Below are positions 1 through 64,000 of a stretch of 64,000 nucleotides of DNA, piece by piece. The position numbers were made by a program, and so were the translations under genes. Position 1 is the stretch's first letter. The number at the start of each line of letters is the position of its first letter. Where the stretch lies: positions 13,110 through 77,109 of the forward strand of contig JAKRSD010000007.1 in NCBI GenBank assembly GCA_022402535.1, read 5' to 3'. A model generated the notes under the pieces. That model saw only the letters and a program-made list of their open reading frames with translations. It had not been told where the DNA came from and did no database searches. This DNA comes from Flavobacteriales bacterium. Its GTDB lineage: Bacteria > Bacteroidota > Bacteroidia > CAIKAF01.

Positions 1-1260
1 ATTCATATAAGCGTTCACGGTATAGAATCCCAGGGTCTGATAGGTATCAGAAAGCGGCTGATGCGAAATCAGCAACGGATCGGAAACACCACCCGAATGT
101 GTGATGCAGTGTATGGCTCCGCTCTGTGAAATAATATTGGAACCTGAATTATCGCAATCAATGGGTACAATGGTGTATCCGGGCAGCAACTGCTTGTAAA
201 TACGTATGGCCACGGTATCGTATTCTTCACGATACGATGGGAAAATCAAGGTTTTATTTACAAAAACACTATTGGTAAATGTACGGTACGAAGCATTTCC
301 GAAGGGCTGACCGGGCCAATTCCCCGAGGTGCTCGGAATCATGGGAATGCGTACAATTTTGTAGGGAGTTCCGAACTTGCTGTTGAAGTTATCCAATACA
401 TATAAAATATTGGCTTCAATCTGTGGACCGTCGGATACATTCTGGGGAAACTGACCGATTAATATCGTTTCTTCATCAATCAGCTTCATGTGCATATCGA
501 TATGATTAATTAAATCATACGGAAGGGCACCCATTTTTATGTAGCGTTCCAGACCCATAAAATCAGCCATAATCTGATCTATCTGGGCTTCGGATTTTGG
601 GGTAACGTTGTAGGGATTTCCGGGTTCGTTTTCTTCCAGAATCAATTCGGAAGCAAAGGCGGTTCCAAACCCGTCCACCATAAAGTTTCCGCCGGTATTC
701 ACCAGGTCGGCAGGAGCGGCATAAGTCTGATAAAAGGGCACACCTAACGCCGCGGCGTCATACTCGGGAATGGCATCATCTAACGGACGCGGACGGTTAT
801 AAATCCAATCCACCAGCAACATGGAATCCACATCATTTTTATACACGGTATTACCGGCATAATCTCTCATCCAGATGGAGTTGGACGGCACCTGCAGGTA
901 CTTCACATTACTGAGCGGAATGTTTTGGTTGGTGAGATATGTTTTTACGGAATTGGAATCATCACAGTGGATATAGACCGTGGTTTCCAATCGCGACGCT
1001 TTTACGATCTGCGCCAAAATGGCCGGAAAACTTCTCCAGGTAATAAACAATGCCTGAATTTCTTCCCACTCGGCCATAGTGCGCAAACTGCCTCCGGGAG
1101 GCGAAGTGATTCCTGCGCGAGATTGATTGGTTACATCTGAAATGTACGCCGGCATGGCTTCGCGTTCACCGGGAGCAAAACCTACAGGTAATTCTACAGA
1201 TTGTGAAAAGAGAAAAGCGGCAGAAAATACTGCGGACAGTGTGAATACTAATTTTTTCAT
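1..1260 (-). CDS. Agmatine deiminase / Porphyromonas-type peptidylarginine deiminase family protein (PF04371-like), partial: the C-terminus runs off the window start; N-terminal signal peptide
   Basis: Minus-strand ATG at 1260..1258 gives MKKLVFTLSAVFSAAFLFSQ (signal peptide). The reading frame stays open to position 1. Family motifs seen: IWMRDYAGN (W-x-RD), GGNFMVDG, and GAIHCITH (GG-x-HC-x-T active-site Cys region). Not in the ORF track because it is truncated at the edge. Confidence 0.7.
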   Translation of the reverse strand, partial: MKKLVFTLSAVFSAAFLFSQSVELPVGFAPGEREAMPAYISDVTNQSRAGITSPPGGSLRTMAEWEEIQALFITWRSFPAILAQIVKASRLETTVYIHCDDSNSVKTYLTNQNIPLSNVKYLQVPSNSIWMRDYAGNTVYKNDVDSMLLVDWIYNRPRPLDDAIPEYDAAALGVPFYQTYAAPADLVNTGGNFMVDGFGTAFASELILEENEPGNPYNVTPKSEAQIDQIMADFMGLERYIKMGALPYDLINHIDMHMKLIDEETILIGQFPQNVSDGPQIEANILYVLDNFNSKFGTPYKIVRIPMIPSTSGNWPGQPFGNASYRTFTNSVFVNKTLIFPSYREEYDTVAIRIYKQLLPGYTIVPIDCDNSGSNIISQSGAIHCITHSGGVSDPLLISHQPLSDTYQTLGFYTVNAYMN

Positions 1261-1318
1261 ATTAAATTGAATCAGCGCAATTTAGAAATAATACACACTC
1301 CACGTACATTAATAAATC

Positions 1319-2227
1319 CTAATTTTTGTCCGGACGTTGTTCTATGAATGTTTTGAAGCGGGCCAGTTTATCCACATTGATAATGGTTACTCCGTTGTTC
1401 AGCATTTCATGCCAACGGGTGGGATTATTTCCCGCTGCCCAAAAGCGGATTTCGCGCCCACGTTCGGTTACTTCTTTGGAAAGTTCCCGCATTTTGGCTG
1501 ATTCCATTTCGCTGAGTTTTCCTCCGCCACGTTTGCGGAAATATGAGGAATACGAAGCACTCTGACGGTCAATCCGCACGGGAATACCCACATAATCTCC
1601 GCCAATGGGGGCATCAAAACTGACCCATTGTTCGGTTTCTTCGGACACTATTTTCATGGGGCGGTTGCCCGAAATCATGATGCGCAAAGGCCCTTCTTTG
1701 AATGAACGTCCCATATAAGTGGTCAAATATTCCAGATAGGGTTCCAATGCTTTTTTCAAAAAAGGATAAGTCTGATTTCCGTCCGTTTTTATATCAATCA
1801 TAAGCGTAAGCACCTGCTCCGGATTTTGGAAGACAAATCCTCCGTTTTGGTCTATCCAGGTTTTTAGAGGCTTCAGATATAACTCTTCTAAGGTAGGTTT
1901 TGTATTAAGCGCCAAAGGAATATGCGAAACCCTTAGTGTATTATCCGAAGCTAAAAAAATGTCGATTTCGAGGGACGTAAATCCGAAGGAAAGGGCTTCC
2001 CAAAGGGGCGTTTTGCGCGTGTAATCGTTGTGGGAATGTCCGTAAGGAAGCGGTTTCCCGGGTTTAAAGCCTTGGGGAATTTGGGCATAACCCTGAATAA
2101 TCAGGCAAAAAAAAACAGGGAGAAAAAGAAACGAACGTGCATAGGCTATACTATTTGTAAATCGACCCCGGCAAAGTAAAGCGCCAGAATTACGCCTCCG
2201 GCTAAAATCCGGTACCAGCCAAACCAT
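1319..2227 (-). CDS. PLC-like phosphodiesterase (Ca-dependent PI-PLC-like) family protein, secreted; the true start is probably downstream of the track start (around 2150)
   Basis: GHSHNDY motif early in the mature protein. A hydrophobic signal-like segment ([17 protein letters not shown]) precedes it. The first ~27 codons of the track ORF overlap uppP, so they are likely a spurious N-terminal extension and a non-ATG start may be used. Confidence 0.45.
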
Positions 2228-2940
2228 TTGAATCCGTAGCGGGTAAGAAACCCGATAAACACTTTAATGGCGAGCATAGCCACCACAAAGGCAACCAGAT
2301 TGCCCACGGCAAGCAGTTGGATTTGTTCGGAAGTAAAGCCGTCTCCGGCTTTAAACATCTTGAGTAATTTGTAAGAAGAAGCAGCCAACATGGTGGGCAC
2401 GGCCAGAAAAAATGAAAATTCGGCAGCGGCTTTGCGGGTGAGTTTGCGGGAGAGTCCGCCCACGATGGTTGCCGCACTGCGCGAAACGCCAGGAATCATG
2501 GCCAATACCTGAAAAAATCCGATAAAAAAGCTGTCGGCCGGATTGGGTTCCGATTTGCCGATTTCTTCATTACGGGCAAACAGTTTATCCACAAAAAGCA
2601 GAAAAATACCGCCTAATAAAAGCGATACCGCCACCACCACTACGTTTTCGAGCAGTTTGTCAATAAAATCGTTGAGTAGAAAGCCAAATACGCCCGCGGG
2701 AATGAACCCCAAAAACAATTTGAAATAAAAGGAGATATCGCGGAAAAAGCGCCGGGCGTATAATACCACCACACTGAGGATGGCTCCGAATTGAATGATG
2801 ACTGTATAATTTTTCACGAAATCATCGGCAGCAATACCCATCAGGGATGAGCCGATAATCATGTGGCCGGTGCTGGAAATGGGCAGAAACTCCGTAATTC
2901 CTTCGATTATGGCCAGAATGATGGCTTCGAGGAAACTCAC
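2146..2940 (-). CDS. uppP: Undecaprenyl-diphosphate phosphatase (BacA/UppP)
   Basis: 264-aa polytopic membrane protein. N-terminal [24 protein letters not shown] and the [10 protein letters not shown] motif are diagnostic of the UppP family. Confidence 0.9.
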
Positions 2941-2942
2941 GT

Positions 2943-3191
2943 TTACCCTTTTTTAGGCTTAATCATAATGGCGGCAATATTGATAGAAAAACCTATCAAT
3001 ACCAGAATGGGAGCCACGGTAATACGGGTAGAACTGAATACTTCGGGATTGAAAACATCCGGGTCGCTGCTAGCTCCGCCAGACATAAGTACAAAGCCGA
3101 TGATAATAAACGCCAGACCGATAATCAGGCCGATAAAATTGATTGTTGAGAGGGCGAACCCTTCTTTACCGCTTTCTTTTTGTGGTTCCAT
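2943..3191 (-). CDS. DUF3098-like small membrane protein
   Basis: 82 aa with two TM helices. It sits between ftsX and uppP, the conserved Bacteroidetes arrangement. Confidence 0.55.
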
Positions 3192-3193
3192 AA

Positions 3194-4075
3194 TTAATAT
3201 AAGTCACCTGTGTTTTTTCTGAGAAATCTGTTAACGGCAAGGCGGGTACTGAATCCGGAAATAAAGACCCCCAATGCGATGACGAAGATAATAATTCCGG
3301 CGGGTTTCCAAATTCCCAACCGTTCCACAAACTCAGGAAACCTTTCATAAATGCGTAATCCAAGTAAAGCCAGCAACACAGAGGCAATCAACCCCGAGAG
3401 TAACCCCCTGAGCACGCTTCCGATAACAAACGGGCGACGGATAAACCCGGGTGTGGCGCCCACCAATTGCATGGTTTTGATGGTAAAACGCTGCGAATAA
3501 ATGGCCAAACGGATGGTATTGTTAATGAGCGCAATTACAATAAAAAGCAACAACACCGAAACCACAGAAATCACCACCCCGATTTTTTCCAAATTATTAT
3601 TGGCCTCTTCCATGAGCTCTTTCTTTTTGAACACTTCCACAATATCGTTTCCATATTCTTCTTTAACCGTATTTTCCAGATTCTGCGCCACAGTTGAAGT
3701 GGCAGATTCGGCTTCAAAAATCACCGTATAGGATGCATACAAAGGGTTTTCGTCCAAAATATCCGAAAAATCATCGTTGAAAAGTTCCATGTATATCTGA
3801 CGGGCCTGTTCTTTATCGGTGTAGGTTACAGACTTCACGCCGGGAAAGGTTTCCAGGGAGGTTTTTATATCGGCTAGGGTCTGTTCATTTATTCCGTCTT
3901 CCAGAAAAATTTCTACCGTGAATTTTTCTTTTACGTAGTTAGACAGTTCTTCGGCAAACACCACAATACCGGCCAGTAAGCCCGCCATAAACAACACCAG
4001 GGTAATACTGATTACCGTGGAAATATGGGCCAATTTCAGCTTCTTTTTTCTGCCGGGTTCAAATTCCTCGCTCAT
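3194..4075 (-). CDS. ftsX: Cell division protein FtsX-like permease
   Basis: 293 aa. N-terminal TM, a large periplasmic domain, then three C-terminal TM helices, the FtsX permease topology. Conserved position next to DUF3098/uppP. Confidence 0.75.
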   Translation of the reverse strand: MSEEFEPGRKKKLKLAHISTVISITLVLFMAGLLAGIVVFAEELSNYVKEKFTVEIFLEDGINEQTLADIKTSLETFPGVKSVTYTDKEQARQIYMELFNDDFSDILDENPLYASYTVIFEAESATSTVAQNLENTVKEEYGNDIVEVFKKKELMEEANNNLEKIGVVISVVSVLLLFIVIALINNTIRLAIYSQRFTIKTMQLVGATPGFIRRPFVIGSVLRGLLSGLIASVLLALLGLRIYERFPEFVERLGIWKPAGIIIFVIALGVFISGFSTRLAVNRFLRKNTGDLY

Positions 4076-4308
4076 GTATTCGGTTTATGGTCAAAAGTAA
4101 CGATAAGTATCAGGCCTGTCCGTACAGAAATGACCCGGTTTTAAACAACCTGTTTTTCATAATGTAACAAAATACAAAACAGGCAGACTGCTGATTATCA
4201 AACGTGAAAGTGATACTCATAATTTGTACCGATGTGCAGATGATGTTTGTACCAAAAAAAACTAATAATTTCACCCACATAAATAAAAGATTTTAGTTGC
4301 CCTGAAGT

Positions 4309-5289
4309 ATGAAAAGACTATTGTTTTACCAAAAGCTCGATAAGATTCCGTTTCTGAAAACAATGGCCATGAAAGTGATTTTTATCGCGTTCATCGGAAT
4401 TCATCTTCCCTTGTTGTTGCTGGTGATTTTGTTGGTTGGTTTTCAAATTACCTCCGATGCACTGACTGCTGTGGTCTATCTTCTGTTTTTCACGTTGATT
4501 GCCTCATTGATAACACTCTATTTTCTGAATAAACTGATTCAGCCGGTACGCTATCTGAGCCTGAATTTGCGCTGTTATGTTTCGGGATTAAACTGGAATT
4601 TACCCAAAGTAGATTTCAGAGACGAAACGGGAAGTCTTTTCCGGGATGTGACGAGCTGTGTGGAAACCCTGGAAAATGCCATTCAGGAAAAAAATGATCT
4701 GTACCAGATGCTTTCGCACGATTTAAAAGGAACTCTCGCCGCCCTGCAGGCAGGATATCATCTGCATAAACTAGAAAACAAAGAACTTTCGGAAGAAGAG
4801 CAACTCAAAATGGAAATGGTGGAAAGACAGATTATGGCCATCAACTCGCTGCTATATCTCTATCGTTCAGATGAAAACGGCATCCTGCCCGATCATTCTC
4901 AGGAACTGAATCTGAAACAACTTACCGATGATATCTGTGCTCTGTTTTATTCGGCTCTTCTGCTCGAAAACAAACAGATAGAAGCCGATATACCGCACGA
5001 TGTTGCCATTCAGAAAGACCGTTTTGTGCTTCGTCATTTGTTATTCAATCTGATTGATAATGCCGTAAAATATTCGCGAAGAAACACGGCAATAAAAATC
5101 GGTTACCGCGATGGGGCTTTTTCAATTCAAAATGTGATTAATGCAGCCGATGAAGCGGATGAAAAAAGTTGGAAGCAATCCACAGGACTCGGACAAAAAA
5201 TCATTTCGAAAACTGCGCTCGATTTAGGTTGCCGTTTACAAACCGAAATTAACGGCAATGATTTCAGGGTTCGGGTGGCCTTTGCTTAA
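4309..5289 (+). CDS. Sensor histidine kinase (orphan; no adjacent response regulator)
   Basis: Two N-terminal TM helices. HisKA H-box MLSHDLKGTL, and HATPase N-box LFNLIDNAVKYS. The G-boxes are weak or degenerate. Confidence 0.65.
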   Translation: MKRLLFYQKLDKIPFLKTMAMKVIFIAFIGIHLPLLLLVILLVGFQITSDALTAVVYLLFFTLIASLITLYFLNKLIQPVRYLSLNLRCYVSGLNWNLPKVDFRDETGSLFRDVTSCVETLENAIQEKNDLYQMLSHDLKGTLAALQAGYHLHKLENKELSEEEQLKMEMVERQIMAINSLLYLYRSDENGILPDHSQELNLKQLTDDICALFYSALLLENKQIEADIPHDVAIQKDRFVLRHLLFNLIDNAVKYSRRNTAIKIGYRDGAFSIQNVINAADEADEKSWKQSTGLGQKIISKTALDLGCRLQTEINGNDFRVRVAFA

Positions 5290-5299
5290 CCCGAAGAAA

Positions 5300-6386
5300 T
5301 TATGAATACTGTAAGAGAAACGCTTTCAGAAATTCATCAATATCGCCGTTGAGCACGCCCTGCGAATCGCTGGTTTCATAGTCTGTCCGAACATCTTTCA
5401 CCATCTGATACGGATGCAGCACATAACTCCTGATTTGTGAACCCCATTCAATTTTTTTCTTGCCGGCTTCCACCTTGTCTCTTTCTTCCGAAAGCTTGCG
5501 CATTTCCATTTCGTATAACATGGAACGCAACAGATTGATGGCATTTTCTTTGTTATTGAGCTGCGAGCGCGATTCCTGGTTTTTAATCACAATGCCCGTG
5601 GGTTTGTGGTGGAGCCTTACGGCGGTTTCCACTTTATTTACGTTTTGTCCGCCGGCCCCACCCGAACGGAAAGTATCCCACTCGATATCGGAATCTTTTA
5701 TTTCAATTTCCACGGTATCATCCACCAGCGGATATACATATACCGAAGCAAACGACGTATGACGTTTGGCATTGGAATCAAAGGGAGAAATACGCACCAG
5801 ACGATGTACACCGTTTTCAGCTTTCAGATAACCATACGCATTTGGGCCACTTATCTGAAGCGTTACCGATTTCACACCGGCCACATCACCTTCCTGAAAA
5901 TCCTTCTCAATTACTTTATAGCCCTGTTTTTCGGCCCACATGGTGTACATCCGCATCAGCATGGAAGCCCAATCGCAGCTTTCGGTTCCGCCGGCTCCGG
6001 CTGTGATTTGTATCACCGCATCCAAATGATCTTCGGGTTTGGAAAGCATCTTCTGAAGTTCCTGATTTTCCACCGCTTTTAAGGCAACCTGATATTGTGC
6101 CTCTAAATCAGCCTCGGTGGCTTCGCCTTCTTTGTAAAATTCATATAACACGGAAAGGTCTTCCACCGCCCGTTTGGAATCTTCAAAACTCTTGAGTTTA
6201 TTTTTTTTCTGATTGAGGCTTTTGGTGATTTCTCCCGCCTTTTTGGGATCATTCCAAAAATCGGGGTCCAAGGTTACTTTCTCCTCTTCGGAAATGGTTA
6301 ATTGTAGCGAAGCGACGTCAAAGTGACCTCCCCAACGCGTCCAGGCGTCCCGCTAAATCCTTGATATGGTCTATGGTGATATTCAT
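5300..6386 (-). CDS. prfB: Peptide chain release factor 2 with programmed +1 ribosomal frameshift: frame 0 is 6386..6321 (22 codons, then in-frame TGA at 6320..6318); the +1 frame is 6319..5300
   Basis: Upstream minus-strand reading gives [25 protein letters not shown] then CTT TGA C, the canonical RF2 shift site CUU UGA C. An SD-like GGGAGG lies just upstream. The +1 frame continues [26 protein letters not shown] into the 323-aa track ORF, which carries the SPF motif (RISPFDS) and GGQ ([10 protein letters not shown]). Confidence 0.9.
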
Positions 6387-6415
6387 GGGGCAAAAGTATT
6401 ATTTTCAGACGAATT

Positions 6416-8902
6416 TCAGGGACATTCCATCAAATTCACAAACAAACGGATGGCACCGGGATTTCCGGCAGGTAACTGCCTGAAAAAGGACAAACCGGTG
6501 TAAAAAAACTGCCCTTTTCCATAACGGGTATGTAATAAAATGCCGTCAGAAACGGCCTCTCCCGGGTCGGCACCCGACAGCAGCTTGGTATAGTGAGCAT
6601 CAGTTTCTCCCGTAAAATAAAGTCCTCTTTCCTGCACCCAGCCTTCAAAATCAGAGGCACTGATTTTATTCGGTTTGTTGAACACGGGATGGGAAGGATT
6701 GAGTATTTCCAGCGGAGCTTCTTCCACCGTGATACGGTTTCGCGAAATTTTAAACGGATAAGGTCCTATTTTATCGGTAAGCAGGCTGTTGGATGTGTTA
6801 TACTGCACGATGAATTTTCCACCCGACTGCACATATTTCATAAGTTCTTCATATTTGGGGCCCAATGCACTTTTGGTGTTATAGGCTCTTACTCCGGCAA
6901 TTATCACGTTATATTTTTTGAGCGAGTTAAAGTCCAAATCATCCTCTTTTAATACATCAACCTGATATCCCAAAGCACGCAAAACCTGAGGAATTTCATC
7001 ACCGGCGCCTTCTATGTACCCCACCGTAAGTGCAGAGGTTTTCACTATGGGTGCACTCACCCTGATTTCAGCCTTGGGTTGCAGAATTAAATCCGGAATG
7101 TGGGTGTATGTTATTCTTTTAATGGATTGCGTATACTCATTTCCGTCCAATTTCACTTTCGGAAATATTCGTCCTGAGTTTCCGGTTACTTCAAAACGGA
7201 AGATTTTTTCAATGCCTTCGCCCTGAATTTCAAAATCAATCGAAGGGGTAAGCACCTTTACTCCATTGTCTGTCGTAAACTCCAGCTTACCTTTTTTTAA
7301 GCGTTCATCATTAGAAATCAGTTTCAATTCACATATCGATTTGGTTCCGTTTTTAACAATCAATAGCGAGGTTTTGGGCACAATGGAAATGGGAGGAACC
7401 AGTTCCGGATACCTGAAAAGTTCGCCCCGGTCGGGCTCGGTAAACTTATACACAATGGGTACCGTTATCTGAAGAGGATCTTTGGCGTTATTGAAATACA
7501 CTTCCAACACCGCGCTGAATTTATCCGATTCGGAAGGTTTTACAGCCTGTTCGGGCAAGCCGGCATTGAACATTCCCGGCGAGGTTTTTTCTTCGTTCAG
7601 CCAAAACGGGTTTGCATATTCCTTCACCGTTCCCGGAGGCAGCACCCAGGCTTTTTTGTATAACACATTCGATTGTAGGGGCGTATTAAGCGCGAGCACT
7701 CCCGCATCTTTTACAAAAACCCTTCCCATCAATGCCGGGGCTTTCGAACGGTTAATACATTCTATACTGAGTTTAACACTGTCATTGGGTGTGAATACCG
7801 GTTTTGAAAGTAAAGCTTCTGCAAAAAAACCGGTACAGTCCAGAATGAGTTTTTCGACCTGCCTGATTTTAATTTCTCGCCAAAAAGAGGGATTCAGTTT
7901 TTTCAGTTCGGCACGTACATCCATCAATGCCGGAACGGATTCTACAGGGGCATCGGGATTAAAATTACGAAGGATTATATTGAACGCCGTTTCAATTTTT
8001 TCAGAACCTTGTAACCTGCTCCAGCCGGTTTCCACGCCATCCATCAAATCGGTAACGGGTTTATCGCCCGCAAGCGGTTTCAAATATTCCGGTTCTTCGC
8101 CGCGTTGTCTTGCCGAGCCAAATCCCTGGGAGCGATGACGGCTGCGGCTTTCGGCGGCTATTTCGCCCACCGATTGACCCAAGAGCGGCATAAAGGTGCC
8201 GATATCTACTTTCAACAAACCGGTTTTGTCATAATCACGGGTACCGTAAAAAAACCAACTGGTGTTCCACAAAATGCGTTTGGGCTGCCAAACATCCAGT
8301 TTGCGGAGTTGTTCGGGGAACATTTCAGGATTGCCCGAAGCAAAAAACGCTTCCAACGCCAATTGGGCACTCGCCGTGTGATGTCCGTGAGTTCCCGAAG
8401 GTTCGGGCGAAAAACGGGTAATAATCACATCGGGCCGCAGCGTACGAATGAGCCAAACCGTTTCTTCCAGCAGTTTATTGCGATTCCAGATGGAAAAAGT
8501 TTCTTCCGGATTTTTAGAAAACCCAAAATCACAGGCAGAAGAAAAATATTGTTGACCGCCGTCAATGTGTCGTGCAGCCAATAATTCCTGGGTTCTGATC
8601 ATACCCAATTCCACGGCCTGTTCGCTGCCGATTAAGTTTTGGCCACCATCGCCCCGGGTATAGGACAAATACGCAGTCTGATAACCCTTTTCCAGCGCCA
8701 GCCACGAAATCATCCGGGTGTTTTCATCGTCAGGATGAGCCGCCACATACAACACGCTGCCAAAACGGTTCACATGATTCATATTCAACCGTATTTCGGA
8801 AGCGGTGGCCGAACGGGTTTTTACAGGTTGTGCATGGGTTGCAAAAAACGGATAAATGACGGCGGATAAAAGCAGAAATAAAAAACGATATGTAATATTC
8901 AC
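6416..8902 (-). CDS. PIG-L/LmbE family N-deacetylase fused to a large C-terminal domain (ThuA/GATase1-like fold suspected), secreted
   Basis: 828 aa. Signal peptide, then LYVAAHPDDENTRM (LmbE AHPDDE motif). The long C-terminal extension has a Rossmann-like segment VIIAGVRAYNTKSALGPKYEELMKYVQSGGKFIV. Confidence 0.65.
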   Translation of the reverse strand: MNITYRFLFLLLSAVIYPFFATHAQPVKTRSATASEIRLNMNHVNRFGSVLYVAAHPDDENTRMISWLALEKGYQTAYLSYTRGDGGQNLIGSEQAVELGMIRTQELLAARHIDGGQQYFSSACDFGFSKNPEETFSIWNRNKLLEETVWLIRTLRPDVIITRFSPEPSGTHGHHTASAQLALEAFFASGNPEMFPEQLRKLDVWQPKRILWNTSWFFYGTRDYDKTGLLKVDIGTFMPLLGQSVGEIAAESRSRHRSQGFGSARQRGEEPEYLKPLAGDKPVTDLMDGVETGWSRLQGSEKIETAFNIILRNFNPDAPVESVPALMDVRAELKKLNPSFWREIKIRQVEKLILDCTGFFAEALLSKPVFTPNDSVKLSIECINRSKAPALMGRVFVKDAGVLALNTPLQSNVLYKKAWVLPPGTVKEYANPFWLNEEKTSPGMFNAGLPEQAVKPSESDKFSAVLEVYFNNAKDPLQITVPIVYKFTEPDRGELFRYPELVPPISIVPKTSLLIVKNGTKSICELKLISNDERLKKGKLEFTTDNGVKVLTPSIDFEIQGEGIEKIFRFEVTGNSGRIFPKVKLDGNEYTQSIKRITYTHIPDLILQPKAEIRVSAPIVKTSALTVGYIEGAGDEIPQVLRALGYQVDVLKEDDLDFNSLKKYNVIIAGVRAYNTKSALGPKYEELMKYVQSGGKFIVQYNTSNSLLTDKIGPYPFKISRNRITVEEAPLEILNPSHPVFNKPNKISASDFEGWVQERGLYFTGETDAHYTKLLSGADPGEAVSDGILLHTRYGKGQFFYTGLSFFRQLPAGNPGAIRLFVNLMECP

Positions 8903-8988
8903 GACAAACTCCTTTTAATTTTAGAATCGCTCAGCGGTTGTTAAAACCTTTGTAAACCCGAATTGTTTTACGATGAGCATATACATTT

Positions 8989-9723
8989 ATGCTGATTTTT
9001 ACTGAACTTTGCAAACATAACAATATCCCAGGGAAAATGAATCTTGAACAAATCATAGCGCTGGTAAATGCCGGACGTTTTGAAGAAGCCGAAACGCAAT
9101 TTTCACGCATTACAGAAAGCGAAGGGGCTTCAGCCCAAATTTTTGCAGAATGGGCCCGAATGGAAGTGCGCAGGGGAAATCACGAAAAATCGCTTTCTCT
9201 GATTGAAAAATCGGTAGAAATAGCACCGGGAAATGCGGAATATGTTTTTGAAAAAGGAGTTATTCTTTTTCATTGCGGCAAAAAAAGCCTGGCGCTTTTG
9301 CAGATGGACACTGCCGTGCAGATGGAGCCGGCAAATCCGTTCCGCTATGCAGGCCGGGCTTACATAAAAGACGGCTTGGGTGATACTGACGGTGCCATTG
9401 CCGATTATGAAATTGTACTGAAACTAGACCCGGAAGATGCCGTGGCACACAATAATCTGGGTTTATTGCTCGAAAAAAAAGGCTGGCAAGAAAAAGCGGG
9501 ACAACATTTTAAAAAGGCAGATAACCTGGCAGAACAGGAAAAATTATTTTCGTTTTTAGATAATAAAACAGAGGCCGAAGCTGAGCCGGAAATACCCACT
9601 ACTGAAAATCAAAAACCGGAAAATTCAATTTCCATCATGAAAAAGGTATTTACCGACCGTAAAACCCGAAATGAATTTTTCAATTTTTTGAAAACGGGTT
9701 TATTCACCAAAAATAATTCCTGA
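8989..9723 (+). CDS. Tetratricopeptide-repeat protein (start more likely at the internal Met near 9037)
   Basis: TPR-like helical repeats (AEWARMEVRRGNHEKSLSLIEKSVEIAPGNAEYVF...). Acidic, low-complexity C-terminus. Confidence 0.55.
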   Translation: MLIFTELCKHNNIPGKMNLEQIIALVNAGRFEEAETQFSRITESEGASAQIFAEWARMEVRRGNHEKSLSLIEKSVEIAPGNAEYVFEKGVILFHCGKKSLALLQMDTAVQMEPANPFRYAGRAYIKDGLGDTDGAIADYEIVLKLDPEDAVAHNNLGLLLEKKGWQEKAGQHFKKADNLAEQEKLFSFLDNKTEAEAEPEIPTTENQKPENSISIMKKVFTDRKTRNEFFNFLKTGLFTKNNS

Positions 9724-9728
9724 GCGTT

Positions 9729-11006
9729 TTGAAAAACCGAGATATACGCTGGATATTAATCATTGCTGCATTTGCCATAGCCGGGCTTATTTTAATGCAG
9801 GTCAATTTTATCAATAAAGCGTTTGAACTCAATGCCAATCAGTTTAACGACAAAGTGAGCCTGGCACTGATAACGGTGGCCGAGCAGGTAAACAAAAATA
9901 AGCGGGACAGTACATCTTCTATTGAAGCGGTGGAACAGGTTACCGAAGATTATTTTACCGTGAATGTAAACGACACGGTAAACCATCGTTTTTTGGAAAA
10001 TCTGTTGCATCTGGAGTTTTCTAAATATGGCGTTGAAGCCGATTACCAGTATGTTATATACGATTGTTTTGCCGATTCCATTATTTGGAAAGGGTATTCC
10101 AATAAACCCGGAGAAGAAGATTTATTCACCGTAAACCGTAGTCTGCCTTCTTACGTATTGCCCAAAGACAGCCACAAAATCGGGGTCTATTTCCCGGGTA
10201 AAAAGCAATACATCCTTTCGCAGATGAATGTGTTTGTATTTTCAGGAATCGGACTTTTTGTAATCATTTGTTTTTTTGTTTATATCCTGTACATTATTTT
10301 AAAACAGAAAAAGTTGTCTGAAATCAAAAGCGATTTCATCAACAATATGACCCATGAGTTTAAAACGCCCATCAGTACCATAAATCTCTCAGCCGATGCA
10401 CTGGGGAAACCCGGCATTGAAAAAAATCCGGAACGGATAAGCCGCTACGCCCAAATCATAAAAGATGAAGGATTACGACTCAGAAACCATGTAGATAAAA
10501 TTCTAGAAATTGCCGTGTTGGATGCCGATACGCCCAAATTTAAGTCGGAACCTGTGGATATGCACGAGCAGATCAACAAAGCCGTGGAAATCATCCGCAT
10601 AAAAATTGAAGAAAGAAATGGCAAACTGGAGACAAATATTCATGCTGAATATACAGTGGTAAAAGGAGATGCCGACCATTTAAGCAATATCTTGTTAAAC
10701 CTGCTGGGCAATGCGTTGAAGTATACAGAAAAAGAACCGCACATCCGGATAAACACCAAAAATGAAGGAAAATACATGGTCATTTCCATTTCAGACAATG
10801 GTATTGGCATTCCCAAGAAATATAAAAAGTATATCTTTAATAAATTTTACAGAGTAAGTACAGGTAATGTACACAATGTAAAAGGCTTCGGTTTGGGGCT
10901 GTATTATGTAAATAAAATTGTAAAATCACATGGCGGGAGTATAACCGTAGAAAGTGAGCCGAATAAAGGCAGCACCTTCTCCATAAAACTTCCGGTAATA
11001 AAATAG
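9729..11006 (+). CDS. Two-component sensor histidine kinase
   Basis: Two TM helices. H-box NMTHEFKTPISTI, N-box LLNLLGNALKYT, and G-boxes SDNGIGIP and GFGLGLYYV. Confidence 0.85.
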   Translation: MKNRDIRWILIIAAFAIAGLILMQVNFINKAFELNANQFNDKVSLALITVAEQVNKNKRDSTSSIEAVEQVTEDYFTVNVNDTVNHRFLENLLHLEFSKYGVEADYQYVIYDCFADSIIWKGYSNKPGEEDLFTVNRSLPSYVLPKDSHKIGVYFPGKKQYILSQMNVFVFSGIGLFVIICFFVYILYIILKQKKLSEIKSDFINNMTHEFKTPISTINLSADALGKPGIEKNPERISRYAQIIKDEGLRLRNHVDKILEIAVLDADTPKFKSEPVDMHEQINKAVEIIRIKIEERNGKLETNIHAEYTVVKGDADHLSNILLNLLGNALKYTEKEPHIRINTKNEGKYMVISISDNGIGIPKKYKKYIFNKFYRVSTGNVHNVKGFGLGLYYVNKIVKSHGGSITVESEPNKGSTFSIKLPVIK

Positions 11007-11012
11007 TGAGTA

Positions 11013-11711
11013 ATGGGAAAAAAGGATATTCAGATTTTATTGGCAGAAGATGATTTTAACTTAGGTTTTGTAATCAAAGATCTGCTGGAAGATGAAGGGT
11101 ATGACGTAAAGCTATGCAGTGACGGTGTTTCTGCGCTTCAGGCATACAATGAAAATGCATATGATTTATGCCTTTTTGATGTGATGATGCCCCAGAAAGA
11201 CGGATTTACCCTCGCTGAAAACATCCGGAAAGTAGACCCGGAAATGCCGATTATTTTTCTCACCGCAAAATCGCTTACTGAGGATAAAGTAAAAGGACTG
11301 GGAATCGGTGCAGATGATTATATAACAAAACCGTTTGAAAATGCAGAATTTTTGCTTCGGATTGAAAATGTATTGCGACGTACGGGAAAGAAAAAACAAA
11401 GAAATGACCCGGATGAATTTATGATCGGAAAATTCAAACTGGATACAAAAAATTTAACCCTTACGGCCTCTGACGAAGAAATACACAAACTTACCGCCAA
11501 GGAAGCTAAAATATTACGCCTGCTTTGCTTAAATATTAATGCCGTAGTAGAAAGAGATGTGCTCCTAAATTCGGTTTGGGGGAAAGATGATTATTTCACC
11601 GGGCGCAGCATGGACGTATTTATAACCAAATTGCGTAAATATTTAAAAAGCGATGAACGGGTGAAAATCCAAAACATTCACGGAGTAGGGTTTAAATTAG
11701 AAATTTTATAA
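11013..11711 (+). CDS. OmpR/PhoB-family response regulator transcription factor
   Basis: REC domain with LLAEDD..D (phospho-acceptor in CLFDVMMP) and the K of LTAKS. C-terminal winged-helix (LTAKEAKILRLL...GFKL). The start is 6 nt after the kinase stop. Confidence 0.85.
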   Translation: MGKKDIQILLAEDDFNLGFVIKDLLEDEGYDVKLCSDGVSALQAYNENAYDLCLFDVMMPQKDGFTLAENIRKVDPEMPIIFLTAKSLTEDKVKGLGIGADDYITKPFENAEFLLRIENVLRRTGKKKQRNDPDEFMIGKFKLDTKNLTLTASDEEIHKLTAKEAKILRLLCLNINAVVERDVLLNSVWGKDDYFTGRSMDVFITKLRKYLKSDERVKIQNIHGVGFKLEIL

Positions 11712-11730
11712 CGCTCCATAAATAGAAAAC

Positions 11731-12843
11731 ATGAAAAAAGCACTGATAACAGGTATAACAGGCCAGGATGGAGCATATCTTGCCGAACTGTTGCTTCAAA
11801 AAGGATACGAAGTACACGGAATCAAACGCAGAAGTTCTCTTTTTAATACCGACCGTATCGATCATCTCTACCAAGACCTGCACGAAAGCGGCGTTCGATT
11901 TAAACTGCACTATGGCGACCTCACGGACAGCATGAATCTTACCCGGATTATTCAGGAAATCCAACCGGATGAAATCTATAATCTGGGAGCCATGAGCCAT
12001 GTAAAAGTGAGTTTCGATACTCCGGAATATACCGCTAATGTGGATGGAATCGGCACGTTGAGAATTTTGGAAGCCGTAAGACTTTTGGGACTCACCCAAA
12101 AAACGCGTATTTATCAAGCGTCAACATCGGAGTTATACGGTCTGGTGCAGGAAGTACCCCAAAAAGAGACCACCCCTTTTTATCCGCGGTCGCCCTATGC
12201 ATGTGCCAAACTTTATGGCTACTGGATTACGGTTAATTACCGAGAAGCCTACGGAATGTACGCCGTGAACGGAATTTTATTTAATCATGAATCACCTCTT
12301 CGGGGCGAAACGTTTGTAACCCGAAAAATCACACGGGGAGCCGCTAAAATTGCACTGGGACTTCAGGATGCCATCTATCTCGGAAATTTAAGTGCTCAAC
12401 GCGATTGGGGTCATGCCAAAGATTATGTAGAAGCGATGTACCTTATGCTGCAGCAGGACACTCCGGAAGATTACGTGATTTCGACAGGTGTTACCACCAC
12501 CGTTCGCGATTTTTGCCGTATGACATTTGCCGAACTGGGTATAGACTTAGAATTTAAAGGAGAAGGTGATGATGAACAGGGAATTGTTACCCGATGTCAT
12601 AATCCCGAATTTCAAATTCCGGAAGGAAAACCGATCATTAAAGTAGATAAAAATTATTACCGGCCAACAGAAGTGGATTTGCTGATCGGAGATTCTTCCA
12701 AAGCCAAAGAAAAGCTGGGCTGGGTTCCCAAACATGATTTGAAATCGTTGGTTAAAGACATGATTTGGGCAGATGTGAAATTATTCCGGCGTGATGAATA
12801 CCTCTTAAAAGGCGGACATAAAGTGATGAATTATCATGAATAA
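11731..12843 (+). CDS. gmd: GDP-mannose 4,6-dehydratase
   Basis: [36 protein letters not shown] is the canonical Gmd N-terminus. Extended SDR fold, 370 aa. Confidence 0.95.
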
Positions 12844-13795
12844 AATGAAGCCCGAAAGTAAAATATACATTGCCGGACATAGAGGTATGGTAGGCTCTGC
12901 ATTGTTGCGGAAATTACAAAATGAAGGATTTTCTAATGTTATATTTCGCACTTCGGCTGAACTTGATTTGCGGAATCAGAAAGCCGTAAATGATTTTTTT
13001 GAATCCGAAAAACCAGAATTCGTTTTTTTAGCGGCAGCCAAAGTGGGAGGTATATTGGCAAACAACACCTATCGTGCCGATTTCCTCTACGATAACCTGA
13101 TGATGGAAGCCAATATCATCAAAGCCTCGTATACATTCGGTGTACAAAAATTATTATTTCTCGGTTCTTCCTGTATCTATCCTAAAATGTGTGCGCAACC
13201 CATTAAGGAGGAATATTTGTTAAACGGATATCTGGAACCGACCAATGAGCCTTACGCCATTGCAAAAATTGCCGGAATTAAACTCGCCGAAACATTCAGA
13301 CATCAATACGGATGCAATTTTATTTCGGCTATGCCTACCAATTTATACGGGCCTAACGACAATTATGATTTGCAAAATTCTCATGTGTTACCGGCCTTGA
13401 TTCGTAAATTCCATGAAGCTAAAATACAGGGGCTTTCAGAAGTAACCATTTGGGGAACCGGCAAACCCATGCGCGAATTTTTACATGTGGATGATTTGGC
13501 GGATGCCTGCTATTTTCTGATGCAGGAATATAATGGTTCTGAATGGTTGAACGTGGGCACCGGAACCGATGTAACCATTGAAGAATTAGCGCTCACCATC
13601 AAAGAAATTATAGGGTTTGAAGGAACTCTTCGCTTCGATACCGAAAAACCTGACGGCACACCCAAAAAATTACTGGATGTATCTAAAATAAATGCACTCG
13701 GTTGGAAAGCAAAAATTTCCTTAAGAGAGGGAATTCAGTCAGTGTACGCCAAATTATCCGAAGACCATTTTTCCGCTTTTAAAAGCAGAGATTAA
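12836..13795 (+). CDS. fcl: GDP-L-fucose synthase (GDP-4-keto-6-deoxy-D-mannose 3,5-epimerase/4-reductase)
   Basis: [17 protein letters not shown]-binding motif. 319 aa. Overlaps the gmd stop by 8 nt (ATGAATAA), suggesting translational coupling. Confidence 0.9.
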
Positions 13796-14799
13796 TTCAC
13801 TGTTCGGAGTATCGCTTCTATCTGGTGTATATAGCTTTTCTTATTAAATTCAGGAGCATATACATAACCGTCTGCCATGATAATTTGATTAGTCTTTTTG
13901 TTATAGGTCATCAAATTCACAAACGGTCCGCCTTTAAATCCTTCCTTAATCCGCCATAGGCCTTTGGTTATAAGACAATACTCTCCATTTAAAGTAATGG
14001 AAGCCGAATCGGGTTTCAGTCTGGGTTCCACAATCATATATGCCCCTTCTTTAGCATCAGGAATGTGTATCGCTGTGAGTGAATCACGGATTTCTACGGC
14101 TCTTTTCACCGTAAAAACACCTTGTTCCGTATAGGGAAACGTATGAACCCAAACCCCGCGTTCTATCTTAGCCATCATTCCTCCGGTGGTGGATTTTTCT
14201 GCCACATGTTTTGAAAACACAAAATCCTTCTGAGACTTCACCGTATAAAATCCGTCAGGCAGCACTATGGAAACATCTAAAGAATCTTTAAACGGAGCAA
14301 CTGCATTAGAACTTTTAATTTTTGCGAAAGCAGAGGCCTGTCTTTCCATTTCTTTGTCCACAAAATAACGTTCTACAAGGGTTTTATTTTCTCTGAACAG
14401 CTCTAAAAATTCATCGCGATTCCGGGCTAACATCTGCACCACCATTTGTCCCCTGGCCCAACTGTCTTCTTTAATGGCAATGCCTTTTTTAGAAACCTTG
14501 GGGTCAATATTTACTAACAGTACATTCCGGTGAAATTTAAATACGGTGCCAAAATTTCCTTCATCGATGTTATAGATTTTAAAAAAACTTTCGGCTTGGG
14601 GAAGGCCTTTTATTTCGCGCGAAAACCACTGTGAAACAGTATCCGGAACAGGCGTATTATTTAATACATATCGGTCGTAAACCACAACCAGCTCAAAAGC
14701 TTCTCCCGATGCTTCGGGCATTATCAAATTTTTTCCACCGCAGGAATACAAAAAAACGGAACTTAAAATAAGCCCCGTTATATAGATGTACTTTTTCAT
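13792..14799 (-). CDS. Hypothetical lipoprotein (DUF4837-like?)
   Basis: [22 protein letters not shown] lipoprotein signal. 335 aa with no recognisable catalytic motif. Confidence 0.5.
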
Positions 14800-14804
14800 A
14801 TTTA

Positions 14805-16322
14805 TCAGCCTACTTTTATTTTGAGTTTCTGACCAACAGCAATTGTCTTGGATTTTAAATTATTCCACTTCATGATGTCGGCTACCGAAACTTTGTACTT
14901 TGATGCAATACCGTATAACGTATCTCCGGATTTAATCGTATAGTACTTATATTGGGGCGAAGAATTTGCACCTTGATTGGTGTTGGTTTTAACCACTTCC
15001 GGAGCGGGTTGTGGGGCAACCGGTTCATTGGAGAAAATAGTGAGTTTTTGTCCTATGTATAAGGTTTCACTTTTCAAATTATTCCACTCGAGTATGTCGC
15101 TTACCTTTACCTGAAATTTACGGGCCAACATGCTGATGTATTCCCCCTTTTGTACGGTATACGTTATTTTTTTAGTTTCAGTGGGATTCTTTTCCGTTTC
15201 ATTGATTACATCTGAAACCACCGCATCGGTCGGCTTATTTTCATTCTGCACAACTACTTTTTCAATTTCCTGATAGAGTACTTTTTCGTTGGCCACAAAA
15301 GTGCCTACCGCTTTTTTAGGCAAGTTCAACGGGTAAGGCTTTGCAGAACCGGGAATCAGATTTTTTACGTACATGGGATTTAGAAAACGCAAATCTTCTA
15401 CAGGCACATTAACCAGATTAGAGATTTGATCGAATGTAACATTGGTGCGCACATGTACACTGTCTATTTCATAATTGAAATACTTAGGTTGCGCAGGAAA
15501 AATATTATGTTCTTTATGATAACTCATGATGTAATTTACGGCAATAAATGCCGGAACATATCCTTGTGTTTCAGTGGGTAAAAAAGGTCTTACAGACCAA
15601 TAGTCCGTAGCACCGCCCGATTTGCGCAGGGCTTTATTTACATTACCAGGACCCGCATTATATGCTGCCAGTGCCAAGCCCCAATCGTTATATAAAGAGT
15701 GTAAATATTTAAGGTATTTGCAGGCGGCTTCGGTAGCCAATTCGGGATCAAATCGTTCATCTACATAAGAATTAACTTCCAGATTGTACATAAGTCCCGT
15801 TCTGTACATAAACTGCCACAAACCTCCCGCACCGGCTTTAGATTTCGCGGTAGGATTTAATGCGCTTTCAATTATGGAAAGGTATTTAAGCTCCAAAGGC
15901 ATGTTGTACTTCGCCAGCTTTTCTTCATACATCGGGAAGTATAATTGTGCCAGACCCAACATACGCGAAGTTAGAGATCTGCGCTTTTTGGCATATAAAT
16001 CTATGTAGGCTCTTACTGCATCATTATACACTAAAGGGAATGGGGAAATGGCATCTATTTTGGCCATTCTTTTACGGTAAATATCCTCAGGATAAACAGG
16101 AATGCTGTCGGGCGCAAATTTGTATATGTTTAATTTTTCCCGATCGGCCGAGAACTTAGATTCCTGAAAGAACTTTAATACATCCAGGCTATCCAATGCC
16201 GCTACAATTGGGTCATCCGGTCGTAATGCGGTTTGTGCGTTAGTCCGATTGATGCCAGCCGATATAATTAAAAATAATAGTAACGTTACCCAAATTTTTC
16301 TCATGCCCCTGTTCATTTGCAT
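14805..16322 (-). CDS. Lytic transglycosylase (MltD-like) with two C-terminal LysM domains
   Basis: Signal peptide. SLT-domain catalytic motif ESALNPTAKSKAGAGGLWQFM. Two LysM repeats (YTVQKGEYISMLARKF...GQKLTI and YTIKSGDTLYGIASKY...GQKLKI). Confidence 0.8.
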   Translation of the reverse strand: MQMNRGMRKIWVTLLLFLIISAGINRTNAQTALRPDDPIVAALDSLDVLKFFQESKFSADREKLNIYKFAPDSIPVYPEDIYRKRMAKIDAISPFPLVYNDAVRAYIDLYAKKRRSLTSRMLGLAQLYFPMYEEKLAKYNMPLELKYLSIIESALNPTAKSKAGAGGLWQFMYRTGLMYNLEVNSYVDERFDPELATEAACKYLKYLHSLYNDWGLALAAYNAGPGNVNKALRKSGGATDYWSVRPFLPTETQGYVPAFIAVNYIMSYHKEHNIFPAQPKYFNYEIDSVHVRTNVTFDQISNLVNVPVEDLRFLNPMYVKNLIPGSAKPYPLNLPKKAVGTFVANEKVLYQEIEKVVVQNENKPTDAVVSDVINETEKNPTETKKITYTVQKGEYISMLARKFQVKVSDILEWNNLKSETLYIGQKLTIFSNEPVAPQPAPEVVKTNTNQGANSSPQYKYYTIKSGDTLYGIASKYKVSVADIMKWNNLKSKTIAVGQKLKIKVG

Positions 16323-16429
16323 GGTGATTACATGCTTTTAAAAAGATTGTGCAAGGTACTACAGGAACCCAAGTTTTAAAACCCGGTTAACAAGATAATA
16401 AGAAAAAAAATGTTAACAGTGAGCGGCTT

Positions 16430-17845
16430 TTAGGCCTTTAGCATGGCCGAAAATCCCAATAAGAGGTCTTCTTCAAAATATTTCCCTACGGCCTGCAAAC
16501 CAATCGGAAGGCCTTTTTCATCATTCCCGAAAGGGAAACTGATGGCAGGATGCCCGGTAATATTAGCCTGCACCGTAAATATATCCTGCAGATACATTTT
16601 AATGGGATCATCGGAGTTTTCACCGAAGCGAAACGCCGTATCGGGTGTGGTAGGAATCAACAGCAAATCACATCCGGAAAGCAAGTCATTCATGGCGTCA
16701 GTAACTTTCCGTCTCACTTTTTGGGCTTTGCCATAATAGGCATCGTAAAAGCCGGCGCTTAATACAAACGTTCCCAACATGATCCGGTTTTTCACCTCGC
16801 GGCCAAATCCCTCACTTCTGGATTTTTTGTAGGCAGAATCTAAATCTACGGCATTGGGACTTCTCCTTCCATATCGGATTCCGTCAAATCGGGAAAGATT
16901 GGAAGAGGCCTCGGCGGTAGTGAGCACATAATAGGCAGGCACTAGATAATCAAAATAGTCAAAACGGGCTTCCACCAATTCATGTCCTCTTTCCTTCAGC
17001 GTGTTTAACGCATTCTGGTAAGCATCGCGGACTTCTTTTTTGATGGACTCATTTTGCAGCAAATCGGGGAGATAAGCCACTTTCAGCACTTTGTTCTCTT
17101 CAATTTTGGCCTTGCAGGGTTTAAGGGGCTTGGAGGATGACGTGGCATCATTCGGGTCAAATCCGGCAATCACCGAATAAATTGCGGCGGCATCTTCGGC
17201 ACAGCGGGTAATAGGCCCAATCTGATCGAATGAAGATGCATAGGCAATCAGTCCCCAACGCGAAACCCTTCCATAAGTGGGTTTTAAACCCACCGTACCA
17301 CAAAATGCGGCAGGCTGACGGATTGAACCTCCTGTATCACTTCCTAAAGTAGCGTGACATAAATTGGCCGCAACAGCTGCCGCCGAACCTCCCGACGAAC
17401 CGCCCGGAACACGGGTTTTATCCAACGGGTTTAACACCGGCCCATAAGCCGATTTTTCATTGGATGACCCCATCGCAAATTCATCGCAGTTCAAACGGCC
17501 TATGATAATGGCATCCTCGGCCAACAGACGTTCTACGACCGTTGCCGAGTATTGCGACTCAAAATTTTCTAATATTTTGGAAGAGGCCGTTACTTTATGC
17601 CCTTTAAAGCAGATATTATCTTTGATTCCGATAACCAAACCCGCCAGTTTTCCGGCTTTTCCTTCAGCAATTTTTTGGTCAATCAGCCGGGCCGATTGCA
17701 ATGCCTCTTCGGCAAAAACTTCTAGAAAAGCATTAATATCTTTATTCTCCTTTATTTGGCGGAGATAAAATTCGGTAAGTGAAGTAACGGAAACTTTGCC
17801 CGCAGCCAAATCGGTGCGAATGGCATCCAACGATGCGTAATTCAT
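16430..17845 (-). CDS. gatA: Glutamyl-tRNA(Gln)/aspartyl-tRNA(Asn) amidotransferase subunit A
   Basis: Amidase signature GGSSGGSAAAVA. 471 aa. GatA-typical N-terminus (..LTEFYLRQIKE..). Confidence 0.95.
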   Translation of the reverse strand: MNYASLDAIRTDLAAGKVSVTSLTEFYLRQIKENKDINAFLEVFAEEALQSARLIDQKIAEGKAGKLAGLVIGIKDNICFKGHKVTASSKILENFESQYSATVVERLLAEDAIIIGRLNCDEFAMGSSNEKSAYGPVLNPLDKTRVPGGSSGGSAAAVAANLCHATLGSDTGGSIRQPAAFCGTVGLKPTYGRVSRWGLIAYASSFDQIGPITRCAEDAAAIYSVIAGFDPNDATSSSKPLKPCKAKIEENKVLKVAYLPDLLQNESIKKEVRDAYQNALNTLKERGHELVEARFDYFDYLVPAYYVLTTAEASSNLSRFDGIRYGRRSPNAVDLDSAYKKSRSEGFGREVKNRIMLGTFVLSAGFYDAYYGKAQKVRRKVTDAMNDLLSGCDLLLIPTTPDTAFRFGENSDDPIKMYLQDIFTVQANITGHPAISFPFGNDEKGLPIGLQAVGKYFEEDLLLGFSAMLKA

Positions 17846-18027
17846 TATTGTTTTTCGGTCTCTTTGGGTTCTTTTGCTTTGTCTTTATCAGAACTGTTCA
17901 TGCCGTCTTTAAATTCTTTCACTCCCTGACCTAAGCCTTTCATGAGTTCAGGAATTTTACGACCTCCGAAAAGCAGCAATACCACAACCACAATCAAAAC
18001 GATTTGTGGCCAACCTATTGTTCCCAT
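17845..18027 (-). CDS. tatA: Twin-arginine translocase subunit TatA/E (start taken at the MGTIG Met; the track ORF extends 9 codons upstream)
   Basis: [40 protein letters not shown] matches the TatA TM helix plus amphipathic helix. The stop TAA overlaps the gatA ATG (TAATG). Confidence 0.8.
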
Positions 18028-18118
18028 GATGATGGATGCGTACATAATATCCAAAAATTAAGCAACAAAGGTATAGATTTGAATTCATACCTCAAGAAAA
18101 AATCCCACTTTTACCTGC

Positions 18119-18568
18119 ATGAAACGTATTATACCCTTACTGATCGCTTCGGCCCTTATTTTGGGAGCCTGCGCCAAATTGCAGGAAAACAGAATCATTA
18201 ATAAAAAATGGCATGTGGAGGCCTTGTACCTGAACGGAAACGAATCGGTGAACGCATTCCTCGATTTACTACCCCTGTATGTGGATGACGGGAGTTGCCG
18301 GTACGAAATGGATTTTCAGAAAAACAACCGGTGCATAGGCTATTATAAGCGCAACGATTCGCTCATTTATGAAATGGAAGGTACCTGGAATTTTTTAGAA
18401 AAGGACAGCATGTACATTTCGGTAGATTTAGCCGTTCACGGCGATTATGAATTTCGTGAAATCGGAGGCGGCAGATATCGACTCTCTTCACAAAATAACA
18501 ACCTGATTCTCCCCGGATTCGAACCCATTCCTTCCCCGGCCGTATTGATTACCAAAACGTTTAAATAA
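18119..18568 (+). CDS. Hypothetical lipoprotein
   Basis: MKRIIPLLIASALILGACAK lipobox. 149 aa. Confidence 0.5.
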   Translation: MKRIIPLLIASALILGACAKLQENRIINKKWHVEALYLNGNESVNAFLDLLPLYVDDGSCRYEMDFQKNNRCIGYYKRNDSLIYEMEGTWNFLEKDSMYISVDLAVHGDYEFREIGGGRYRLSSQNNNLILPGFEPIPSPAVLITKTFK

Positions 18569-18575
18569 TTTACAT

Positions 18576-19316
18576 ATGAACCTGAAACACTGTATTTATT
18601 TGGCCGCAATCTGCGGAAACCTGCTGCTGATGTCTTCCTGCGGAAATGTTTCTGACAAAGCTCAAACCGACATCCCCGAAGAAAAAGAAATTGTAAAAAA
18701 CACCTTTGATACCCAACAGTTCATCGGTGAGTACGTAGGCAATTTTGGCGATGGACATATCGTAATCGCCCTCAGCTACATACAGGGTAAAAACACTTCG
18801 GGGTATAATCTGCACAAGGGTTTACGCCGAAATATTAAAGGAACCGTGACAGAAGAAAACGGAAATTACAGGTTCCGTATGGAAGAACCTGGCGACCACA
18901 AATACGACGGCGTGTTTGATTTTTTGCTCAGTTCTTCTGATTTTACCGGAAAAGGAACCTGGGTGCCCAATGATAAAAAACTGTTGAAGGAACGTAGTTT
19001 TGAACTCGCCAAACGGGAACGTAAAACCGATGAAGAAAATCCGTTTCTGGGTTATTGGGACGGCGATTGTGTCTTAGAAATTAACCCCGACGGCCTTGCC
19101 GTTTTATCCTACTATGATTATAAAAGAGAATATGAAGAGCCTGAATTAATCAAAGTGAGGGGCCAGTGGATTGTACAGGATGAAACCATCACCATTGAAT
19201 GGCCCAAAAATTCATACAACGGAGGCAAAAAATATGTCCTAAAAATCCGGAATGATAACGAATACGGAGAATCGGTTCTGACTGACGGAAAAGAACTCAA
19301 CTTTTACCAGTACTGA
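18576..19316 (+). CDS. Hypothetical lipoprotein
   Basis: Signal LAAICGNLLLMSSCGN. 246 aa. The start is 8 nt after the previous gene. Confidence 0.5.
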   Translation: MNLKHCIYLAAICGNLLLMSSCGNVSDKAQTDIPEEKEIVKNTFDTQQFIGEYVGNFGDGHIVIALSYIQGKNTSGYNLHKGLRRNIKGTVTEENGNYRFRMEEPGDHKYDGVFDFLLSSSDFTGKGTWVPNDKKLLKERSFELAKRERKTDEENPFLGYWDGDCVLEINPDGLAVLSYYDYKREYEEPELIKVRGQWIVQDETITIEWPKNSYNGGKKYVLKIRNDNEYGESVLTDGKELNFYQY

Positions 19317-19318
19317 TT

Positions 19319-19981
19319 TTGAATCCGCTGCTGAAAAAATCCACCCGAGTAATCTGGATCGGCCTGTTGGCATGGGCTTGTCTGCTCATGATAGAGCTTA
19401 CCTTGCCTTATGTCACTTTCAAAAAGAATGTGGATTTTCTGCTTACCAAACTCAATGTATATCACATTTCTTATTGGAGAACAGGATTCTATATCCATAT
19501 TTTTTCTTCGCTTTTTACGCTGACGGCAGGATTTACCCAATTCAGCGGACATATTATCCGTAATCATCCAAAGGTGCACCGCATAGCCGGTTATGTGTAC
19601 ATCGTGGTGTTATTGTTTATCAGCGGACCCGGAGCCTGGGCCATGGCATTTCATGCCAACGGAGGTTTACCCGCCAGGGCTTCCTTTGTTCTCCTTACGT
19701 TTTTGTGGTATGTTTTTACGTTGATTTCCGTGTACTATATCCGCAGAAAAAACTGGACAGAACACGGCAATTTCATGCTACGCAGTTATGCGCTTACTTT
19801 TTCGGCCGTAACCCTGCGGTTTTATGCCTATATGATTGATTTTATGCATCTGGACATTAAGCCGGTAGAAGCATACATTACGCTGGCATGGCTAAGCTGG
19901 GTACCCAATCTGCTAATAGCCGAAACCCTGATTCGATTCGGTTTTGTGAAACGACTTTTCCGCTCAAAAATCAACGGATAA
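19319..19981 (+). CDS. Hypothetical polytopic membrane protein (DUF2306-like?)
   Basis: 220 aa with 5-6 predicted TM helices and no catalytic motif. Confidence 0.45.
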   Translation: MNPLLKKSTRVIWIGLLAWACLLMIELTLPYVTFKKNVDFLLTKLNVYHISYWRTGFYIHIFSSLFTLTAGFTQFSGHIIRNHPKVHRIAGYVYIVVLLFISGPGAWAMAFHANGGLPARASFVLLTFLWYVFTLISVYYIRRKNWTEHGNFMLRSYALTFSAVTLRFYAYMIDFMHLDIKPVEAYITLAWLSWVPNLLIAETLIRFGFVKRLFRSKING

Positions 19982-21098
19982 GCATTCCCAACATGGGTTT
20001 CGATGAGATAATTTTCCCATTGTCGTCGACGCGCAGTTTACGCACTGATTTTTCGTCGAAGCGGACAATTTTATTGTCTTCGTATCCGGCTTTATCGGGA
20101 TTTTCTTTCCATTGGGTTTCAAATTCCCGGATTTCAACGTTCCTGTTTTCAGCAATGCTGAATCCTTTGAGCAAATCATCATAATAAGGATATCCCGCTA
20201 CTTCTAATTTATCGATGGTTTTCCCCTCGGGGGTATACGTTTGAAGCATAAAAGCGGCCGGTGCATTTTCCATCCAAGCACCCTGCTCGCAGTATAACAC
20301 CATTTTAAACGCTTTTGGAGTGGTGAATTTTCCCACAAAATAAAATTCATTCCCCACATCTCTCGAAAACCGGTCGTCGCGCATAGAGGGAACAAATTTT
20401 TCGTAATCATAACCTATGGTTTTGGTCAGTGCCATTTTCTGCGAGTTTTGCGCCGTAAGTGTATAGGGATACTGCAAATCGGGAAACTCATTCAGATACA
20501 GATCAAACAAAGCTTTTTCGGGACTTACGGCCCCACTCATGGCATTTTCATAAACCGTTTTAAAACGGGAAGAATTCCGTGCAAACGCCATGTCTTCATC
20601 CTGCATAATGTGTGGTCCGTTAGTATATCCGTTTTGAATGGCCAATTCCAGATACTTGAGCGATTGTTCTTCATTTTCGCTGAGCGAATAGGCACAAGCC
20701 AAATTATATAACACTTTGGACAGCGGTGAATAATCTAACTTTTCGGCCATGTGGTATGCCGATATCGCCTTCGGATACTCTTTCATATCTAACAGGGCAT
20801 TTCCGTATTCATAATACGTTTTAGCCTGCGGATACACCTGAAGGCTTTTTGTGAACAGCGGAATGGCACTTTCGGGAGAGTTTTGATTGCGGTATGCATC
20901 AATCGCACCTAAAAAAGTATGTTTGGCCGATTGCAACGAATCGTCTGAAACCTTGGCGGTAAAAGCAGTTACTTTATCAAAATCAAAAAGTTCAGATTCA
21001 TTGAGCAGGGCGGAAGAAACGGATGTTTCGGTTTTATCCTTAAGGTTACACGAAGATAAACACAAACCGATTCCAAGTAGGGCAAAATACGTTTTCAT
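19971..21098 (-). CDS. TPR-repeat lipoprotein
   Basis: MKTYFALLGIGLCLSSCN lipoprotein signal. TPR-like repeats (YEYGNALLDMKEYPKAISAYHMAEKLDY..). Confidence 0.55.
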   Translation of the reverse strand: MKTYFALLGIGLCLSSCNLKDKTETSVSSALLNESELFDFDKVTAFTAKVSDDSLQSAKHTFLGAIDAYRNQNSPESAIPLFTKSLQVYPQAKTYYEYGNALLDMKEYPKAISAYHMAEKLDYSPLSKVLYNLACAYSLSENEEQSLKYLELAIQNGYTNGPHIMQDEDMAFARNSSRFKTVYENAMSGAVSPEKALFDLYLNEFPDLQYPYTLTAQNSQKMALTKTIGYDYEKFVPSMRDDRFSRDVGNEFYFVGKFTTPKAFKMVLYCEQGAWMENAPAAFMLQTYTPEGKTIDKLEVAGYPYYDDLLKGFSIAENRNVEIREFETQWKENPDKAGYEDNKIVRFDEKSVRKLRVDDNGKIISSKPMLGMLIR

Positions 21099-21203
21099 GG
21101 TGCTTGATTTAGATTGGAAATGTACGGGATTTTCCGATTCATTTCACAAACTCCCAAAAACGTTCAGCTAAAAATGCTTTTAAAGAGTGGCAACTTCTTC
21201 GGT

Positions 21204-23846
21204 TTATCTCACCAGCGTTACGGAAGAACTGAATTCGTGAGATTTTCCGTAATAATCTTTTACAATCACCGTACAAAAATATACCCCGTCCACGGCTTCA
21301 TTTCCGAAAGGCGCTGTACCATCCCAATGCAAATCGGGCGAAACGGACTCAAAAACTCTTTCGCCCCAGCGATTGAAAATAAACATCCTAAAATCGGAAA
21401 CACCTTTAACCACGGCAAAATACTCGTCGTTCACCAAGTCGCCATTGGGGGTAAACACATTGGGAAGAAACACTTCCATCGATTCATAAACCAAAATCTG
21501 GGTAAAAGCCGAATCCATGCATCCGTTGGCGTCTGTTATCCAAAGCCCGAGGGTAAACTCTCCGGGAACATTGTAATCAAATGAAGGGCTGAAGGCATCC
21601 GAAACCTCCCCGTTCCCCGACGACCATAAGTAAGTTTGCGCACCGGTAGATTGATTAGCCGTCTGCACGGTCAGCGGTATATTCCCTGTGGGAGGATTAG
21701 CCGTAAAAGAAGCATCGGGCGACGAAACGGAAACATTTACAAATGCCGTGTCCGTACCGCATTCGGTTTGTGAAATCAGAAAATACACCCCTGAATTTGT
21801 TACCGTAATAGCATTCCCGGTAGATTGATTGCTCCAAATCAGGGTGCCGTTCCCTGAACCCGAGAGTGCATAGCTGCTTCCGGTACAAATAGATACAATA
21901 GATGGTCCGCTTATCTGAGCCTGGGGCAAAATTCCTTCACTCACCACTACCGTATCTGAAGCTGTTCCGCATGAGTTGCTTGCAATGGCCACCACGGTTT
22001 GGGCATTGTTCACCGTAAAACTCGCCGAAGGAGCATTTCCGTTCCACGAAACAGGTGCATTGGCATCGGCGGTGAGTTGTATGCCGGTTGCGTTACAAAT
22101 TACCGGATTCACAGGCTGAATGTTTACAAACGGCAACGGATTTTGAGTTATCTGAATGGAATCGGAAACGGTGCCGCACGAATTGGTAACCGTGGCGGTG
22201 AAGGTACCTCCGTCATTTACGGTAATGGAATTCCCGGTTTGACCCGTGGACCAGTTTATGGTTCCTGAACCGGTTGCCTGAATCACAAAGGTTTCCCCTT
22301 CGCAGATAGCAGCATTGTTTTGCGTAATCTGTACTGATGGCTGCGAAGCCGTGCTGATTTGGATAGAATCCGCGGCGTTTCCGCAGGTGTTGGTTACCGT
22401 GGCAATATACAATCCGCCCGTATTCACAGAGATGGAATTGCCCGTCTGCCCGGTTGACCAGGTAACCGTGCCAGAAGCCGTGGTGGTTAACGTTGCCGAA
22501 GCGCCGGCACATAATGCAAAATTGGTTTCATTAATTACCACGGAAGGAGCGGATATTTCGGTAATCGTAATATTATCCGTAACCGAGCCGCAATTATTCG
22601 TTACGGTAGCCGTGTAGGTTCCGCCACTGGATATATTAATGGAGTTTCCGGTTTGTCCGGTGGACCAGTTGATGGTGCCTGAGCCGGTAGCCGAAATCAC
22701 GGCGGTATTGCCCGAACAAATGGAAAAATCATTTTCGGTAATCTGAACCGAAGCCAAGGGCGAAGAAGTAACCACAATCGTATCGGAAGCCACACCACAT
22801 GCATTGGTAGTAAATGCCACATATTGGCCGGGAGCATTTACGGTTATCGCATTCCCGGTCTGTAAGGTAGACCAGGCAACCGGACCATTAGCCGTGGCAT
22901 TAATCGTAGTGGAATTCCCCTGACAAATCGTGGCGTTTTGTTGAGTAATTTGAACCGAAGGCTGTGGAGTTATCGTAATCAATACACTGTCTCTGAGTGT
23001 GTCGGGGCAGGCTCCTTTCACATTCAGGTAAACCCAAAAAGAACCTGTTTCTCCTGAGGAGGGCGTGTACGTACCTGAAAGATTTCCTGCTGCAGAAAAA
23101 GTTCCTGTTCCTCCCGTCCACTGGATATAAGAAAAACTGCCCACGACTGAACCTTGTAAAGTAGCCGGACTGCCCGCACAAACTGAAGCCGGATTAGCGC
23201 CGGCATCAATAGTAAACGGCTGAATGGGAGCCGTACATCCGTTATTTCCATAGGAGGCATTTCCGGCCTGATTAAAATTGACAAAAGCGCCATCGCCGCC
23301 CACCAGTAAGCTTCTGTCATACGTAACCGTTTCAGAGCAAGACAAAGGAGCATAGTTGATGGTTAATGTTCTTAATCCCGTACCGGCATTGGCAAAGTGT
23401 CCGGCATTTCCTCTTTGTGTATTTTGATAAAGAATATAAAGCGTATCCGAAAGCCCGGCAAAGGAATTTGCGGCCGTATTCATATCCCAGGAAGTAACCA
23501 AAATGGCTTTTTTATTGGCAGGAATTATCCCGCCCAGAGGTTCCAACAGATATCCGCAGGACGTGATGGACGCATTGAGTACGGCGGTATTTTGAGCCGT
23601 TATTCCGTTCATAATCCATCCTCCGAAGGCGTGATTGGGCCAAACGGGAACGATGCTGTTTACATTCAGGTTGTTGGGACCCACGAGAATACGTACCATT
23701 TCGTTTTGACCTTCTTTGAGGTCCGGAGAGCAGGCATCCACCAGAATGTTTTCTACTTCGAGGCAGTTGAGGGTAGTTTGGGCCGTGGTTAGGGTGTAGG
23801 TAGTAAGAAATAAGAAGGACAAAATAAACCTAAACGGCATATGCAA
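21204..23846 (-). CDS. T9SS cargo/adhesin-like protein with six tandem ~70-aa Ig-like repeats and a gliding-motility-associated (type B, CHU_C/TIGR04131-like) C-terminal sorting domain
   Basis: Signal peptide. Repeats each carry ..C.G......ATGSGT.NWSTGQTGNSI.V..GG.Y.ATVTN.CG...D.I.I. The C-terminus VFLPNVFTPNGDLVNDEYF...FNRWGERVFES...WDGT is the type B T9SS CTD. Confidence 0.75.
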   Translation of the reverse strand: MHMPFRFILSFLFLTTYTLTTAQTTLNCLEVENILVDACSPDLKEGQNEMVRILVGPNNLNVNSIVPVWPNHAFGGWIMNGITAQNTAVLNASITSCGYLLEPLGGIIPANKKAILVTSWDMNTAANSFAGLSDTLYILYQNTQRGNAGHFANAGTGLRTLTINYAPLSCSETVTYDRSLLVGGDGAFVNFNQAGNASYGNNGCTAPIQPFTIDAGANPASVCAGSPATLQGSVVGSFSYIQWTGGTGTFSAAGNLSGTYTPSSGETGSFWVYLNVKGACPDTLRDSVLITITPQPSVQITQQNATICQGNSTTINATANGPVAWSTLQTGNAITVNAPGQYVAFTTNACGVASDTIVVTSSPLASVQITENDFSICSGNTAVISATGSGTINWSTGQTGNSINISSGGTYTATVTNNCGSVTDNITITEISAPSVVINETNFALCAGASATLTTTASGTVTWSTGQTGNSISVNTGGLYIATVTNTCGNAADSIQISTASQPSVQITQNNAAICEGETFVIQATGSGTINWSTGQTGNSITVNDGGTFTATVTNSCGTVSDSIQITQNPLPFVNIQPVNPVICNATGIQLTADANAPVSWNGNAPSASFTVNNAQTVVAIASNSCGTASDTVVVSEGILPQAQISGPSIVSICTGSSYALSGSGNGTLIWSNQSTGNAITVTNSGVYFLISQTECGTDTAFVNVSVSSPDASFTANPPTGNIPLTVQTANQSTGAQTYLWSSGNGEVSDAFSPSFDYNVPGEFTLGLWITDANGCMDSAFTQILVYESMEVFLPNVFTPNGDLVNDEYFAVVKGVSDFRMFIFNRWGERVFESVSPDLHWDGTAPFGNEAVDGVYFCTVIVKDYYGKSHEFSSSVTLVR

Positions 23847-23922
23847 AATTTTTGCAAAGGAACACGCTTAAGTCTAAATGGGTTTTAAGTTATCATTAAT
23901 TAACGATTTTATTTTCCCAGTC

Positions 23923-24504
23923 TTACAAAAGTTCAGACTCCAGACCTTCTATCAGGCAGTGAATCACTTTGATATGAATTTCCTGGGCACGGTCGGCATA
24001 GTCGGAATAAGGCGCACGAATTTCCACATCGCACAGTTCTGCCAGTTTACCACCCGATTTACCCGTAAGAGCCACCACCTTCATGCCCTTTTTGCGGGCA
24101 GACAGAGCCGCTTCAATCACATTTTCTGAGTTTCCGCTGGTGCTGATGGCCAGCAATACATCGCCGGGGTTTCCCACCGTTTCCACAAACCGAGAAAACA
24201 CCTGCGCATAGCCAAAGTCGTTTGCCACACACGATAAATAAGAAGGATCTGAAATGGAAAGAGCGGCCATTCCGGGGCGGTTTTGTCTGAAACGGCCGGT
24301 GAGCTCTTCGGCAAAATGCATCGCATCGCTCATGCTTCCCCCGTTTCCGCACGAAATAAGCTTATTACCCGATTTCAGGGCTCCGTCCATAATCAATACG
24401 GCTTCGGAAAGCGCCTCTAAATTTCGGGGGTCGCTTCTGAACGTACGAACCGAATTTTCAGCTTCTTCAAGAGATTTTGCAAGGCGTTCCGATAAATTCA
24501 TCAA
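23923..24504 (-). CDS. gmhA: D-sedoheptulose-7-phosphate isomerase (SIS domain)
   Basis: SIS motif LISCGNGGSMSDAMHFAEEL and LLAISTSGNSENV. 193 aa. Confidence 0.85.
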   Translation of the reverse strand: MMNLSERLAKSLEEAENSVRTFRSDPRNLEALSEAVLIMDGALKSGNKLISCGNGGSMSDAMHFAEELTGRFRQNRPGMAALSISDPSYLSCVANDFGYAQVFSRFVETVGNPGDVLLAISTSGNSENVIEAALSARKKGMKVVALTGKSGGKLAELCDVEIRAPYSDYADRAQEIHIKVIHCLIEGLESELL

Positions 24505-24577
24505 AAATTAATTTTTTGCTTTGCCCAACTTGGTTATTTTTGTTGAACACAGAAAAGCAAATTTAGTATTAAGGTTG

Positions 24578-25021
24578 ATGAAAAAAATCTATGCCGCCGT
24601 ATTTTCCCTCTTTTGTTTCACCGCCACCGCATTTTCTCAGGCTCCGCTTGCCGATGATGCATCGTGCTATTACCAGTATCTGAAGGTGTTTGAAGCCCGT
24701 GGAGCCGCTGAAATTCCAGACGGCACCCACGATGATGTGGTTATTTCCATCCGCAAAGGAACCCGCACCGACTGCTATTCGGGTAAAGTAATCGTGGAAA
24801 AAAAGGGAATCCGCACCATGTACATCAAGTTCAGCGACGGGAATTACGACCTGTTTGAACCGATTTACAAGTTCAAAGAGGACATTACGGTAAACAACGG
24901 AAAAAGCAAAACGCAGGTAACCGCCGATGATCAGTTGGTGGATGTGTTTTTCCCTAAATTTCTCAGACCCAAAAAGAAATCATACGAAAGAGCACCCCTG
25001 CCTTCGCTCGATGATTTATAG
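24578..25021 (+). CDS. Hypothetical secreted protein (track ORF begins at a TTG at 24521; the ATG at 24578 gives MKKIY signal peptide)
   Basis: MKKIYAAVFSLFCFTATAFSQ signal peptide, about 147 aa mature, no motif recognised. Confidence 0.45.
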   Translation: MKKIYAAVFSLFCFTATAFSQAPLADDASCYYQYLKVFEARGAAEIPDGTHDDVVISIRKGTRTDCYSGKVIVEKKGIRTMYIKFSDGNYDLFEPIYKFKEDITVNNGKSKTQVTADDQLVDVFFPKFLRPKKKSYERAPLPSLDDL

Positions 25022-25729
25022 CATGCCTTCGTCGGCAAAGCTGAAATAACCCGATGCGGTAATAATCAGGTGATCAAACACGGGAATATCCAGAATATTT
25101 CCAGATTCCTTCATGGTTTTGGTGAGTTTTATATCCGCCTGGCTGGGTTTTAAATTACCCGAAGGGTGATTGTGCGCCAGAATAATTCCGCAGGCCTGCT
25201 CTTCCAATGCCTTCTTAAATATAATGCGCTGATCGGCCACCGTGCCGGCAAATCCGCCGGCACTCACCGAATATTTCCCGATAACGGTATTGGCTTTATT
25301 GAGCAGTAAAATCCAAAATTCTTCGTGCGGCAAATCCGACAACGAAGAAGCCAAATATTCATACGCATCTTTAGAAGAAGAAATTTTGGGCTTACGCCCC
25401 ACTTCCGAATCCCTGCGCCGGCGGCCCAATTCCAATGCGGCCGAAATGGTTACGGCTTTGGCTTCGCCTACGCCCTTAAAGCGCATCAGGTCTTTGAGCG
25501 AGAGGCGGCTCAGTGCAGCCAAATCATAATTCACGGAGGCCAGCAGCCGTTTCGATAAATCAACCACCGTTTCGTTGCGGGTGCCCGTATTCATCAGTAT
25601 GGCCAATAGTTCGGCGTCGCTTAGTGCCGCTTTTCCTTTTTTAATCAGCTTTTCGCGCGGACGGTCATCTTCAGCCCAGGCTTTTACGGAAGTAAATTCA
25701 CGATTTTCTTCAAAGTTTTGCATAAACAA
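25016..25729 (-). CDS. radC: DNA repair protein RadC (JAB/MPN domain)
   Basis: HhH motif region LSDAELLAILMNTG. JAMM-like motif ILAHNHPSGNLKPSQAD. Confidence 0.85.
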   Translation of the reverse strand: MFMQNFEENREFTSVKAWAEDDRPREKLIKKGKAALSDAELLAILMNTGTRNETVVDLSKRLLASVNYDLAALSRLSLKDLMRFKGVGEAKAVTISAALELGRRRRDSEVGRKPKISSSKDAYEYLASSLSDLPHEEFWILLLNKANTVIGKYSVSAGGFAGTVADQRIIFKKALEEQACGIILAHNHPSGNLKPSQADIKLTKTMKESGNILDIPVFDHLIITASGYFSFADEGML

Positions 25730-25764
25730 AGGGTTTATGCAATGTTACAAAAAACAGGTAATGA

Positions 25765-26079
25765 TTATTTGTTCACTCCTTCGTTTACGATGACAAAAAC
25801 ATCTTCATCATCTTTTTTCATCAGGTATTTTTCGCGGCCCAATTTTTCCAGGGCGGCCCTGTCGCCGTTGAGTTCATTGAGTCTTCGGGTGTTTTCTGAA
25901 ATTTCGTTGTGGTAGAACAGTGTATCCTGAACCAGCGTTTCCATTTCGCGGTCGAGTTTAGCCCTGTAAAAGTAATTCTGCCGGTCAAAAAAGCCCATCC
26001 AAACCAGAAATGCCGCCGTGGTAATCACGTACTTAAATTTCCAGAAAATGGATACAAACCGGCCTACTTTTTCTTTCAT
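25765..26079 (-). CDS. Septum formation initiator (FtsB/DivIC-like) family protein
   Basis: 104 aa with a single N-terminal TM followed by a coiled coil (LDREMETLVQDTLFYHNEISENTRRLNELNGDRAALEKL). Confidence 0.55.
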   Translation of the reverse strand: MKEKVGRFVSIFWKFKYVITTAAFLVWMGFFDRQNYFYRAKLDREMETLVQDTLFYHNEISENTRRLNELNGDRAALEKLGREKYLMKKDDEDVFVIVNEGVNK

Positions 26080-26320
26080 GCGGTAAAATTACGCCAAGCC
26101 CTGTTAGCCGCAAGGTATTTTAACCCTTTTTGTTAACCCGGTAATGTTTAAACTGTAATTTGATGATGTGCTGATGGAAGGGATTCAAAACACAAGATTG
26201 ATGAACCAAAACAATAAAATCCACGACAGGCATCTCTACTATTGCCTTTTGCCACCTCCCCGATAGCCATCGGGGTATTGCCTATTAACAGATAACGATT
26301 AACTTTTACTCTCTGCCTTT

Positions 26321-26932
26321 TCAAGGCCGTGCAAAAGCAAAGCGCGAAATCAATTCCGTTCGGTGATAGGCATCCAGTCCGTTTGTGCAAACGGTTCCGG
26401 CAGCGGCAGCATCCACATAGCCGTCTTCGCCAATCAGTTCTTCGCGAATCCTGACAAATTCCACCTTCCCGCAAAGCAATACGGTATCCGTAATCTGAAT
26501 GGGATGTTCTTCTACATAACGTAATCCTATGGATATAGCCGATTCTGCCACACCGGGCGCCCAAAAACCGTCTGCATATTCTTCTGTAAGTCCACAGGCA
26601 TCAAATTCCGAAATATCTTCCGCATACTTTGCCGAGGTTTGGTGTGCTTTTTCCACAAAAGATTCCAGCACGGGATTAATGGTGAAAAAACCGGTAGCTT
26701 TTATGTTGAGATAGGTTTCCCTAGGCACTGAAAGCGTTCTGAACAAAATGCCTAAAGCCGCCGGATTAGCACCCAAATGAATACAGCTATTAAATACCGA
26801 AAGATTGGTAATTCCCCTGGGGCTTTTGGTACCCACCAGTACGCAATTTTTAAATCCCGAAACCGAATTCATAAACGTACGCCGGTAGGCCGTACTCATT
26901 GTTTCAATTTCTTTGCATGTGATGATTTTCAT
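26321..26932 (-). CDS. Flavin reductase family protein (FMN-binding split barrel)
   Basis: 203 aa. The N-terminal pattern F..CVLVGTKSPRGITNLSVFNS is typical of flavin reductase-like domains. Confidence 0.7.
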   Translation of the reverse strand: MKIITCKEIETMSTAYRRTFMNSVSGFKNCVLVGTKSPRGITNLSVFNSCIHLGANPAALGILFRTLSVPRETYLNIKATGFFTINPVLESFVEKAHQTSAKYAEDISEFDACGLTEEYADGFWAPGVAESAISIGLRYVEEHPIQITDTVLLCGKVEFVRIREELIGEDGYVDAAAAGTVCTNGLDAYHRTELISRFAFARP

Positions 26933-26935
26933 GGT

Positions 26936-27640
26936 TTACAATACTTTTAAGGATGACATGCCTCCATCCACCGGAATAATTTGTCCGGTAATCCATGAAG
27001 ATTCTTCGCTGAGTAAAAAACGGGCGGCATCAGCCAGGTTTTCGGGCTGACCGAATCGTTTGAGCGGGTGCCTGTCCGCGGCAGCTTTTCTTCTTTCATC
27101 ACCTTTAAGCAGTTTTTCGGCCAAGGGGGTATCCGTTAAGGAAGGAGCAATCACATTTACTCTGACCGAAGGAGCCCATTCTGCCGCCAATGCCCTCGCA
27201 AAACCTTCTACCGCTCCCTTTGCTGCTGCCACCGAAGTATGAAAAGGCATACCTGTTTGCACGGCTACCGTACTGAAGAGGACCACAGAGGCATTCCCGG
27301 ATTTTTTCAGGGCTTCTCCATAAAAACGCAATGTTTTCACGGCTCCTAAAAAGTGAATCTGCCAATCGGTTTCAAAATCGTGGTTGCTGATACTGCGGAA
27401 AGGCTTGAGATTAATGGTTCCGGGAAAATATACCAACCCGTCAATGGGTCCTTCTGCCGGATGAAAAAGGGGCGATTCATCGGTAATTTGAAGCGGACTG
27501 AACGTAACGCCTTCGAGTTGGCCGGTTTCGTTTTCGGTTCTTGCCATCAGATGAACGGAATGCCCCTCATGAATGAGTTTGCGGGCAAGAGAAAGTCCCG
27601 TGCCGGTGCTTCCTCCGATAAAATAAAATGTTTTACCCAT
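26936..27640 (-). CDS. SDR-family oxidoreductase
   Basis: FIGGSTGTGLSLARKL Rossmann motif with downstream catalytic Y/K region. 234 aa. Confidence 0.8.
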   Translation of the reverse strand: MGKTFYFIGGSTGTGLSLARKLIHEGHSVHLMARTENETGQLEGVTFSPLQITDESPLFHPAEGPIDGLVYFPGTINLKPFRSISNHDFETDWQIHFLGAVKTLRFYGEALKKSGNASVVLFSTVAVQTGMPFHTSVAAAKGAVEGFARALAAEWAPSVRVNVIAPSLTDTPLAEKLLKGDERRKAAADRHPLKRFGQPENLADAARFLLSEESSWITGQIIPVDGGMSSLKVL

Positions 27641-27691
27641 AAAAACGGTTTCTCATTAAACAGGATGCGCTGCGCTTTGTTTTGAGAGAGA

Positions 27692-29152
27692 ATGAACAAT
27701 ACATACCATAGTGTGGTCATCGGCGCCGGATTGGGCGGACTCACGGCCGCTGCCTTATTGGCTAAAAAAGGGATGAAACCCTTGGTGCTGGAACGGAACT
27801 GGATTCCCGGAGGCTGCGCCACTTCTTACCCCAGAAAACATTTTATTTTTGAAAGCGGAGCTACCACCCTGGTGGGGTTAGACCCAGGCATGGCCCTGCA
27901 TACGCTGCTGGAAGAGCTAAATATTTCTGTAGAAGCAATAAAATTAGATCCGCCCATGCAGGTGATACTGGCCGACGGAGAAAAAATTACCCGTTATGCC
28001 GATAAAAACGAATGGATTATTGAAGCCGAAAGGATATTTGGAAAAAAAGGACAACGCCCCTTTTGGAACCTGCTTTTCCGGCTTTCTGATTTTGTGTGGC
28101 GGGTATCGGGGAAATACCTGCATTTTCCGCCTACGAACGTAAATGATTTGTGGGCCCTGGCCAAAAAAATGGATGTGCGGGATATTCCCTATCTGCGATA
28201 TGCCTTTGTTACCACAGAAGATATTCTAAGAAAGTACGGCTTGGCGGATAATTCCCGGTTTGTGCGTTTCTGCAATGAGCAGTTGCTGATTTCGGCACAA
28301 AACCATGTATCGCAGGTAAATGCCTTATTTGGCGCTGCGGCACTCTGTTATACACAATGCGGAAATTATTATCTGCCGGGAGGTATGGGCGTTCTATCCG
28401 ACAAACTTTCGGAATATATAACACAACAGGGAGGTGAAATTAAACTGCGCACGGAGGTTTTATCCATTCAGCATAAAAAGGGCGATTTTACTATACAGAC
28501 CCGTGATGAAAATATAACGACTCCCCTGCTTTTTTCAGGCATTCCCTTAAATAACCTGGCCGAAATGGACCAGACCGGAGGAGCTGAAAAATATCGGAAA
28601 TACTTGTTTAACCCCGAAAATCTGTATAGTGCTTTTCAGGTGGGAATTGCCTTTACATCCGATAAAAAAACCAACCTCCTGCACTATCAAATCCATTGCG
28701 AAAAACCGTTTAAGGGCACGGAAGCTGATTCTCTTTTTGTAAGCCTTTCTCATCCGGACGATACAATCCGGTCAAATGAAGGGGTGCGTGTGGCTTCGGT
28801 TTCCATGCATATAAGGAACCCTCACCTGAAATTGGAATATAACAAAGAAGAATTGGAGCAGGATGTGTTGAAAGAATTGGAAAAACAAGGTTTTCTGAAA
28901 AAGGAAGATGTGTTATATATGCATTCATCCCAACAAAAAAGCTGGGAAAAATGGACAGGCAGAAAATGGGGTTTTGTGGGCGGATATCCGCAGTTTAAAA
29001 ACATTAAACCCTGGCAGATGAAAGATGCCCGTCACCCGGTGAAAGGCATTTACCTATGCGGAGATACAGTGTATCCCGGACAGGGAATTCCCGGTGTGGT
29101 GCTGAGTGGGCTGGTTTCGGTGGCTAAAGCTGAAACCGACGGGTATATCTGA
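27692..29152 (+). CDS. NAD(P)/FAD-dependent oxidoreductase, phytoene desaturase (CrtI/CrtD)-like family
   Basis: YHSVVIGAGLGGLTAAALLAKKGMKPLVLERNWIPGGCATS dinucleotide-binding fold. C-terminal YLCGDTVYPGQGIPGV is a typical amine-oxidase/CrtI C-terminus. Confidence 0.75.
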   Translation: MNNTYHSVVIGAGLGGLTAAALLAKKGMKPLVLERNWIPGGCATSYPRKHFIFESGATTLVGLDPGMALHTLLEELNISVEAIKLDPPMQVILADGEKITRYADKNEWIIEAERIFGKKGQRPFWNLLFRLSDFVWRVSGKYLHFPPTNVNDLWALAKKMDVRDIPYLRYAFVTTEDILRKYGLADNSRFVRFCNEQLLISAQNHVSQVNALFGAAALCYTQCGNYYLPGGMGVLSDKLSEYITQQGGEIKLRTEVLSIQHKKGDFTIQTRDENITTPLLFSGIPLNNLAEMDQTGGAEKYRKYLFNPENLYSAFQVGIAFTSDKKTNLLHYQIHCEKPFKGTEADSLFVSLSHPDDTIRSNEGVRVASVSMHIRNPHLKLEYNKEELEQDVLKELEKQGFLKKEDVLYMHSSQQKSWEKWTGRKWGFVGGYPQFKNIKPWQMKDARHPVKGIYLCGDTVYPGQGIPGVVLSGLVSVAKAETDGYI

Positions 29153-29158
29153 CAATGT

Positions 29159-29608
29159 TTATTCGGCATGTTCTGTTCCGGGATACAGAACTGTAATTAC
29201 GAGTTTATTCATAAATGTCCAGGCTTTGGCGGTTAAGCCGTCGGGTAGTTTCCATTTCCATTGTTTGCCATCGTTGGGTTTACCGTAATTTTTTTCGACA
29301 AATGCATCGCGAACAGCCGGATTGTGATAATCAATGATTAATTCATAAAGAGGCTGTTCACCCTGAGTGTCAAAATACAAAATCAACATTTTCACTTCTT
29401 GGGAAGGAGATTCTATATCATACTCATGCCTAAAGCTGAAATCCGATTTTTGTACATTTTTATTTTTCTTGGTAAAAGCATCGTGCGACATGCCGAACTT
29501 ATACTTCTTCATGGACTTTGGCACCAACATTTTGTAAGTCATCGGTTTTTGGGCAGAAACATTTAACAAGAGCGCTGCCGAGCAGATAAATAAGACTAAG
29601 GATTTCAT
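29159..29608 (-). CDS. Hypothetical secreted protein
   Basis: MKSLVLFICSAALLLNVSAQ signal peptide. 149 aa. Confidence 0.5.
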   Translation of the reverse strand: MKSLVLFICSAALLLNVSAQKPMTYKMLVPKSMKKYKFGMSHDAFTKKNKNVQKSDFSFRHEYDIESPSQEVKMLILYFDTQGEQPLYELIIDYHNPAVRDAFVEKNYGKPNDGKQWKWKLPDGLTAKAWTFMNKLVITVLYPGTEHAE

Positions 29609-29626
29609 ATATTTATTCGTTATGGA

Positions 29627-30361
29627 TTACATACGTTGACGTACCGCTTCAAACATGGCAATGGCTCCGGCTGCCGAAACATTGAGGCTTTGGGTTTCTC
29701 CGGGCATGGGAATCTGAGCCAGTGTATCACAAAGTTTTATGTACTCGGGCGAAATACCGTCTTCTTCGGAGCCCATCATCAGAGCCAGGGGACCCGAATA
29801 ATTTTGGCTGTAAATATTCTGCTCCCCTTTTTCGGAAATGCCGATAATTTTCACGCCGCTTTCTTTTAAAAAAGTTAGCGTTTTTTTGAGGTTATTACTA
29901 CGGCAAAGATTTAAACGAAACACAGCCCCCGCCGAGGATTTCACGGCATCGGCATTTACTTCGGCAGCTCCGCGTGCGGGCACCAATACGGCATGAAAAC
30001 CGGCACATTCCGCCGTGCGGCACAAAGCGCCGAAATTTCGCACATCAGTTACTCTGTCCAAAATCAAAATCAACGGATCTATGCCGCCGTCAAAAATAAA
30101 CGGAATTACATCTTCGGCATTTTGCCAGGCCACCAACGAACCATAACAGATAATTCCCTGATGATTGCCGCGGATGGTGCGGTCCAATTTTTCCTGGGGT
30201 ACTTCTTTAATGGGAATACCGCGCTCCGAAGCCAGTTTTCGAATTTCCTGAACATTAGAGCCGCCCAGCCCTTTTTTAATCAGAATTTTTTCGGCCATGG
30301 CGCCCGAACGCAAAAATTCCAATACCGGAAATACGCCGTAAATGCATGAAGAATTTTCCAA
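29627..30361 (-). CDS. rlmB: TrmH/SpoU-family RNA 2'-O-methyltransferase (RlmB-like)
   Basis: N-terminal IYGVFPVLEFL. SpoU motifs LILDRVTDVRNFGALCRTAECAG and LMMGSEEDGISPE. Confidence 0.8.
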   Translation of the reverse strand: MENSSCIYGVFPVLEFLRSGAMAEKILIKKGLGGSNVQEIRKLASERGIPIKEVPQEKLDRTIRGNHQGIICYGSLVAWQNAEDVIPFIFDGGIDPLILILDRVTDVRNFGALCRTAECAGFHAVLVPARGAAEVNADAVKSSAGAVFRLNLCRSNNLKKTLTFLKESGVKIIGISEKGEQNIYSQNYSGPLALMMGSEEDGISPEYIKLCDTLAQIPMPGETQSLNVSAAGAIAMFEAVRQRM

Positions 30362-30395
30362 TCAGATTTTATTTAAATGAAATCAAAGGTACATT

Positions 30396-31514
30396 TTAAC
30401 GGAACAATTCAGCCGCTATTCCATCCGCGTGTAATAAACCTTCGCGGCTCAGGTGTATGCCCTCTTCCGTAATCACCAAAAATTCTTTGGGCAGTTCGTC
30501 CAGTTCTTCTAAAAGAGAAACCCACTCACCCGTTGAAAAACACTGCTCAAAATCTTCCTGGGTAAGTCCTTTGGACGTGCGAAGACGGGTTAACAAAAAT
30601 TCGTTGTAATGGTCGTCTTCGGTGAGTACTTCTTCTTCAAAAAGCAGTGTGTTTTCTTCTTCCAATGATTTAATATAACGGGCATTATTGGCCACGTTCA
30701 TACGCCTTTTTTGCCCGTCGAAACTATGGGCAGACGGCCCGATGCCCCAATAGGGCAAACCCTCCCAATACGATGAATTGTGGCGGCTGTGCATGCCGGG
30801 TTTGCAAAAATTGGAAACCTCATAATGTTCGTATCCCTGCTCCTGCAGAAACTGCGATAAGAATAAAAACTGATCGGTCATGGCATTTTCTTCGGGAGCC
30901 GTTTTTTGTTTTTTGCGGATGCGATGAAACAAAGGCGTGTTTTCTTCTACCGTTAATGCATATGCAGAAATATGAGGCACTCCAAGCGATACGGCTTTTT
31001 TTAGGTTCATTTCCCATTCGGCCGGGGTTAAACCGGGAGTTCCATAAATCAAATCCACGGTAATGTTGTGTATTCCCGCGTCCATAGCCATTTTGATGGA
31101 TTCTTCGGCTTTTCCGGAATCATGAATTCGTTCCATGTAATGCAAATCGCGGTTTATAAACGACTGCACACCCACGGACAAACGGTTGATTCCCGCTTTC
31201 TTCCAACTGTTGAGCGAAGCTTTTGTAATATCGTCCGGATTGGCTTCAAAGGTAATTTCGGCATCCGGCGAAACGGAGTAATTTGCAGAAACCGCATCCA
31301 TAATGGCTTGGAGCTCTTCAGCGGAAAGTAAAGAAGGGGTTCCTCCGCCAAAATACACGGTACGGATTAGAGATTTTTTTTGCGAGCGAATTTCCAATTC
31401 ACGGCAAATGGCCGATATCATACGGTCTTTTAAACCCAGCGAAGTGGAGAAGTGAAAGTCACAGTAATCACAAGCCTTGCGGCAAAATGGAATATGAATA
31501 TAAATGCCGCTCAA
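30396..31514 (-). CDS. hemW: Radical SAM heme chaperone HemW (coproporphyrinogen III oxidase-like)
   Basis: YIHIPFCRKACDYCDFHFS is the CxxxCxxC radical-SAM motif in its HemW context. 372 aa. Confidence 0.9.
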   Translation of the reverse strand: MSGIYIHIPFCRKACDYCDFHFSTSLGLKDRMISAICRELEIRSQKKSLIRTVYFGGGTPSLLSAEELQAIMDAVSANYSVSPDAEITFEANPDDITKASLNSWKKAGINRLSVGVQSFINRDLHYMERIHDSGKAEESIKMAMDAGIHNITVDLIYGTPGLTPAEWEMNLKKAVSLGVPHISAYALTVEENTPLFHRIRKKQKTAPEENAMTDQFLFLSQFLQEQGYEHYEVSNFCKPGMHSRHNSSYWEGLPYWGIGPSAHSFDGQKRRMNVANNARYIKSLEEENTLLFEEEVLTEDDHYNEFLLTRLRTSKGLTQEDFEQCFSTGEWVSLLEELDELPKEFLVITEEGIHLSREGLLHADGIAAELFR

Positions 31515-31544
31515 ACCAATAAAATTATGAAAAGAGAAAGAATA

Positions 31545-32042
31545 TTATTTAAGCCCCATTTTGGCTTTTACGGCCTCGGTAAAGTTGATCACATCTTCCG
31601 CATAGGCAAACACATCGCTGAAAAATACCGCGGAGGCCCCTCTTTCCGCAGCCACTTCTTTTACGGTTGCGTTTAGTTTGTCGTAAATGGGCTTCATTAG
31701 TTCTGTTTGTTTGGCATCCATGGTTTTGGCCATTTCCGCTTCCAGAGAAGAAATTTCTTTTTGCGCAACTTCCAGGCGGGCTACCTCTTTTTCATAATCC
31801 GCCTGAGATATATTTCCGGTGTTGATGCGGGTGCTGAACCGCTTAGAATCTTCCTGCAGTATATCTACTTTCACCTGAATTTCGGCCTGCATGGCTTTAG
31901 AAAGTACATCTAACTCTTCAGTGGCTTTTTTCATTTCGGGCATGGCTTCCAATATCTCGGCAGAGTTTATAAAACCATACTTCTGGGCGTTAGCACCAAA
32001 CATAAACAAAGCAAAAGCGGCTGTTAATAATGACTTCATCAT
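31545..32042 (-). CDS. OmpH/Skp-family periplasmic chaperone
   Basis: Signal peptide. KYGFINSAEILEAMPEMKKA matches the Skp N-terminus. Coiled-coil-rich, 165 aa. Confidence 0.8.
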   Translation of the reverse strand: MMKSLLTAAFALFMFGANAQKYGFINSAEILEAMPEMKKATEELDVLSKAMQAEIQVKVDILQEDSKRFSTRINTGNISQADYEKEVARLEVAQKEISSLEAEMAKTMDAKQTELMKPIYDKLNATVKEVAAERGASAVFFSDVFAYAEDVINFTEAVKAKMGLK

Positions 32043-32180
32043 AGCAATAAAAGAATAGGTTCAAATATAATAATATCAGGCAACTTCAGGCAATAATCAG
32101 GCCAATCGGCAGTATTTGGGCGAATCCGTAAGGCAGGTTGAAAAAAAAAGCCCATTTTTGAACCCCATTATTCAGAATAC

Positions 32181-34058
32181 ATGAAATACACAATGATTCC
32201 AATGGCAGGGCTGATTTTAATCGGCATGGCCGGATGCGGAAACAATAAAAACAAAACAGAACCTATGCAAACGAGCCATAAAAAAGACCCGCACAGTTAT
32301 TCAGAACCCTCTAAAGCGGTCATTACCCACTTGGAGTTATCGCTTTCGGTAAATTTTGATACCCGCAAACTTTCAGGCTCTGCCACATACGACATTCAGC
32401 GGAGTGCCGATGCGCAGGAACTTATTTTAGACACAAGGGATTTAACCATCTCCAAAGTGAGTCTGGATGATGATACGGCAGGATCTGCCTTTGCGACCGA
32501 AATTCCGGATGATATATTGGGAACGGCGCTCATCATCAAACTGAAACCCGAAACCCAAAAAGTTACCGTGTTTTACGAAACGGACCCCGATGCGGCAGCA
32601 CTTCAATGGTTGCAGCCTTCGCAGACTGCCGGCGGTAAAAAGCCGTTTTTGTTTACCCAGTCGCAGGCCATTCTTTGCCGTACCTGGATTCCCGTTCAGG
32701 ACAGTCCGGGAATCCGTTTTACGTACAATGCTAAAATTCAGGTTCCCGAGGGATATATGGCCGTGATGAGTGCCGAAAATCCCACGCAACGTTCCACAGA
32801 CGGAGTGTACACCTTCACACAGAAAAAAGCGGTGCCGGCTTATCTGATGGCATTGGCTGCCGGAGATTTTGATTATCATCAATACGACGACCGAACCGGA
32901 GTATATGCAGAACCTGCCACACTGAAAGCGGCCGTATATGAGTTTGACGAAACCCGCTCCATGCTTGATGCCGCAGAAGCGCTGTATGGTCCGTATGACT
33001 GGGGACGGTATGATATTCTGGTATTACCTCCTTCTTTCCCATTCGGAGGCATGGAAAATCCCTGCATTACGTTTGCCACTCCGTCCATCATAGCGGGCGA
33101 CAAATCGTTAAATTCACTGGTGGCACATGAACTGGCCCACAGTTGGAGCGGAAATCTGGTTACTAACCGCACCTGGGACGATTTCTGGCTCAACGAAGGC
33201 TTCACCGTATATTTTGAAAGACGCATCATGGAAAGCATCTATGGAAAAGAATATGCCGATATGCTGGGCGTGCTGGGTTATGGCGATTTAATGGAAACCC
33301 TGAAAGACATGAAAGAAGCCGGACAGGACGATGACACGAAGCTGAAACTGAATCTTGCCGGCCGTGATCCGGACGACGGCATGAATGATGTGGCCTATGA
33401 AAAGGGATGGTTATTCCTTTGTCAGCTGGAGCGTGAAGCCGGAAGAGAAGCATTTGATGCATTTTTGAAAAACTGGTTCCGCGATTTTGCGTTTAAAGGG
33501 GCCGATACGGAAGAGTTTATCGAATATCTGCAAGCCAATCTGATTGAGAAATCGGGAAAGAAATTTGAAACCGATCCTAAAAAGTGGATTTATGAACCCG
33601 GATTGCCCGAAGGATATGTGGCGCCCACATCTACCCGGTTACAAAAAATGGAAGACATGGCAGCAGCATATATGAGTACGGGAGTGGATGCCGTAAACCT
33701 GAGCGGACTTTCTTCACACGAAGTACAATATTTTCTCCGAAGCCTGCCCGATGATTTATCTACGGCTAAAATGGCGGCATTAGACCAAAAGTTCAACTTT
33801 ACGGAGCGCAAAAACAGCGAAGAGGCCTTTTTGTGGCTGCGTTTGGCGGTAATTAATAACTATGCGGATGCCTATCCGGCACTCGATCGCTTTTTAACCA
33901 CGATTGGCCGCCGAAAATTTGTGAAACCACTGTTTGAAGCCATGGAAAAAAATCCGGCAACCCGCGAGCTGGCGAGAGAAATCTACACCAAAGCCCGTCC
34001 CGGATATCATTCGGTAACGTACAACACCGTGGATGGAATTTTGAAATGGAATCCATAG
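32181..34058 (+). CDS. M1-family zinc aminopeptidase (leukotriene-A4-hydrolase-like C-terminal domain), lipoprotein
   Basis: Lipoprotein signal (..GMAGCGNN). GGMEN exopeptidase motif. HELAHSWSGNLVTNRTWDDFWLNEGFTVYFE (HEXXH-x18-E). 625 aa. Confidence 0.85.
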   Translation: MKYTMIPMAGLILIGMAGCGNNKNKTEPMQTSHKKDPHSYSEPSKAVITHLELSLSVNFDTRKLSGSATYDIQRSADAQELILDTRDLTISKVSLDDDTAGSAFATEIPDDILGTALIIKLKPETQKVTVFYETDPDAAALQWLQPSQTAGGKKPFLFTQSQAILCRTWIPVQDSPGIRFTYNAKIQVPEGYMAVMSAENPTQRSTDGVYTFTQKKAVPAYLMALAAGDFDYHQYDDRTGVYAEPATLKAAVYEFDETRSMLDAAEALYGPYDWGRYDILVLPPSFPFGGMENPCITFATPSIIAGDKSLNSLVAHELAHSWSGNLVTNRTWDDFWLNEGFTVYFERRIMESIYGKEYADMLGVLGYGDLMETLKDMKEAGQDDDTKLKLNLAGRDPDDGMNDVAYEKGWLFLCQLEREAGREAFDAFLKNWFRDFAFKGADTEEFIEYLQANLIEKSGKKFETDPKKWIYEPGLPEGYVAPTSTRLQKMEDMAAAYMSTGVDAVNLSGLSSHEVQYFLRSLPDDLSTAKMAALDQKFNFTERKNSEEAFLWLRLAVINNYADAYPALDRFLTTIGRRKFVKPLFEAMEKNPATRELAREIYTKARPGYHSVTYNTVDGILKWNP

Positions 34059-34143
34059 CCGGTTTATTATGTTTATGTTTCATTGATAAAAATCATATTT
34101 TTAATACGGTTTACCCACTACATTTACGCTAAATAAAACGAGC

Positions 34144-34989
34144 ATGAAAAAAATAATTTGTCCTGTAGATTTTTCTGACAACAGCTTGGATGCTGCAAGA
34201 TTTGCTTTGCGATTTGCCGCCATATCCGAAGCTAAAATTAAGTTTATATATGTTTCTTCCGTGTTGATTCCTACCGGTGGCATGTCATACGGAGTAGGCG
34301 TAGAGTCGCCTTCTTATCATTTGAAACTACGCACCGAAGAACTGGAGGAGCAGATTGATATCCTATACAAAGAGGCTAAAATTAAACGTGACCCCAAAAC
34401 GTCAATCTGTGAAGCAGTTGACTATGCCTCGCTGGTACATGGTGTTACTGAAACGGCTAAAAAATTCAAAGCCGATCTGATTATCATGGGTACCAAAGGG
34501 GCGGCAGGATTACGCAGAATTTTTATGGGAAGTGTAACAGCCTCCGTACTCGAAGAAGCGCCCTGCCCCGTATTGGCTGTTCCCGTGAATTTCAAAGCAA
34601 AATTCATTAAGAAAATCGGGATGGCTACCGAGTTGAAGCAGATTAAACGCGAAGCCAAAAAAGCCATTGATTTTGCCCGAATTTTTGATGCCCATCTGGA
34701 TTTATTCCACATAGGAAGCAACCAACCCGAAGATGCGGATAAAATGATAGAAGAACTGAAAACGAAAAACGGGTACGATAAAATCAGTTATACTGAAGTG
34801 AAACCCAAATACGAAGGCGATATCACGGGCGGATTAAACCAATACACGGCTTCTAAAAAGCCCGATGTGTTGATTATGTTTTACACAAAACGCAACTGGT
34901 TTAACAAACTCACACAGATCAGCCGCACCAAAGAAATGTTGTTCCATGCCGATACGGCTGTACTTTCTTTCCGCAGAGAAAAGAAATAA
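34144..34989 (+). CDS. Universal stress protein (tandem UspA domains)
   Basis: Two Usp halves: MKKIICPVDFSDNS...ADLIIMGTKGAAGLRRIFMGSVTASVLEEAPCPVLAV, and a second half with weaker conservation. Confidence 0.8.
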   Translation: MKKIICPVDFSDNSLDAARFALRFAAISEAKIKFIYVSSVLIPTGGMSYGVGVESPSYHLKLRTEELEEQIDILYKEAKIKRDPKTSICEAVDYASLVHGVTETAKKFKADLIIMGTKGAAGLRRIFMGSVTASVLEEAPCPVLAVPVNFKAKFIKKIGMATELKQIKREAKKAIDFARIFDAHLDLFHIGSNQPEDADKMIEELKTKNGYDKISYTEVKPKYEGDITGGLNQYTASKKPDVLIMFYTKRNWFNKLTQISRTKEMLFHADTAVLSFRREKK

Positions 34990-35136
34990 GTAAATCCATT
35001 TTTCGACTCATAGAAAGGACAAACTTCAGGTTTGTCCTTTTTTGTTGCGCTGAATTCAAAACAAAGACGTTATTCAAACAAAAAAGGGGTGCCTGTGCAG
35101 ACAACCCTTTTCTAATATTTTAGTTATTGAATGTGC

Positions 35137-37275
35137 TTAATAGAAGCGGCTTCTCATGTCACGCACTTCGGCGGCTGAGTTCATGGCTTCAAACGCTTCG
35201 GAGAAAGCGCGCTGACCCACCATTCTGCCCATGTCTAATTTTTGCTGCTGACCGGCAGGAGGAGTAGCTCCTTTGCTAACGGCATCCACAACCAATACAT
35301 ACACCCCGTTTACGCCTTTGAACGGTCCTATCAATTTACCTTGTGGCGCACCGGAAGCGGCACCTGTAATTGCAGGCTCATATCCGGCACCGGGTACGGC
35401 AAACGAAGTAAAAGTAATATCGGTGGCGGGTACTACCTGCTTTTTAATGGCAGCAGCTACCTGATCAATATTTCCGGATGAAGCGGCAGATTTCATTTCT
35501 TCGGTGAACATTTCCGCTTTTTTATCGCGTTTGGCAATGGTTACCAAATCGTCTTTTACTTCATCAAAAGAAGGAACACCTGCTTTTCTGGATTTAGTGA
35601 TAATGGCTACCACATAGCGGTTACCGATTTGCTCAATTGCACTCACATCTCCCACATTTTTCTGAAATGCCCAACGAACCATATTACGGCTGTCTTCTAA
35701 TCCCATGATTGTTTTGGCATTTTCTCTCAGGAAGTTGTCTTCCCGGATAAGATATTTACCGGATTTCATGGCGTTTTCAAAATCTGCAACGGTTTTATTG
35801 GCTACGGCAAATTCAGAAGCCTGGGAGTAAATACGGTTACCGGTTTCTTCACTGGCTTTAATCTCCGTAGAAACAAATGCAGTAAACACTTTGCCTACGG
35901 GCGCCGATTTTGCATCTGCTCTTACGATAGCATATACATCAGGCGTTTCCACTAATTTAATGCTGCCGATGCTGTTATTATAAGCCGTATCAATAATCGG
36001 ATTCATACCTTCTACTTCGTAAGCAATCCAACCGATATTTCCTGAATCTTTTGCGGTAGTAGGATCCTGACTCAGAGAGAATGCTAACGCTTTCAGATCA
36101 GCACCGCCCTTAATTGCATTCATAATACTGTCGGCTCTTTCTTTTGCATTAGCCACAGGCCCTTGTTGGTTATTTCTGGCTAGCAGCAGAGCCGTAATTT
36201 TCACGCTGTCGGCAGACGTTTTTTCCCCTAATTTTTTGGCTAAGTAAAAGGATGAACCATCGCGATAAGGTCCGTAAACAAATCCTTTTGGCGCATTAAA
36301 AAACTCATCACCCAATGAAACCGGCAATGCATCCTTGCGAAGATAACGCGGCTCATTTTGTAAATCAGAATGTTGAAAAACAAAACTGGTATCGTCATCA
36401 GACGCTTCAAATTCTGCTTTTAATGAAGTGATTTGAGTGAAAAGTGCAGCGCTGTCTGCGGGAGTGGGCAACACATCAAATATGGCAAAACGCAGACCGC
36501 GAATGGCGAAATCTGACTTGAAACGCATTTTATTGGCTTCATAAGCCTTTTTAAGTTCTGAATCAGAAACTTCAAGGGTACTGTCTGCTACTTCGGTGAA
36601 GGACTTTCCTACAAAACGGATATTGAAACGGTCACCATTTTCTGCATATTGACGGGCAACTTCTTTATCGGTTACGTACATTCCTTTTTCAATCAGCGTC
36701 TGATATTTGGTCTGTAATCTGTTTTTTTCAACGGCCGCTTCAAAGTTTGTCCATTGCGCCCGGCGCATTTTCCACTCTTCAAGTCCTTCTTCAGGAACCG
36801 CCGATTCGTCGCTGATATAATTCAGGTAATTCTGTAACTGGGCGGGATTATACACACCGGTAGCCGGATCGGTAAACTGCTGCTGCACGAATGAGTGAAC
36901 AAATTTACCGCCCAACATATCTTTCAGCTCTTCAGTGGTTACACGAAGACCAACACCTTCAAAGGCTTCATTCCAAACATACTGCTCGATGAACTCCTGC
37001 CAGGTTTCGTCAAGAATGCCCTGACGGGTTTCGTCATCTATGGAAGCACCCATGTTTATCTGAGAGTAAAAAGCCTCTTTCTGACGCAGACGCAAATCAA
37101 ATTCATCAATTTTAATGGATTTTCCATTCATCTCTCCTACGACATTGCTGTTGCCGCTTAAAAGATATCCGGCACTGGACAGCAGGTCTCCCAATACAAA
37201 TGCAAGGAGAGCTACTCCCACGAATACGATGAGGAGAACCCCCATTTTGTTACGTATCTTACCAATTACTGCCAT
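35137..37275 (-). CDS. Periplasmic chaperone/peptidyl-prolyl isomerase (PpiD/SurA-like)
   Basis: N-terminal IGKIRNKMGVLLIVFVGVALLAFVLGDLL (PpiD-type TM anchor). Parvulin-like segment. 712 aa. Confidence 0.8.
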   Translation of the reverse strand: MAVIGKIRNKMGVLLIVFVGVALLAFVLGDLLSSAGYLLSGNSNVVGEMNGKSIKIDEFDLRLRQKEAFYSQINMGASIDDETRQGILDETWQEFIEQYVWNEAFEGVGLRVTTEELKDMLGGKFVHSFVQQQFTDPATGVYNPAQLQNYLNYISDESAVPEEGLEEWKMRRAQWTNFEAAVEKNRLQTKYQTLIEKGMYVTDKEVARQYAENGDRFNIRFVGKSFTEVADSTLEVSDSELKKAYEANKMRFKSDFAIRGLRFAIFDVLPTPADSAALFTQITSLKAEFEASDDDTSFVFQHSDLQNEPRYLRKDALPVSLGDEFFNAPKGFVYGPYRDGSSFYLAKKLGEKTSADSVKITALLLARNNQQGPVANAKERADSIMNAIKGGADLKALAFSLSQDPTTAKDSGNIGWIAYEVEGMNPIIDTAYNNSIGSIKLVETPDVYAIVRADAKSAPVGKVFTAFVSTEIKASEETGNRIYSQASEFAVANKTVADFENAMKSGKYLIREDNFLRENAKTIMGLEDSRNMVRWAFQKNVGDVSAIEQIGNRYVVAIITKSRKAGVPSFDEVKDDLVTIAKRDKKAEMFTEEMKSAASSGNIDQVAAAIKKQVVPATDITFTSFAVPGAGYEPAITGAASGAPQGKLIGPFKGVNGVYVLVVDAVSKGATPPAGQQQKLDMGRMVGQRAFSEAFEAMNSAAEVRDMRSRFY

Positions 37276-37347
37276 AAACTCTTGTTTGCTTTTAAAAAAT
37301 AGGGTGCGAAGATAATAATTTTACATAATGATTTGTGCGGGTTTATT

Positions 37348-38640
37348 TTACTCCGCTTTTTGCCAAATTTTCACCTCTTCGATTTTACCGCCGTTGCGTT
37401 GGATAATCTGTACTTCAAAGGCTTCTAAATGCACGGTTTCCTGCTCCTCAGGGAGGCTCTCGTGTTCAAACATGATAAATCCGGCGAGGGTTGAATAATC
37501 TTCATGTTCAGGAATGCCTAATTTGTATTTTTCATTCAGGTACCTGATTTCATGACGGCCCGAAAAGAGATAGCCGCCACCGGGCAGTTCCTGCTCCGTC
37601 AGTTCTTCAGAGTCATGTTCATCTTCAATTTCTCCAAAAATCTCTTCCATCACATCCTCAATAGTCAGAATACCGGCGGTTCCGCCAAACTCATCCACCA
37701 CCAGGGCCATGCTCTTGCGTTTGCTGATAAACTGGCTCAACACTTCTTTTACAGCCATGGACTCAGGAATTATCAGAGGGGTTATCATCACCGAACGGAT
37801 ATCGGAAGGCTTTTTAAACAGGGCATACAGATGCACATAACCGATGATGTGGTCTATATCTTCCTCAAAAACCATAATTTTAGATAAACCCGTTTCTACA
37901 AATTTTTGCCTTAATTCATCTACCGACGCCCCCACTTCCACGGCTTCAATCTCCGTTCTGTGCACCATGCAGTCGCGCACTTTGGTGTGCTCAAATTCCA
38001 GCGCATTTTGCAGAATGATTAACTCATGGTCTATCTCCGATTCGTTTTCTTGTGAGTTTTCAGTGGCTTCACGCAGCAGATTATCCAAATCCATGCGGCC
38101 AAAGGTGGGGGTTTTCTCGTCTTTGCTGTACCCCGGCACCAGTTTCAGCAGTCCATCCGAAAGGGAGGCAGCTACAAATCCAAAGGGATAAAACACCCAG
38201 TAGAATAAAAAAGCTGGCACGGCAAACAGGTTGAGCACCCGGTTGGGGTTTAGCCGGAAAATGTTTTTGGGCAGGTATTCTCCCGTCACCAAAATAAGCA
38301 ATGTGGATATAATGGTTTGCAGAATGGTAACCGAACCTTCGGATTCGTAACCCAGTACATTGAAGGAAAGTTCTGTTAGCGGAGTGTGTAGAAGTTGGGC
38401 AAATAAAATTCCATAAAGAACCAGCACAATATTATTTCCGATAACCATGGTGCCGATAAATGAAGAAGGGCGGGCGGCAAAAAAAGAATTGATCTTCCCG
38501 GAAAGACTTCCCTGCTTTTTATCCAATTCAATTTTGAGACGATTGGCCGAAACGAAGGCGATTTCCATACCCGAGAAAAACGCCGACAATAAAACGGTCA
38601 GAACAATAAAAAATAAACTATCACCTGAATCCATAGTCAA
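37348..38640 (-). CDS. Hemolysin/CNNM family protein (DUF21 + CBS pair + CorC_HlyC); possible GldE homologue
   Basis: N-terminal DUF21 TM domain (FFIVLTVLLSAFFSGMEIAF), CBS pair, and a C-terminal transporter-associated domain. 430 aa. Confidence 0.8.
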   Translation of the reverse strand: MTMDSGDSLFFIVLTVLLSAFFSGMEIAFVSANRLKIELDKKQGSLSGKINSFFAARPSSFIGTMVIGNNIVLVLYGILFAQLLHTPLTELSFNVLGYESEGSVTILQTIISTLLILVTGEYLPKNIFRLNPNRVLNLFAVPAFLFYWVFYPFGFVAASLSDGLLKLVPGYSKDEKTPTFGRMDLDNLLREATENSQENESEIDHELIILQNALEFEHTKVRDCMVHRTEIEAVEVGASVDELRQKFVETGLSKIMVFEEDIDHIIGYVHLYALFKKPSDIRSVMITPLIIPESMAVKEVLSQFISKRKSMALVVDEFGGTAGILTIEDVMEEIFGEIEDEHDSEELTEQELPGGGYLFSGRHEIRYLNEKYKLGIPEHEDYSTLAGFIMFEHESLPEEQETVHLEAFEVQIIQRNGGKIEEVKIWQKAE

Positions 38641-38661
38641 AGCGTATAGGGGTAAAGCCAG

Positions 38662-38862
38662 TTATTTATTTTCTTGGTTTGCATCCGGTAAGTTTTTCCA
38701 GGTTTTGTATCTTCTGTAGAACAAAAAAACCGCCAGTCCAAAAGCCAAAAAATACACCCAGGAATCCACTCCATCCACCGAAACCTTATAAATGGCATAC
38801 ACCAACGCAAAAACTGTAAAAACAAGCCAAACTATGGTGGATACTAAATAATATTTTTTCAT
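38662..38862 (-). CDS. Small two-TM membrane protein (hypothetical)
   Basis: 66 aa with two hydrophobic helices. Wedged between the LptC-like and hemolysin genes. Coding status uncertain. Confidence 0.35.
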   Translation of the reverse strand: MKKYYLVSTIVWLVFTVFALVYAIYKVSVDGVDSWVYFLAFGLAVFLFYRRYKTWKNLPDANQENK

Positions 38863-38929
38863 GCTCCGGAGTACTTAACAAATATCGGCTAAGGTAAATA
38901 ATTACGGCAAATTTGAAAGTTTTGGTCCA

Positions 38930-39523
38930 TTACGGGAAATCGGAACCACCCTCATTTTCATTTAAGTAAAAATTTCCCTGTGGCCTGATAATCCGAGCCT
39001 TTGTAAAGGATTCATTGGCTTTTAATCCTTCCCCGAAAATGACCTCATCTCCTTTAAAAATTTTCACAAACGAATTAGTGACCAATTGCCGGTCCTGCGG
39101 ATTAGGGGAATTGAACCAGTACAGTTCATCCGTTTCGAGTCGTTCGCCCATTTCATTTTCTACGGATACATTACGATACGCTTCCATAATGTCGGAACCT
39201 CTCCGGATAATCGCACTGTCTGCTTTCATTACCGAAGTTACTTTGCCGTTCGGGGCAAAAAAATCTACATGCAGACCATGGGGTATAACGGTGTAACTTT
39301 CAGGCGGTCCGTATTCTTTGACTAATGGCGCTTTTATGCGTGCTTTTAAAACGGCACTGTCACTATATTCTATAACGATATCCGTACTGATAAGCTGGGG
39401 AAGTTTTTCGCCGGCATCAAATGCGGCAATGTCTTCGGGACTGTTTCCGCAGGAAAAGAAAAAAAGCATTCCGAAAATTATCGGAATGCCTTTACTCATT
39501 GTATTGACGGAGGCTTTACGCAC
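38930..39523 (-). CDS. LptC-like (OstA-fold) LPS-export periplasmic lipoprotein; alternatively GldD-like
   Basis: Lipoprotein signal IIFGMLFFFSCGN. The pattern KADSAIIRRGSDIMEAYRNVSVENEMGERLETDELYW resembles the LptC/LptA beta-jellyroll consensus. Sits upstream of the GldE-like gene. Confidence 0.45.
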   Translation of the reverse strand: MRKASVNTMSKGIPIIFGMLFFFSCGNSPEDIAAFDAGEKLPQLISTDIVIEYSDSAVLKARIKAPLVKEYGPPESYTVIPHGLHVDFFAPNGKVTSVMKADSAIIRRGSDIMEAYRNVSVENEMGERLETDELYWFNSPNPQDRQLVTNSFVKIFKGDEVIFGEGLKANESFTKARIIRPQGNFYLNENEGGSDFP

Positions 39524-39532
39524 ACTTTTAAA

Positions 39533-40885
39533 TTATCTTACTCTCAGGGTGGCCGATTCGCCGATCCAACAGCCGATGGATATTACATCGCCAGCTTTCT
39601 TTTCAGTAAAGAATACTTCTGTGTCAGCCGGATAGTTGGCGCGACAACGGGCCGCCTGTGCATTGGCTTTTTCTGATGAAGAAGGATCCACATTGATGGC
39701 CTGCATATATTTATCTACCGCGGCAGAAAACACGGCTCCTCTTACGGTGATATCATCACCTCCGCAGGATGCGGCACTGGCAGCATACATATCGCCGATC
39801 AGGATATACGGATCGCCCCAGTTCGGACGAAGCTGTAATGCTTTGCGGGCGTTATCACGGGCCTGGCTGTATTTCTTGTCATCGGCCTGAATACGGGCCA
39901 CAAACATCAGATACTGCGCTTTTTTGTCGTTATCGGTTTCCAGTTTGATGGCTTCATCCACATATTTCTGTGACTCAGAAACTTTATCATTGGCAATCAG
40001 GAACGAAGCATATTTAATATAGGCATCGGCCGTTTTGGCCGCTTCGGCATAAGCCAGGAATATCTGCCCTATAACAGGATCCTTTTTGTACGCTTCTTTT
40101 TTGGCACATTGTTTTTTATCCAGGTTGGCAGAGGCTTTTGCCAACCAGTCGGCATTCGTTTTATTGGCTTCAAACGTACGGGTGTAATATGCTAGAAGTG
40201 CTTCGCAATCCAAACATTTTTCAGAATATAAATCCACGTTTACTTGCGTTTTTACCCAGTTGCTGTCTTGCGTTTCGGCAAATTTCTTCTCGGTGATGGC
40301 ACTGGCTTTCCCATACAAATCAATAATATCGCTGCACTCCAGTTTTCCGGCGGCACGTTGTCTTTCAGCATAAAACATATACTGAATGATTACGTTCGCA
40401 TCCACCCCTTCGCCCGACAATTCAAAAGACTCTTTCAACAACGGGAAAATCAAATCATCCTCATTCTTTTTAAAGATAATCAGGTCTAACGCCTTACGGC
40501 CGATGTTTGTGCCTTTGTCGCCGAACTTGGCATTGGTTTCAGAAAGTAAAATTCTTCTGTCGTGGAGTTGCATCAGCGTATCCACGATACCTTTTCTGTA
40601 TTCCGCGTCTTTGTTCTGATTAAAAAGTGTTTTGTAAATGGTGTTTCCCCAAATATAGGTTCCCTGATACTGATCGGGACAGGTATTCCATATATATCTA
40701 AAAGCAGGAGTAGCCAAATCATAGTTCCGCTGTTTCATGTATTCAGACAACACCGAATACTGCTTTGCGCATTCCAGAGAATCTTCTGCGCTAACCCGGG
40801 TTTGGGCAGAAGCACCTAAATAACCTGATAAGGTTAGTACTAACGTTGCCGTTACGGCCAACAAAGTAGTGTTCTTCTTCATCAT
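39533..40885 (-). CDS. TPR-like repeat protein, secreted
   Basis: Signal peptide LAVTATLVLTLSGYLGASAQ. Helical repeat architecture. 450 aa. Confidence 0.55.
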   Translation of the reverse strand: MMKKNTTLLAVTATLVLTLSGYLGASAQTRVSAEDSLECAKQYSVLSEYMKQRNYDLATPAFRYIWNTCPDQYQGTYIWGNTIYKTLFNQNKDAEYRKGIVDTLMQLHDRRILLSETNAKFGDKGTNIGRKALDLIIFKKNEDDLIFPLLKESFELSGEGVDANVIIQYMFYAERQRAAGKLECSDIIDLYGKASAITEKKFAETQDSNWVKTQVNVDLYSEKCLDCEALLAYYTRTFEANKTNADWLAKASANLDKKQCAKKEAYKKDPVIGQIFLAYAEAAKTADAYIKYASFLIANDKVSESQKYVDEAIKLETDNDKKAQYLMFVARIQADDKKYSQARDNARKALQLRPNWGDPYILIGDMYAASAASCGGDDITVRGAVFSAAVDKYMQAINVDPSSSEKANAQAARCRANYPADTEVFFTEKKAGDVISIGCWIGESATLRVR

Positions 40886-40901
40886 TTTATTTTCCTTTTT
40901 C

Positions 40902-42221
40902 CTATTTGTATTTATACGTTCTGAACCAGTTGTCTTTTAAATTGAAAGCAAACACAAACCTCACGGTTTGTTCACGGGTATAAGCCGTTCCATTGGGAAT
41001 AGCCATTCCATATTCCATTCCCACGTTAAAGTTGGAAAGCAGTTTACGATCGATTAAGGCATTGGAAAGAACCGGTATACCTAACCCAAAACTTATGCCA
41101 ATCTCCTGAAACGGTTTTCCGCCCGCCAGCAGATAGGAGTTTCCGTAGCGTGCTCCCAAACGATAGGTGAGTTTGTTAAAAATGTTTTTCTGATTTTTTC
41201 CGTTGGGTTTAATTTCTCCGCCAAGCGATACCCGGTAGGCATTACCAAACAGCGGTTCCGGCTGGCTGTTGGCATAGCGGAATGAAGACCACATATTCAT
41301 ATTGAAATCGGCATTAATCGACCAAAATCCTTTTCTGCCCAGCGATACTCCTCCTCCAAACGAAGAAGGAAAACGCAGCTTCACTTTCTGGCGCTGCATG
41401 ATGGTATCTTCACTGTAGTAATTATCTACCAGTTCGCCGGTAAAATAGCGGGCATACACACTGCGGCGGGCGTTCATATTTTTACCTAAAGCATAGGTAC
41501 CGCCGAGAGTAAGTTTGAGTTTATCATTTAAATCTACCACGTATTGCGCTCCGAAATCAAATCCAAAATCGGCGATACGGGTTCCCGAAATCTGCTGCAC
41601 ATTGGTGCTTTGAAATCCATCGGGGAAAAAACTGGTTTTGAGGGTTTCAATATTCCCGATGTAGAAATACGTGTTGAATCCAATACTCAGTCCTTTTACG
41701 GGTGAACCTCCAAAACCGATAAACACCCGGTCTGTTCCCCCTTTACCTTCGTAAGAGTAGTTCACATCCAGTGTGTCGGTATCGTTGATGATCTGCTCTG
41801 TGGTTCCGAATTTGTAGCCCACATTAGAATACGGCGTATATCCGAAAGCCATGCCCACTCTATCTTTGAGCAAAGGAACAGCAATAGAAATCTGATTAAA
41901 ATAGGCCAGATCGGCCCGGCGTCTCTGACTGCCCCGGGTTCCGGTGATGGAAATCGTTTCGAAACCAAACTGAAGCTGGGTGGCATTAAATGCCGAATAT
42001 GAGGCCGGATTGTAAAAATTGATGTAGTCATCGGCACGCATGGCGTTGAACCCTCCGCCCATGGAAGCCAGCGGAACCACCGGATTAGAAACGGGTGTAC
42101 CGATTCCCAACTGGGAATAGGGATTGAATGTTCCCGACTGGGCAGCCGCCTGAACGGCGGAAAAAAGAACGGCAGAAAGAGCCAGAAGCCCGTGTTTATA
42201 ATGTATCGGGATTATTCGCAT
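40902..42221 (-). CDS. Outer-membrane beta-barrel protein, FadL/TodX-like (PorV-like?)
   Basis: Signal peptide. N-terminal GTFNPYSQLGIGTP...SMGGGFNAMRADDYINFYNPAS resembles the FadL-family N-terminus. Alternating beta-strand pattern and aromatic C-terminus (..FRTYKYK). Confidence 0.45.
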   Translation of the reverse strand: MRIIPIHYKHGLLALSAVLFSAVQAAAQSGTFNPYSQLGIGTPVSNPVVPLASMGGGFNAMRADDYINFYNPASYSAFNATQLQFGFETISITGTRGSQRRRADLAYFNQISIAVPLLKDRVGMAFGYTPYSNVGYKFGTTEQIINDTDTLDVNYSYEGKGGTDRVFIGFGGSPVKGLSIGFNTYFYIGNIETLKTSFFPDGFQSTNVQQISGTRIADFGFDFGAQYVVDLNDKLKLTLGGTYALGKNMNARRSVYARYFTGELVDNYYSEDTIMQRQKVKLRFPSSFGGGVSLGRKGFWSINADFNMNMWSSFRYANSQPEPLFGNAYRVSLGGEIKPNGKNQKNIFNKLTYRLGARYGNSYLLAGGKPFQEIGISFGLGIPVLSNALIDRKLLSNFNVGMEYGMAIPNGTAYTREQTVRFVFAFNLKDNWFRTYKYK

Positions 42222-42951
42222 GGTATTTTTTCGTTTCGGCCAGGCCGAGTAAAGCTAAATTTTGGCGCACAAATATGGCATTTTTAAACCGGCCTTCAAA
42301 AACTTCTGCATCACCACCCGTAACCAACACCCGGATTCCCGGGTAACGGTTTCTATAGAGATCCGCCATCCCCAGCGCTTCTGCCAGTAATCCCAGCATA
42401 GCTCCGATATGCATGCTTTCCGCGGTGGATTTCCCTTCGGGTGATTCCGGAAATTTTTCTGACCGGGTCAATAACGGCAGTTTTGCCGTAAAAGTATGCA
42501 TGGATTTATAACGCATATTTAACCCCGGCGATATGGAGCCGCCCCGGTAGCAGCCATCTTGGGTGAGCATATCGCACTTGAGGCAGGTGCCAAAATCGAG
42601 AATGAGTACATCCTCTCCCGGATACAACACTCCGGCACCGATTGCCGAAGCCAGACGGTCGGTTCCCAGGGTATGGGGAGTCTCGTAATCGATACGGACA
42701 GACAAAGGCAAATCCGTGGTGAAACGGGTGAGCCGTAGCATCTGCTGCCAAGATTGTTCGGTTTCGGCATCCACGTCGCCCACGGAGGAATAAAGGCCAC
42801 CTTCTAAGGTATCTATAGAAATAAGGGAAGAAACCCTGGATAAAACCTCTTGGGGAGCAGACGTAAACGTGTGAACCGGATTAAAATCCGGGTCGGTAAT
42901 GAGGCCTTTGGTGGCCGTATTTCCATGATCTAAAAACAGAAAATGTCGCAA
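42196..42951 (-). CDS. coaX: Type III pantothenate kinase
   Basis: MRHFLFLDHGNTATKG (DxGNT ASKHA motif). 251 aa. Confidence 0.85.
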   Translation of the reverse strand: MRHFLFLDHGNTATKGLITDPDFNPVHTFTSAPQEVLSRVSSLISIDTLEGGLYSSVGDVDAETEQSWQQMLRLTRFTTDLPLSVRIDYETPHTLGTDRLASAIGAGVLYPGEDVLILDFGTCLKCDMLTQDGCYRGGSISPGLNMRYKSMHTFTAKLPLLTRSEKFPESPEGKSTAESMHIGAMLGLLAEALGMADLYRNRYPGIRVLVTGGDAEVFEGRFKNAIFVRQNLALLGLAETKKYHANNPDTL

Positions 42952-42996
42952 ATACAGGCAATTGAGTGTGCAAAGGTAATTTTTTTGCCCGAAAAT

Positions 42997-43026
42997 TTTG
43001 TGATACGTGAATCGGTTTTATCTTTG
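42997..43026 (+). promoter_or_regulatory. Putative Bacteroidetes sigma-A promoter for tRNA-Phe: -33 TTTG (42997..43000) and -7 TATCTTTG (43019..43026)
   Basis: TTTG-N18-TAnnTTTG arrangement ending about 18 nt before the tRNA 5' end. Matches the Bacteroidetes consensus only from memory; not verified. Confidence 0.4.
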
Positions 43027-43043
43027 CACCCTCTTAATGAGAA

Positions 43044-43116
<73 letters not shown>

Positions 43117-43121
43117 CCGAA

Positions 43122-43150
43122 AAACCCTGCACTCTGCGGGGTTTTTTATT
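43122..43150 (+). terminator. Rho-independent terminator-like hairpin after tRNA-Phe
   Basis: CCCTGCA-ctc-TGCGGGG stem (one G-U wobble) followed by TTTTTTATTTT. Confidence 0.5.
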
Positions 43151-43373
43151 TTGCATTGTGTTCATTTTACAATACCAACCAATTTGAACCTTTTTTACAC
43201 GCAAGGGTATAAATACCCGAACGCTTAGTAATTTTATGCCATGAACTTCTGTAAATCGGACTTTTCAGCCGAGTCTCTCCTATATGGGTTCGGATTGTCA
43301 ACAACAGCAACACACAACCCTATTGTGCGGGAAAACGTAAACGAAATGTTTAATAAATCAAGAACTTGGCGGC

Positions 43374-44423
43374 ATGAATAAACTGAACACGATTCTTCCG
43401 TTACTCTTTCTTTTCTTCAGTTCTCAGGCACAAGCAAAACTTCGTCCCTGTTATCTGAGTATGTCGTTGAGTGCTTCGAAAACTAAATTCACCACCTCCG
43501 AACCGGTGCAAATTAATGTCACCCTAACCAACGGAAACAACCGATCGCATTCCATCCTGGTTCCGGGAAATCAATCCAAGGGGTTGAAATTGATTTACTT
43601 TTCGTGGTATACGGTGGATGAAAAGAACTTTTACACCGAAGTACACCGCGATTCGAGAATCATTTTGATGGATACCGCCGTAAAAGGCTACGTAAATTTT
43701 AACCGGCTGCAGCCCAAAGAATCCACCACGGTTCCGTTTTTCTTCAACGATGCTAAAAACGCCTCAAAACGAATCACTTCAAACTATAAAACGCCCCAAT
43801 TACCTCCCGGAAAATATAAAATATTGGCCTGGTATTATCCCTGGGACGAAGAGTTTTCGAAATATGCGTTTAACAAATTTGATTGGCATGGGAATATAGA
43901 CTCCACCGCCTACAATGAAGAATTTTTAGACTTGTCCGAAGCCGGAATCAATAGCCCCTACTTTGATATAGAAATTGTCGCCGAACCGGTTCCTGTACCT
44001 GAAAATTACACTTCCGAATGTGGTAAACATTGTTTTATATGCCGGGCTATAGAGCAGGAACACTGGGGTGTCATAAAACGAAAGATCCGACGTGATTCGC
44101 GTTTTGTGAATGAAATCAATTTGGGAAACCATTTGAAAAATGATACCAATGGTATATGGCAAAAAAAGCACAGAAACATCGTGTATGTGGGCGATACGCC
44201 GGATGCGATATTGGCTTCGCTGCCCAGTTTTTTATCGCGTGAAATTATTTTTCAAAACAAAAACGGAATCCATTATTTTGATCTCACCTGGCAATTGGGA
44301 AAAATCAGCAGAGTCGGTTCCCGGTTGAATACCTTTCTGTATATGATCGGACTAAAAAAACTTCGGGTTAGGGATTCTAAAGTGGATTATTCCCGTTTGA
44401 AATACATGCAAAAAACAGAGTGA
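43374..44423 (+). CDS. Hypothetical secreted protein (no recognised family)
   Basis: MNKLNTILPLLFLFFSSQAQA signal peptide. 349 aa. Lower GC than the flanking core genes. Confidence 0.5.
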   Translation: MNKLNTILPLLFLFFSSQAQAKLRPCYLSMSLSASKTKFTTSEPVQINVTLTNGNNRSHSILVPGNQSKGLKLIYFSWYTVDEKNFYTEVHRDSRIILMDTAVKGYVNFNRLQPKESTTVPFFFNDAKNASKRITSNYKTPQLPPGKYKILAWYYPWDEEFSKYAFNKFDWHGNIDSTAYNEEFLDLSEAGINSPYFDIEIVAEPVPVPENYTSECGKHCFICRAIEQEHWGVIKRKIRRDSRFVNEINLGNHLKNDTNGIWQKKHRNIVYVGDTPDAILASLPSFLSREIIFQNKNGIHYFDLTWQLGKISRVGSRLNTFLYMIGLKKLRVRDSKVDYSRLKYMQKTE

Positions 44424-44424
44424 G

Positions 44425-45167
44425 CCTGACATTTATCGTCGGTGGTCGAACAACATGTTACATGGAATTTTTTAAAATATATTAATCCTTTCATTTCTAT
44501 TTTCTGCAATTCAACATTTCTTTTTAGCGCTCGCCGCGGGGCATTCTTTTTTCCTTGATGAAAAAAGAATCAAAAAACCGAGGCGAAGCCGAGCTCACGA
44601 CTTCCAAATAACAAATAGACAAAAAGGAGTAAATCAAGGCTGCGGATTTTTGGCGACCCACATCCGTCTCAATTCCTAAAGGGTGGGAAGCCGGCCCCTG
44701 CGGTGCCTTTTGACCCACCCTTCTGACGGAATTTTCGCCGTGTGGGTACCCCGCCAATAAATCCGATGCCGTCCGGAGACGGAAGCCCTGCTTTCGGCAG
44801 CGTAGGAAGAAAAAGGCGTTAAGAAACGGCGAAGCCTTGGAGGCGTTTTAGCCTTTTTCTTCCGGTGCTTTGCAACGCCTCCGGAAGCAGTGCCCTTTCT
44901 TTGTTTACTTTCTTTGGGCAATTCAAAGAAAGTAAAAGCCCGCCCGGCTTGAGGGCCATTAAAAAAGGTGTCAAACAACATAACGTTTAGTATTCGCATA
45001 CCCGTTACCCTTCGAGTTACAAAGCCGGTCTGACGGACCGTTTTGCCCTCAGGGCAACGGAACCAGCGTGAGAGCGGGGATTTGGTATAATATAACCCTA
45101 TTCGCTGACCCCGTAGGGGTCGAATATCGGTAGAATAAACCCTGACATTTATCGTCGGGGGTCGAAT
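44425..45167. repeat. 26-bp direct repeats (44425..44450 and 45142..45167, 25/26 identical: CCTGACATTTATCGTCGG[T/G]GGTCGAA) bounding a 717-bp non-coding, GC-normal segment rich in nested inverted repeats
   Basis: Read directly from the sequence. Inside the segment several helices nest. ACCCACA/TGTGGGT encloses TCCGTC/GACGGA, which encloses AAGGGTGGG/CCCACCCTT. GGAGGCGTT/AACGCCTCC and GACCCC-gta-GGGGTC also form stems. The motif GGGGTCGAATA occurs three times. No credible ORF on either strand. Confidence 0.6.
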
Positions 45168-45456
45168 ATAATGTAAAGATTACGTTTTTTATATTTCGCC
45201 CCTATGGGGCTATTGTTGCATGGTCATACATTTCGGCTACCAATATGCCGCCCCTATGGGGCTATATACGCCATATGCGCAGAGCATTACCCCTGCCAAT
45301 TTACAAAAACTTTTTAACAACAAAAGGGGAAAAAGCTCCAAACTGATATATTTGAAAAAAATGCCACATTGTATACAATAAAAAAAGCATTAAGATGCAA
45401 CAATTAATAAACCACTAAACAAATCAATATAAAAGCGGATTTAAAAAAATTAAAGT

Positions 45457-46050
45457 ATGACTACATATATAATCATTTCAATTGTAATAATTACAGTGTT
45501 ATTTTTTTTACTTCGAAAAAATAATAATAACACACAAATCAACACGAAATCTGCTAGTTCATTAGTTAAGAATCCTAATTCAACACCGTTTTCGCTTTGT
45601 TCTAAAAATTCAATTTCCGTTGCATTCAAGAATATAGATATGTTAACAAAGAATAACGAAAGGGATGAAAGATTGTATAAGTCATTCCAATCATTAAAAT
45701 GCAGCAAGAATGATTTAAAAAAAAGTTTTTATTTTCTTAAAGATTGTATTTACTTCTGCAAAAATGAGCCTATCTATAACAATATGGAATTACTTGCTAA
45801 TTTAAATTTTTTAGAGACTCAAGTTAATCTTTATTATTTAGACACAGCCTCAGAAGAAATACCTCATGATGAAATTGAAAATTATGAATTCGGCAAGAAG
45901 TTTAACCTCGACAAGGGTATAGAAAATAAAGAACTTGAGGATCTTAAACTCATTTATTGGAGAGGTAAAGAACATTGGGAATTTTGGGTGGACAAATATG
46001 GGATTAATAATGATTTAGGAAAATATTGTATTTCTCAAGCGAGAAAATGA
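45457..46050 (+). CDS. Hypothetical membrane-anchored protein in the AT-rich islet (N-terminal TM helix, ~170-aa cytoplasmic/exposed domain)
   Basis: MTTYIIISIVIITVLFFLL TM anchor. About 27% GC and lysine/asparagine-rich, unlike the core genome. No motif recognised. Confidence 0.45.
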   Translation: MTTYIIISIVIITVLFFLLRKNNNNTQINTKSASSLVKNPNSTPFSLCSKNSISVAFKNIDMLTKNNERDERLYKSFQSLKCSKNDLKKSFYFLKDCIYFCKNEPIYNNMELLANLNFLETQVNLYYLDTASEEIPHDEIENYEFGKKFNLDKGIENKELEDLKLIYWRGKEHWEFWVDKYGINNDLGKYCISQARK

Positions 46051-46321
46051 AATAAATGAATGTTAGCAACAAAAAAATGTAATACTAAAGAAAGGTAAAT
46101 AAAGATGACACTGAAAGTAATTATTTAAATGAAATTTGAGAAAAGTGAATTTTTAAATGATTAATGTATTGCTATATAGAATAGTCTAGCACATAACATT
46201 CAGCAGTTTTTGTTGCATAGTAAAACTAATTGATTTAAATATAGAAAAATAGATATTAATTATTTATATTTTCAATCTTCGATGTTGCCTTTATGTCTTC
46301 TTTTAACTATAATTTAATACC

Positions 46322-46876
46322 ATGTTTCATAACTCATCTCAGACAAGATATTTTGTAATAGATAGTACAATTCAAATTGAACATTTAATTTCAAAAACTC
46401 TAGGGATAATCTTAGGAATTGATTGGAAGAACTCAAAATCATTTGGTTTTAAATCAAGCTCTTTAAGTTTTAATCAAAAAGTATTTATCATTCAAGACTT
46501 GGGAAAAAGTGATAAATTATTGGTCGATAAATTAGATTGCTTAATTCAAATACGAAACAAATTTGCTCATGTATATGAAGTTAAAACATTTGAAGATTTT
46601 TTTTCATTATCAACTAGCACAAATGACGTTAAGAAGAAGTTAGAACGATATTACATTTCAGACAATTTGAAAAATGATGAAAATAAATACCAATCTTATT
46701 TTACAAAGTTGACTTATGACATTGTTAATTCATTGATAGCAATAATAATAAATCATGAAGTTGAAAGAGGAAAAAAAAATTACAAGAAAGACTTAAATCA
46801 AAAGGTTGTTAATGAACTTTTTAAATCAGAAGAGGGTAAATTATTTATAAAAAAAATCATTGAGAGTCAAACATAA
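46322..46876 (+). CDS. HEPN-domain protein with Rx4HxY motif (Abi_2/AbiD-F-like or HepT-like); candidate toxin/abortive-infection effector
   Basis: The motif ...LDCLIQIRNKFAHVYEV... has R78-N-K-F-A-H83-V-Y, i.e. Rx4HxY, the catalytic signature of HEPN RNases. 184 aa. About 28% GC. Confidence 0.5.
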   Translation: MFHNSSQTRYFVIDSTIQIEHLISKTLGIILGIDWKNSKSFGFKSSSLSFNQKVFIIQDLGKSDKLLVDKLDCLIQIRNKFAHVYEVKTFEDFFSLSTSTNDVKKKLERYYISDNLKNDENKYQSYFTKLTYDIVNSLIAIIINHEVERGKKNYKKDLNQKVVNELFKSEEGKLFIKKIIESQT

Positions 46877-46910
46877 ATTAGAAACTTTACCTAGGTTAAG
46901 AGTGGCATAG

Positions 46911-47300
46911 ATGCACAACCCTACCCAAATAAAAACATTGCTATTTTCGTTCATGCCCAACAATAACAACAACTCCGATTTTTTCAGTCAGGTGTATCAG
47001 GTGGTGGCGCTCATTCCCAAGAGCAGAGCCACTTCTTACGGGGCCATTGCCAAATATTTGGGCAGTGCCCGCTCCTCGCGTATGGTGGGCTGGGCCATGA
47101 ATGCTTCGCATACAGCCGCACCCGGTTTGCCGGCCCACCGGGTGGTAAACCGCAACGGCGTGCTCACGGGTAAACATTTTTTTGTGGGAGAATCCATGGA
47201 AGAACGGCTTCGCCGCGAAGGCATCCGCATAGAAAATGATCAGATTCTGGATTGGGACAAGGTGTTTTGGGATCCGGGGAAAGAGCTGGGATTAGATTAA
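46911..47300 (+). CDS. Alkyltransferase-like (ATL) protein: MGMT/Ogt DNA-binding domain with the active-site Cys replaced by Ala (start may be at the internal Met 46953)
   Basis: VYQVVALIPKSRATSYGAIA (the MGMT HTH region), then TAAPGLPAHRVVNRNGVLTG aligning to the Ogt PCHRVV motif with C to A. Only the C-terminal domain is present, 115-129 aa. Confidence 0.7.
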   Translation: MHNPTQIKTLLFSFMPNNNNNSDFFSQVYQVVALIPKSRATSYGAIAKYLGSARSSRMVGWAMNASHTAAPGLPAHRVVNRNGVLTGKHFFVGESMEERLRREGIRIENDQILDWDKVFWDPGKELGLD

Positions 47301-47509
47301 TCCACCGGTTTGCAGCGCCACGACTGAAAATAGGTTTCATCGGCGGGCACATTGTTTTCTTTTACCCAGCGGTAATCGCAGGTTTCCAGGGTGTCAATTT
47401 CTTTAATGCCCTGTGCCGTAAGCTCCTCCAGGCGGCAATCATAACAGGAGTTGCAGGCATAGGCCGCCGATAATCCCAACACCATCAATAAAAATCCGAT
47501 TTTTTTCAT
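47297..47509 (-). CDS. Small Cys-rich secreted/lipoprotein (hypothetical)
   Basis: MKKIGFLLMVLGLSAAYAC signal. 6 Cys in the ~50-aa mature part. Confidence 0.4.
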   Translation of the reverse strand: MKKIGFLLMVLGLSAAYACNSCYDCRLEELTAQGIKEIDTLETCDYRWVKENNVPADETYFQSWRCKPVD

Positions 47510-47682
47510 CTTGATAAAGTCCGACAGGTCTCCAAAGATAAACCTTTACCTCTGAAAGGTGTTCATTATACCGACGATACATTAAAAAGGATGTCGGTAT
47601 ACCCTATTGTAAAATTTTAAATCCGTTTACCCTGCTTTAAAATTACAATAGGTAGTACCTTTGCCGTTCAAAACAAATACAC

Positions 47683-48789
47683 ATGAAACCGATAACACAA
47701 GATACACTCATCGCGGCCCTGAAAACCGTGATAGATCCCATCGCTAAAGAAGATTTGATTACTTCGGGCAAGGTGCGATTTTTCGAAATTTTAGACCGTA
47801 CCCTGAATCTGGAAATTGAGGTGCTGAGTCCGGCCCTGCATGTGAAAAAGAAAGTGGAAAACGCCGTAAGGGCAGCCCTTGCGGAAGCTTTTGGCGATGA
47901 TTTTACGCTGAATCTGACCTTAACGGTAAATGTCACCACCCGACGCAGCGGGCAGCAGGATATTCTGCCGGGGGTAAAAAATATTATTGCCGTGGCTTCG
48001 GGCAAAGGAGGCGTGGGCAAAAGCACCGTAGCCGCCAATCTGGCCGTGGCACTGGCCCAAACGGGTGCCAAAGTGGGGCTGGTAGATGCCGACATATACG
48101 GACCTTCGGTGCCGCTGATGTTTGACGTGGAAAACCGCCGCCCCGATGTGCGTAAAATTGACGACAAAAACCTGATTATTCCCGTGGAAAACTACGGGGT
48201 AAAAATGCTTTCCATCGGCTTTTTTGCGGATGTGGCCCAAGCCGTGGTATGGAGAGGTCCCATGGCATCCAAAGCGCTGAAACAGATGTTTATTGATGCC
48301 TACTGGGGCGAACTGGATTATATGCTGATTGACCTGCCTCCGGGCACGGGCGATATCCACCTGACGCTGGTGCAGTCGGTGCCGGTAACGGGTGCCGTGA
48401 TTGTATCCACTCCGCAGAAAGTGGCTCTGGCCGATGTGCAGAAAGGGGTTTCCATGTTCCGCCTGCCGGCCGTGAATGTGCCTGTGCTGGGCGTGGTGGA
48501 AAACATGGCCTACTTTACTCCGGCCGAACTGCCCGAAAACAAATACTACATTTTCGGCAAAGACGGGGTGAAAAACATGGCCGATTCGCTCGAAATTCCG
48601 CTGCTGGGCGAAATTCCGCTGGTGCAGAGCATCCGCGAGGGCGGCGATACCGGAAAACCCGTGGTGCTGGATGAAGCCAATCCGGCGTCGGCGGCGTTTA
48701 AAGAGCTGGCAGAGCAGGTGATTCTGCGGGTAAATGAGCGCAATCTGGAACAACAGCCCACCAAAGTATCGGAAGTTACCCGTTTTTAA
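47683..48789 (+). CDS. apbC: Mrp/NBP35-family Fe-S cluster carrier ATPase ApbC (N-terminal DUF59)
   Basis: P-loop AVASGKGGVGKSTVAANLAVALA. CxxC-type cluster-ligand region. N-terminal MIP18/DUF59-like domain. Confidence 0.9.
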   Translation: MKPITQDTLIAALKTVIDPIAKEDLITSGKVRFFEILDRTLNLEIEVLSPALHVKKKVENAVRAALAEAFGDDFTLNLTLTVNVTTRRSGQQDILPGVKNIIAVASGKGGVGKSTVAANLAVALAQTGAKVGLVDADIYGPSVPLMFDVENRRPDVRKIDDKNLIIPVENYGVKMLSIGFFADVAQAVVWRGPMASKALKQMFIDAYWGELDYMLIDLPPGTGDIHLTLVQSVPVTGAVIVSTPQKVALADVQKGVSMFRLPAVNVPVLGVVENMAYFTPAELPENKYYIFGKDGVKNMADSLEIPLLGEIPLVQSIREGGDTGKPVVLDEANPASAAFKELAEQVILRVNERNLEQQPTKVSEVTRF

Positions 48790-48801
48790 TACTTTTGCCG
48801 C

Positions 48802-49041
48802 GTGGAACATCCTGAGCAGTTAATCCAAAGCATAGAAAAAGCCTTAGACGAAATCCGTCCGTTTTTGAATAACGACGGGGGCGATATTTCGTTGGTGGAG
48901 GTAACCCCCGATATGGTGGTGCGGGTGAAACTGCACGGCAACTGCAAAGAATGCAGCATGAAACTGATGACCATGCGTGCGGGCATTATGGAAACGCTGA
49001 AAAAATCGGTTCCCGGGGTAAAAGATGTGGTAGAGGTATAA
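48802..49041 (+). CDS. NifU-like (Nfu C-terminal domain) Fe-S assembly protein, GTG start
   Basis: ...DGGDISLVEVTPDMVVRVKLHGNCKECSM... The CxxC in the context GxCxxC is the Nfu signature. Confidence 0.7.
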   Translation: MEHPEQLIQSIEKALDEIRPFLNNDGGDISLVEVTPDMVVRVKLHGNCKECSMKLMTMRAGIMETLKKSVPGVKDVVEV

Positions 49042-49106
49042 CCTGCCCGCTTCCCTTTCTTCTATTCATATTTCAAACATTGTGCGGTCGATTTTGTTAA
49101 TCGGAA

Positions 49107-49277
49107 ATGAAACGTACTCTGAAACAGCATCTGCCCCAAAAGGATTGCGTGGTGTGTAAACGGCCGTTTACCTGGCGCAAAAAATGGGAAAAGAACTGGG
49201 AAGAGGTAAAATATTGCAGTAACGCATGCCGGACAACCCACAAAAAATCCTCCGCCTCCTCCTCGGCGATCAGCTGA
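49107..49277 (+). CDS. DUF2256-family small zinc-ribbon protein (not in the supplied ORF track)
   Basis: ATG 49107 gives [47 protein letters not shown] The CxxC...C..C and FTWRKKW pattern is the DUF2256 signature commonly found next to photolyase-related genes. Overlaps the next gene start by 52 nt. Confidence 0.65.
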
Positions 49278-50773
49278 ACAGCCGCCATTCGTGGTTTGCC
49301 ACCGTGCGCCCCGATGTGGTGTACGTGCTCATGGAAATCCGTCAGGAAACCGATTATGCCCTGCACCATATTCAGAAAGTAACGGCCTTTTTTGCCGCCA
49401 TGCGCCATTTTGCGCAAGAATTGAAATCGGCAGGACATCAAGTGCATTATATTACCCTTTCGGATGCGGAAAACCGACACAATTTCAAAGAAAATATAAC
49501 CGAATTACTTAAAATATATAACGCTACAACGCTGGAATATCAACTGCCCGACGAATATAGACTCGATGCATATTTTAATACCGAATTGCGTTCGATTCCC
49601 GCAGAAATCAAGGTTTGTGATACAGAGCATTTTTATACCACCCGCACCGAACTGGGTGATTTTTTTCGGGGGAAAAAACAATTCCTGATGGAAAGTTTTT
49701 ACCGCCATATCCGCACAAAGCACAATTTGCTGATGGAAGGCGGAAAACCCCTGACGGGCGTTTGGAATTACGACAAAGAAAACCGTAAAAAACTACCCAA
49801 AAATCATGTGCCGCCGGCTCCGCTGATTTTTGAAAACCGGGTGGAAACGATCGTGAACGAAATAGAACAGGCGGGCGTAAAAACCATGGGTAATATAAAT
49901 CCCGAACAGTTTGTATGGCCTGTGAACCGAGAACAATCCTTACAACTGCTGGATTATTTTGTGCGGCATTGCCTGGAGCATTTCGGCACCTTTCAGGATG
50001 CCATGACACCCGGCGGATGGAGCCTGTATCATTCGCGGCTTTCGTTTTCCATGAATGTGAAAATGCTTTCGCCCCAAGAAGTGATAGAAACCGCCATACA
50101 AGAATGGAAAAAAAGGCCGGAAACCATTTCGTATAACCAACTGGAAGGTTTTGTGCGGCAGATTGCCGGATGGCGCGAATATATGCGCGGAATTTATTGG
50201 CACCATATGCCCGGCTATGCGGAGTTAAATTATTTCGGGCATGAAAATAAACTGCCCGCCTGGTATTGGAACGGAAAAACTAAGATGCACTGCCTGCGCG
50301 ACAGCATTACCCAATCGCTCGATTATGCCTATGCACACCATATACAACGGCTGATGATAACGGGCAATTTTGCACTGTTGGCGGGCGTACATCCCGATGA
50401 AACGGATGCCTGGTATCTGGGCATTTATATAGATGCGCTGGACTGGGTGGAAATTACCAATACCCGGGGCATGAGTCAGTTTGCCGACGGAGGCATTGTG
50501 GGCACCAAACCGTATGTGAGTTCGGCGGCTTATGTAGATAAAATGAGCCATTACTGCGGAAGCTGTTATTACGACAAATCGAAAAAAACGGGCGAAAGGG
50601 CTTGTCCGTTTAACAGCCTGTACTGGAATTTTTATCACCGGCACGAAGATAAATTGGGCAATAATCCGCGCATCGGCATGATGTACTCCGTGTGGCACAA
50701 GATGAAACCCGAAGAAAAAAATGCATTGTTGAACCAGGCTGAAAAATACCTGAAAAATGTAGATGAATTATGA
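49226..50773 (+). CDS. FeS-BCP family cryptochrome/photolyase (PhrB/CryB-like, probable (6-4) photolyase with a 4Fe-4S cluster)
   Basis: N-terminal [12 protein letters not shown] typical of the PhrB family. 515 aa. Four clustered Cys (..C...[21 protein letters not shown]..) correspond to the Fe-S ligands of FeS-BCPs. Confidence 0.8.
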
Positions 50774-52065
50774 AAAAACGCGGATTGGTCTGGTTTAAAA
50801 ATGATTTGCGGATTCAGGATAATGAAACGCTGTGGAAAGCAATCGATGAAAATGAAGAAGTAATCTGCGTCTATTGTTTTGATGATGAAATGTTGGAAGA
50901 GGTATATCCGGGCATTAAAAAAATGGGACCCTTCCGCCTGCAATTTCTGCGCGAATCTTTGGAGCAATTGGATAAAAACCTGCGCCGACTGGGTTCGGGA
51001 TTGATGATCCTTTCCGGTAAACCCGAAAATACCATAGCGGAATCGGTTCAACAATATAACATTGAAACCGTGTATACCCAATATGAACCAGCACCCGAAG
51101 AACTTGCCACGCTGAACAAGGTAAAAGACAGGCTGGAAGAAATATCCGTGCCCGTGAAAACGTTTGTTACCGACACGTTATTGGATTACCAAAAACTGCC
51201 CTTTACGGCCGAAAAATTACCCGATATTTTCACCGAATTCCGGAAAAAAGCGGAAAAAGCCGAAGCCTGCATTGCTCCCCTTCCTGCGCCGGAACGAATA
51301 GCTTCGCCTGAAATTCCGCCTTTTGTTTTTCCGGTTACAGATACGGAATCCGAAAAAATATATAACAAGCGTCCGGCACACCGCTGGCGGGGCGGCGAAG
51401 ATGAAGGGCTGCGCAGAATGCATTATTACTATTCGGAAAGCGGATTAATTTCTTCGTACAAAGAAACCCGAAACGGCCTGCTGGGCGAAGATTATTCTTC
51501 CAAATTTTCGCCCTGGTTATCCATAGGCTGTGTTTCTCCCCGCACGCTTTATGCCGAGCTCAAAGCATACGAACAGCAAAAAGGCGCGAATGAATCTACG
51601 TACTGGTTATATTTTGAACTGCTTTGGAGAGAATACTTCCGTTTGCTTTTTTATAAATATCCCGTGCAATTTTTCTGGAAAAAGGGCATCAAACCCTTTG
51701 CTCCGAAAACCCGTTTTCATGCCGAAACCTTTGAAAAATGGAAAACCGGAAACACAGGAAACGCCTTTATTGATGCCAATATGCGCGAATTGAACCTCAC
51801 CGGATTTATGAGCAACCGGGGCAGGCAGAACGTGGCCTCATACTTATGTCATAACCTGCATATTGATTTCCGTTATGGAGCCGCCTATTTCGAAGAGCGG
51901 CTGATTGATTTTGATGTATATAACAACTGGGGGAATTGGGCGTATGTAGCCGGTGTGGGAAACGATCCCAGGCCGAACCGCATTTTTAACATCGAAAAAC
52001 AGGCCGACATGTATGATTCCGAAGGGCTTTTCAGCGGATACTGGATGGAAAAATCAATTGATTAA
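50770..52065 (+). CDS. Cryptochrome-DASH / class I CPD photolyase family protein
   Basis: GLVWFKNDLRIQDNETL N-terminus. FAD-binding domain motifs WREYFRLL, GFMSNRGRQNVASYL and NWGNWAYVAGVGNDPRPNRIFN. The start overlaps the previous stop by 4 nt. Confidence 0.8.
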   Translation: MKKRGLVWFKNDLRIQDNETLWKAIDENEEVICVYCFDDEMLEEVYPGIKKMGPFRLQFLRESLEQLDKNLRRLGSGLMILSGKPENTIAESVQQYNIETVYTQYEPAPEELATLNKVKDRLEEISVPVKTFVTDTLLDYQKLPFTAEKLPDIFTEFRKKAEKAEACIAPLPAPERIASPEIPPFVFPVTDTESEKIYNKRPAHRWRGGEDEGLRRMHYYYSESGLISSYKETRNGLLGEDYSSKFSPWLSIGCVSPRTLYAELKAYEQQKGANESTYWLYFELLWREYFRLLFYKYPVQFFWKKGIKPFAPKTRFHAETFEKWKTGNTGNAFIDANMRELNLTGFMSNRGRQNVASYLCHNLHIDFRYGAAYFEERLIDFDVYNNWGNWAYVAGVGNDPRPNRIFNIEKQADMYDSEGLFSGYWMEKSID

Positions 52066-52835
52066 ATTAATCCGGCGCCCAATGCAACCGACAGGCAGAT
52101 AAGCATGACGGCAACAAAAATCTGTAGAAAGCGAAGCGTTACTTTTTTCAGCAGTTTATTTCCGATAAAGGCCCCGGCAATCGCGGCAGATGTGGCTATC
52201 GTCACAATTGTTATATTTTCTGTGAGTCCCGAACGGGAAAAGCGGGTGGCATAAACGCCCAAACGGGTTATATCTACCAGGGTGGAAACCACAACCGCCG
52301 TGCCGATAAATGCTTCCTTTGACAATCCGGCTTTGATTAAAAATGCGCTTCGCAGGGCTCCCTGATTACCGGATAATCCGCCGAAAAAACCGCTTAACAT
52401 CCCTCCCAGCGGAAGTTTTTCTTTGCCGAATTGCAAACGCCCGAAATACGGAATCAAATCCATACATGCGAACACAATCAGCAAAACACTGATAATGAGT
52501 TTCACCGGCACAATTTGAAACGTACGGCTGTTGAGTGTATATTCATAAAGGGGTTCTCCCCCTTCAATCTGGAGCAATAACCAGGCCCCCACCAACGCCG
52601 CCAATACCGCAGGAATACCAAAACGGAACACCACCTGCTTATCGGCATTCCGGCCCACCAGTCCCACCTTAAACAGGTTATTAAAAAAGTGGACCACACC
52701 CGTGAGGGCAATTGCTTCTTCTACCGGAAAAAAGACCATAAAAACGGGTGTAAGCAGCGTGCCCAATCCAAAACCCGAAAAAAAGGTGAGTATTGCCGCC
52801 AAAAACGCAACCGACGAAATCAGCACTATTTCCAT
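52062..52835 (-). CDS. TauE/SafE (DUF81) sulfite-exporter family membrane protein
   Basis: 257 aa, 7-8 TM. N-terminal AAILTFFSGFGLGTLLTPVFMVFF and a second GG-rich repeat half. Confidence 0.8.
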   Translation of the reverse strand: MEIVLISSVAFLAAILTFFSGFGLGTLLTPVFMVFFPVEEAIALTGVVHFFNNLFKVGLVGRNADKQVVFRFGIPAVLAALVGAWLLLQIEGGEPLYEYTLNSRTFQIVPVKLIISVLLIVFACMDLIPYFGRLQFGKEKLPLGGMLSGFFGGLSGNQGALRSAFLIKAGLSKEAFIGTAVVVSTLVDITRLGVYATRFSRSGLTENITIVTIATSAAIAGAFIGNKLLKKVTLRFLQIFVAVMLICLSVALGAGLI

Positions 52836-53263
52836 GAAGCCTTAAATTGTAATTGGTAATCTACCGAAAAGCGGCCTCCGCCTTTATATAACAGAAAAAG
52901 ATTTCCCATAATCATGCTCCAGTCCGTGCGGCTTCCGTGCATCATTTCCCAAAATCCGGCTTCAGCCAGCACTTTTCCTTTGGTGGTAAAAACCGCCACC
53001 GCCATAATGCATAAAAGAGGTATTGCCGCCATACGGGTGAAAAGCCCGAATAACACCAATGCCCCGCACACGATTTCAAAAGCGCCCACAAAAGCGCCTA
53101 AAAATTCCGGTTCGGGTAATCCGATTTTTTCAAAACGACCCGCACCGCGCAGAGCCGGGTACAAAAACTTCTGAATGCCTTCCGAAACAAACACGGCACC
53201 CACCATAAACCTGATGAGCAGAGTGGCTCCGGAAGAATCTGTGCTGAGTATATTTTGAATCAT
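52826..53263 (-). CDS. DoxX-family membrane protein
   Basis: LLIRFMVGAVFVSEGIQKFL...GAFEIVCGALVLFG motif pattern. 145 aa. Confidence 0.8.
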   Translation of the reverse strand: MIQNILSTDSSGATLLIRFMVGAVFVSEGIQKFLYPALRGAGRFEKIGLPEPEFLGAFVGAFEIVCGALVLFGLFTRMAAIPLLCIMAVAVFTTKGKVLAEAGFWEMMHGSRTDWSMIMGNLFLLYKGGGRFSVDYQLQFKASWK

Positions 53264-53366
53264 AACATAGCGAAGTTAATTATATCGATTAAATCGCAGG
53301 CCGTAAGGAATAAAAGACATTTTTCGTGGCACCAAAAATTTTACCTTTGCCCGCAACGACAGTTTT

Positions 53367-54734
53367 ATGCCAAAATATTTTGAAAACATACTGGGCACCA
53401 TAGGCCATACCCCCATGGTGAAACTCAATAAAATCACCGAAGAAGTACCGGCGCTGGTACTTGCCAAAGTGGAAACCTTTAATCCCGGAAATTCCATCAA
53501 AGACCGTATGGCCCTGAAAATGGTGGAAGATGCCGAAAAATCCGGACTGCTGAAACCCGGCGGAACCATCATTGAAGGTACTTCGGGCAATACGGGAATG
53601 GGATTGGCCATAGCCGCCATCATCAAAGGGTATAAATGCATTTTCACCACCACCGACAAACAATCCAAAGAAAAAGTGGATGCCCTGAAAGCCTTCGGGG
53701 CCGATGTAATTGTTTGTCCCACAGATGTAGATCCGGAAGATCCGCGCTCGTATTATTCGGTTTCGTCAAGACTTGAAAAAGAAGTGCCCGGCGCCTGGAA
53801 ACCCAATCAGTACGACAATCCGAGCAATGCACAGGCGCACTACGAAACCACGGGACCCGAAATCTGGGAACAGACCGAAGGCAAAATCACGCATCTGGTG
53901 GTGGGTGTGGGCACCGGAGGAACCATTTGCGGAACCGCGAAATATTTGAAAGAAAAAAATCCGAACATCAAAGTATGGGGAATTGACACTTACGGCTCGG
54001 TATTTAAAAAATACCATGAAACCGGCGTATTCGATAAAAATGAAATTTATCCTTACGTAACCGAAGGCATCGGGGAAGATTTTCTGCCCGCTAATGTGGA
54101 TTTTTCGTTGATAGACCATTTTGAAAAAGTAACGGATAAAGACGCCGCTATTTATACCAAAGAGCTCACCCGCAAGGAAGGAATCTGGGCAGGAAACTCA
54201 GCCGGTTCGGCCATTGCCGGATTGTTGCAGATGAAAGACAAACTCACCAAAGACGATGTGGTGGTGGTGATTTTTCACGATCACGGTTCGCGGTATCTGG
54301 GCAAAATGTTCAACGACGACTGGATGCGCATGAAAGGCTATATCAATCAGGAGGGTCAAACTGCCAAAGATCTGGTGGAAATGAACTCCGGCATAGAACT
54401 GATTACCGTGGAAGCCGATGTGCTGATTGCGGATGCCATAAAAATGATGAGCGAAAAAGATATTTCGCAAATTCCGGTTACCCGCGATAAACGGATTGTG
54501 GGTTCCATCAACGAAAGCCATGTGTTTAAAAGGATTACCGAAAATCCCGATATCAAAGGACAAACCGTGGAAAGTGTGATGGAAAAAGCGTTTCCGTTTG
54601 CCGATATCAGCACATCCATACACGATCTTTCGCGCATGATTACTTCAGATAATCCTGCCGTTCTGGTGCGCGATTTCAAAACCGATAAAACGTACATCAT
54701 CACCCGTCATGACATTCTGAAGGCAATATGCTGA
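53367..54734 (+). CDS. Cystathionine beta-synthase (PLP-dependent CysK-fold plus C-terminal CBS pair)
   Basis: PLP motif NPGNSIKDRMALKMV (Lys). Glycine loop GTSGNTGMGLA. Tandem C-terminal CBS domains. 455 aa. Confidence 0.85.
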   Translation: MPKYFENILGTIGHTPMVKLNKITEEVPALVLAKVETFNPGNSIKDRMALKMVEDAEKSGLLKPGGTIIEGTSGNTGMGLAIAAIIKGYKCIFTTTDKQSKEKVDALKAFGADVIVCPTDVDPEDPRSYYSVSSRLEKEVPGAWKPNQYDNPSNAQAHYETTGPEIWEQTEGKITHLVVGVGTGGTICGTAKYLKEKNPNIKVWGIDTYGSVFKKYHETGVFDKNEIYPYVTEGIGEDFLPANVDFSLIDHFEKVTDKDAAIYTKELTRKEGIWAGNSAGSAIAGLLQMKDKLTKDDVVVVIFHDHGSRYLGKMFNDDWMRMKGYINQEGQTAKDLVEMNSGIELITVEADVLIADAIKMMSEKDISQIPVTRDKRIVGSINESHVFKRITENPDIKGQTVESVMEKAFPFADISTSIHDLSRMITSDNPAVLVRDFKTDKTYIITRHDILKAIC

Positions 54735-55543
54735 AAAGAAAATTGGTAAGAGACCAGATGGGGTTTTCCATCAATGTGCCCGAAAAACCCATGCGGATAG
54801 TGTCGTTGGTGCCCTCGCTCACCGAACTTCTTTGCGATTTGGGCTTAGAAAACCGGTTGTACGGGGTAACGAAATTCTGCATACATCCCGAAGAAGTTGT
54901 AAGTCAAAAAACCAAAGTGGGCGGCACCAAAACCTTTCATATCGAGGCCATTAAGGTGTTGAATCCGGATTTAATTATTGCCAATAAAGAAGAAAACGAC
55001 GAGGAGCTGATTTTAAAACTCAAACAGCATTATCCGGTCTGGATTTCGGATATTGAAACCTTAGATGACTGCCTGAAAACCATACGCGAAATAGGCGATA
55101 TAACAGACACCCGGAAACATGCCGAGCGGATTTCAGAAAAAATCAGGCAGGGATTTAGTGAAATTCCCGTTCCGCCCAGAAAACTGAGAGCGGCCTACCT
55201 GATTTGGAGAAGGCCGTATATGAGCATCAACCGCCGTACATTCATTCACGACATAATGGAGCGCTGCGGATTAGAAAATGTATTTGCCGGGGAAGAATCC
55301 CGCTATCCGGAAATTACGGCCGAACAGCTGAAAAAGGCCAATCCCGAAGTGATTTTTTTAAGTTCTGAGCCCTATCCTTTCTCCGAAAAACATTTTGAAG
55401 AAATAGAACAACTGCTGCCCGACTGTTCGGTGGTTTTAGCCGACGGAGAAATGTTTTCGTGGTATGGCAGCCACATGATGTTTGCGCCGGCGTACTTCAA
55501 CAAGTTGATGGATGAAGTAATTCTTCCGCTTACAAAAGCATAG
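54728..55543 (+). CDS. TroA/BtuF-like (cluster A-II) periplasmic substrate-binding protein
   Basis: RIVSLVPSLTELLCDLGLENRLYGVT...LNPDLIIANKEEN pattern of class III binding proteins. Overlaps the CBS gene by 7 nt. Confidence 0.7.
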   Translation: MLKRKLVRDQMGFSINVPEKPMRIVSLVPSLTELLCDLGLENRLYGVTKFCIHPEEVVSQKTKVGGTKTFHIEAIKVLNPDLIIANKEENDEELILKLKQHYPVWISDIETLDDCLKTIREIGDITDTRKHAERISEKIRQGFSEIPVPPRKLRAAYLIWRRPYMSINRRTFIHDIMERCGLENVFAGEESRYPEITAEQLKKANPEVIFLSSEPYPFSEKHFEEIEQLLPDCSVVLADGEMFSWYGSHMMFAPAYFNKLMDEVILPLTKA

Positions 55544-55546
55544 TTT

Positions 55547-58500
55547 CTATTTCTGCACCACAATTCTTTTTACATGCGTAGTTTCTCCTATGCGGATGTG
55601 TATCAAATACATTCCGGCGGCCAGCTCTTGGGTAGAAACCGCACATTCGGGGGATGAAAAATCAAGCGACTGAATCTGCTTTCCTTTGATGTCCGTAATT
55701 TGAATGTTTGAAACCGGGTCAGAAAACGATTTCACAAAAAATACATCCCGTGCAGGATTCGGGAATACGGATAAAAGGTGATTTTGTGTTCCCGAGATGG
55801 AAGAAACATCTACAATGGTAAATGAAGAGGTACTCGAACATCCGTCTGCGTTGGACACGGTTACCTGATAATTTCCGGGCGATAAATTAGAAAGTGTAGG
55901 TCCGGATTCATTGGGAAATCCGCTCCAAGAATACGAGTAAGGTCCTACTCCCGAAAGCTGGGTAACCGTTGCCGAACCGCCCGAAACGCCATCGGAAGGC
56001 GTAAGGGCTAATTGAAAATCAATGCCGTCAGTAACGGTGATATAGGCAGTTTTAGTGAATGTTTGCGAACCGTTGGCATTGATTGCCGTAAGCGAAACCG
56101 AATACACCCCAGGCGTGGAATACGTAACCGTCGGAGACGGTAATATCGAAGTGACCGGAGTTCCACCCGGAAAAGACCACGCATAAGAAGTAGCTCCGGG
56201 GAGAACCAACTGCTGAAATTGCACGGGTAAATCGGTACAGATATCTGTTTTGTCGGCATAAAAGTCTACCTCATCTGAAAAAGAACATCCGGCAGGTAAA
56301 TCAAACGCTTCCGTTTCATCACCTACCACATCCGAACTGCCCTGTGAAGCGCTAAACCCTAATCCTCTTCGGGCAAATGTTTTCCAGATAATGCAAGAAT
56401 GAACCCCGTTATATAACAACTGATCGGCCTGTAAAATAGCATCGCGGGAATCTACAAAACCCGGGAAACAAGGCTGTAAGCGCATGCCTTCCATCACCAG
56501 CCGGATGGCAATATTATTCCCCCCTGCGTTTGAATAAAGGTTATAGGAATGTCCATACACTTCGGCCAAATTCCAATATAAATCCCAAATCATGGTACAC
56601 CAGACAGAACCTACGCCATGCGGTATGCTTAAACCGTCAATATCAGCGTATGTAAGCGGATTCACCGTCATATCGCGCGAATATTTGTAGGGTCTGATTC
56701 CACCTCCCGTGGTGCTTTGATTGGACACAAACGTTCCGATTCCTCTACCGTCATTAGCGGAGCTGCCCGGCATATCGGATAAAATCAAACCAAAAAAATC
56801 GCTCCATCCTTCTCCCGCCTGTTCTTCGTTAAATAAACAATCCACATTGGAAGGACCTGCGGTCAATCGGTTCGAAATACCATGACCATATTCATGACTG
56901 ATTACTCCATTGTCGAAATTACTGTCGAAAACAGAAGATGCTGCCGCACCGCCCACAGAGCCGTTTACCGTGGTCTGACTCATCTGATTTTTAATCAACG
57001 TACCGTTGGGTAAAGAAAGACTGATTACCGGAATATTCACCTGCCCGTTGTCATTTCCGCCCATGCTGTTGGCCTCCGTACCCTGGTTATTGATGATAAT
57101 AACCGCTACCGCGCCGGCATTTTGAGCATTGAGTGCTTTTTGGACAAAGGTGCAGGTTCCCCGGTCAAAAACGGCAATTTTACCATTCATAGATGCGGCA
57201 TTCAACAACGTTCCACAGCCTTGAGAGGGATTTACTGACCCATCGTTGGCCAACACTAAATCCGCCGTAATGGGAACCGTCGGAACAGGAGGACCAAACG
57301 TAGCTCCTGCTGCGTTGTAAGGCCCGGCAATAGACGCGGGAGTATTTACCGTAAAAAACTGACCCACGGAAGAATACCAAAGATACATCTGCATACGGGG
57401 GTTAAACCCATCTTCAGGCGTGCCGAAGTTGGCATTATTGGTGCCGCCTCCATCAAATCCTTGGGCCTCCACATAATCAAATTCCTGTCCGCCGTTGTTA
57501 TAGTTGTTTTGCTGAAAATTGCCGCTTTCCTCATCAAATCCATAAAAATAACTGATGTCATGCAGGTAATTATTCCACACAAACAAATTGGTGATGGCGG
57601 CATCCATATTGCTTTGTGGAGTCTGAGTAAAGTTCAACGGAAAATCAAACACCAGACCGGCACCGCCGTCGGGCGAATAGCCGGGTATATCAGAATCATT
57701 TTCATCTTCATAGGCATGTACATTGTTTCCTCGGGTGATGGTATATTCTGCTCCGGGAATACCATTTTCATCGTGCCAGCCGAAAGGAGATGCCGGCGGA
57801 AATTCAACTCCCGATAAAAGCTGTCGCGTACCATGATTCGGACTTTCTATACCCAGCGGAAACGCATTATACACCCCCGAAGAAAGACTTTTTTCCGGTG
57901 CCGATTGCTGAACCTGTGAGCAGAATTCTGTAGCGGCATGAGTATGATCTGAATCAAACTGACAAGAAAGAGTTCGGTTATTTACGCCGATAATTTCACC
58001 GTTTATCGCATCTACCCGGATGTTGAACATATCATGGGTGGCTTTGGGCTCCACAAACAGGCGATAAGCCAAAACCAATTTCCCGTTTACATAATCGTAG
58101 CCAAGCGTAGCACGTACGGGCCTGTGAAATAAATCCTCATTAATGAGCAAAACCCGGTTGGGATCTGAAGTGGTTTCGATTTTAATTGACACGGTTGATG
58201 TGATTCCCACCTTTCTTAATGCCGCATAAAGCGCTTCTGAAGGCGATAGCACCGGAACAGACGCATTAAAAATGGTCTTTTTGTTCTTGACAAAACGACT
58301 GTTTTTGGCAACCAATTGCTGGTTTTTATCAAAATGCAGCTGCATTTGGGCATTAAAAATTTCAAACCCATTCAGCGTTTGCGATACGTACACATGCGAG
58401 GTACCTGTAGATTTTCGGGTATAATTGTCGGTAATGATGTATTCCGAAGCATCATCAGGCGAAACGGACAACTCCGCGGCAGCCTGCTGCACCGAACGTT

Positions 58501-58591
58501 GGATGAATTGAGGCGAAATTTGAGCTAAAGAAAGGGTATGAAACCCAATGAAAATGACTCCTGTCAAAAATGCGGATGCAACTATTCTCAT
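55547..58591 (-). CDS. M36 (fungalysin-like) zinc metalloprotease with PA domain, PKD-like domains and a T9SS type A C-terminal sorting domain
   Basis: Signal peptide. HEYGHGISNRLTAGP (M36 HEXXH context). PA domain GKIAVFDRGTCTFVQKALNAQNAGAVAVIIIN. Ig/PKD-like repeats. C-terminal LSVFPNPARDVFFVK...MYLIHIRIGETTHVKRIVVQK. Confidence 0.8.
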   Translation of the reverse strand: MRIVASAFLTGVIFIGFHTLSLAQISPQFIQRSVQQAAAELSVSPDDASEYIITDNYTRKSTGTSHVYVSQTLNGFEIFNAQMQLHFDKNQQLVAKNSRFVKNKKTIFNASVPVLSPSEALYAALRKVGITSTVSIKIETTSDPNRVLLINEDLFHRPVRATLGYDYVNGKLVLAYRLFVEPKATHDMFNIRVDAINGEIIGVNNRTLSCQFDSDHTHAATEFCSQVQQSAPEKSLSSGVYNAFPLGIESPNHGTRQLLSGVEFPPASPFGWHDENGIPGAEYTITRGNNVHAYEDENDSDIPGYSPDGGAGLVFDFPLNFTQTPQSNMDAAITNLFVWNNYLHDISYFYGFDEESGNFQQNNYNNGGQEFDYVEAQGFDGGGTNNANFGTPEDGFNPRMQMYLWYSSVGQFFTVNTPASIAGPYNAAGATFGPPVPTVPITADLVLANDGSVNPSQGCGTLLNAASMNGKIAVFDRGTCTFVQKALNAQNAGAVAVIIINNQGTEANSMGGNDNGQVNIPVISLSLPNGTLIKNQMSQTTVNGSVGGAAASSVFDSNFDNGVISHEYGHGISNRLTAGPSNVDCLFNEEQAGEGWSDFFGLILSDMPGSSANDGRGIGTFVSNQSTTGGGIRPYKYSRDMTVNPLTYADIDGLSIPHGVGSVWCTMIWDLYWNLAEVYGHSYNLYSNAGGNNIAIRLVMEGMRLQPCFPGFVDSRDAILQADQLLYNGVHSCIIWKTFARRGLGFSASQGSSDVVGDETEAFDLPAGCSFSDEVDFYADKTDICTDLPVQFQQLVLPGATSYAWSFPGGTPVTSILPSPTVTYSTPGVYSVSLTAINANGSQTFTKTAYITVTDGIDFQLALTPSDGVSGGSATVTQLSGVGPYSYSWSGFPNESGPTLSNLSPGNYQVTVSNADGCSSTSSFTIVDVSSISGTQNHLLSVFPNPARDVFFVKSFSDPVSNIQITDIKGKQIQSLDFSSPECAVSTQELAAGMYLIHIRIGETTHVKRIVVQK

Positions 58592-58751
58592 AAACGTAAC
58601 CTAAAAATGGAAAGGCTAAATTAATCTAAAATTCATACGCCGTGTGTTAAGTGTTAAATTGTACACACGATTCATCAAATCCGGCCTTTTTAGCGGATTA
58701 AAAACTACATTTGTACACGTTGTTTTACCATTTAATTCCTTCATTTTTTTA

Positions 58752-61049
58752 ATGATTTTCAGGTTCAGAAAAACTACCCTTTTTCTATTCACCATTTTTT
58801 TATCCACAACCTTATCGGCCCAAAAAGTGGGCGTAGTTTTATCGGGCGGCGGCGCATTGGGAATTGCACATATCGGCGTGCTCAAACAACTCGAAAAAAA
58901 CAAAATTCCCATTGATTATATCGCCGGAACCTCAATGGGAGCCATGATTGCCGGACTTTACAGCTGCGGATATTCTCCCGAAGAAATGGAAGAACTCGTA
59001 CTAAATCCCGAATTTCAATCGCTGGTGACCGGAAAGTTGAACGACAAATACATTTTTTACTTTAAAAAACAGGAACCGAATGCTTCCTTTTTAAATCTGA
59101 AACTGAATCTGGACTCGGCATTTCGCACTTCGCTGCCCACCAATGTGGTTTCTTCCTATAATCTCGATTATGCCCTGATGGAACTTACCGCCCCGGCCAA
59201 TGCCGCTTCAGGATATAATTTCGACAGTCTGTTTGTACCCTTCCGGTGCATAGGCGGCGATATCAAAAACAAAAAACAGGTAGTTTTTAAAAACGGTATT
59301 TTATCCCAGGCAATCCGCGCTTCGGCTACCTATCCGCTGTATATCAAACCCATCAAAGTGAATGATGTGCTCATGTTTGACGGCGGATTATATAACAACT
59401 TTCCGGCAGATGTAATTGACAAAGAATTTAATCCGGAACTCATCATCGGCAGTAATGTGGCGGGCACCGGTGGCGGTGAACCCGACGAAGACGACCTGAT
59501 TTCGTATATCAAATACATGGTGATGGGCCGCACGAATTATAACCCCATCTGCGAAAACATGATCATCATTACCCCCAATGTGGATGTTACCGTGTTTGAT
59601 TTTACCCGAAATGCCCAATCCATTGCCGAAGGCGAAAGAGCCGCCAAAGAAAAACTGGATAGCATAAAAATGTATGTTCGGGATTATGCGGACCCTGAAG
59701 GGTTACAAAAGAAACGCGAATCCTTCCGAAGCAAATGGAAACCCCTGGTATTTGATGATATTACCTTCAGCGGGCTGACCAAAAAACAAACCCTGTACGT
59801 GAAAAAACTGCTGAGCGACAAGCGCCGCGATACCATTTCTTCGGGCATGTTGAAAAAGCAATACTTCCGGCTGGTTGCCGATGAAAAAATCAAAGACATT
59901 TATCCCATGGCCGAACAGAACGACAGCAGCGGTCATTACAATCTGCACCTGAACGTAAAACCCGATCAGAGTTTTGAAGTACAGCTGGGCGGAAGTCTAT
60001 CCTGGAAACCGGTAAATACGGCTTTTGTGGGTTTCCGATACAAACGCCTTTGGGACAACGCCATGTCGATTTATGGAAACGCCTATTTTGGCCGGGTATA
60101 CAATTCCGCAAAGTTTGGACTGCGGTTCGATTTTCCATCCAAAACTCCGTTTTTTATCCAACCGGCGTACACGTATAACCGGTATAACTTTTTCCCCAAC
60201 CGGGGAGTCGTGGTAGAAAAAACAAGGCTTTCCTCCGTAATCACCAACCAGCACGAAGCCGGTTTAGCGGTAGGACTTCCGCTTACCACCCGCGGAAAAA
60301 TACTGGCCGGCGGCTCGTTTGTTTATGCCCAGAGCGATTATTATCAGAGTACCAATTTCATTCAATCCGACACCGCCGACAGAACCATTATCCGGGCCGG
60401 ACAGGCATATGTTACTTACGAGCAAAACAGCCTGGACCGTAAACAGTTTGCTTCGCGGGGAGGTTATCTGGGCGTAAGTCTTCGTTATGTGAACGGTTTT
60501 GAATTTACCTATCCGGGCAGCACAGCCATCAGCGCCACAACCGTTGAAAACAGGCCCATCTGGTGGTTACAGTTTTCGATAAAAGCCGAAAAATATTTCC
60601 TCCGTAACCGACGGTTCCGTCCCGGATTCAGTGCCGAATTCTTTTATTCTTCCATGCCGTTTCTGTCTAACTACAACGCCACACTCATTATGGCAAGGCA
60701 ACACGCGCCCAATCCCGAAAGCAAAGTCATTTATATGGAAGAATTCCGGAGCCTGTTTTTTATGGCAGCAGGCCCCAAAGTGGTGTGCAGCATCACCAAA
60801 AACCTGGAAGCCCGTGCCGAACTCAGTATTTTTCAAAACATAAGAGAAATGGACAAACAGGCTGATTTAACAGCCTCCTGGGGAAATTATTTCCATCGTA
60901 TGCGCACCATTTCCACGGGCGGAATTGTATATCATACGCCGGTGGGACCGGTAAGTCTGATGTTCAGCTATTATCAGGGTGCACGGAATCCGTATTCGCT
61001 CATGTTTAATATCGGATATATTATACACAATAAAGCGGCCTTTGATTAG
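58752..61049 (+). CDS. Patatin-like phospholipase fused to an Omp85/BamA-type beta-barrel (PlpD-like, type Vd secretion architecture)
   Basis: GVVLSGGGALGIAHIGVLKQL (oxyanion G-G-G-x-G) and GTSMGA (GxSxG). The C-terminal ~350 aa are beta-strand-rich and end in an aromatic residue (..AAF). The track ORF starts at an upstream GTG (58644), but the ATG at 58752 gives a signal peptide. Confidence 0.75.
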   Translation: MIFRFRKTTLFLFTIFLSTTLSAQKVGVVLSGGGALGIAHIGVLKQLEKNKIPIDYIAGTSMGAMIAGLYSCGYSPEEMEELVLNPEFQSLVTGKLNDKYIFYFKKQEPNASFLNLKLNLDSAFRTSLPTNVVSSYNLDYALMELTAPANAASGYNFDSLFVPFRCIGGDIKNKKQVVFKNGILSQAIRASATYPLYIKPIKVNDVLMFDGGLYNNFPADVIDKEFNPELIIGSNVAGTGGGEPDEDDLISYIKYMVMGRTNYNPICENMIIITPNVDVTVFDFTRNAQSIAEGERAAKEKLDSIKMYVRDYADPEGLQKKRESFRSKWKPLVFDDITFSGLTKKQTLYVKKLLSDKRRDTISSGMLKKQYFRLVADEKIKDIYPMAEQNDSSGHYNLHLNVKPDQSFEVQLGGSLSWKPVNTAFVGFRYKRLWDNAMSIYGNAYFGRVYNSAKFGLRFDFPSKTPFFIQPAYTYNRYNFFPNRGVVVEKTRLSSVITNQHEAGLAVGLPLTTRGKILAGGSFVYAQSDYYQSTNFIQSDTADRTIIRAGQAYVTYEQNSLDRKQFASRGGYLGVSLRYVNGFEFTYPGSTAISATTVENRPIWWLQFSIKAEKYFLRNRRFRPGFSAEFFYSSMPFLSNYNATLIMARQHAPNPESKVIYMEEFRSLFFMAAGPKVVCSITKNLEARAELSIFQNIREMDKQADLTASWGNYFHRMRTISTGGIVYHTPVGPVSLMFSYYQGARNPYSLMFNIGYIIHNKAAFD

Positions 61050-61084
61050 TTTCTATATTTGCCCGTAAATACATAAATCCGGTT

Positions 61085-62542
61085 TTGAATATTTCGCGAT
61101 ATATCCTTTTGTTTCTGTTGCTTATTACGGTGGCCTTTACCTCGTGCCGCAGAGATTTATTTTCTAAAGATCCTTCGCTCAGACTCAGTTTTTCGCGCGA
61201 GGAAGTCTTGTTCGACAGCACCTTTACGCAAATCGGCACCAGCACGGAGGTGTTCATGGTGCGCAACAAAACGAAGCAAAATCTGCTCATTGATCAGATT
61301 TATCTGGCGGGCGGATCGGGTTCAAAATTTCGCATGGTGGTAGATGGCGAAGCCGGTAATTCGGTGAAAGACATTGAAATTGCCGCCGGCGACAGCATTT
61401 ATGTATTTGTGGAAGCAACGATTGACGCCTCGGGCAGTACGGGAAGCCTTTTTGAAGCCGACAGTGTGCTATTTTCCTACAACGGAAACCTGGATGCCGT
61501 AAGCCTGTTTGCCGCCGGAAATGATGCCATTTATTTTTATCCGAACGATACGTTGAATTTGAGCAACGGAGGCAAATTTGCCTATCGCCGGATTTGCAAT
61601 GAAACCTGGGTTCCAGGAAAACCTTATGTAATCATAGGCCGGGCTATCGTAGATTCCGATTGTAAACTCACCATTATGCCCGGCACCAAAGTGCATTTCT
61701 TTAAAAATGCCGATTTGTGGGTGTTTCAAGATGGTACGCTTCAATCATTGGGCGAACAGAATAATCCGGTATTGTTTACGGGCACCAACCAGATGTTTGC
61801 CACGCAGCAGATTCCCGGGCAATGGGGCGGTCTCGTATTTTTTGACGGGAAAACCGACAATATCCTGCGGCATACCAAAATCCAGAACGGAACCATCGGC
61901 ATCAATATGCAGCCCCTTAATTTTTATGATGCCACCTCGCCGCGTAAAGTAACCCTGGAAAATGTAATTATTGAAAACATGACGTCTTTGGGAATTTATG
62001 CCCAAAACTTTGTGCTGGATGCCGTAAATCTTCGGGTTTCCAACTGTGGTCAGGGCGGAGTGGCCTGTATTTTTGGTGGCGATTATGCCTTCACGCATTG
62101 CACCTTTGCCAATTACTGGCCCGGACAGGGACGACCCAATCCTACCCTGCTGGCCGGCAACGGATTCAACCGCAACGACACCCTGTATGCCAACGACCTG
62201 AAATTGCGCGTATATAACACGGTGGTTACAGGTAACCAACTCAACGAACTGGTAATTGACAGCGTAGGCGGAACCGTGTTTGACTATCTGTTTGAAAACA
62301 GTGCCCTTACCTTAGACAATAAATTCGTTACCCCCGAAAACCGGTATTTCGACATTATCAAAAATGCCAACCCCCAGTTTAACGGGCCATTTTGGAACGA
62401 TTACCGGCTGAAAGAAAATTCACCTTTATTAAATAAAGGAAACCTGCAACGCACCCAACAAAACCTGAAAGCCTGGTTCGATTTGGAAGGCAAAAACCGC
62501 CTACAGGACGGCAAACCCGATATAGGGGCTTTAGAAAGGTAA
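61085..62542 (+). CDS. Hypothetical lipoprotein (possible right-handed beta-helix repeats)
   Basis: MNISRYILLFLLLITVAFTSCRR lipobox. 485 aa. Repetitive N/G/T-rich segments. Confidence 0.5.
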   Translation: MNISRYILLFLLLITVAFTSCRRDLFSKDPSLRLSFSREEVLFDSTFTQIGTSTEVFMVRNKTKQNLLIDQIYLAGGSGSKFRMVVDGEAGNSVKDIEIAAGDSIYVFVEATIDASGSTGSLFEADSVLFSYNGNLDAVSLFAAGNDAIYFYPNDTLNLSNGGKFAYRRICNETWVPGKPYVIIGRAIVDSDCKLTIMPGTKVHFFKNADLWVFQDGTLQSLGEQNNPVLFTGTNQMFATQQIPGQWGGLVFFDGKTDNILRHTKIQNGTIGINMQPLNFYDATSPRKVTLENVIIENMTSLGIYAQNFVLDAVNLRVSNCGQGGVACIFGGDYAFTHCTFANYWPGQGRPNPTLLAGNGFNRNDTLYANDLKLRVYNTVVTGNQLNELVIDSVGGTVFDYLFENSALTLDNKFVTPENRYFDIIKNANPQFNGPFWNDYRLKENSPLLNKGNLQRTQQNLKAWFDLEGKNRLQDGKPDIGALER

Positions 62543-62866
62543 ATTTATCGCAATACAAGCTCATTTTTACCCTATTGGGCAAAAATTGTAAATTCATACA
62601 CATTTTTATGTGTATTGAACTATGTACTTGATATTCAATAAGATATTATACAGATGTTAAAAAGGATTGATTTTGTCCGGAAAAGGAAAAAATTTATCCC
62701 TTAATTTAGCAAAACCAAATTCATTTGAAAACCCTATGAATTTTAATCTTCTAATTAACTGCATTTTACGACCAAACTTTCGAAATAGAAAGAGCAAATC
62801 ACATGACAATTTGTGTGGGGTTGGTTTGATTGTCAATCCCAAAACCGTTTACATGCTTATAAATAA

Positions 62867-62900
62867 AAGGAGGTGTCCGTCGTAAACTGACACCTCCCCT
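62867..62900 (+). terminator. Strong hairpin (GGAGGTGTC-N11-GACACCTCC) followed by a T-rich tract in the AT-rich intergenic region
   Basis: A 9-bp perfect stem seen in the sequence, followed by CCTTTGATTT. Function (terminator or regulatory) not established. Confidence 0.35.
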
Positions 62901-63046
62901 TTGATTTACTTTCAAAATGCGAATCCCGAAAGTAATTCAAAGGTAAGGAAAGAAAACTGTTTGGAGGGGTTTTACCCCAAATTGAACGAGCGGCACAAGC
63001 CGCAAAATAGTATTAAACAGATTTTTTAATGTAAACTTTTGAAAAC

Positions 63047-64000
63047 ATGAAGAAGTATTTGATATTAGCTGCTGCAATTGTATTGATAAGTGGCTGCAAA
63101 AAAGACATAAACGAAAACAGGGATTTGCAAACAAAGTCAGTTCCTGATTCAGGTGTTTCAGTTATTGATGGAAGGTTGGCTTTCAAAAATGTTGAAACCT
63201 ATGATTTATTTATTGAAAGATTATTGGAATATCAGACAGAAGATTTGGATAAAATCGAAAAAGATATGGGTTATGTTTCATACAGAAGCCAATTGGGAGA
63301 AGATTTCAATAACCCCGAAGTATCAATGACTGAAGATGATATTTTTGGGTTATTGATTAACAAGGATGGCCTGATTCAGATAGGGGATTCTGTATTTATA
63401 GCTTTCAAAGAAAATGGCGAAAACAAAGCGTATATGGCTGTTTATCCCACCCAGCAAAATCTTAACGATTTAATAAATAGGAAGCTAACCAAATATGTTA
63501 TTGATGTGTCGGGCACATCTGTTTATGAAAATGAAGCTAATGATGACAAGTCATATAGCTTGGATTGTAGAGCATGCAGAATTCCTGGGAAAAAATTTGA
63601 ACATGTGCAACAGTCAACAGCCTACTCGAAATATACTATAACTGGCTCTAACCTTCAAAGTCAAGATAGATGGTATACTTCTAAAGTAGCTCTTGAGGTT
63701 TGGCCTTTTTATAATGCTTTATATACAGTTATAAAACATCATAAATCGAACACAGCATTAGTATCACAAGGTAACGGAGGCTGGTTGCGTATAAATGGCT
63801 GCGGTGCATACATGATAAAAAGAAATGGCAAATGTTATGTAGACACAAAAGCACCCTTTTTACCCGCCAGTGGAGTATCTAAGTTGCGCTATAATTTTTA
63901 TGGAGGTAGCAAATGTATTAGAGATTATCGTACGTGGGTATTTTATAGGGTAAAGTACTCGCCAGACAATGGGCCGACAGAAGAAAGAAATTTGCAGCCG
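63047..64000 (+). CDS. Hypothetical lipoprotein, partial (runs off the window end; not in the ORF track)
   Basis: ATG 63047 gives MKKYLILAAAIVLISGCKK lipoprotein signal. Open frame to the window end (>317 aa). Several Cys. Low GC. Confidence 0.5.
   Translation, partial: MKKYLILAAAIVLISGCKKDINENRDLQTKSVPDSGVSVIDGRLAFKNVETYDLFIERLLEYQTEDLDKIEKDMGYVSYRSQLGEDFNNPEVSMTEDDIFGLLINKDGLIQIGDSVFIAFKENGENKAYMAVYPTQQNLNDLINRKLTKYVIDVSGTSVYENEANDDKSYSLDCRACRIPGKKFEHVQQSTAYSKYTITGSNLQSQDRWYTSKVALEVWPFYNALYTVIKHHKSNTALVSQGNGGWLRINGCGAYMIKRNGKCYVDTKAPFLPASGVSKLRYNFYGGSKCIRDYRTWVFYRVKYSPDNGPTEERNLQP

Follow-up and report, generated by a model that had tools for sequence, protein, structure and literature searches.

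E. coli and other bacteria carry intrastrand-triplex repeats known as BoxC, PIT and TMECO, reportedly described by Hoyne et al. in 2000; an association with genome instability has been drawn for BoxC/TMECO, whose function has been an open question since the 1990s. Small repeats are also organized as REP/BIME mosaics and REPINs, which are mobilized by RAYT transposases, and triple helices serve as RNA stability elements in eukaryotes and viruses, as in the ENE elements and MALAT1. With respect to the triplex repeats, the available text of PMC4666352 sets out their criteria as three consecutive blocks of 6–15 nt that are capable of forming triads and are separated by loops of 1–6 nt. In the TMECO layout given there, a pyrimidine block is followed by a loop of 3–6 nt, a purine block, a 3-nt loop (often TTA) and a second purine block. 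The consensus, CCCTCNCCC-N3-6-GGGNGAGGG-N3-GGGNGAGGG, is G/C-rich in the same account, and the orientation of the repeats is described as unlinked to neighbouring genes (PMC4666352, Holder et al. 2015).

Here we describe a gap at positions 44425–45167 of a 64-kb stretch of DNA (the window) from a Flavobacteriales bacterium, for which a preliminary description had suggested either a single large structured RNA or the relic of an integrated element bounded by 26-bp direct repeats. We find that the gap is probably an intergenic patch put together from small interspersed repeats of several families, all non-coding and hairpin-forming. The patch has at its centre two related head-to-head elements (el1 and el2) of what is probably non-autonomous DNA that folds as a single strand.

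Results

No protein-coding content was found in the gap, which bears out the earlier view that it holds no plausible ORF. Only two ORFs are present, both on the minus strand (107 aa and 77 aa) and neither with a Pfam match, and the database entries related to them are limited to short 'hypothetical proteins', themselves translations of this repeat DNA. The GC content, noted earlier as genome-typical, is 47.7% in the gap versus 43.9% for the window, and on either strand the predicted fold is far better than that of shuffled sequence (z = -8.6, plus strand; z = -5.6, minus strand). The segment is non-coding and unusually structured. The motifs of the gap are restricted to this one place in the window. 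Flanking ORFs of 349, 197 and 184 aa gave no match in Pfam, PADLOC or NCBIfam, and a synteny search with the neighbouring pantothenate kinase returned relatives at only 33–45% identity, the best of them in a Saprospiraceae genome from a metagenome and none with the element. A phage collection searched with the gap yielded no match, nor did scans of viral contigs with two patterns specific for el1 and el2. A viral-contig scan for the direct-repeat hairpin gave 31 matches, about the chance number, all in unrelated, mostly coding-looking sequence with flanks that are not shared. The features of the locus are as follows.

44425–44458, plus strand: direct-repeat copy 1, mini-hairpin CCTGAC-ATTTATC-GTCGG, then TGGTCGAA
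44517–44770, minus strand (the family 'pattern' strand, reading third-strand block, pyrimidine arm, purine arm): el1, probable Bacteroidota subfamily of the triplex-type repeat
44543–44570: hairpin a of el1, ATTCTTTTTTC / GAAAAAAGAAT, 11 bp, loop CTTGAT
44576–44631: insertion of about 53 nt in el1, carrying GGCGAAGCC, a GNA mini-hairpin
44633–44638: ATCAAG, complement of the loop of hairpin a (44554–44559), joined via an A-rich linker
44638–44770: long irregular hairpin of el1, containing the nested stems flagged earlier
44769–44800: junction of el1 and el2, small hairpins CCGTC-cgga-GACGG and CTGC-tttcg-GCAG
about 44801–44958, plus strand: el2, member of the cross-phylum triplex-type repeat family
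44805–44863, plus strand: purine-rich 13-bp hairpin of el2, GGAAGAAAAAGGC / GCCTTTTTCTTCC, loop containing GGCGAAGCC and GGAGGCGTT
44886–44937, plus strand: core of el2, X = TGCCC, first CTTTCTTTG, T-TTA, second CTTTCTTTG, loop GGCAATT (X' = GGGCA), CAAAGAAAG-TAA-A
44938–44956, plus strand: GC hairpin ending el2, GCCCGCCCGGCTTGAGGGC; the L013 copy has a 15-nt insertion, CGACATTATCGTCGG
44959–45104: spacer with no relative in any fetched locus, hairpins at 45027–45060
45105–45127, plus strand: third, shorter relative of the direct-repeat motif, CTGAC-CCCGTA-GGGGTCGAATAT; ends as in copy 2, middle differs
45141–45174, plus strand: direct-repeat copy 2, CCCTGAC-ATTTATC-GTCGGGG, then GTCGAATAT
45191–45265, plus strand: two copies of a 23-nt repeat, each with the hairpin GCCCC-TAT-GGGGC

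Homology to other contigs spans 44517–44958, that is, el1 and el2, which lie head-to-head about 30 nt apart. Specifically, 44517–44945 is found in L013 at 92% identity, adjoining a peptidase gene, and 44752–44956 in L014 at 87% identity, adjoining a transporter gene. In SRR15669396, a sample with the same sequence, the short-read contigs end at 44557 and 44927, within two perfect palindromes. El1 and el2 are each present in one copy in the window. Outside it, seven further metagenome loci of Bacteroidota, whose flanks are unrelated, carry el1, with an identity of 84–96% in L013, L166, L167, L168, L169 and L170, and from L166 to L170 it stands beside unrelated genes, with or without el2 and with or without the insertion of about 53 nt, which the window shares with L013, L166 and L170 and which L167–L169 lack. 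El2 also occurs in L013, L014 and L170, the last of which carries two copies inside about 900 nt, and is truncated in L166. The elements are, in short, dispersed over unrelated loci and modular, with pieces present or absent between copies.

Within el1, hairpin a exists as two alleles; at two of its pairs the bases have changed in a compensatory manner, A:T to G:C at one and T:A to C:G at the other. The long hairpin likewise has two pairs with compensatory changes across copies (U:A to A:U and G:C to A:U), and seven uncompensated single breaks were seen in the outer stem; the compensatory-change data for el1 come from 8 closely related copies. The nested stems reported in the preliminary description could all be located here, with ACCCACA (44656) and TGTGGGT (44741) enclosing TCCGTC (44663) and GACGGA (44725), and with AAGGGTGGG (44679) and CCCACCCTT (44714) innermost. 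The loop-to-flank layout of ATCAAG and hairpin a matches that of the cross-phylum core, and a stretch of el1, about 100 nt in length, can be aligned to the AT-rich subfamily of the cross-phylum repeat taken in reverse complement. In reverse orientation, an el1 profile (nhmmer) also matches the core in L015, L021, L023 and L042 (E values of 1.6e-4 to 2e-2). A covariance model of the core (R1) detects el1 weakly (18.5 bits in L168), with no match on the el1 of the window. Judged by this similarity over about 100 nt, el1 appears to be a Bacteroidota relative of the cross-phylum family.

El2 fits the family definition directly. A family member was defined by a 21-mer, TTTCTTTG-N-TTAC-TTTCTTTG, followed within 0–14 nt by CAAAGAAAG-TRA, and el2 contains the exact 21-mer at 44896–44916 and the 3' arm at 44924–44936. 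Model R1, built from other copies with the window left out, matches 44886–44937 with 58.2 bits (E = 3.5e-10), the sole strong match in 64 kb. In this copy the closing pair N:N' is T:A, and TGCCC (44891–44895) is complementary to GGGCA (44916–20). Upstream of the core, GGAGGCGTT (44839) is able to pair with AACGCCTCC (44874). Both strings are present as had been reported, with 26 nt rather than 30 nt between them, and the pairing is unsupported, as two positions are altered in L014 with no compensation.

The core of the family has the layout CTTTCTTTG-N-TTA-CTTTCTTTG-loop-CAAAGAAAG-TRA-N', and its 33 nt are nearly invariant across at least three bacterial phyla. Exact matches to the 21-mer were obtained from at least 120 metagenomic stretches, and BLAST located copies in 152 plasmid or chromid records (from Ralstonia, Burkholderia, Caballeronia, Paraburkholderia, Variovorax, Pasteurella, Chitinibacter, Iodobacter and Ilyobacter), where all of the matches listed fall outside annotated features; BLAST with the window sequence also returned one Chondrinema record. 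A pattern restricted to the hairpin recovered six copies, all of which have the upstream duplicate block, and the 3' arm is present in 117 of 126 copies. The elements lie almost only between genes (131 of 134 copies) and seldom between divergent ones: the neighbouring genes were convergent in 15 cases, co-directional in 12 + 12 and divergent in 2, with no preference in orientation relative to co-directional neighbours (12 versus 12). No gene or protein recurs among the neighbours of 120 metagenomic copies. Piecemeal insertions and truncations are seen among the copies, as is insertion of an IS, with an IS481-family element in the hairpin loop of L090 and L028. No transposase or other mobilizing gene was found; a tblastn search of 1.27 Mb (the window and related loci) with an approximate IS200 TnpA query, a weak test, gave no match. 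Terminal inverted repeats or target duplications were not definable from the copies, and a literature search by sequence strings returned no relevant description. The subfamily found here alone accounts for 16 'hypothetical proteins'.

In terms of structure, the core hairpin and a second pairing, in which 4–7 nt just 5' of the first block complement the 5' part of the hairpin loop, both covary. In 63 copies, the pair N:N' at the close of the 13-bp hairpin is G:C in 31, C:G in 29 and A:T in 2. Between flank and loop, the longest complement averages 3.78 versus 2.46 +/- 0.10 in 1000 permutations, and the covariation score of 0.193 compares with 0.088 +/- 0.008 in shuffles (none of 500 reached 0.193) and with at most 0.069 when the partners are slid. 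A T:G wobble is seen in 42 of 63 copies. In 86 of 98 copies it is the same strand that gives the better fold, which could partly stem from a G+T-rich composition. The pairings are, then, maintained through compensatory changes, and one strand folds better than the other. This strand asymmetry and the covariation are equally compatible with a transcribed RNA.

With its 9-nt blocks, loops of 4 and 6–7 nt, and T.A-T and C+.G-C triads in register as read from the sequence, the core possibly forms a pyrimidine-motif intrastrand triplex that would be clamped by the flank-to-loop pairing. The putative triplex competes sterically with a covarying 4-bp lengthening of the hairpin, in which N-TTA pairs with TRA-N'. 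We also considered an H-type RNA pseudoknot of the classical kind, with both helices complete; given a connecting loop of just 2 nt, it is by reasoning doubtful on steric grounds on the pattern strand, and partial triplex formation or alternative conformations fit better.

The direct repeat itself is real. Its copies at 44425–44450 and 45141–45166 are identical at 25 of 26 positions, as had been stated, with the second beginning at 45141 rather than 45142 and the spacing being 716 rather than 717. The match reaches 34 nt at 88% identity, and none of 100 dinucleotide shuffles gave a comparable one. Copy 1 begins 2 nt past the stop codon of the 349-aa ORF. An 11-mer said to recur three times, GGGGTCGAATA, has exactly two copies (45116 and 45158), the supposed third being GTGGTCGAACA at 44442, and its likeness to a tRNA T-loop was not borne out, since ARAGORN and Rfam detect the real tRNA only. 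The GC mini-stems are present, GACCCCGTAGGGGTC at 45107 and CCCCTATGGGG at 45199 and 45251. The mini-hairpin of the direct repeat includes CGTC (ATCGTCGG), a tetranucleotide that, like GTAG, serves as a tag in REP palindromes of 20–40 nt. A further copy of the motif makes up the 15-nt insertion in the terminal hairpin of el2 in L013. Because the motif recurs at 45105 and inside a related element of another contig, the repeat does not represent an att site; what had been described as 26-bp direct repeats is a separate mini-hairpin motif in two copies, which mark no boundary.

Discussion

Taken together, these observations are most consistent with non-autonomous repeat DNA. El1 and el2 appear to share a common plan, in which a hairpin of 10–13 bp has one pyrimidine arm and one purine arm, a duplicate of the pyrimidine arm lies just 5' of the hairpin, and a stretch of 4–7 nt immediately 5' of this duplicate would complement the loop; a longer, variable hairpin module would complete the element. 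Such DNA would fold as a single strand into a hairpin and possibly a triplex, would be copied or mobilized in trans, and would be tolerated at gene 3' ends while perhaps promoting local rearrangement. As no empty site or target-site duplication was observed, we infer mobility from dispersal alone.

The principal alternative is that the elements are genes or 3'-UTR modules of multi-copy small structured RNAs, and that the pseudoknot or triple helix is a functional RNA fold that, for example, guards a transcript end or binds a conserved protein. The covarying pairings and a G:U wobble confined to one strand speak for this, RNA can form pyrimidine-motif triplexes according to the available text of PMC4666352, and in one subfamily the segment directly 3' of the core reaches 43.9 bits with RF02421, for which the gathering score is 44. 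We nonetheless regard it as unlikely. The orientation of copies is evenly split relative to co-directional neighbours, and the head-to-head arrangement of el1 and el2 means that no single transcript holds both in their folding orientation. No Bacteroidetes -7 promoter motif (TAnnTTTG) lies upstream of el1 or el2, the sole occurrence being at 45347, where it serves AT-rich ORFs; a sigma-70 scan gave counts at or below chance, and a terminator-like scan gave 8 sites versus 3.1 expected, a convincing T-run following none of the 8. The piecemeal insertions and truncations and the IS insertion also stand against small RNA genes, as does Rfam, in which no family reaches threshold: the window and 29 related loci gave none at gathering score or at E<=10, and the nearest, RF02421, stays just below threshold. 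As for a single large ornate RNA, the structured part of the gap is instead two elements of about 160–250 nt in opposite orientation, and Rfam 15, with GOLLD, ROOL, HEARO/OMEGA, RNase P, tmRNA and group II introns included, returned only the tRNA-Phe at gathering score. At E<=10, the best hits on 44425–45300 (E 3.9 to 7.5) were to unrelated miRNA and sRNA models, at chance level.

That a small element once integrated next to the tRNA-Phe gene and left the 26-bp repeats as its attL/attR is very improbable. This gene does lie 1.3 kb upstream of the gap, a foreign-looking segment of 1.6 kb (23–30% GC) follows on the 3' side, and the direct repeat is far beyond chance. Against this, the shared block (44517–44958) stops short of the repeats, ending 59 nt and 183 nt inside them; a third relative of the motif lies 38 nt upstream of copy 2 and another is inserted within the L013 element; neither an integrase nor any other gene lies in the 716 bp that separate the copies; and the tRNA 3' end is duplicated nowhere in the window (no second copy >11 nt). 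A decayed protein-coding gene, to which the 107-aa and 77-aa ORFs might point, is scarcely credible, since neither has a Pfam match, their relatives are only 'hypothetical proteins' of 46–122 aa with differing starts and ends that run from conserved DNA into unrelated sequence, and stem substitutions between copies are compensatory. What stands of the preliminary interpretation is a non-coding, unusually structured segment related to mobile or repetitive DNA; a false lead is removed for the window, which has here neither a large RNA gene nor an integrated element.

Beyond the reading of the locus as interspersed repeat DNA, the core (X, CUUUCUUUG, N-UUA, CUUUCUUUG, X'-AG, CAAAGAAAG, URA-N') could conceivably represent an undescribed functional nucleic-acid fold found across phyla, although we consider this doubtful on balance. 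It would be a pyrimidine-motif triple helix whose third strand is clamped by the covarying flank-to-loop helix, acting as RNA or as single-stranded DNA bound by a conserved host or mobile-element protein. Three interlocked strands, if real, would account for the near-invariant 33 nt amid variable surroundings, and a core acting as RNA would be comparable to ENE elements and MALAT1. The covariation points to a defined three-strand fold that, if real, is an A/T-rich counterpart of E. coli BoxC/TMECO, and the covarying clamp lends itself directly to mutational tests. More generally, the family is very widespread yet unannotated, has no Rfam family and gives rise to spurious 'hypothetical proteins'; a family model would aid genome annotation and help account for assembly breaks.

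Several known systems share features with these elements. Like GOLLD, ROOL and HEARO/OMEGA RNAs, the gap is non-coding, structured and close to a tRNA and foreign DNA; unlike them, it has no covariance-model match and consists of two small elements in opposite orientation, and unlike HEARO/OMEGA, it has no IscB or TnpB gene nearby. RF02421 (Bp1_Cand684_SIPHT) is a candidate sRNA of Burkholderia pseudomallei that, according to PMC3521395, was seen by RT-PCR and occurs in several phyla. In one proteobacterial subfamily the 3' arm and the GC hairpin overlap with it (the 43.9 bits are in L037), whereas it covers just the part 3' of the core and has no match in the window at E<=10. ERIC, the pneumococcal BOX and the Neisseria Correia elements are also imperfect long hairpins of 100–250 nt that are modular, carry internal insertions at fixed points and lie between genes in either orientation. 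They are restricted to a genus or family, whereas the family here crosses phyla, and its terminal inverted repeats and target duplications, in contrast to theirs, are not definable. With REP/BIME and REPINs the elements share small palindromic repeats in mosaics of alternating orientation, a location at the 3' ends of genes, a single-stranded DNA fold, putative here, pairs in inverted arrangement (here el1 and el2) and targeting by other insertion sequences (here the IS481-family elements). They differ in length (160–250 nt rather than 20–40 nt), in a core common to several phyla rather than lineage-specific, and in that, unlike with REPIN–RAYT, no Y1 (HUH) transposase gene was seen, by the weak test of the approximate IS200 TnpA query.

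By its layout, the closest described kind appears to be the BoxC/TMECO intrastrand-triplex repeats, with comparisons limited here to the available text on them. As in BoxC/PIT/TMECO, three 9-nt blocks lie on one strand, and as in TMECO the repeats are multi-copy, intergenic and without a known mobilizing gene. Set against the TMECO pattern, the strand opposite the search pattern reads CTTTCTTTG-N6-CAAAGAAAG-TAAN-CAAAGAAAG, and the pattern strand has the 'class IV' layout (Hoogsteen, pyrimidine, purine). Unlike TMECO, the core is A/T-rich, with T.A-T and C+.G-C triads, and its blocks are CTTTCTTTG and CAAAGAAAG rather than the consensus CCCTCNCCC; the core motif had no match in 5,426 E. coli genomes, and the strings TTTCTTT and AAAGAAA are absent from the main text of PMC4666352. 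The covarying 4-bp hairpin extension, the covarying flank-to-loop pairing and the variable hairpin module of 100–170 nt go beyond TMECO as described in that text.

Composition of the segment and its surroundings

The 717-bp segment near tRNA-Phe is a mosaic of hairpin repeats, including a new A/T-rich variant of triplex-type repeats. Two probably related repeat elements, el1 and el2, make up its structured centre.

Features of the segment and its neighbourhood (window coordinates)
43044-43118, tRNA-Phe
43374-44423, 349-aa ORF without family
44424-45456, non-coding stretch
44517-44770, el1: hairpin a, A-rich linker, ATCAAG, long irregular hairpin
44543-44570, hairpin a of el1, loop CTTGAT
44633-44638, ATCAAG in el1, complementary to the hairpin a loop CTTGAT
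44638-44770, long irregular hairpin of el1, containing the nested stems of the preliminary description
about 44801-44958, el2: purine-rich 13-bp hairpin, core, GC hairpin
44886-44937, el2 core
45457-46876, two ORFs without family, in 23-30% GC DNA
46911-47300, gene with methylguanine methyltransferase-type DNA-binding domain

The window genome belongs to Bacteroidota. The type III pantothenate kinase beside the segment has its best relative (45% identity) in a Saprospiraceae metagenome-assembled genome, and nearby genes encode proteins with Por_Secre_tail, a secretion domain characteristic of Bacteroidota. The 349-aa ORF has a signal-like sequence at its N-terminus, is matched by nothing in Pfam, PADLOC or NCBIfam, and has a GC content (41-43%) near the window average and lower than that of its neighbours (50-56%); its exact sequence was found in one public sample only (SRR15669396). 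Between tRNA-Phe and the methyltransferase-like gene, 1.6 kb at 45300-46900 has 23-30% GC versus about 44% for the window and looks like recently acquired DNA. None of Pfam, PADLOC and NCBIfam matched its two ORFs (197 and 184 aa), and a Bacteroidetes-type -7 motif, TATATTTG, lies ahead of them at 45347. In the unique spacer, TGGTATAAT (45083-45091) is a perfect extended -10 element of the sigma-70 type, the relevance of which in Bacteroidota is doubtful.

The preliminary description had proposed either a large structured RNA or an element bounded by attL/attR. The direct repeat is real, with 25 of 26 positions matching between 44425-44450 and 45141-45166; the first copy lies where it had been placed, the second starts one nucleotide earlier, and the match reaches 34 nt at 88%, which no shuffle reproduced. 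Every stem named there is found in the segment, GGAGGCGTT/AACGCCTCC with a spacer of 26 rather than 30 nt, and the 11-mer GGGGTCGAATA does recur, in two copies rather than three. Several stems are perfect palindromes of 11-13 bp, and the segment folds much better than shuffled sequence (z = -8.6 and -5.6 on the two strands). A large structured RNA is not borne out, as the Rfam search returns tRNA only and the structured part consists of two elements; the segment's two minus-strand ORFs matched no protein family.

The attL/attR reading fares no better. The repeats do not bound a conserved unit, and neither an integrase nor a second copy of the tRNA 3' end was found in the window. The 26-mer is itself a mini-hairpin, CC(C)TGAC-ATTTATC-GTCGG(G)G, with GGTCGAA after it. 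At 45105-45127 there is a shorter relative that has the same ends (CTGAC...GGGGTCGAATAT). At L013, another locus with element copies, the 15-nt CGACATTATCGTCGG is inserted exactly within the element's terminal GC hairpin (window, GCCCGCCC directly joined to GGCTTGAGGGC; L013, GCCTGCCC-[15 nt]-GGCTTAAGGGC), and at L014 a comparable 18-nt palindrome breaks another loop. This relative and these insertions argue that the "direct repeat" is a small hairpin motif present twice rather than attL/attR. Elsewhere, hairpins of the form TTAGTGC-N10-GCA[CT]TAA lie about 60-75 nt upstream of el1 (L166, L167) and about 250 nt downstream of it (L167), echoing the mini-hairpins that flank the block in the window.

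Extent of the conserved block

Using the two spurious segment ORFs as handles, we traced homologous DNA through 16 short "hypothetical proteins" to seven contigs. L013 matches 44517-44945 at 92%, L014 matches 44752-44956 at 87% as far as its contig end, and L166-L170 match parts of the block 44517-44958. The limits of homology lie 59 nt past the end of repeat copy 1 and 183 nt short of the start of copy 2, and the flanks are unlike in all loci (peptidase, transporter, GTPase, MutS, UbiB, adenylosuccinate lyase). Of the "hypothetical proteins" in the public collection, at least 16 (P0001-P0016, 46-122 aa) are translated el1 or el2 DNA and thus spurious gene calls. In SRR15669396, which holds the same sequence, short-read contigs break at 44557 and 44927, within two palindromes, as expected of a repeat, although the palindromes alone might also cause this. 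The elements can cluster, since L170 (1-1426) holds two el2 copies about 900 nt apart in a 1.4-kb contig, and el1 is joined to one of the two.

A cross-phylum core in el2 and its probable relative el1

The el2 core (first block, spacer, hairpin arm, loop and second arm, in that order on what we term the pattern strand) is a member of a cross-phylum family. When the region was compared with plasmids by BLAST, only 44890-44948 gave matches, which were about 90% identical and came from Ralstonia megaplasmids, Ilyobacter (Fusobacteriota) and Chondrinema. With a consensus query, 152 records from nine genera were recovered, none of the matches listed overlying a listed gene, and 5,426 E. coli genomes gave no match. 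A metagenome scan with TTTCTTTGNTTACTTTCTTTG yielded at least 120 stretches, and among the matches listed, 117 of 126 copies possess the 3' arm CAAAGAAAG. A core model built from 57 copies, with the window left out, has a single match in the window, at 44886-44937 (58.2 bits). CGAGTT appears in about 40% of copies, 70-80 nt upstream, within a variable hairpin module.

The core hairpin comprises 13 bp with a covarying closing pair (63 copies: G:C 31, C:G 29, A:T 2; window T:A), and 42 of 63 copies have T:G at one of its pairs, where the other strand would have a C-A mismatch. The loop begins with a stretch complementary to the 4-7 nt ahead of the first block. The longest complement averages 3.78 versus 2.46 +/- 0.10 in permutations, and the covariation score of 0.193 (shuffles, 0.088 +/- 0.008) was reached by none of 500 shuffles, slid controls scoring at most 0.069. 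Because the search pattern itself had demanded the first block, copies retrieved with a hairpin-only pattern served as control; all six have the first block and the flank-to-loop complementarity as well.

For el1, statistics are based on eight close copies. L167-L169 carry el1 by itself, as a short version of about 185 nt, and a 53-nt insertion in the linker is found in the window, L013, L166 and L170. In the alignment of six copies, both partners are exchanged at two pairs of the long hairpin (U:A to A:U in two copies, G:C to A:U in three). Hairpin a has two alleles, two compensatory pairs apart, and seven single changes break pairs of the outer stem. The el1 profile matches cores of an AT-rich subfamily (L015, L021, L023, L042) on the opposite strand, with parts in the same order over about 100 nt, including TCAAGGCTGC[AG]GAT. 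Judged by this alignment, el1 is probably a relative of the cross-phylum family in opposite orientation, which would place el1 and el2 head-to-head in the window, about 30 nt apart.

Both elements carry GGCGAAGCC in loops (44582-44590 and 44828-44836); the GCGAAGC type is a very stable DNA mini-hairpin. The L013 counterpart, GGCGCAGCC, retains the GNA loop, and at L014 (1379-1396) the central GCC is replaced by the 18-nt palindrome TACCGATGGCTATCGGTA.

Repeat DNA or RNA

Among the matches listed, 131 of 134 distinct copies are clear of any predicted ORF. Of the copies with a known gene on each side, 15 are between convergent and 2 between divergent genes, co-directional neighbours flank 12 copies in each orientation, and no neighbour protein recurs among those compared. 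The pattern strand is the better folder in 86 of 98 copies, and likewise for the window's el1 and el2; G+T-rich composition could contribute. We found neither a mobilising enzyme nor an empty site or a target duplication.

Insertions seem to favour the loop of the core hairpin. L090 (1-1340) and L028 (whole contig) each carry an IS481-family insertion sequence (393-aa transposase; rve, rve_3 and LZ_Tnp_IS481 domains) exactly after this loop, with inverted copies (at least 110 nt) of the element's 5' part on either side, giving a palindromic dimer with the insertion sequence central. In both copies of L131 the loop contains 50 inserted nucleotides that include a further hairpin, and in L094 the loop is duplicated.

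Non-autonomous interspersed repeat DNA fits the elements better than dedicated RNA genes, given their dispersal in unrelated loci, the modular gain and loss of pieces, the avoidance of divergent promoter regions, their indifferent orientation and a head-to-head pair that leaves no promoter room. Strand-specific wobble and covariation indicate that a single strand folds, and orientation indifference makes single-stranded DNA the simpler reading of that strand. Action as RNA is the less simple one; in its favour, there is overlap between one proteobacterial subfamily and a Burkholderia sRNA candidate detected by RT-PCR, with a score just below the Rfam threshold.

Comparison with intrastrand-triplex repeats

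The three-block layout of the repeat core matches intrastrand-triplex motifs published in PMC4666352, as far as its main text describes them. There, the E. coli repeat TMECO/BoxC is CCCTCNCCC-N3-6-GGGNGAGGG-N3(TTA)-GGGNGAGGG; the core, on the strand opposite the pattern strand, reads CTTTCTTTG-N6-CAAAGAAAG-TAAN-CAAAGAAAG. A triplex of this kind would place the third strand with its 5' end beside the hairpin loop, and the covarying flank-to-loop pairing could clamp the third strand there. Partial or alternating core conformations are likely, since a covarying 4-bp stem extension competes with the full triplex. The A/T-rich core sequence is absent from the main text of PMC4666352, which treats TMECO/BoxC; in the terms used there, the pattern strand of the core has the "class IV" layout.

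Follow-up and report, generated by a model that had tools for sequence, protein, structure and literature searches.

Background

HEPN domains with an Rx4-6H motif act as endoRNases that need no metal, and the two subunits of a dimer together make up the site (PMC3710099; PMC13043305). Its published features are Rx4-6H, a polar residue (N, D or H) after the arginine and a conserved acidic residue in helix one (PMC3710099). The motif is lost from inactive HEPN lineages, and only about 60% of MtlR proteins keep it (PMC3710099). HepS, a HEPN protein of ~218 aa from the Gifsy-1 prophage (PDB 9oij/9oik), senses a phage protein, cuts tRNA anticodon loops and causes abortive infection; it has no partner gene and is non-toxic at rest (PMC13043305). 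Integrons are on record as storing small anti-phage systems of one gene each in their cassettes; one of these is Esos of the Vibrio cholerae superintegron, a small cassette whose protein has a HEPN-like domain only and validated anti-phage activity (bioRxiv 10.1101/2024.07.02.601686).

Here we analyse a 64-kb stretch of DNA from a Flavobacteriales MAG (the window, meaning this stretch at its full length) and report that ORF-B, one of two genes in an AT-rich islet (Table 1), belongs to a large, uncatalogued family, mostly from Bacteroidota, with no curated model and no characterised member. ORF-B shares with HepS a predicted stand-alone HEPN domain, the lack of a conserved partner and residence in mobile DNA; because the two have no detectable sequence homology, the resemblance is one of kind and not of descent. 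HepS occurs in Enterobacteria and Bacilli, mainly in prophages, whereas the ORF-B family is found in Bacteroidota and in integron cassettes. Esos and the homologues of ORF-B, likened here by description, are both single-gene integron cassettes in different phyla; unlike Esos, the window copy of ORF-B lies outside an integron and has no detectable attC site.

The likeness of ORF-B to MtlR and YggD (PF05068; 3brj, 3c8g, 6kcr) is structural only, with 11-15% identity and no Pfam match. MtlR, a gamma-proteobacterial protein of mannitol operons, is often without the catalytic motif, whereas the ORF-B family is from Bacteroidota, is mobile and has an invariant R-N-x3-H. DUF4145 proteins (PF13643) are associated with restriction-modification systems (PMC3710099), as is one distant relative of ORF-B, but they are usually fused to other domains (PMC3710099) and the ORF-B family is stand-alone. 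HepT/MntA systems have an MNT partner and a tyrosine after H-x, the AMPylation site; ORF-B has no MNT partner, its tyrosine is not conserved in relatives, and it is ~50 residues longer than HepT, with extra C-terminal helices. ORF-B has neither a match to the Abi_2 (AbiD/AbiF) profile nor the associated upstream repeat/ncRNA.

Table 1. Positions in the window of the islet, its genes and its surroundings
Feature	Position	Strand	Description
tRNA-Phe(GAA)	43044..43118	+	left edge of variable region
Strain-specific insertion	43153..46978	.	3826 bp; the syntenic contig L047 has 53 bp here
AT-rich islet	45300..46900	.	25.0% GC, lowest-GC 1.6 kb of the 64-kb window
ORF-A	45457..46050	+	197 aa; N-terminal hydrophobic anchor and conserved ~155-aa all-alpha domain
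Spacer between ORF-A and ORF-B	46051..46321	.	271 nt, 21% GC
ORF-B	46322..46876	+	184 aa; stand-alone protein with modelled HEPN fold, DUF4145/MtlR-like branch, predicted endoRNase
IRNKFAHVY	46550..46576	+	R78-N79-x3-H83 HEPN active-site motif, ORF-B residues 77-85

The islet and its acquisition

By composition the islet stands out sharply: its GC is 25.0%, the window as a whole has 43.9%, and the islet's z among all 1.6-kb windows is -5.5. Over the 64 kb, GC is at its minimum in the 1.6-kb window that starts at 45301; away from the islet (starts below 42400 or above 47500) the lowest such window has 35.4% GC. In 400-nt windows from 45400 to 46999 GC is 0.225-0.28, with 0.40-0.56 on both sides, and GC3 is 0.25 in ORF-A and 0.20 in ORF-B. 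An earlier note on this DNA had described an AT-rich two-gene islet with an AT-rich spacer of ~270 bp and a tRNA-Phe 2.2 kb upstream; the composition bears this description out, and both reading frames, the spacer and the tRNA lie where it placed them.

Both genes are annotated as hypothetical proteins in the source record, and neither product has a significant match in Pfam, PADLOC, NCBIfam or PHROGs; the PADLOC run that the earlier note had proposed (PADLOC-DB v2 defence-system models) gave no match to either protein at E <= 1. Each gene has a promoter-like site of its own, and one such site lies within the spacer at 46285-46313; the sigma-70-type scan, whose model is not of the Bacteroidota type, returned 10 sites where 10.8 were expected, which is chance level.

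The window has a syntenic counterpart in a metagenomic contig (L047), with amino acid identities of 69% for an OMP, 60% for PanK, 72% for an MGMT-like ATL, 86% for Mrp, 75% for NifU and 52% for a small lipoprotein. The contig's gene order is PanK, tRNA-Phe, a terminator hairpin, ~45 bp and then ATL. The window shares the tRNA-Phe and the terminator with it, and the extra DNA comes next: nucleotide homology ends at 43152 and is back by 46979. The insertion is a compositional mosaic consisting of an orphan gene for 349 aa with 41% GC, a structured, GC-rich stretch of ~700 nt that is non-coding and bracketed by a 34-nt direct repeat, and the 25% GC islet as its distal part, ~3.8 kb in all downstream of the tRNA and terminator. 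The site in the syntenic contig is nearly empty (~53 bp versus ~3.8 kb), and therefore the islet DNA is horizontally acquired, as the earlier note had proposed.

An integrative island at tRNA-Phe was considered for this insertion and rejected, as the 3' end of the tRNA has no att-type duplicate. The insertion is flanked by housekeeping genes, namely those for type III pantothenate kinase (Pan_kinase), NUBPL-type ParA (Mrp), NifU, DPRP, photolyase and DNA_binding_1 (an MGMT-like DNA-binding protein). No defence genes were found near the locus. Since the flanking genes are housekeeping ones, the "defence-island neighbourhood" seen by the earlier note is wrong for this window.

ORF-B as a HEPN protein

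A structural model of ORF-B built on an 8-sequence alignment is an all-alpha helical bundle with the HEPN fold. Its best structural matches are Vibrio MtlR (3brj; score 9.9), YggD (3c8g; 9.9) and E. coli MtlR (6kcr; 9.6), followed by the HEPN protein AF0298 (7.4), HepS (7.3), the sacsin HEPN domain (7.3), Cas13b (7.2), HepT (7.1), AbiF (6.8), Swt1 (5.8), RnlA (5.4) and Csm6 (5.4); Foldseek E-values for ORF-B are not significant.

In an alignment of 120 relatives, which are 23-42% identical to ORF-B, R78, N79 and H83 are the sole invariant columns. Conserved in at least 90% of the same sequences are R9, E20, S38, G42, S49, K53, D59 and F81. E20, which sits in the helix spanning residues 5-31, matches the acidic residue described for helix one; the [KR] of the "Ex3[KR]" form is absent from ORF-B, where position 24 is a serine. 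This conservation fits what has been published on the active site of HEPN endoRNases (PMC3710099). The earlier note had read the motif as Rx4HxY, and of this reading the arginine and histidine stand. The tyrosine at position 85 is found only in the window protein, with L, K, A or R in close relatives, so Rx4HxY is not a feature of the family. The earlier note had also named a HEPN bundle and conserved R and H positions as the outcome to look for, and both were found.

At the sequence level, no link of ORF-B to a characterised HEPN protein or defence family was found. ORF-B has no Pfam match at E <= 1, so no curated HEPN-clan model matched, and PDB sequence searches with 8- and 120-sequence profiles gave spurious coiled-coil or designed-protein matches only. 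When the 120 members were scanned singly against Pfam, the recurrent matches were sub-threshold and all to HEPN-clan families: DUF4145 in 10, HEPN_Cthe2314 in eight, HEPN_Swt1 in seven, HepT-like in five and RiboL-PSP in three. DUF4145, the commonest, reached E 3.4e-4 at best, and none of its matches is convincing. The HEPN review places MtlR and DUF4145 in one assemblage (PMC3710099), and because of this grouping the structural and sequence hints agree. We conclude that ORF-B is very probably a member of the HEPN family, and by its model the family is structurally nearest the DUF4145/MtlR branch. It is a new lineage inside a very well known superfamily; HepS, Esos and the Abi HEPN proteins are direct precedents for the action predicted for it.

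Size and distribution of the ORF-B family

A word-indexed homology search returned only eight relatives of ORF-B. An exhaustive profile search of 1.84 billion representatives gave 696 clusters (50% identity) at E <= 1e-3 and 463 at E <= 1e-10, nearly all of them stand-alone proteins of ~200 aa. We examined 34 loci with ORF-B relatives, of which species-representative genomes supplied 28, viral contigs four and exact look-ups two. In 29 of the 30 loci with a callable gene the relative is lower in GC than its surroundings, for example 0.34 versus 0.52 in Chitinophaga, 0.29 versus 0.50 in a Saprospiraceae MAG and 0.32 versus 0.49 in a viral contig; the exception is the Flavobacterium wongokense locus (0.29 versus 0.27).

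Most neighbours of the relatives are housekeeping genes and not defence genes, which we count against a defence reading. They include PFK, pyruvate kinase, SmpB, cytochrome bd, DUF1015, PCMT and saccharopine dehydrogenase, and the gaps between the relatives and such neighbours are often 2-30 nt. A minority of relatives sits in defence-type contexts, a defence island among them. One distant relative (L030) lies between HsdM (gap of 2) and HsdS (overlap of 8) in a Type I restriction-modification operon; another (L002) is found amid a methyltransferase, an S subunit, a SduA_C protein and a 1601-aa DEAD/UvrD helicase; and a third (L031) is on a phage-like contig, near a ParB-like nuclease/methylase and a hydroxymethylcytosine glucosyltransferase.

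Integron cassettes

In Flavobacterium magnum (CP028811) the ORF-B homologue P0002, 47% identical to ORF-B over the segment that BLAST aligned, is one of a series of small ORFs on the same strand, and each spacer of the series carries a copy of a ~145-nt repeat. The repeat starts ...YAAC, ends GTT... and forms a long imperfect stem with bulges; core to core it measures 125 nt in 16 of 17 copies and 126 nt in the other. For each junction, the 10 nt from the GTT of one site were scored for antiparallel complementarity to the 10 nt that end in the AAC of the next. The score was at least 8/10 in 15 of 16 junctions, nine of them perfect, and only 5-8/10 within the same site. This between-site pattern identifies the F. 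magnum repeats as integron attC sites and the units between them as circularisable cassettes, with 17 sites in 12.6 kb. The P0002 cassette has a perfect junction and measures 631 nt for a 588-nt ORF.

A covariance model built from the F. magnum sites was searched in the other loci. In F. caeni the attC sites at 3614-3756 and 4353-4498 bracket an ORF-B homologue at 3732-4352, and the contig holds eight sites. Strong sites also bracket the homologue in F. wongokense and abut those in Terrimonas NS-102 and Aurantibacter aestuarii, so that ORF-B homologues are accompanied by attC sites in L001 (F. magnum), L004 (F. wongokense), L008 (F. caeni), L010 (Terrimonas) and L023 (Aurantibacter). Cassette-borne homologues have ~15-30 nt from attC to the start codon. 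The ORF-B homologues in F. magnum, F. caeni, F. wongokense and others are genuine single-gene integron cassettes. The gene family is mobile: sporadic, AT-rich and cassette-borne in several members of both Flavobacteriia and Chitinophagia.

Large integron cassette arrays are present in both of these classes. For Bacteroidetes, a survey that covered complete genomes, published in 2022, recorded one complete integron only (PMC9024848).

In the window itself, the Flavobacterium attC covariance model detected no site between 43000 and 47200 with filters off (best 8.6 bits), although an attC of a type different from those in the model could have escaped it. A junction-complementarity scan came out at chance level, with 48 candidate pairs where 30 +/- 8 would be expected and no pair in a sensible position. 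Integrases have been shown to insert cassettes at places other than att sites (bioRxiv 10.1101/2022.09.11.507474). It is possible that the window copy of ORF-B originated as a cassette and then lost its attC.

Predicted action of ORF-B

Based on these observations, we somewhat favour a reading of the islet as two independent accessory genes, in which ORF-B would be a self-contained, trigger-gated HEPN RNase acting by abortive infection like HepS. This reading is drawn from the HEPN fold, the invariant motif, the lack of a partner and the mobile spread, together with the precedents of other HEPN proteins, HepS and the cassette systems. In such a scheme ORF-B would be a metal-independent endoribonuclease with its active site across a HEPN dimer or higher oligomer; at rest it would be inactive until a phage- or stress-derived trigger switched it on, and it might then cleave tRNA or mRNA and arrest growth in the manner of HepS. 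The helices past residue ~120, outside the HEPN core, are a candidate surface for sensing or oligomerisation. By analogy with these systems ORF-B is probably an active RNase, and an anti-phage function has a chance somewhat short of even; a defence or abortive-infection role for ORF-B alone is plausible.

ORF-B might instead be a non-catalytic regulator of the MtlR/YggD kind that binds a protein partner or RNA and is neither nuclease nor defence protein. MtlR and YggD, to which its model is closest, act as regulators, and some of their family is considered non-catalytic (PMC3710099). Against this, 120 divergent sequences have no invariant residues besides R, N and H, and a sporadic, AT-rich, cassette-borne spread would be unexpected for a regulator of a host pathway. 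There is also no MtlR Pfam match and no mannitol or PTS context: no mannitol genes were found near ORF-B or its relatives, and MtlR is not among the top Pfam families of the 120 members. We therefore regard a regulatory role as unlikely.

A little less likely still is that ORF-B is an addiction toxin stabilising acquired DNA, held in check by an unrecognised antitoxin such as a small RNA or micro-ORF in the spacer, in the style of the AbiF-type HEPN/ncRNA systems. Neither strand of the spacer folds better than shuffled sequence (z -0.24 and -0.30), and the spacer has no reported tandem repeats and no Rfam match, the tRNA being the sole match in a scan of 42800-47400. In the cassettes the whole unit is barely longer than the ORF. 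With leaders of ~15-30 nt there, and gaps of 2-30 nt around the copies wedged between other genes, no conserved antitoxin locus can exist.

If ORF-B is indeed an active trigger-gated RNase, Bacteroidota would gain a compact defence or toxin family of ~200 aa. Defence systems in this phylum are poorly charted, and current Pfam, PADLOC and NCBIfam models would miss the ORF-B family. Its carriage as single-gene cassettes supports the recent view of integrons as banks of small self-sufficient defences and widens it past Vibrio and other Proteobacteria. More tentatively, we suggest that the family may be an unrecognised, widespread, single-protein HEPN anti-phage system of Bacteroidota that spreads as cassettes, that sedentary integrons with defence "biobanks" may be far commoner in Flavobacteriia and Chitinophagia than reported, and that the window copy may have left such an array and lost its attC.

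ORF-A and its relation to ORF-B

The first gene of the islet matches the earlier description of a 197-aa protein with a hydrophobic N-terminus and no recognisable domain: residues 4-19 are hydrophobic and modelled as a helix, and the protein has no library match. Its conserved all-alpha domain (~155 aa) has four invariant cysteines. The family is small, with 12 proteins after profile search, and scans of metagenomes and viral sequences found no further relatives. Five of the 12 members lack the TM helix, and in one more (P0163) the N-terminus is of another kind.

The earlier note had proposed the membrane protein and the HEPN protein as one module of two genes, a toxin or abortive-infection system. 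In such a module ORF-A would serve as sensor, antitoxin or membrane effector. The two genes are adjacent, on the same strand and both of extremely low GC. In one further locus (L037) an ORF-A relative is followed, 29 bp on, by a 177-aa protein with F-x-x-K...R-N-x-x-A-H ("NFRHKQK...SNRNDMAH"), which aligns in register with ORF-B residues 5-100 in a weak hhalign match (P 0.006, probability 6%). Other ORF-A relatives are followed by genes for a lipoprotein-like or a DnaJ/KTSC protein or by further orphans.

Conservation of the neighbourhood, which the earlier note had put forward as a check, speaks against the pair. A tblastn search of ORF-A against the 34 ORF-B-relative loci found none with an ORF-A relative (best E = 2), and the ORF-B profile, run with filters off against the ORFs of the 12 ORF-A-relative loci, found no ORF-B member (best E 0.098); the two never co-occur in the loci examined. 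Clustering of the +/-3 neighbours in 30 ORF-B-relative loci revealed no shared family, and so no conserved neighbour; the sole clusters trace back to a single locus entered twice (as L029 and as L033), in which the gene upstream is an ORF-B paralogue. The earlier note was right that this is not a classical HepT/MntA pair: no MNT-type gene was found in the window by ORF and Pfam scans or beside ORF-B relatives in the 30 homologue loci, and NTP_transf is not among the commonest neighbour families.

With co-occurrence at 0/34 and 0/12, 271 nt between the supposed partners, a promoter-like site for each gene, cassette-borne homologues of ORF-B that are single-gene units without room for a partner, and an ORF-A TM helix that is not conserved, the two-gene hypothesis is largely refuted and a joint module highly improbable. 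Adjacency and shared low GC failed here to mark a functional pair. An undescribed membrane-protein/HEPN system is unsupported, and a candidate single-gene defence family remains. ORF-B is most likely independent of ORF-A, which is a second, unrelated accessory gene.

The ORF-A relative P0163 itself lies in a cassette array (L039/L040) with weaker attC sites. Since attC arrays hold relatives of both ORF-B and ORF-A, both families belong to the integron cassette pool of Bacteroidota.

Composition of the inserted DNA

The insertion in the window, missing from the syntenic metagenomic contig L047, holds two further elements besides the islet of ORF-A and ORF-B. The first is an orphan gene whose 349-aa product could not be assigned to any family of Pfam, PADLOC, NCBIfam or PHROGs. 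The second is a stretch of about 700 nt of GC-rich, non-coding DNA bracketed by a direct repeat, which on either strand folds much more strongly than 20 shuffled versions of itself (z -4.7 and -5.8) and has no match in Rfam. The repeat occurs just twice within the window, and no copy was found in any of the 126 fetched loci. On the right, the MGMT-like (ATL) gene is probably listed with a start codon too far upstream; judging by L047, translation more likely begins at the ATG at 46953, and the insertion would then end inside the annotated 5' end of this gene.

Coordinates of features in the window and in the fetched loci
Feature	Locus	Position	Remark
349-aa orphan protein	window	43374-44423	N-terminus signal-peptide-like
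34-nt direct repeat	window	44425-44458 and 45141-45174	copies 88% identical
Repeat-bracketed stretch	window	44425-45175	
MGMT-like (ATL) gene, as listed	window	46911-47300	
Cassette array	L001 (F. magnum CP028811)	1-12588	
Second-type attC-like array	L039/L040	1-12960	
177-aa protein	L037	808-1341	29 bp downstream of ORF-A relative
Wedged ORF-B relatives	L005, L015, L018, L019	~8000	
Wedged ORF-B relative	L016	~2500	
145-aa membrane-anchored protein gene	L003	964-1398	duplicate downstream

Cassette arrays and relatives of ORF-A and ORF-B

Large integron cassette arrays were observed at the loci of ORF-B homologues in F. magnum, F. caeni (L008), F. wongokense (L004), Aurantibacter aestuarii (L023) and Terrimonas sp. 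(L010), their cargo consisting almost entirely of small ORFs without a Pfam match. The F. magnum array carries 17 attC sites in 12.6 kb, and 15 of its 16 junctions show R'/R'' complementarity; the F. caeni array has eight attC sites. Since a single complete integron was all that a 2022 survey (PMC9024848) listed for Bacteroidetes, these arrays, which may be either complete integrons or CALINs, may be under-reported.

An attC-like array of a second type is present in L039/L040, where a repeat of ~135-170 nt (start ...TAACAACGTGTTTATGCC, end ...CATAAACACAAACGTTGTG) recurs in 9-11 copies, matched weakly (14-21 bits) by the attC model built from the F. magnum sites. This array contains P0163, a 319-aa relative of ORF-A, amid about 20 small same-strand orphan ORFs, as well as a PIN-domain gene.

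The sole hint of an association between ORF-A and HEPN proteins was seen in L037, where the 177-aa neighbor of an ORF-A relative contains "NFRHKQK...SNRNDMAH" and aligns weakly, in register, with ORF-B residues 5-100. It may be a distant HEPN protein with an ORF-B-like architecture.

Other ORF-B relatives, in L005, L015, L016, L018 and L019, are single ORFs inserted very precisely among unrelated housekeeping genes, from which gaps of just -1 to 27 nt separate them; they are poorer in GC than the flanking sequence, and none of the five has an attC. In Psychroserpens mesophilus (L003), the ORF-B homologue is flanked on either side by identical copies of the gene for a 145-aa membrane-anchored protein, suggesting a local duplication or recombination event.
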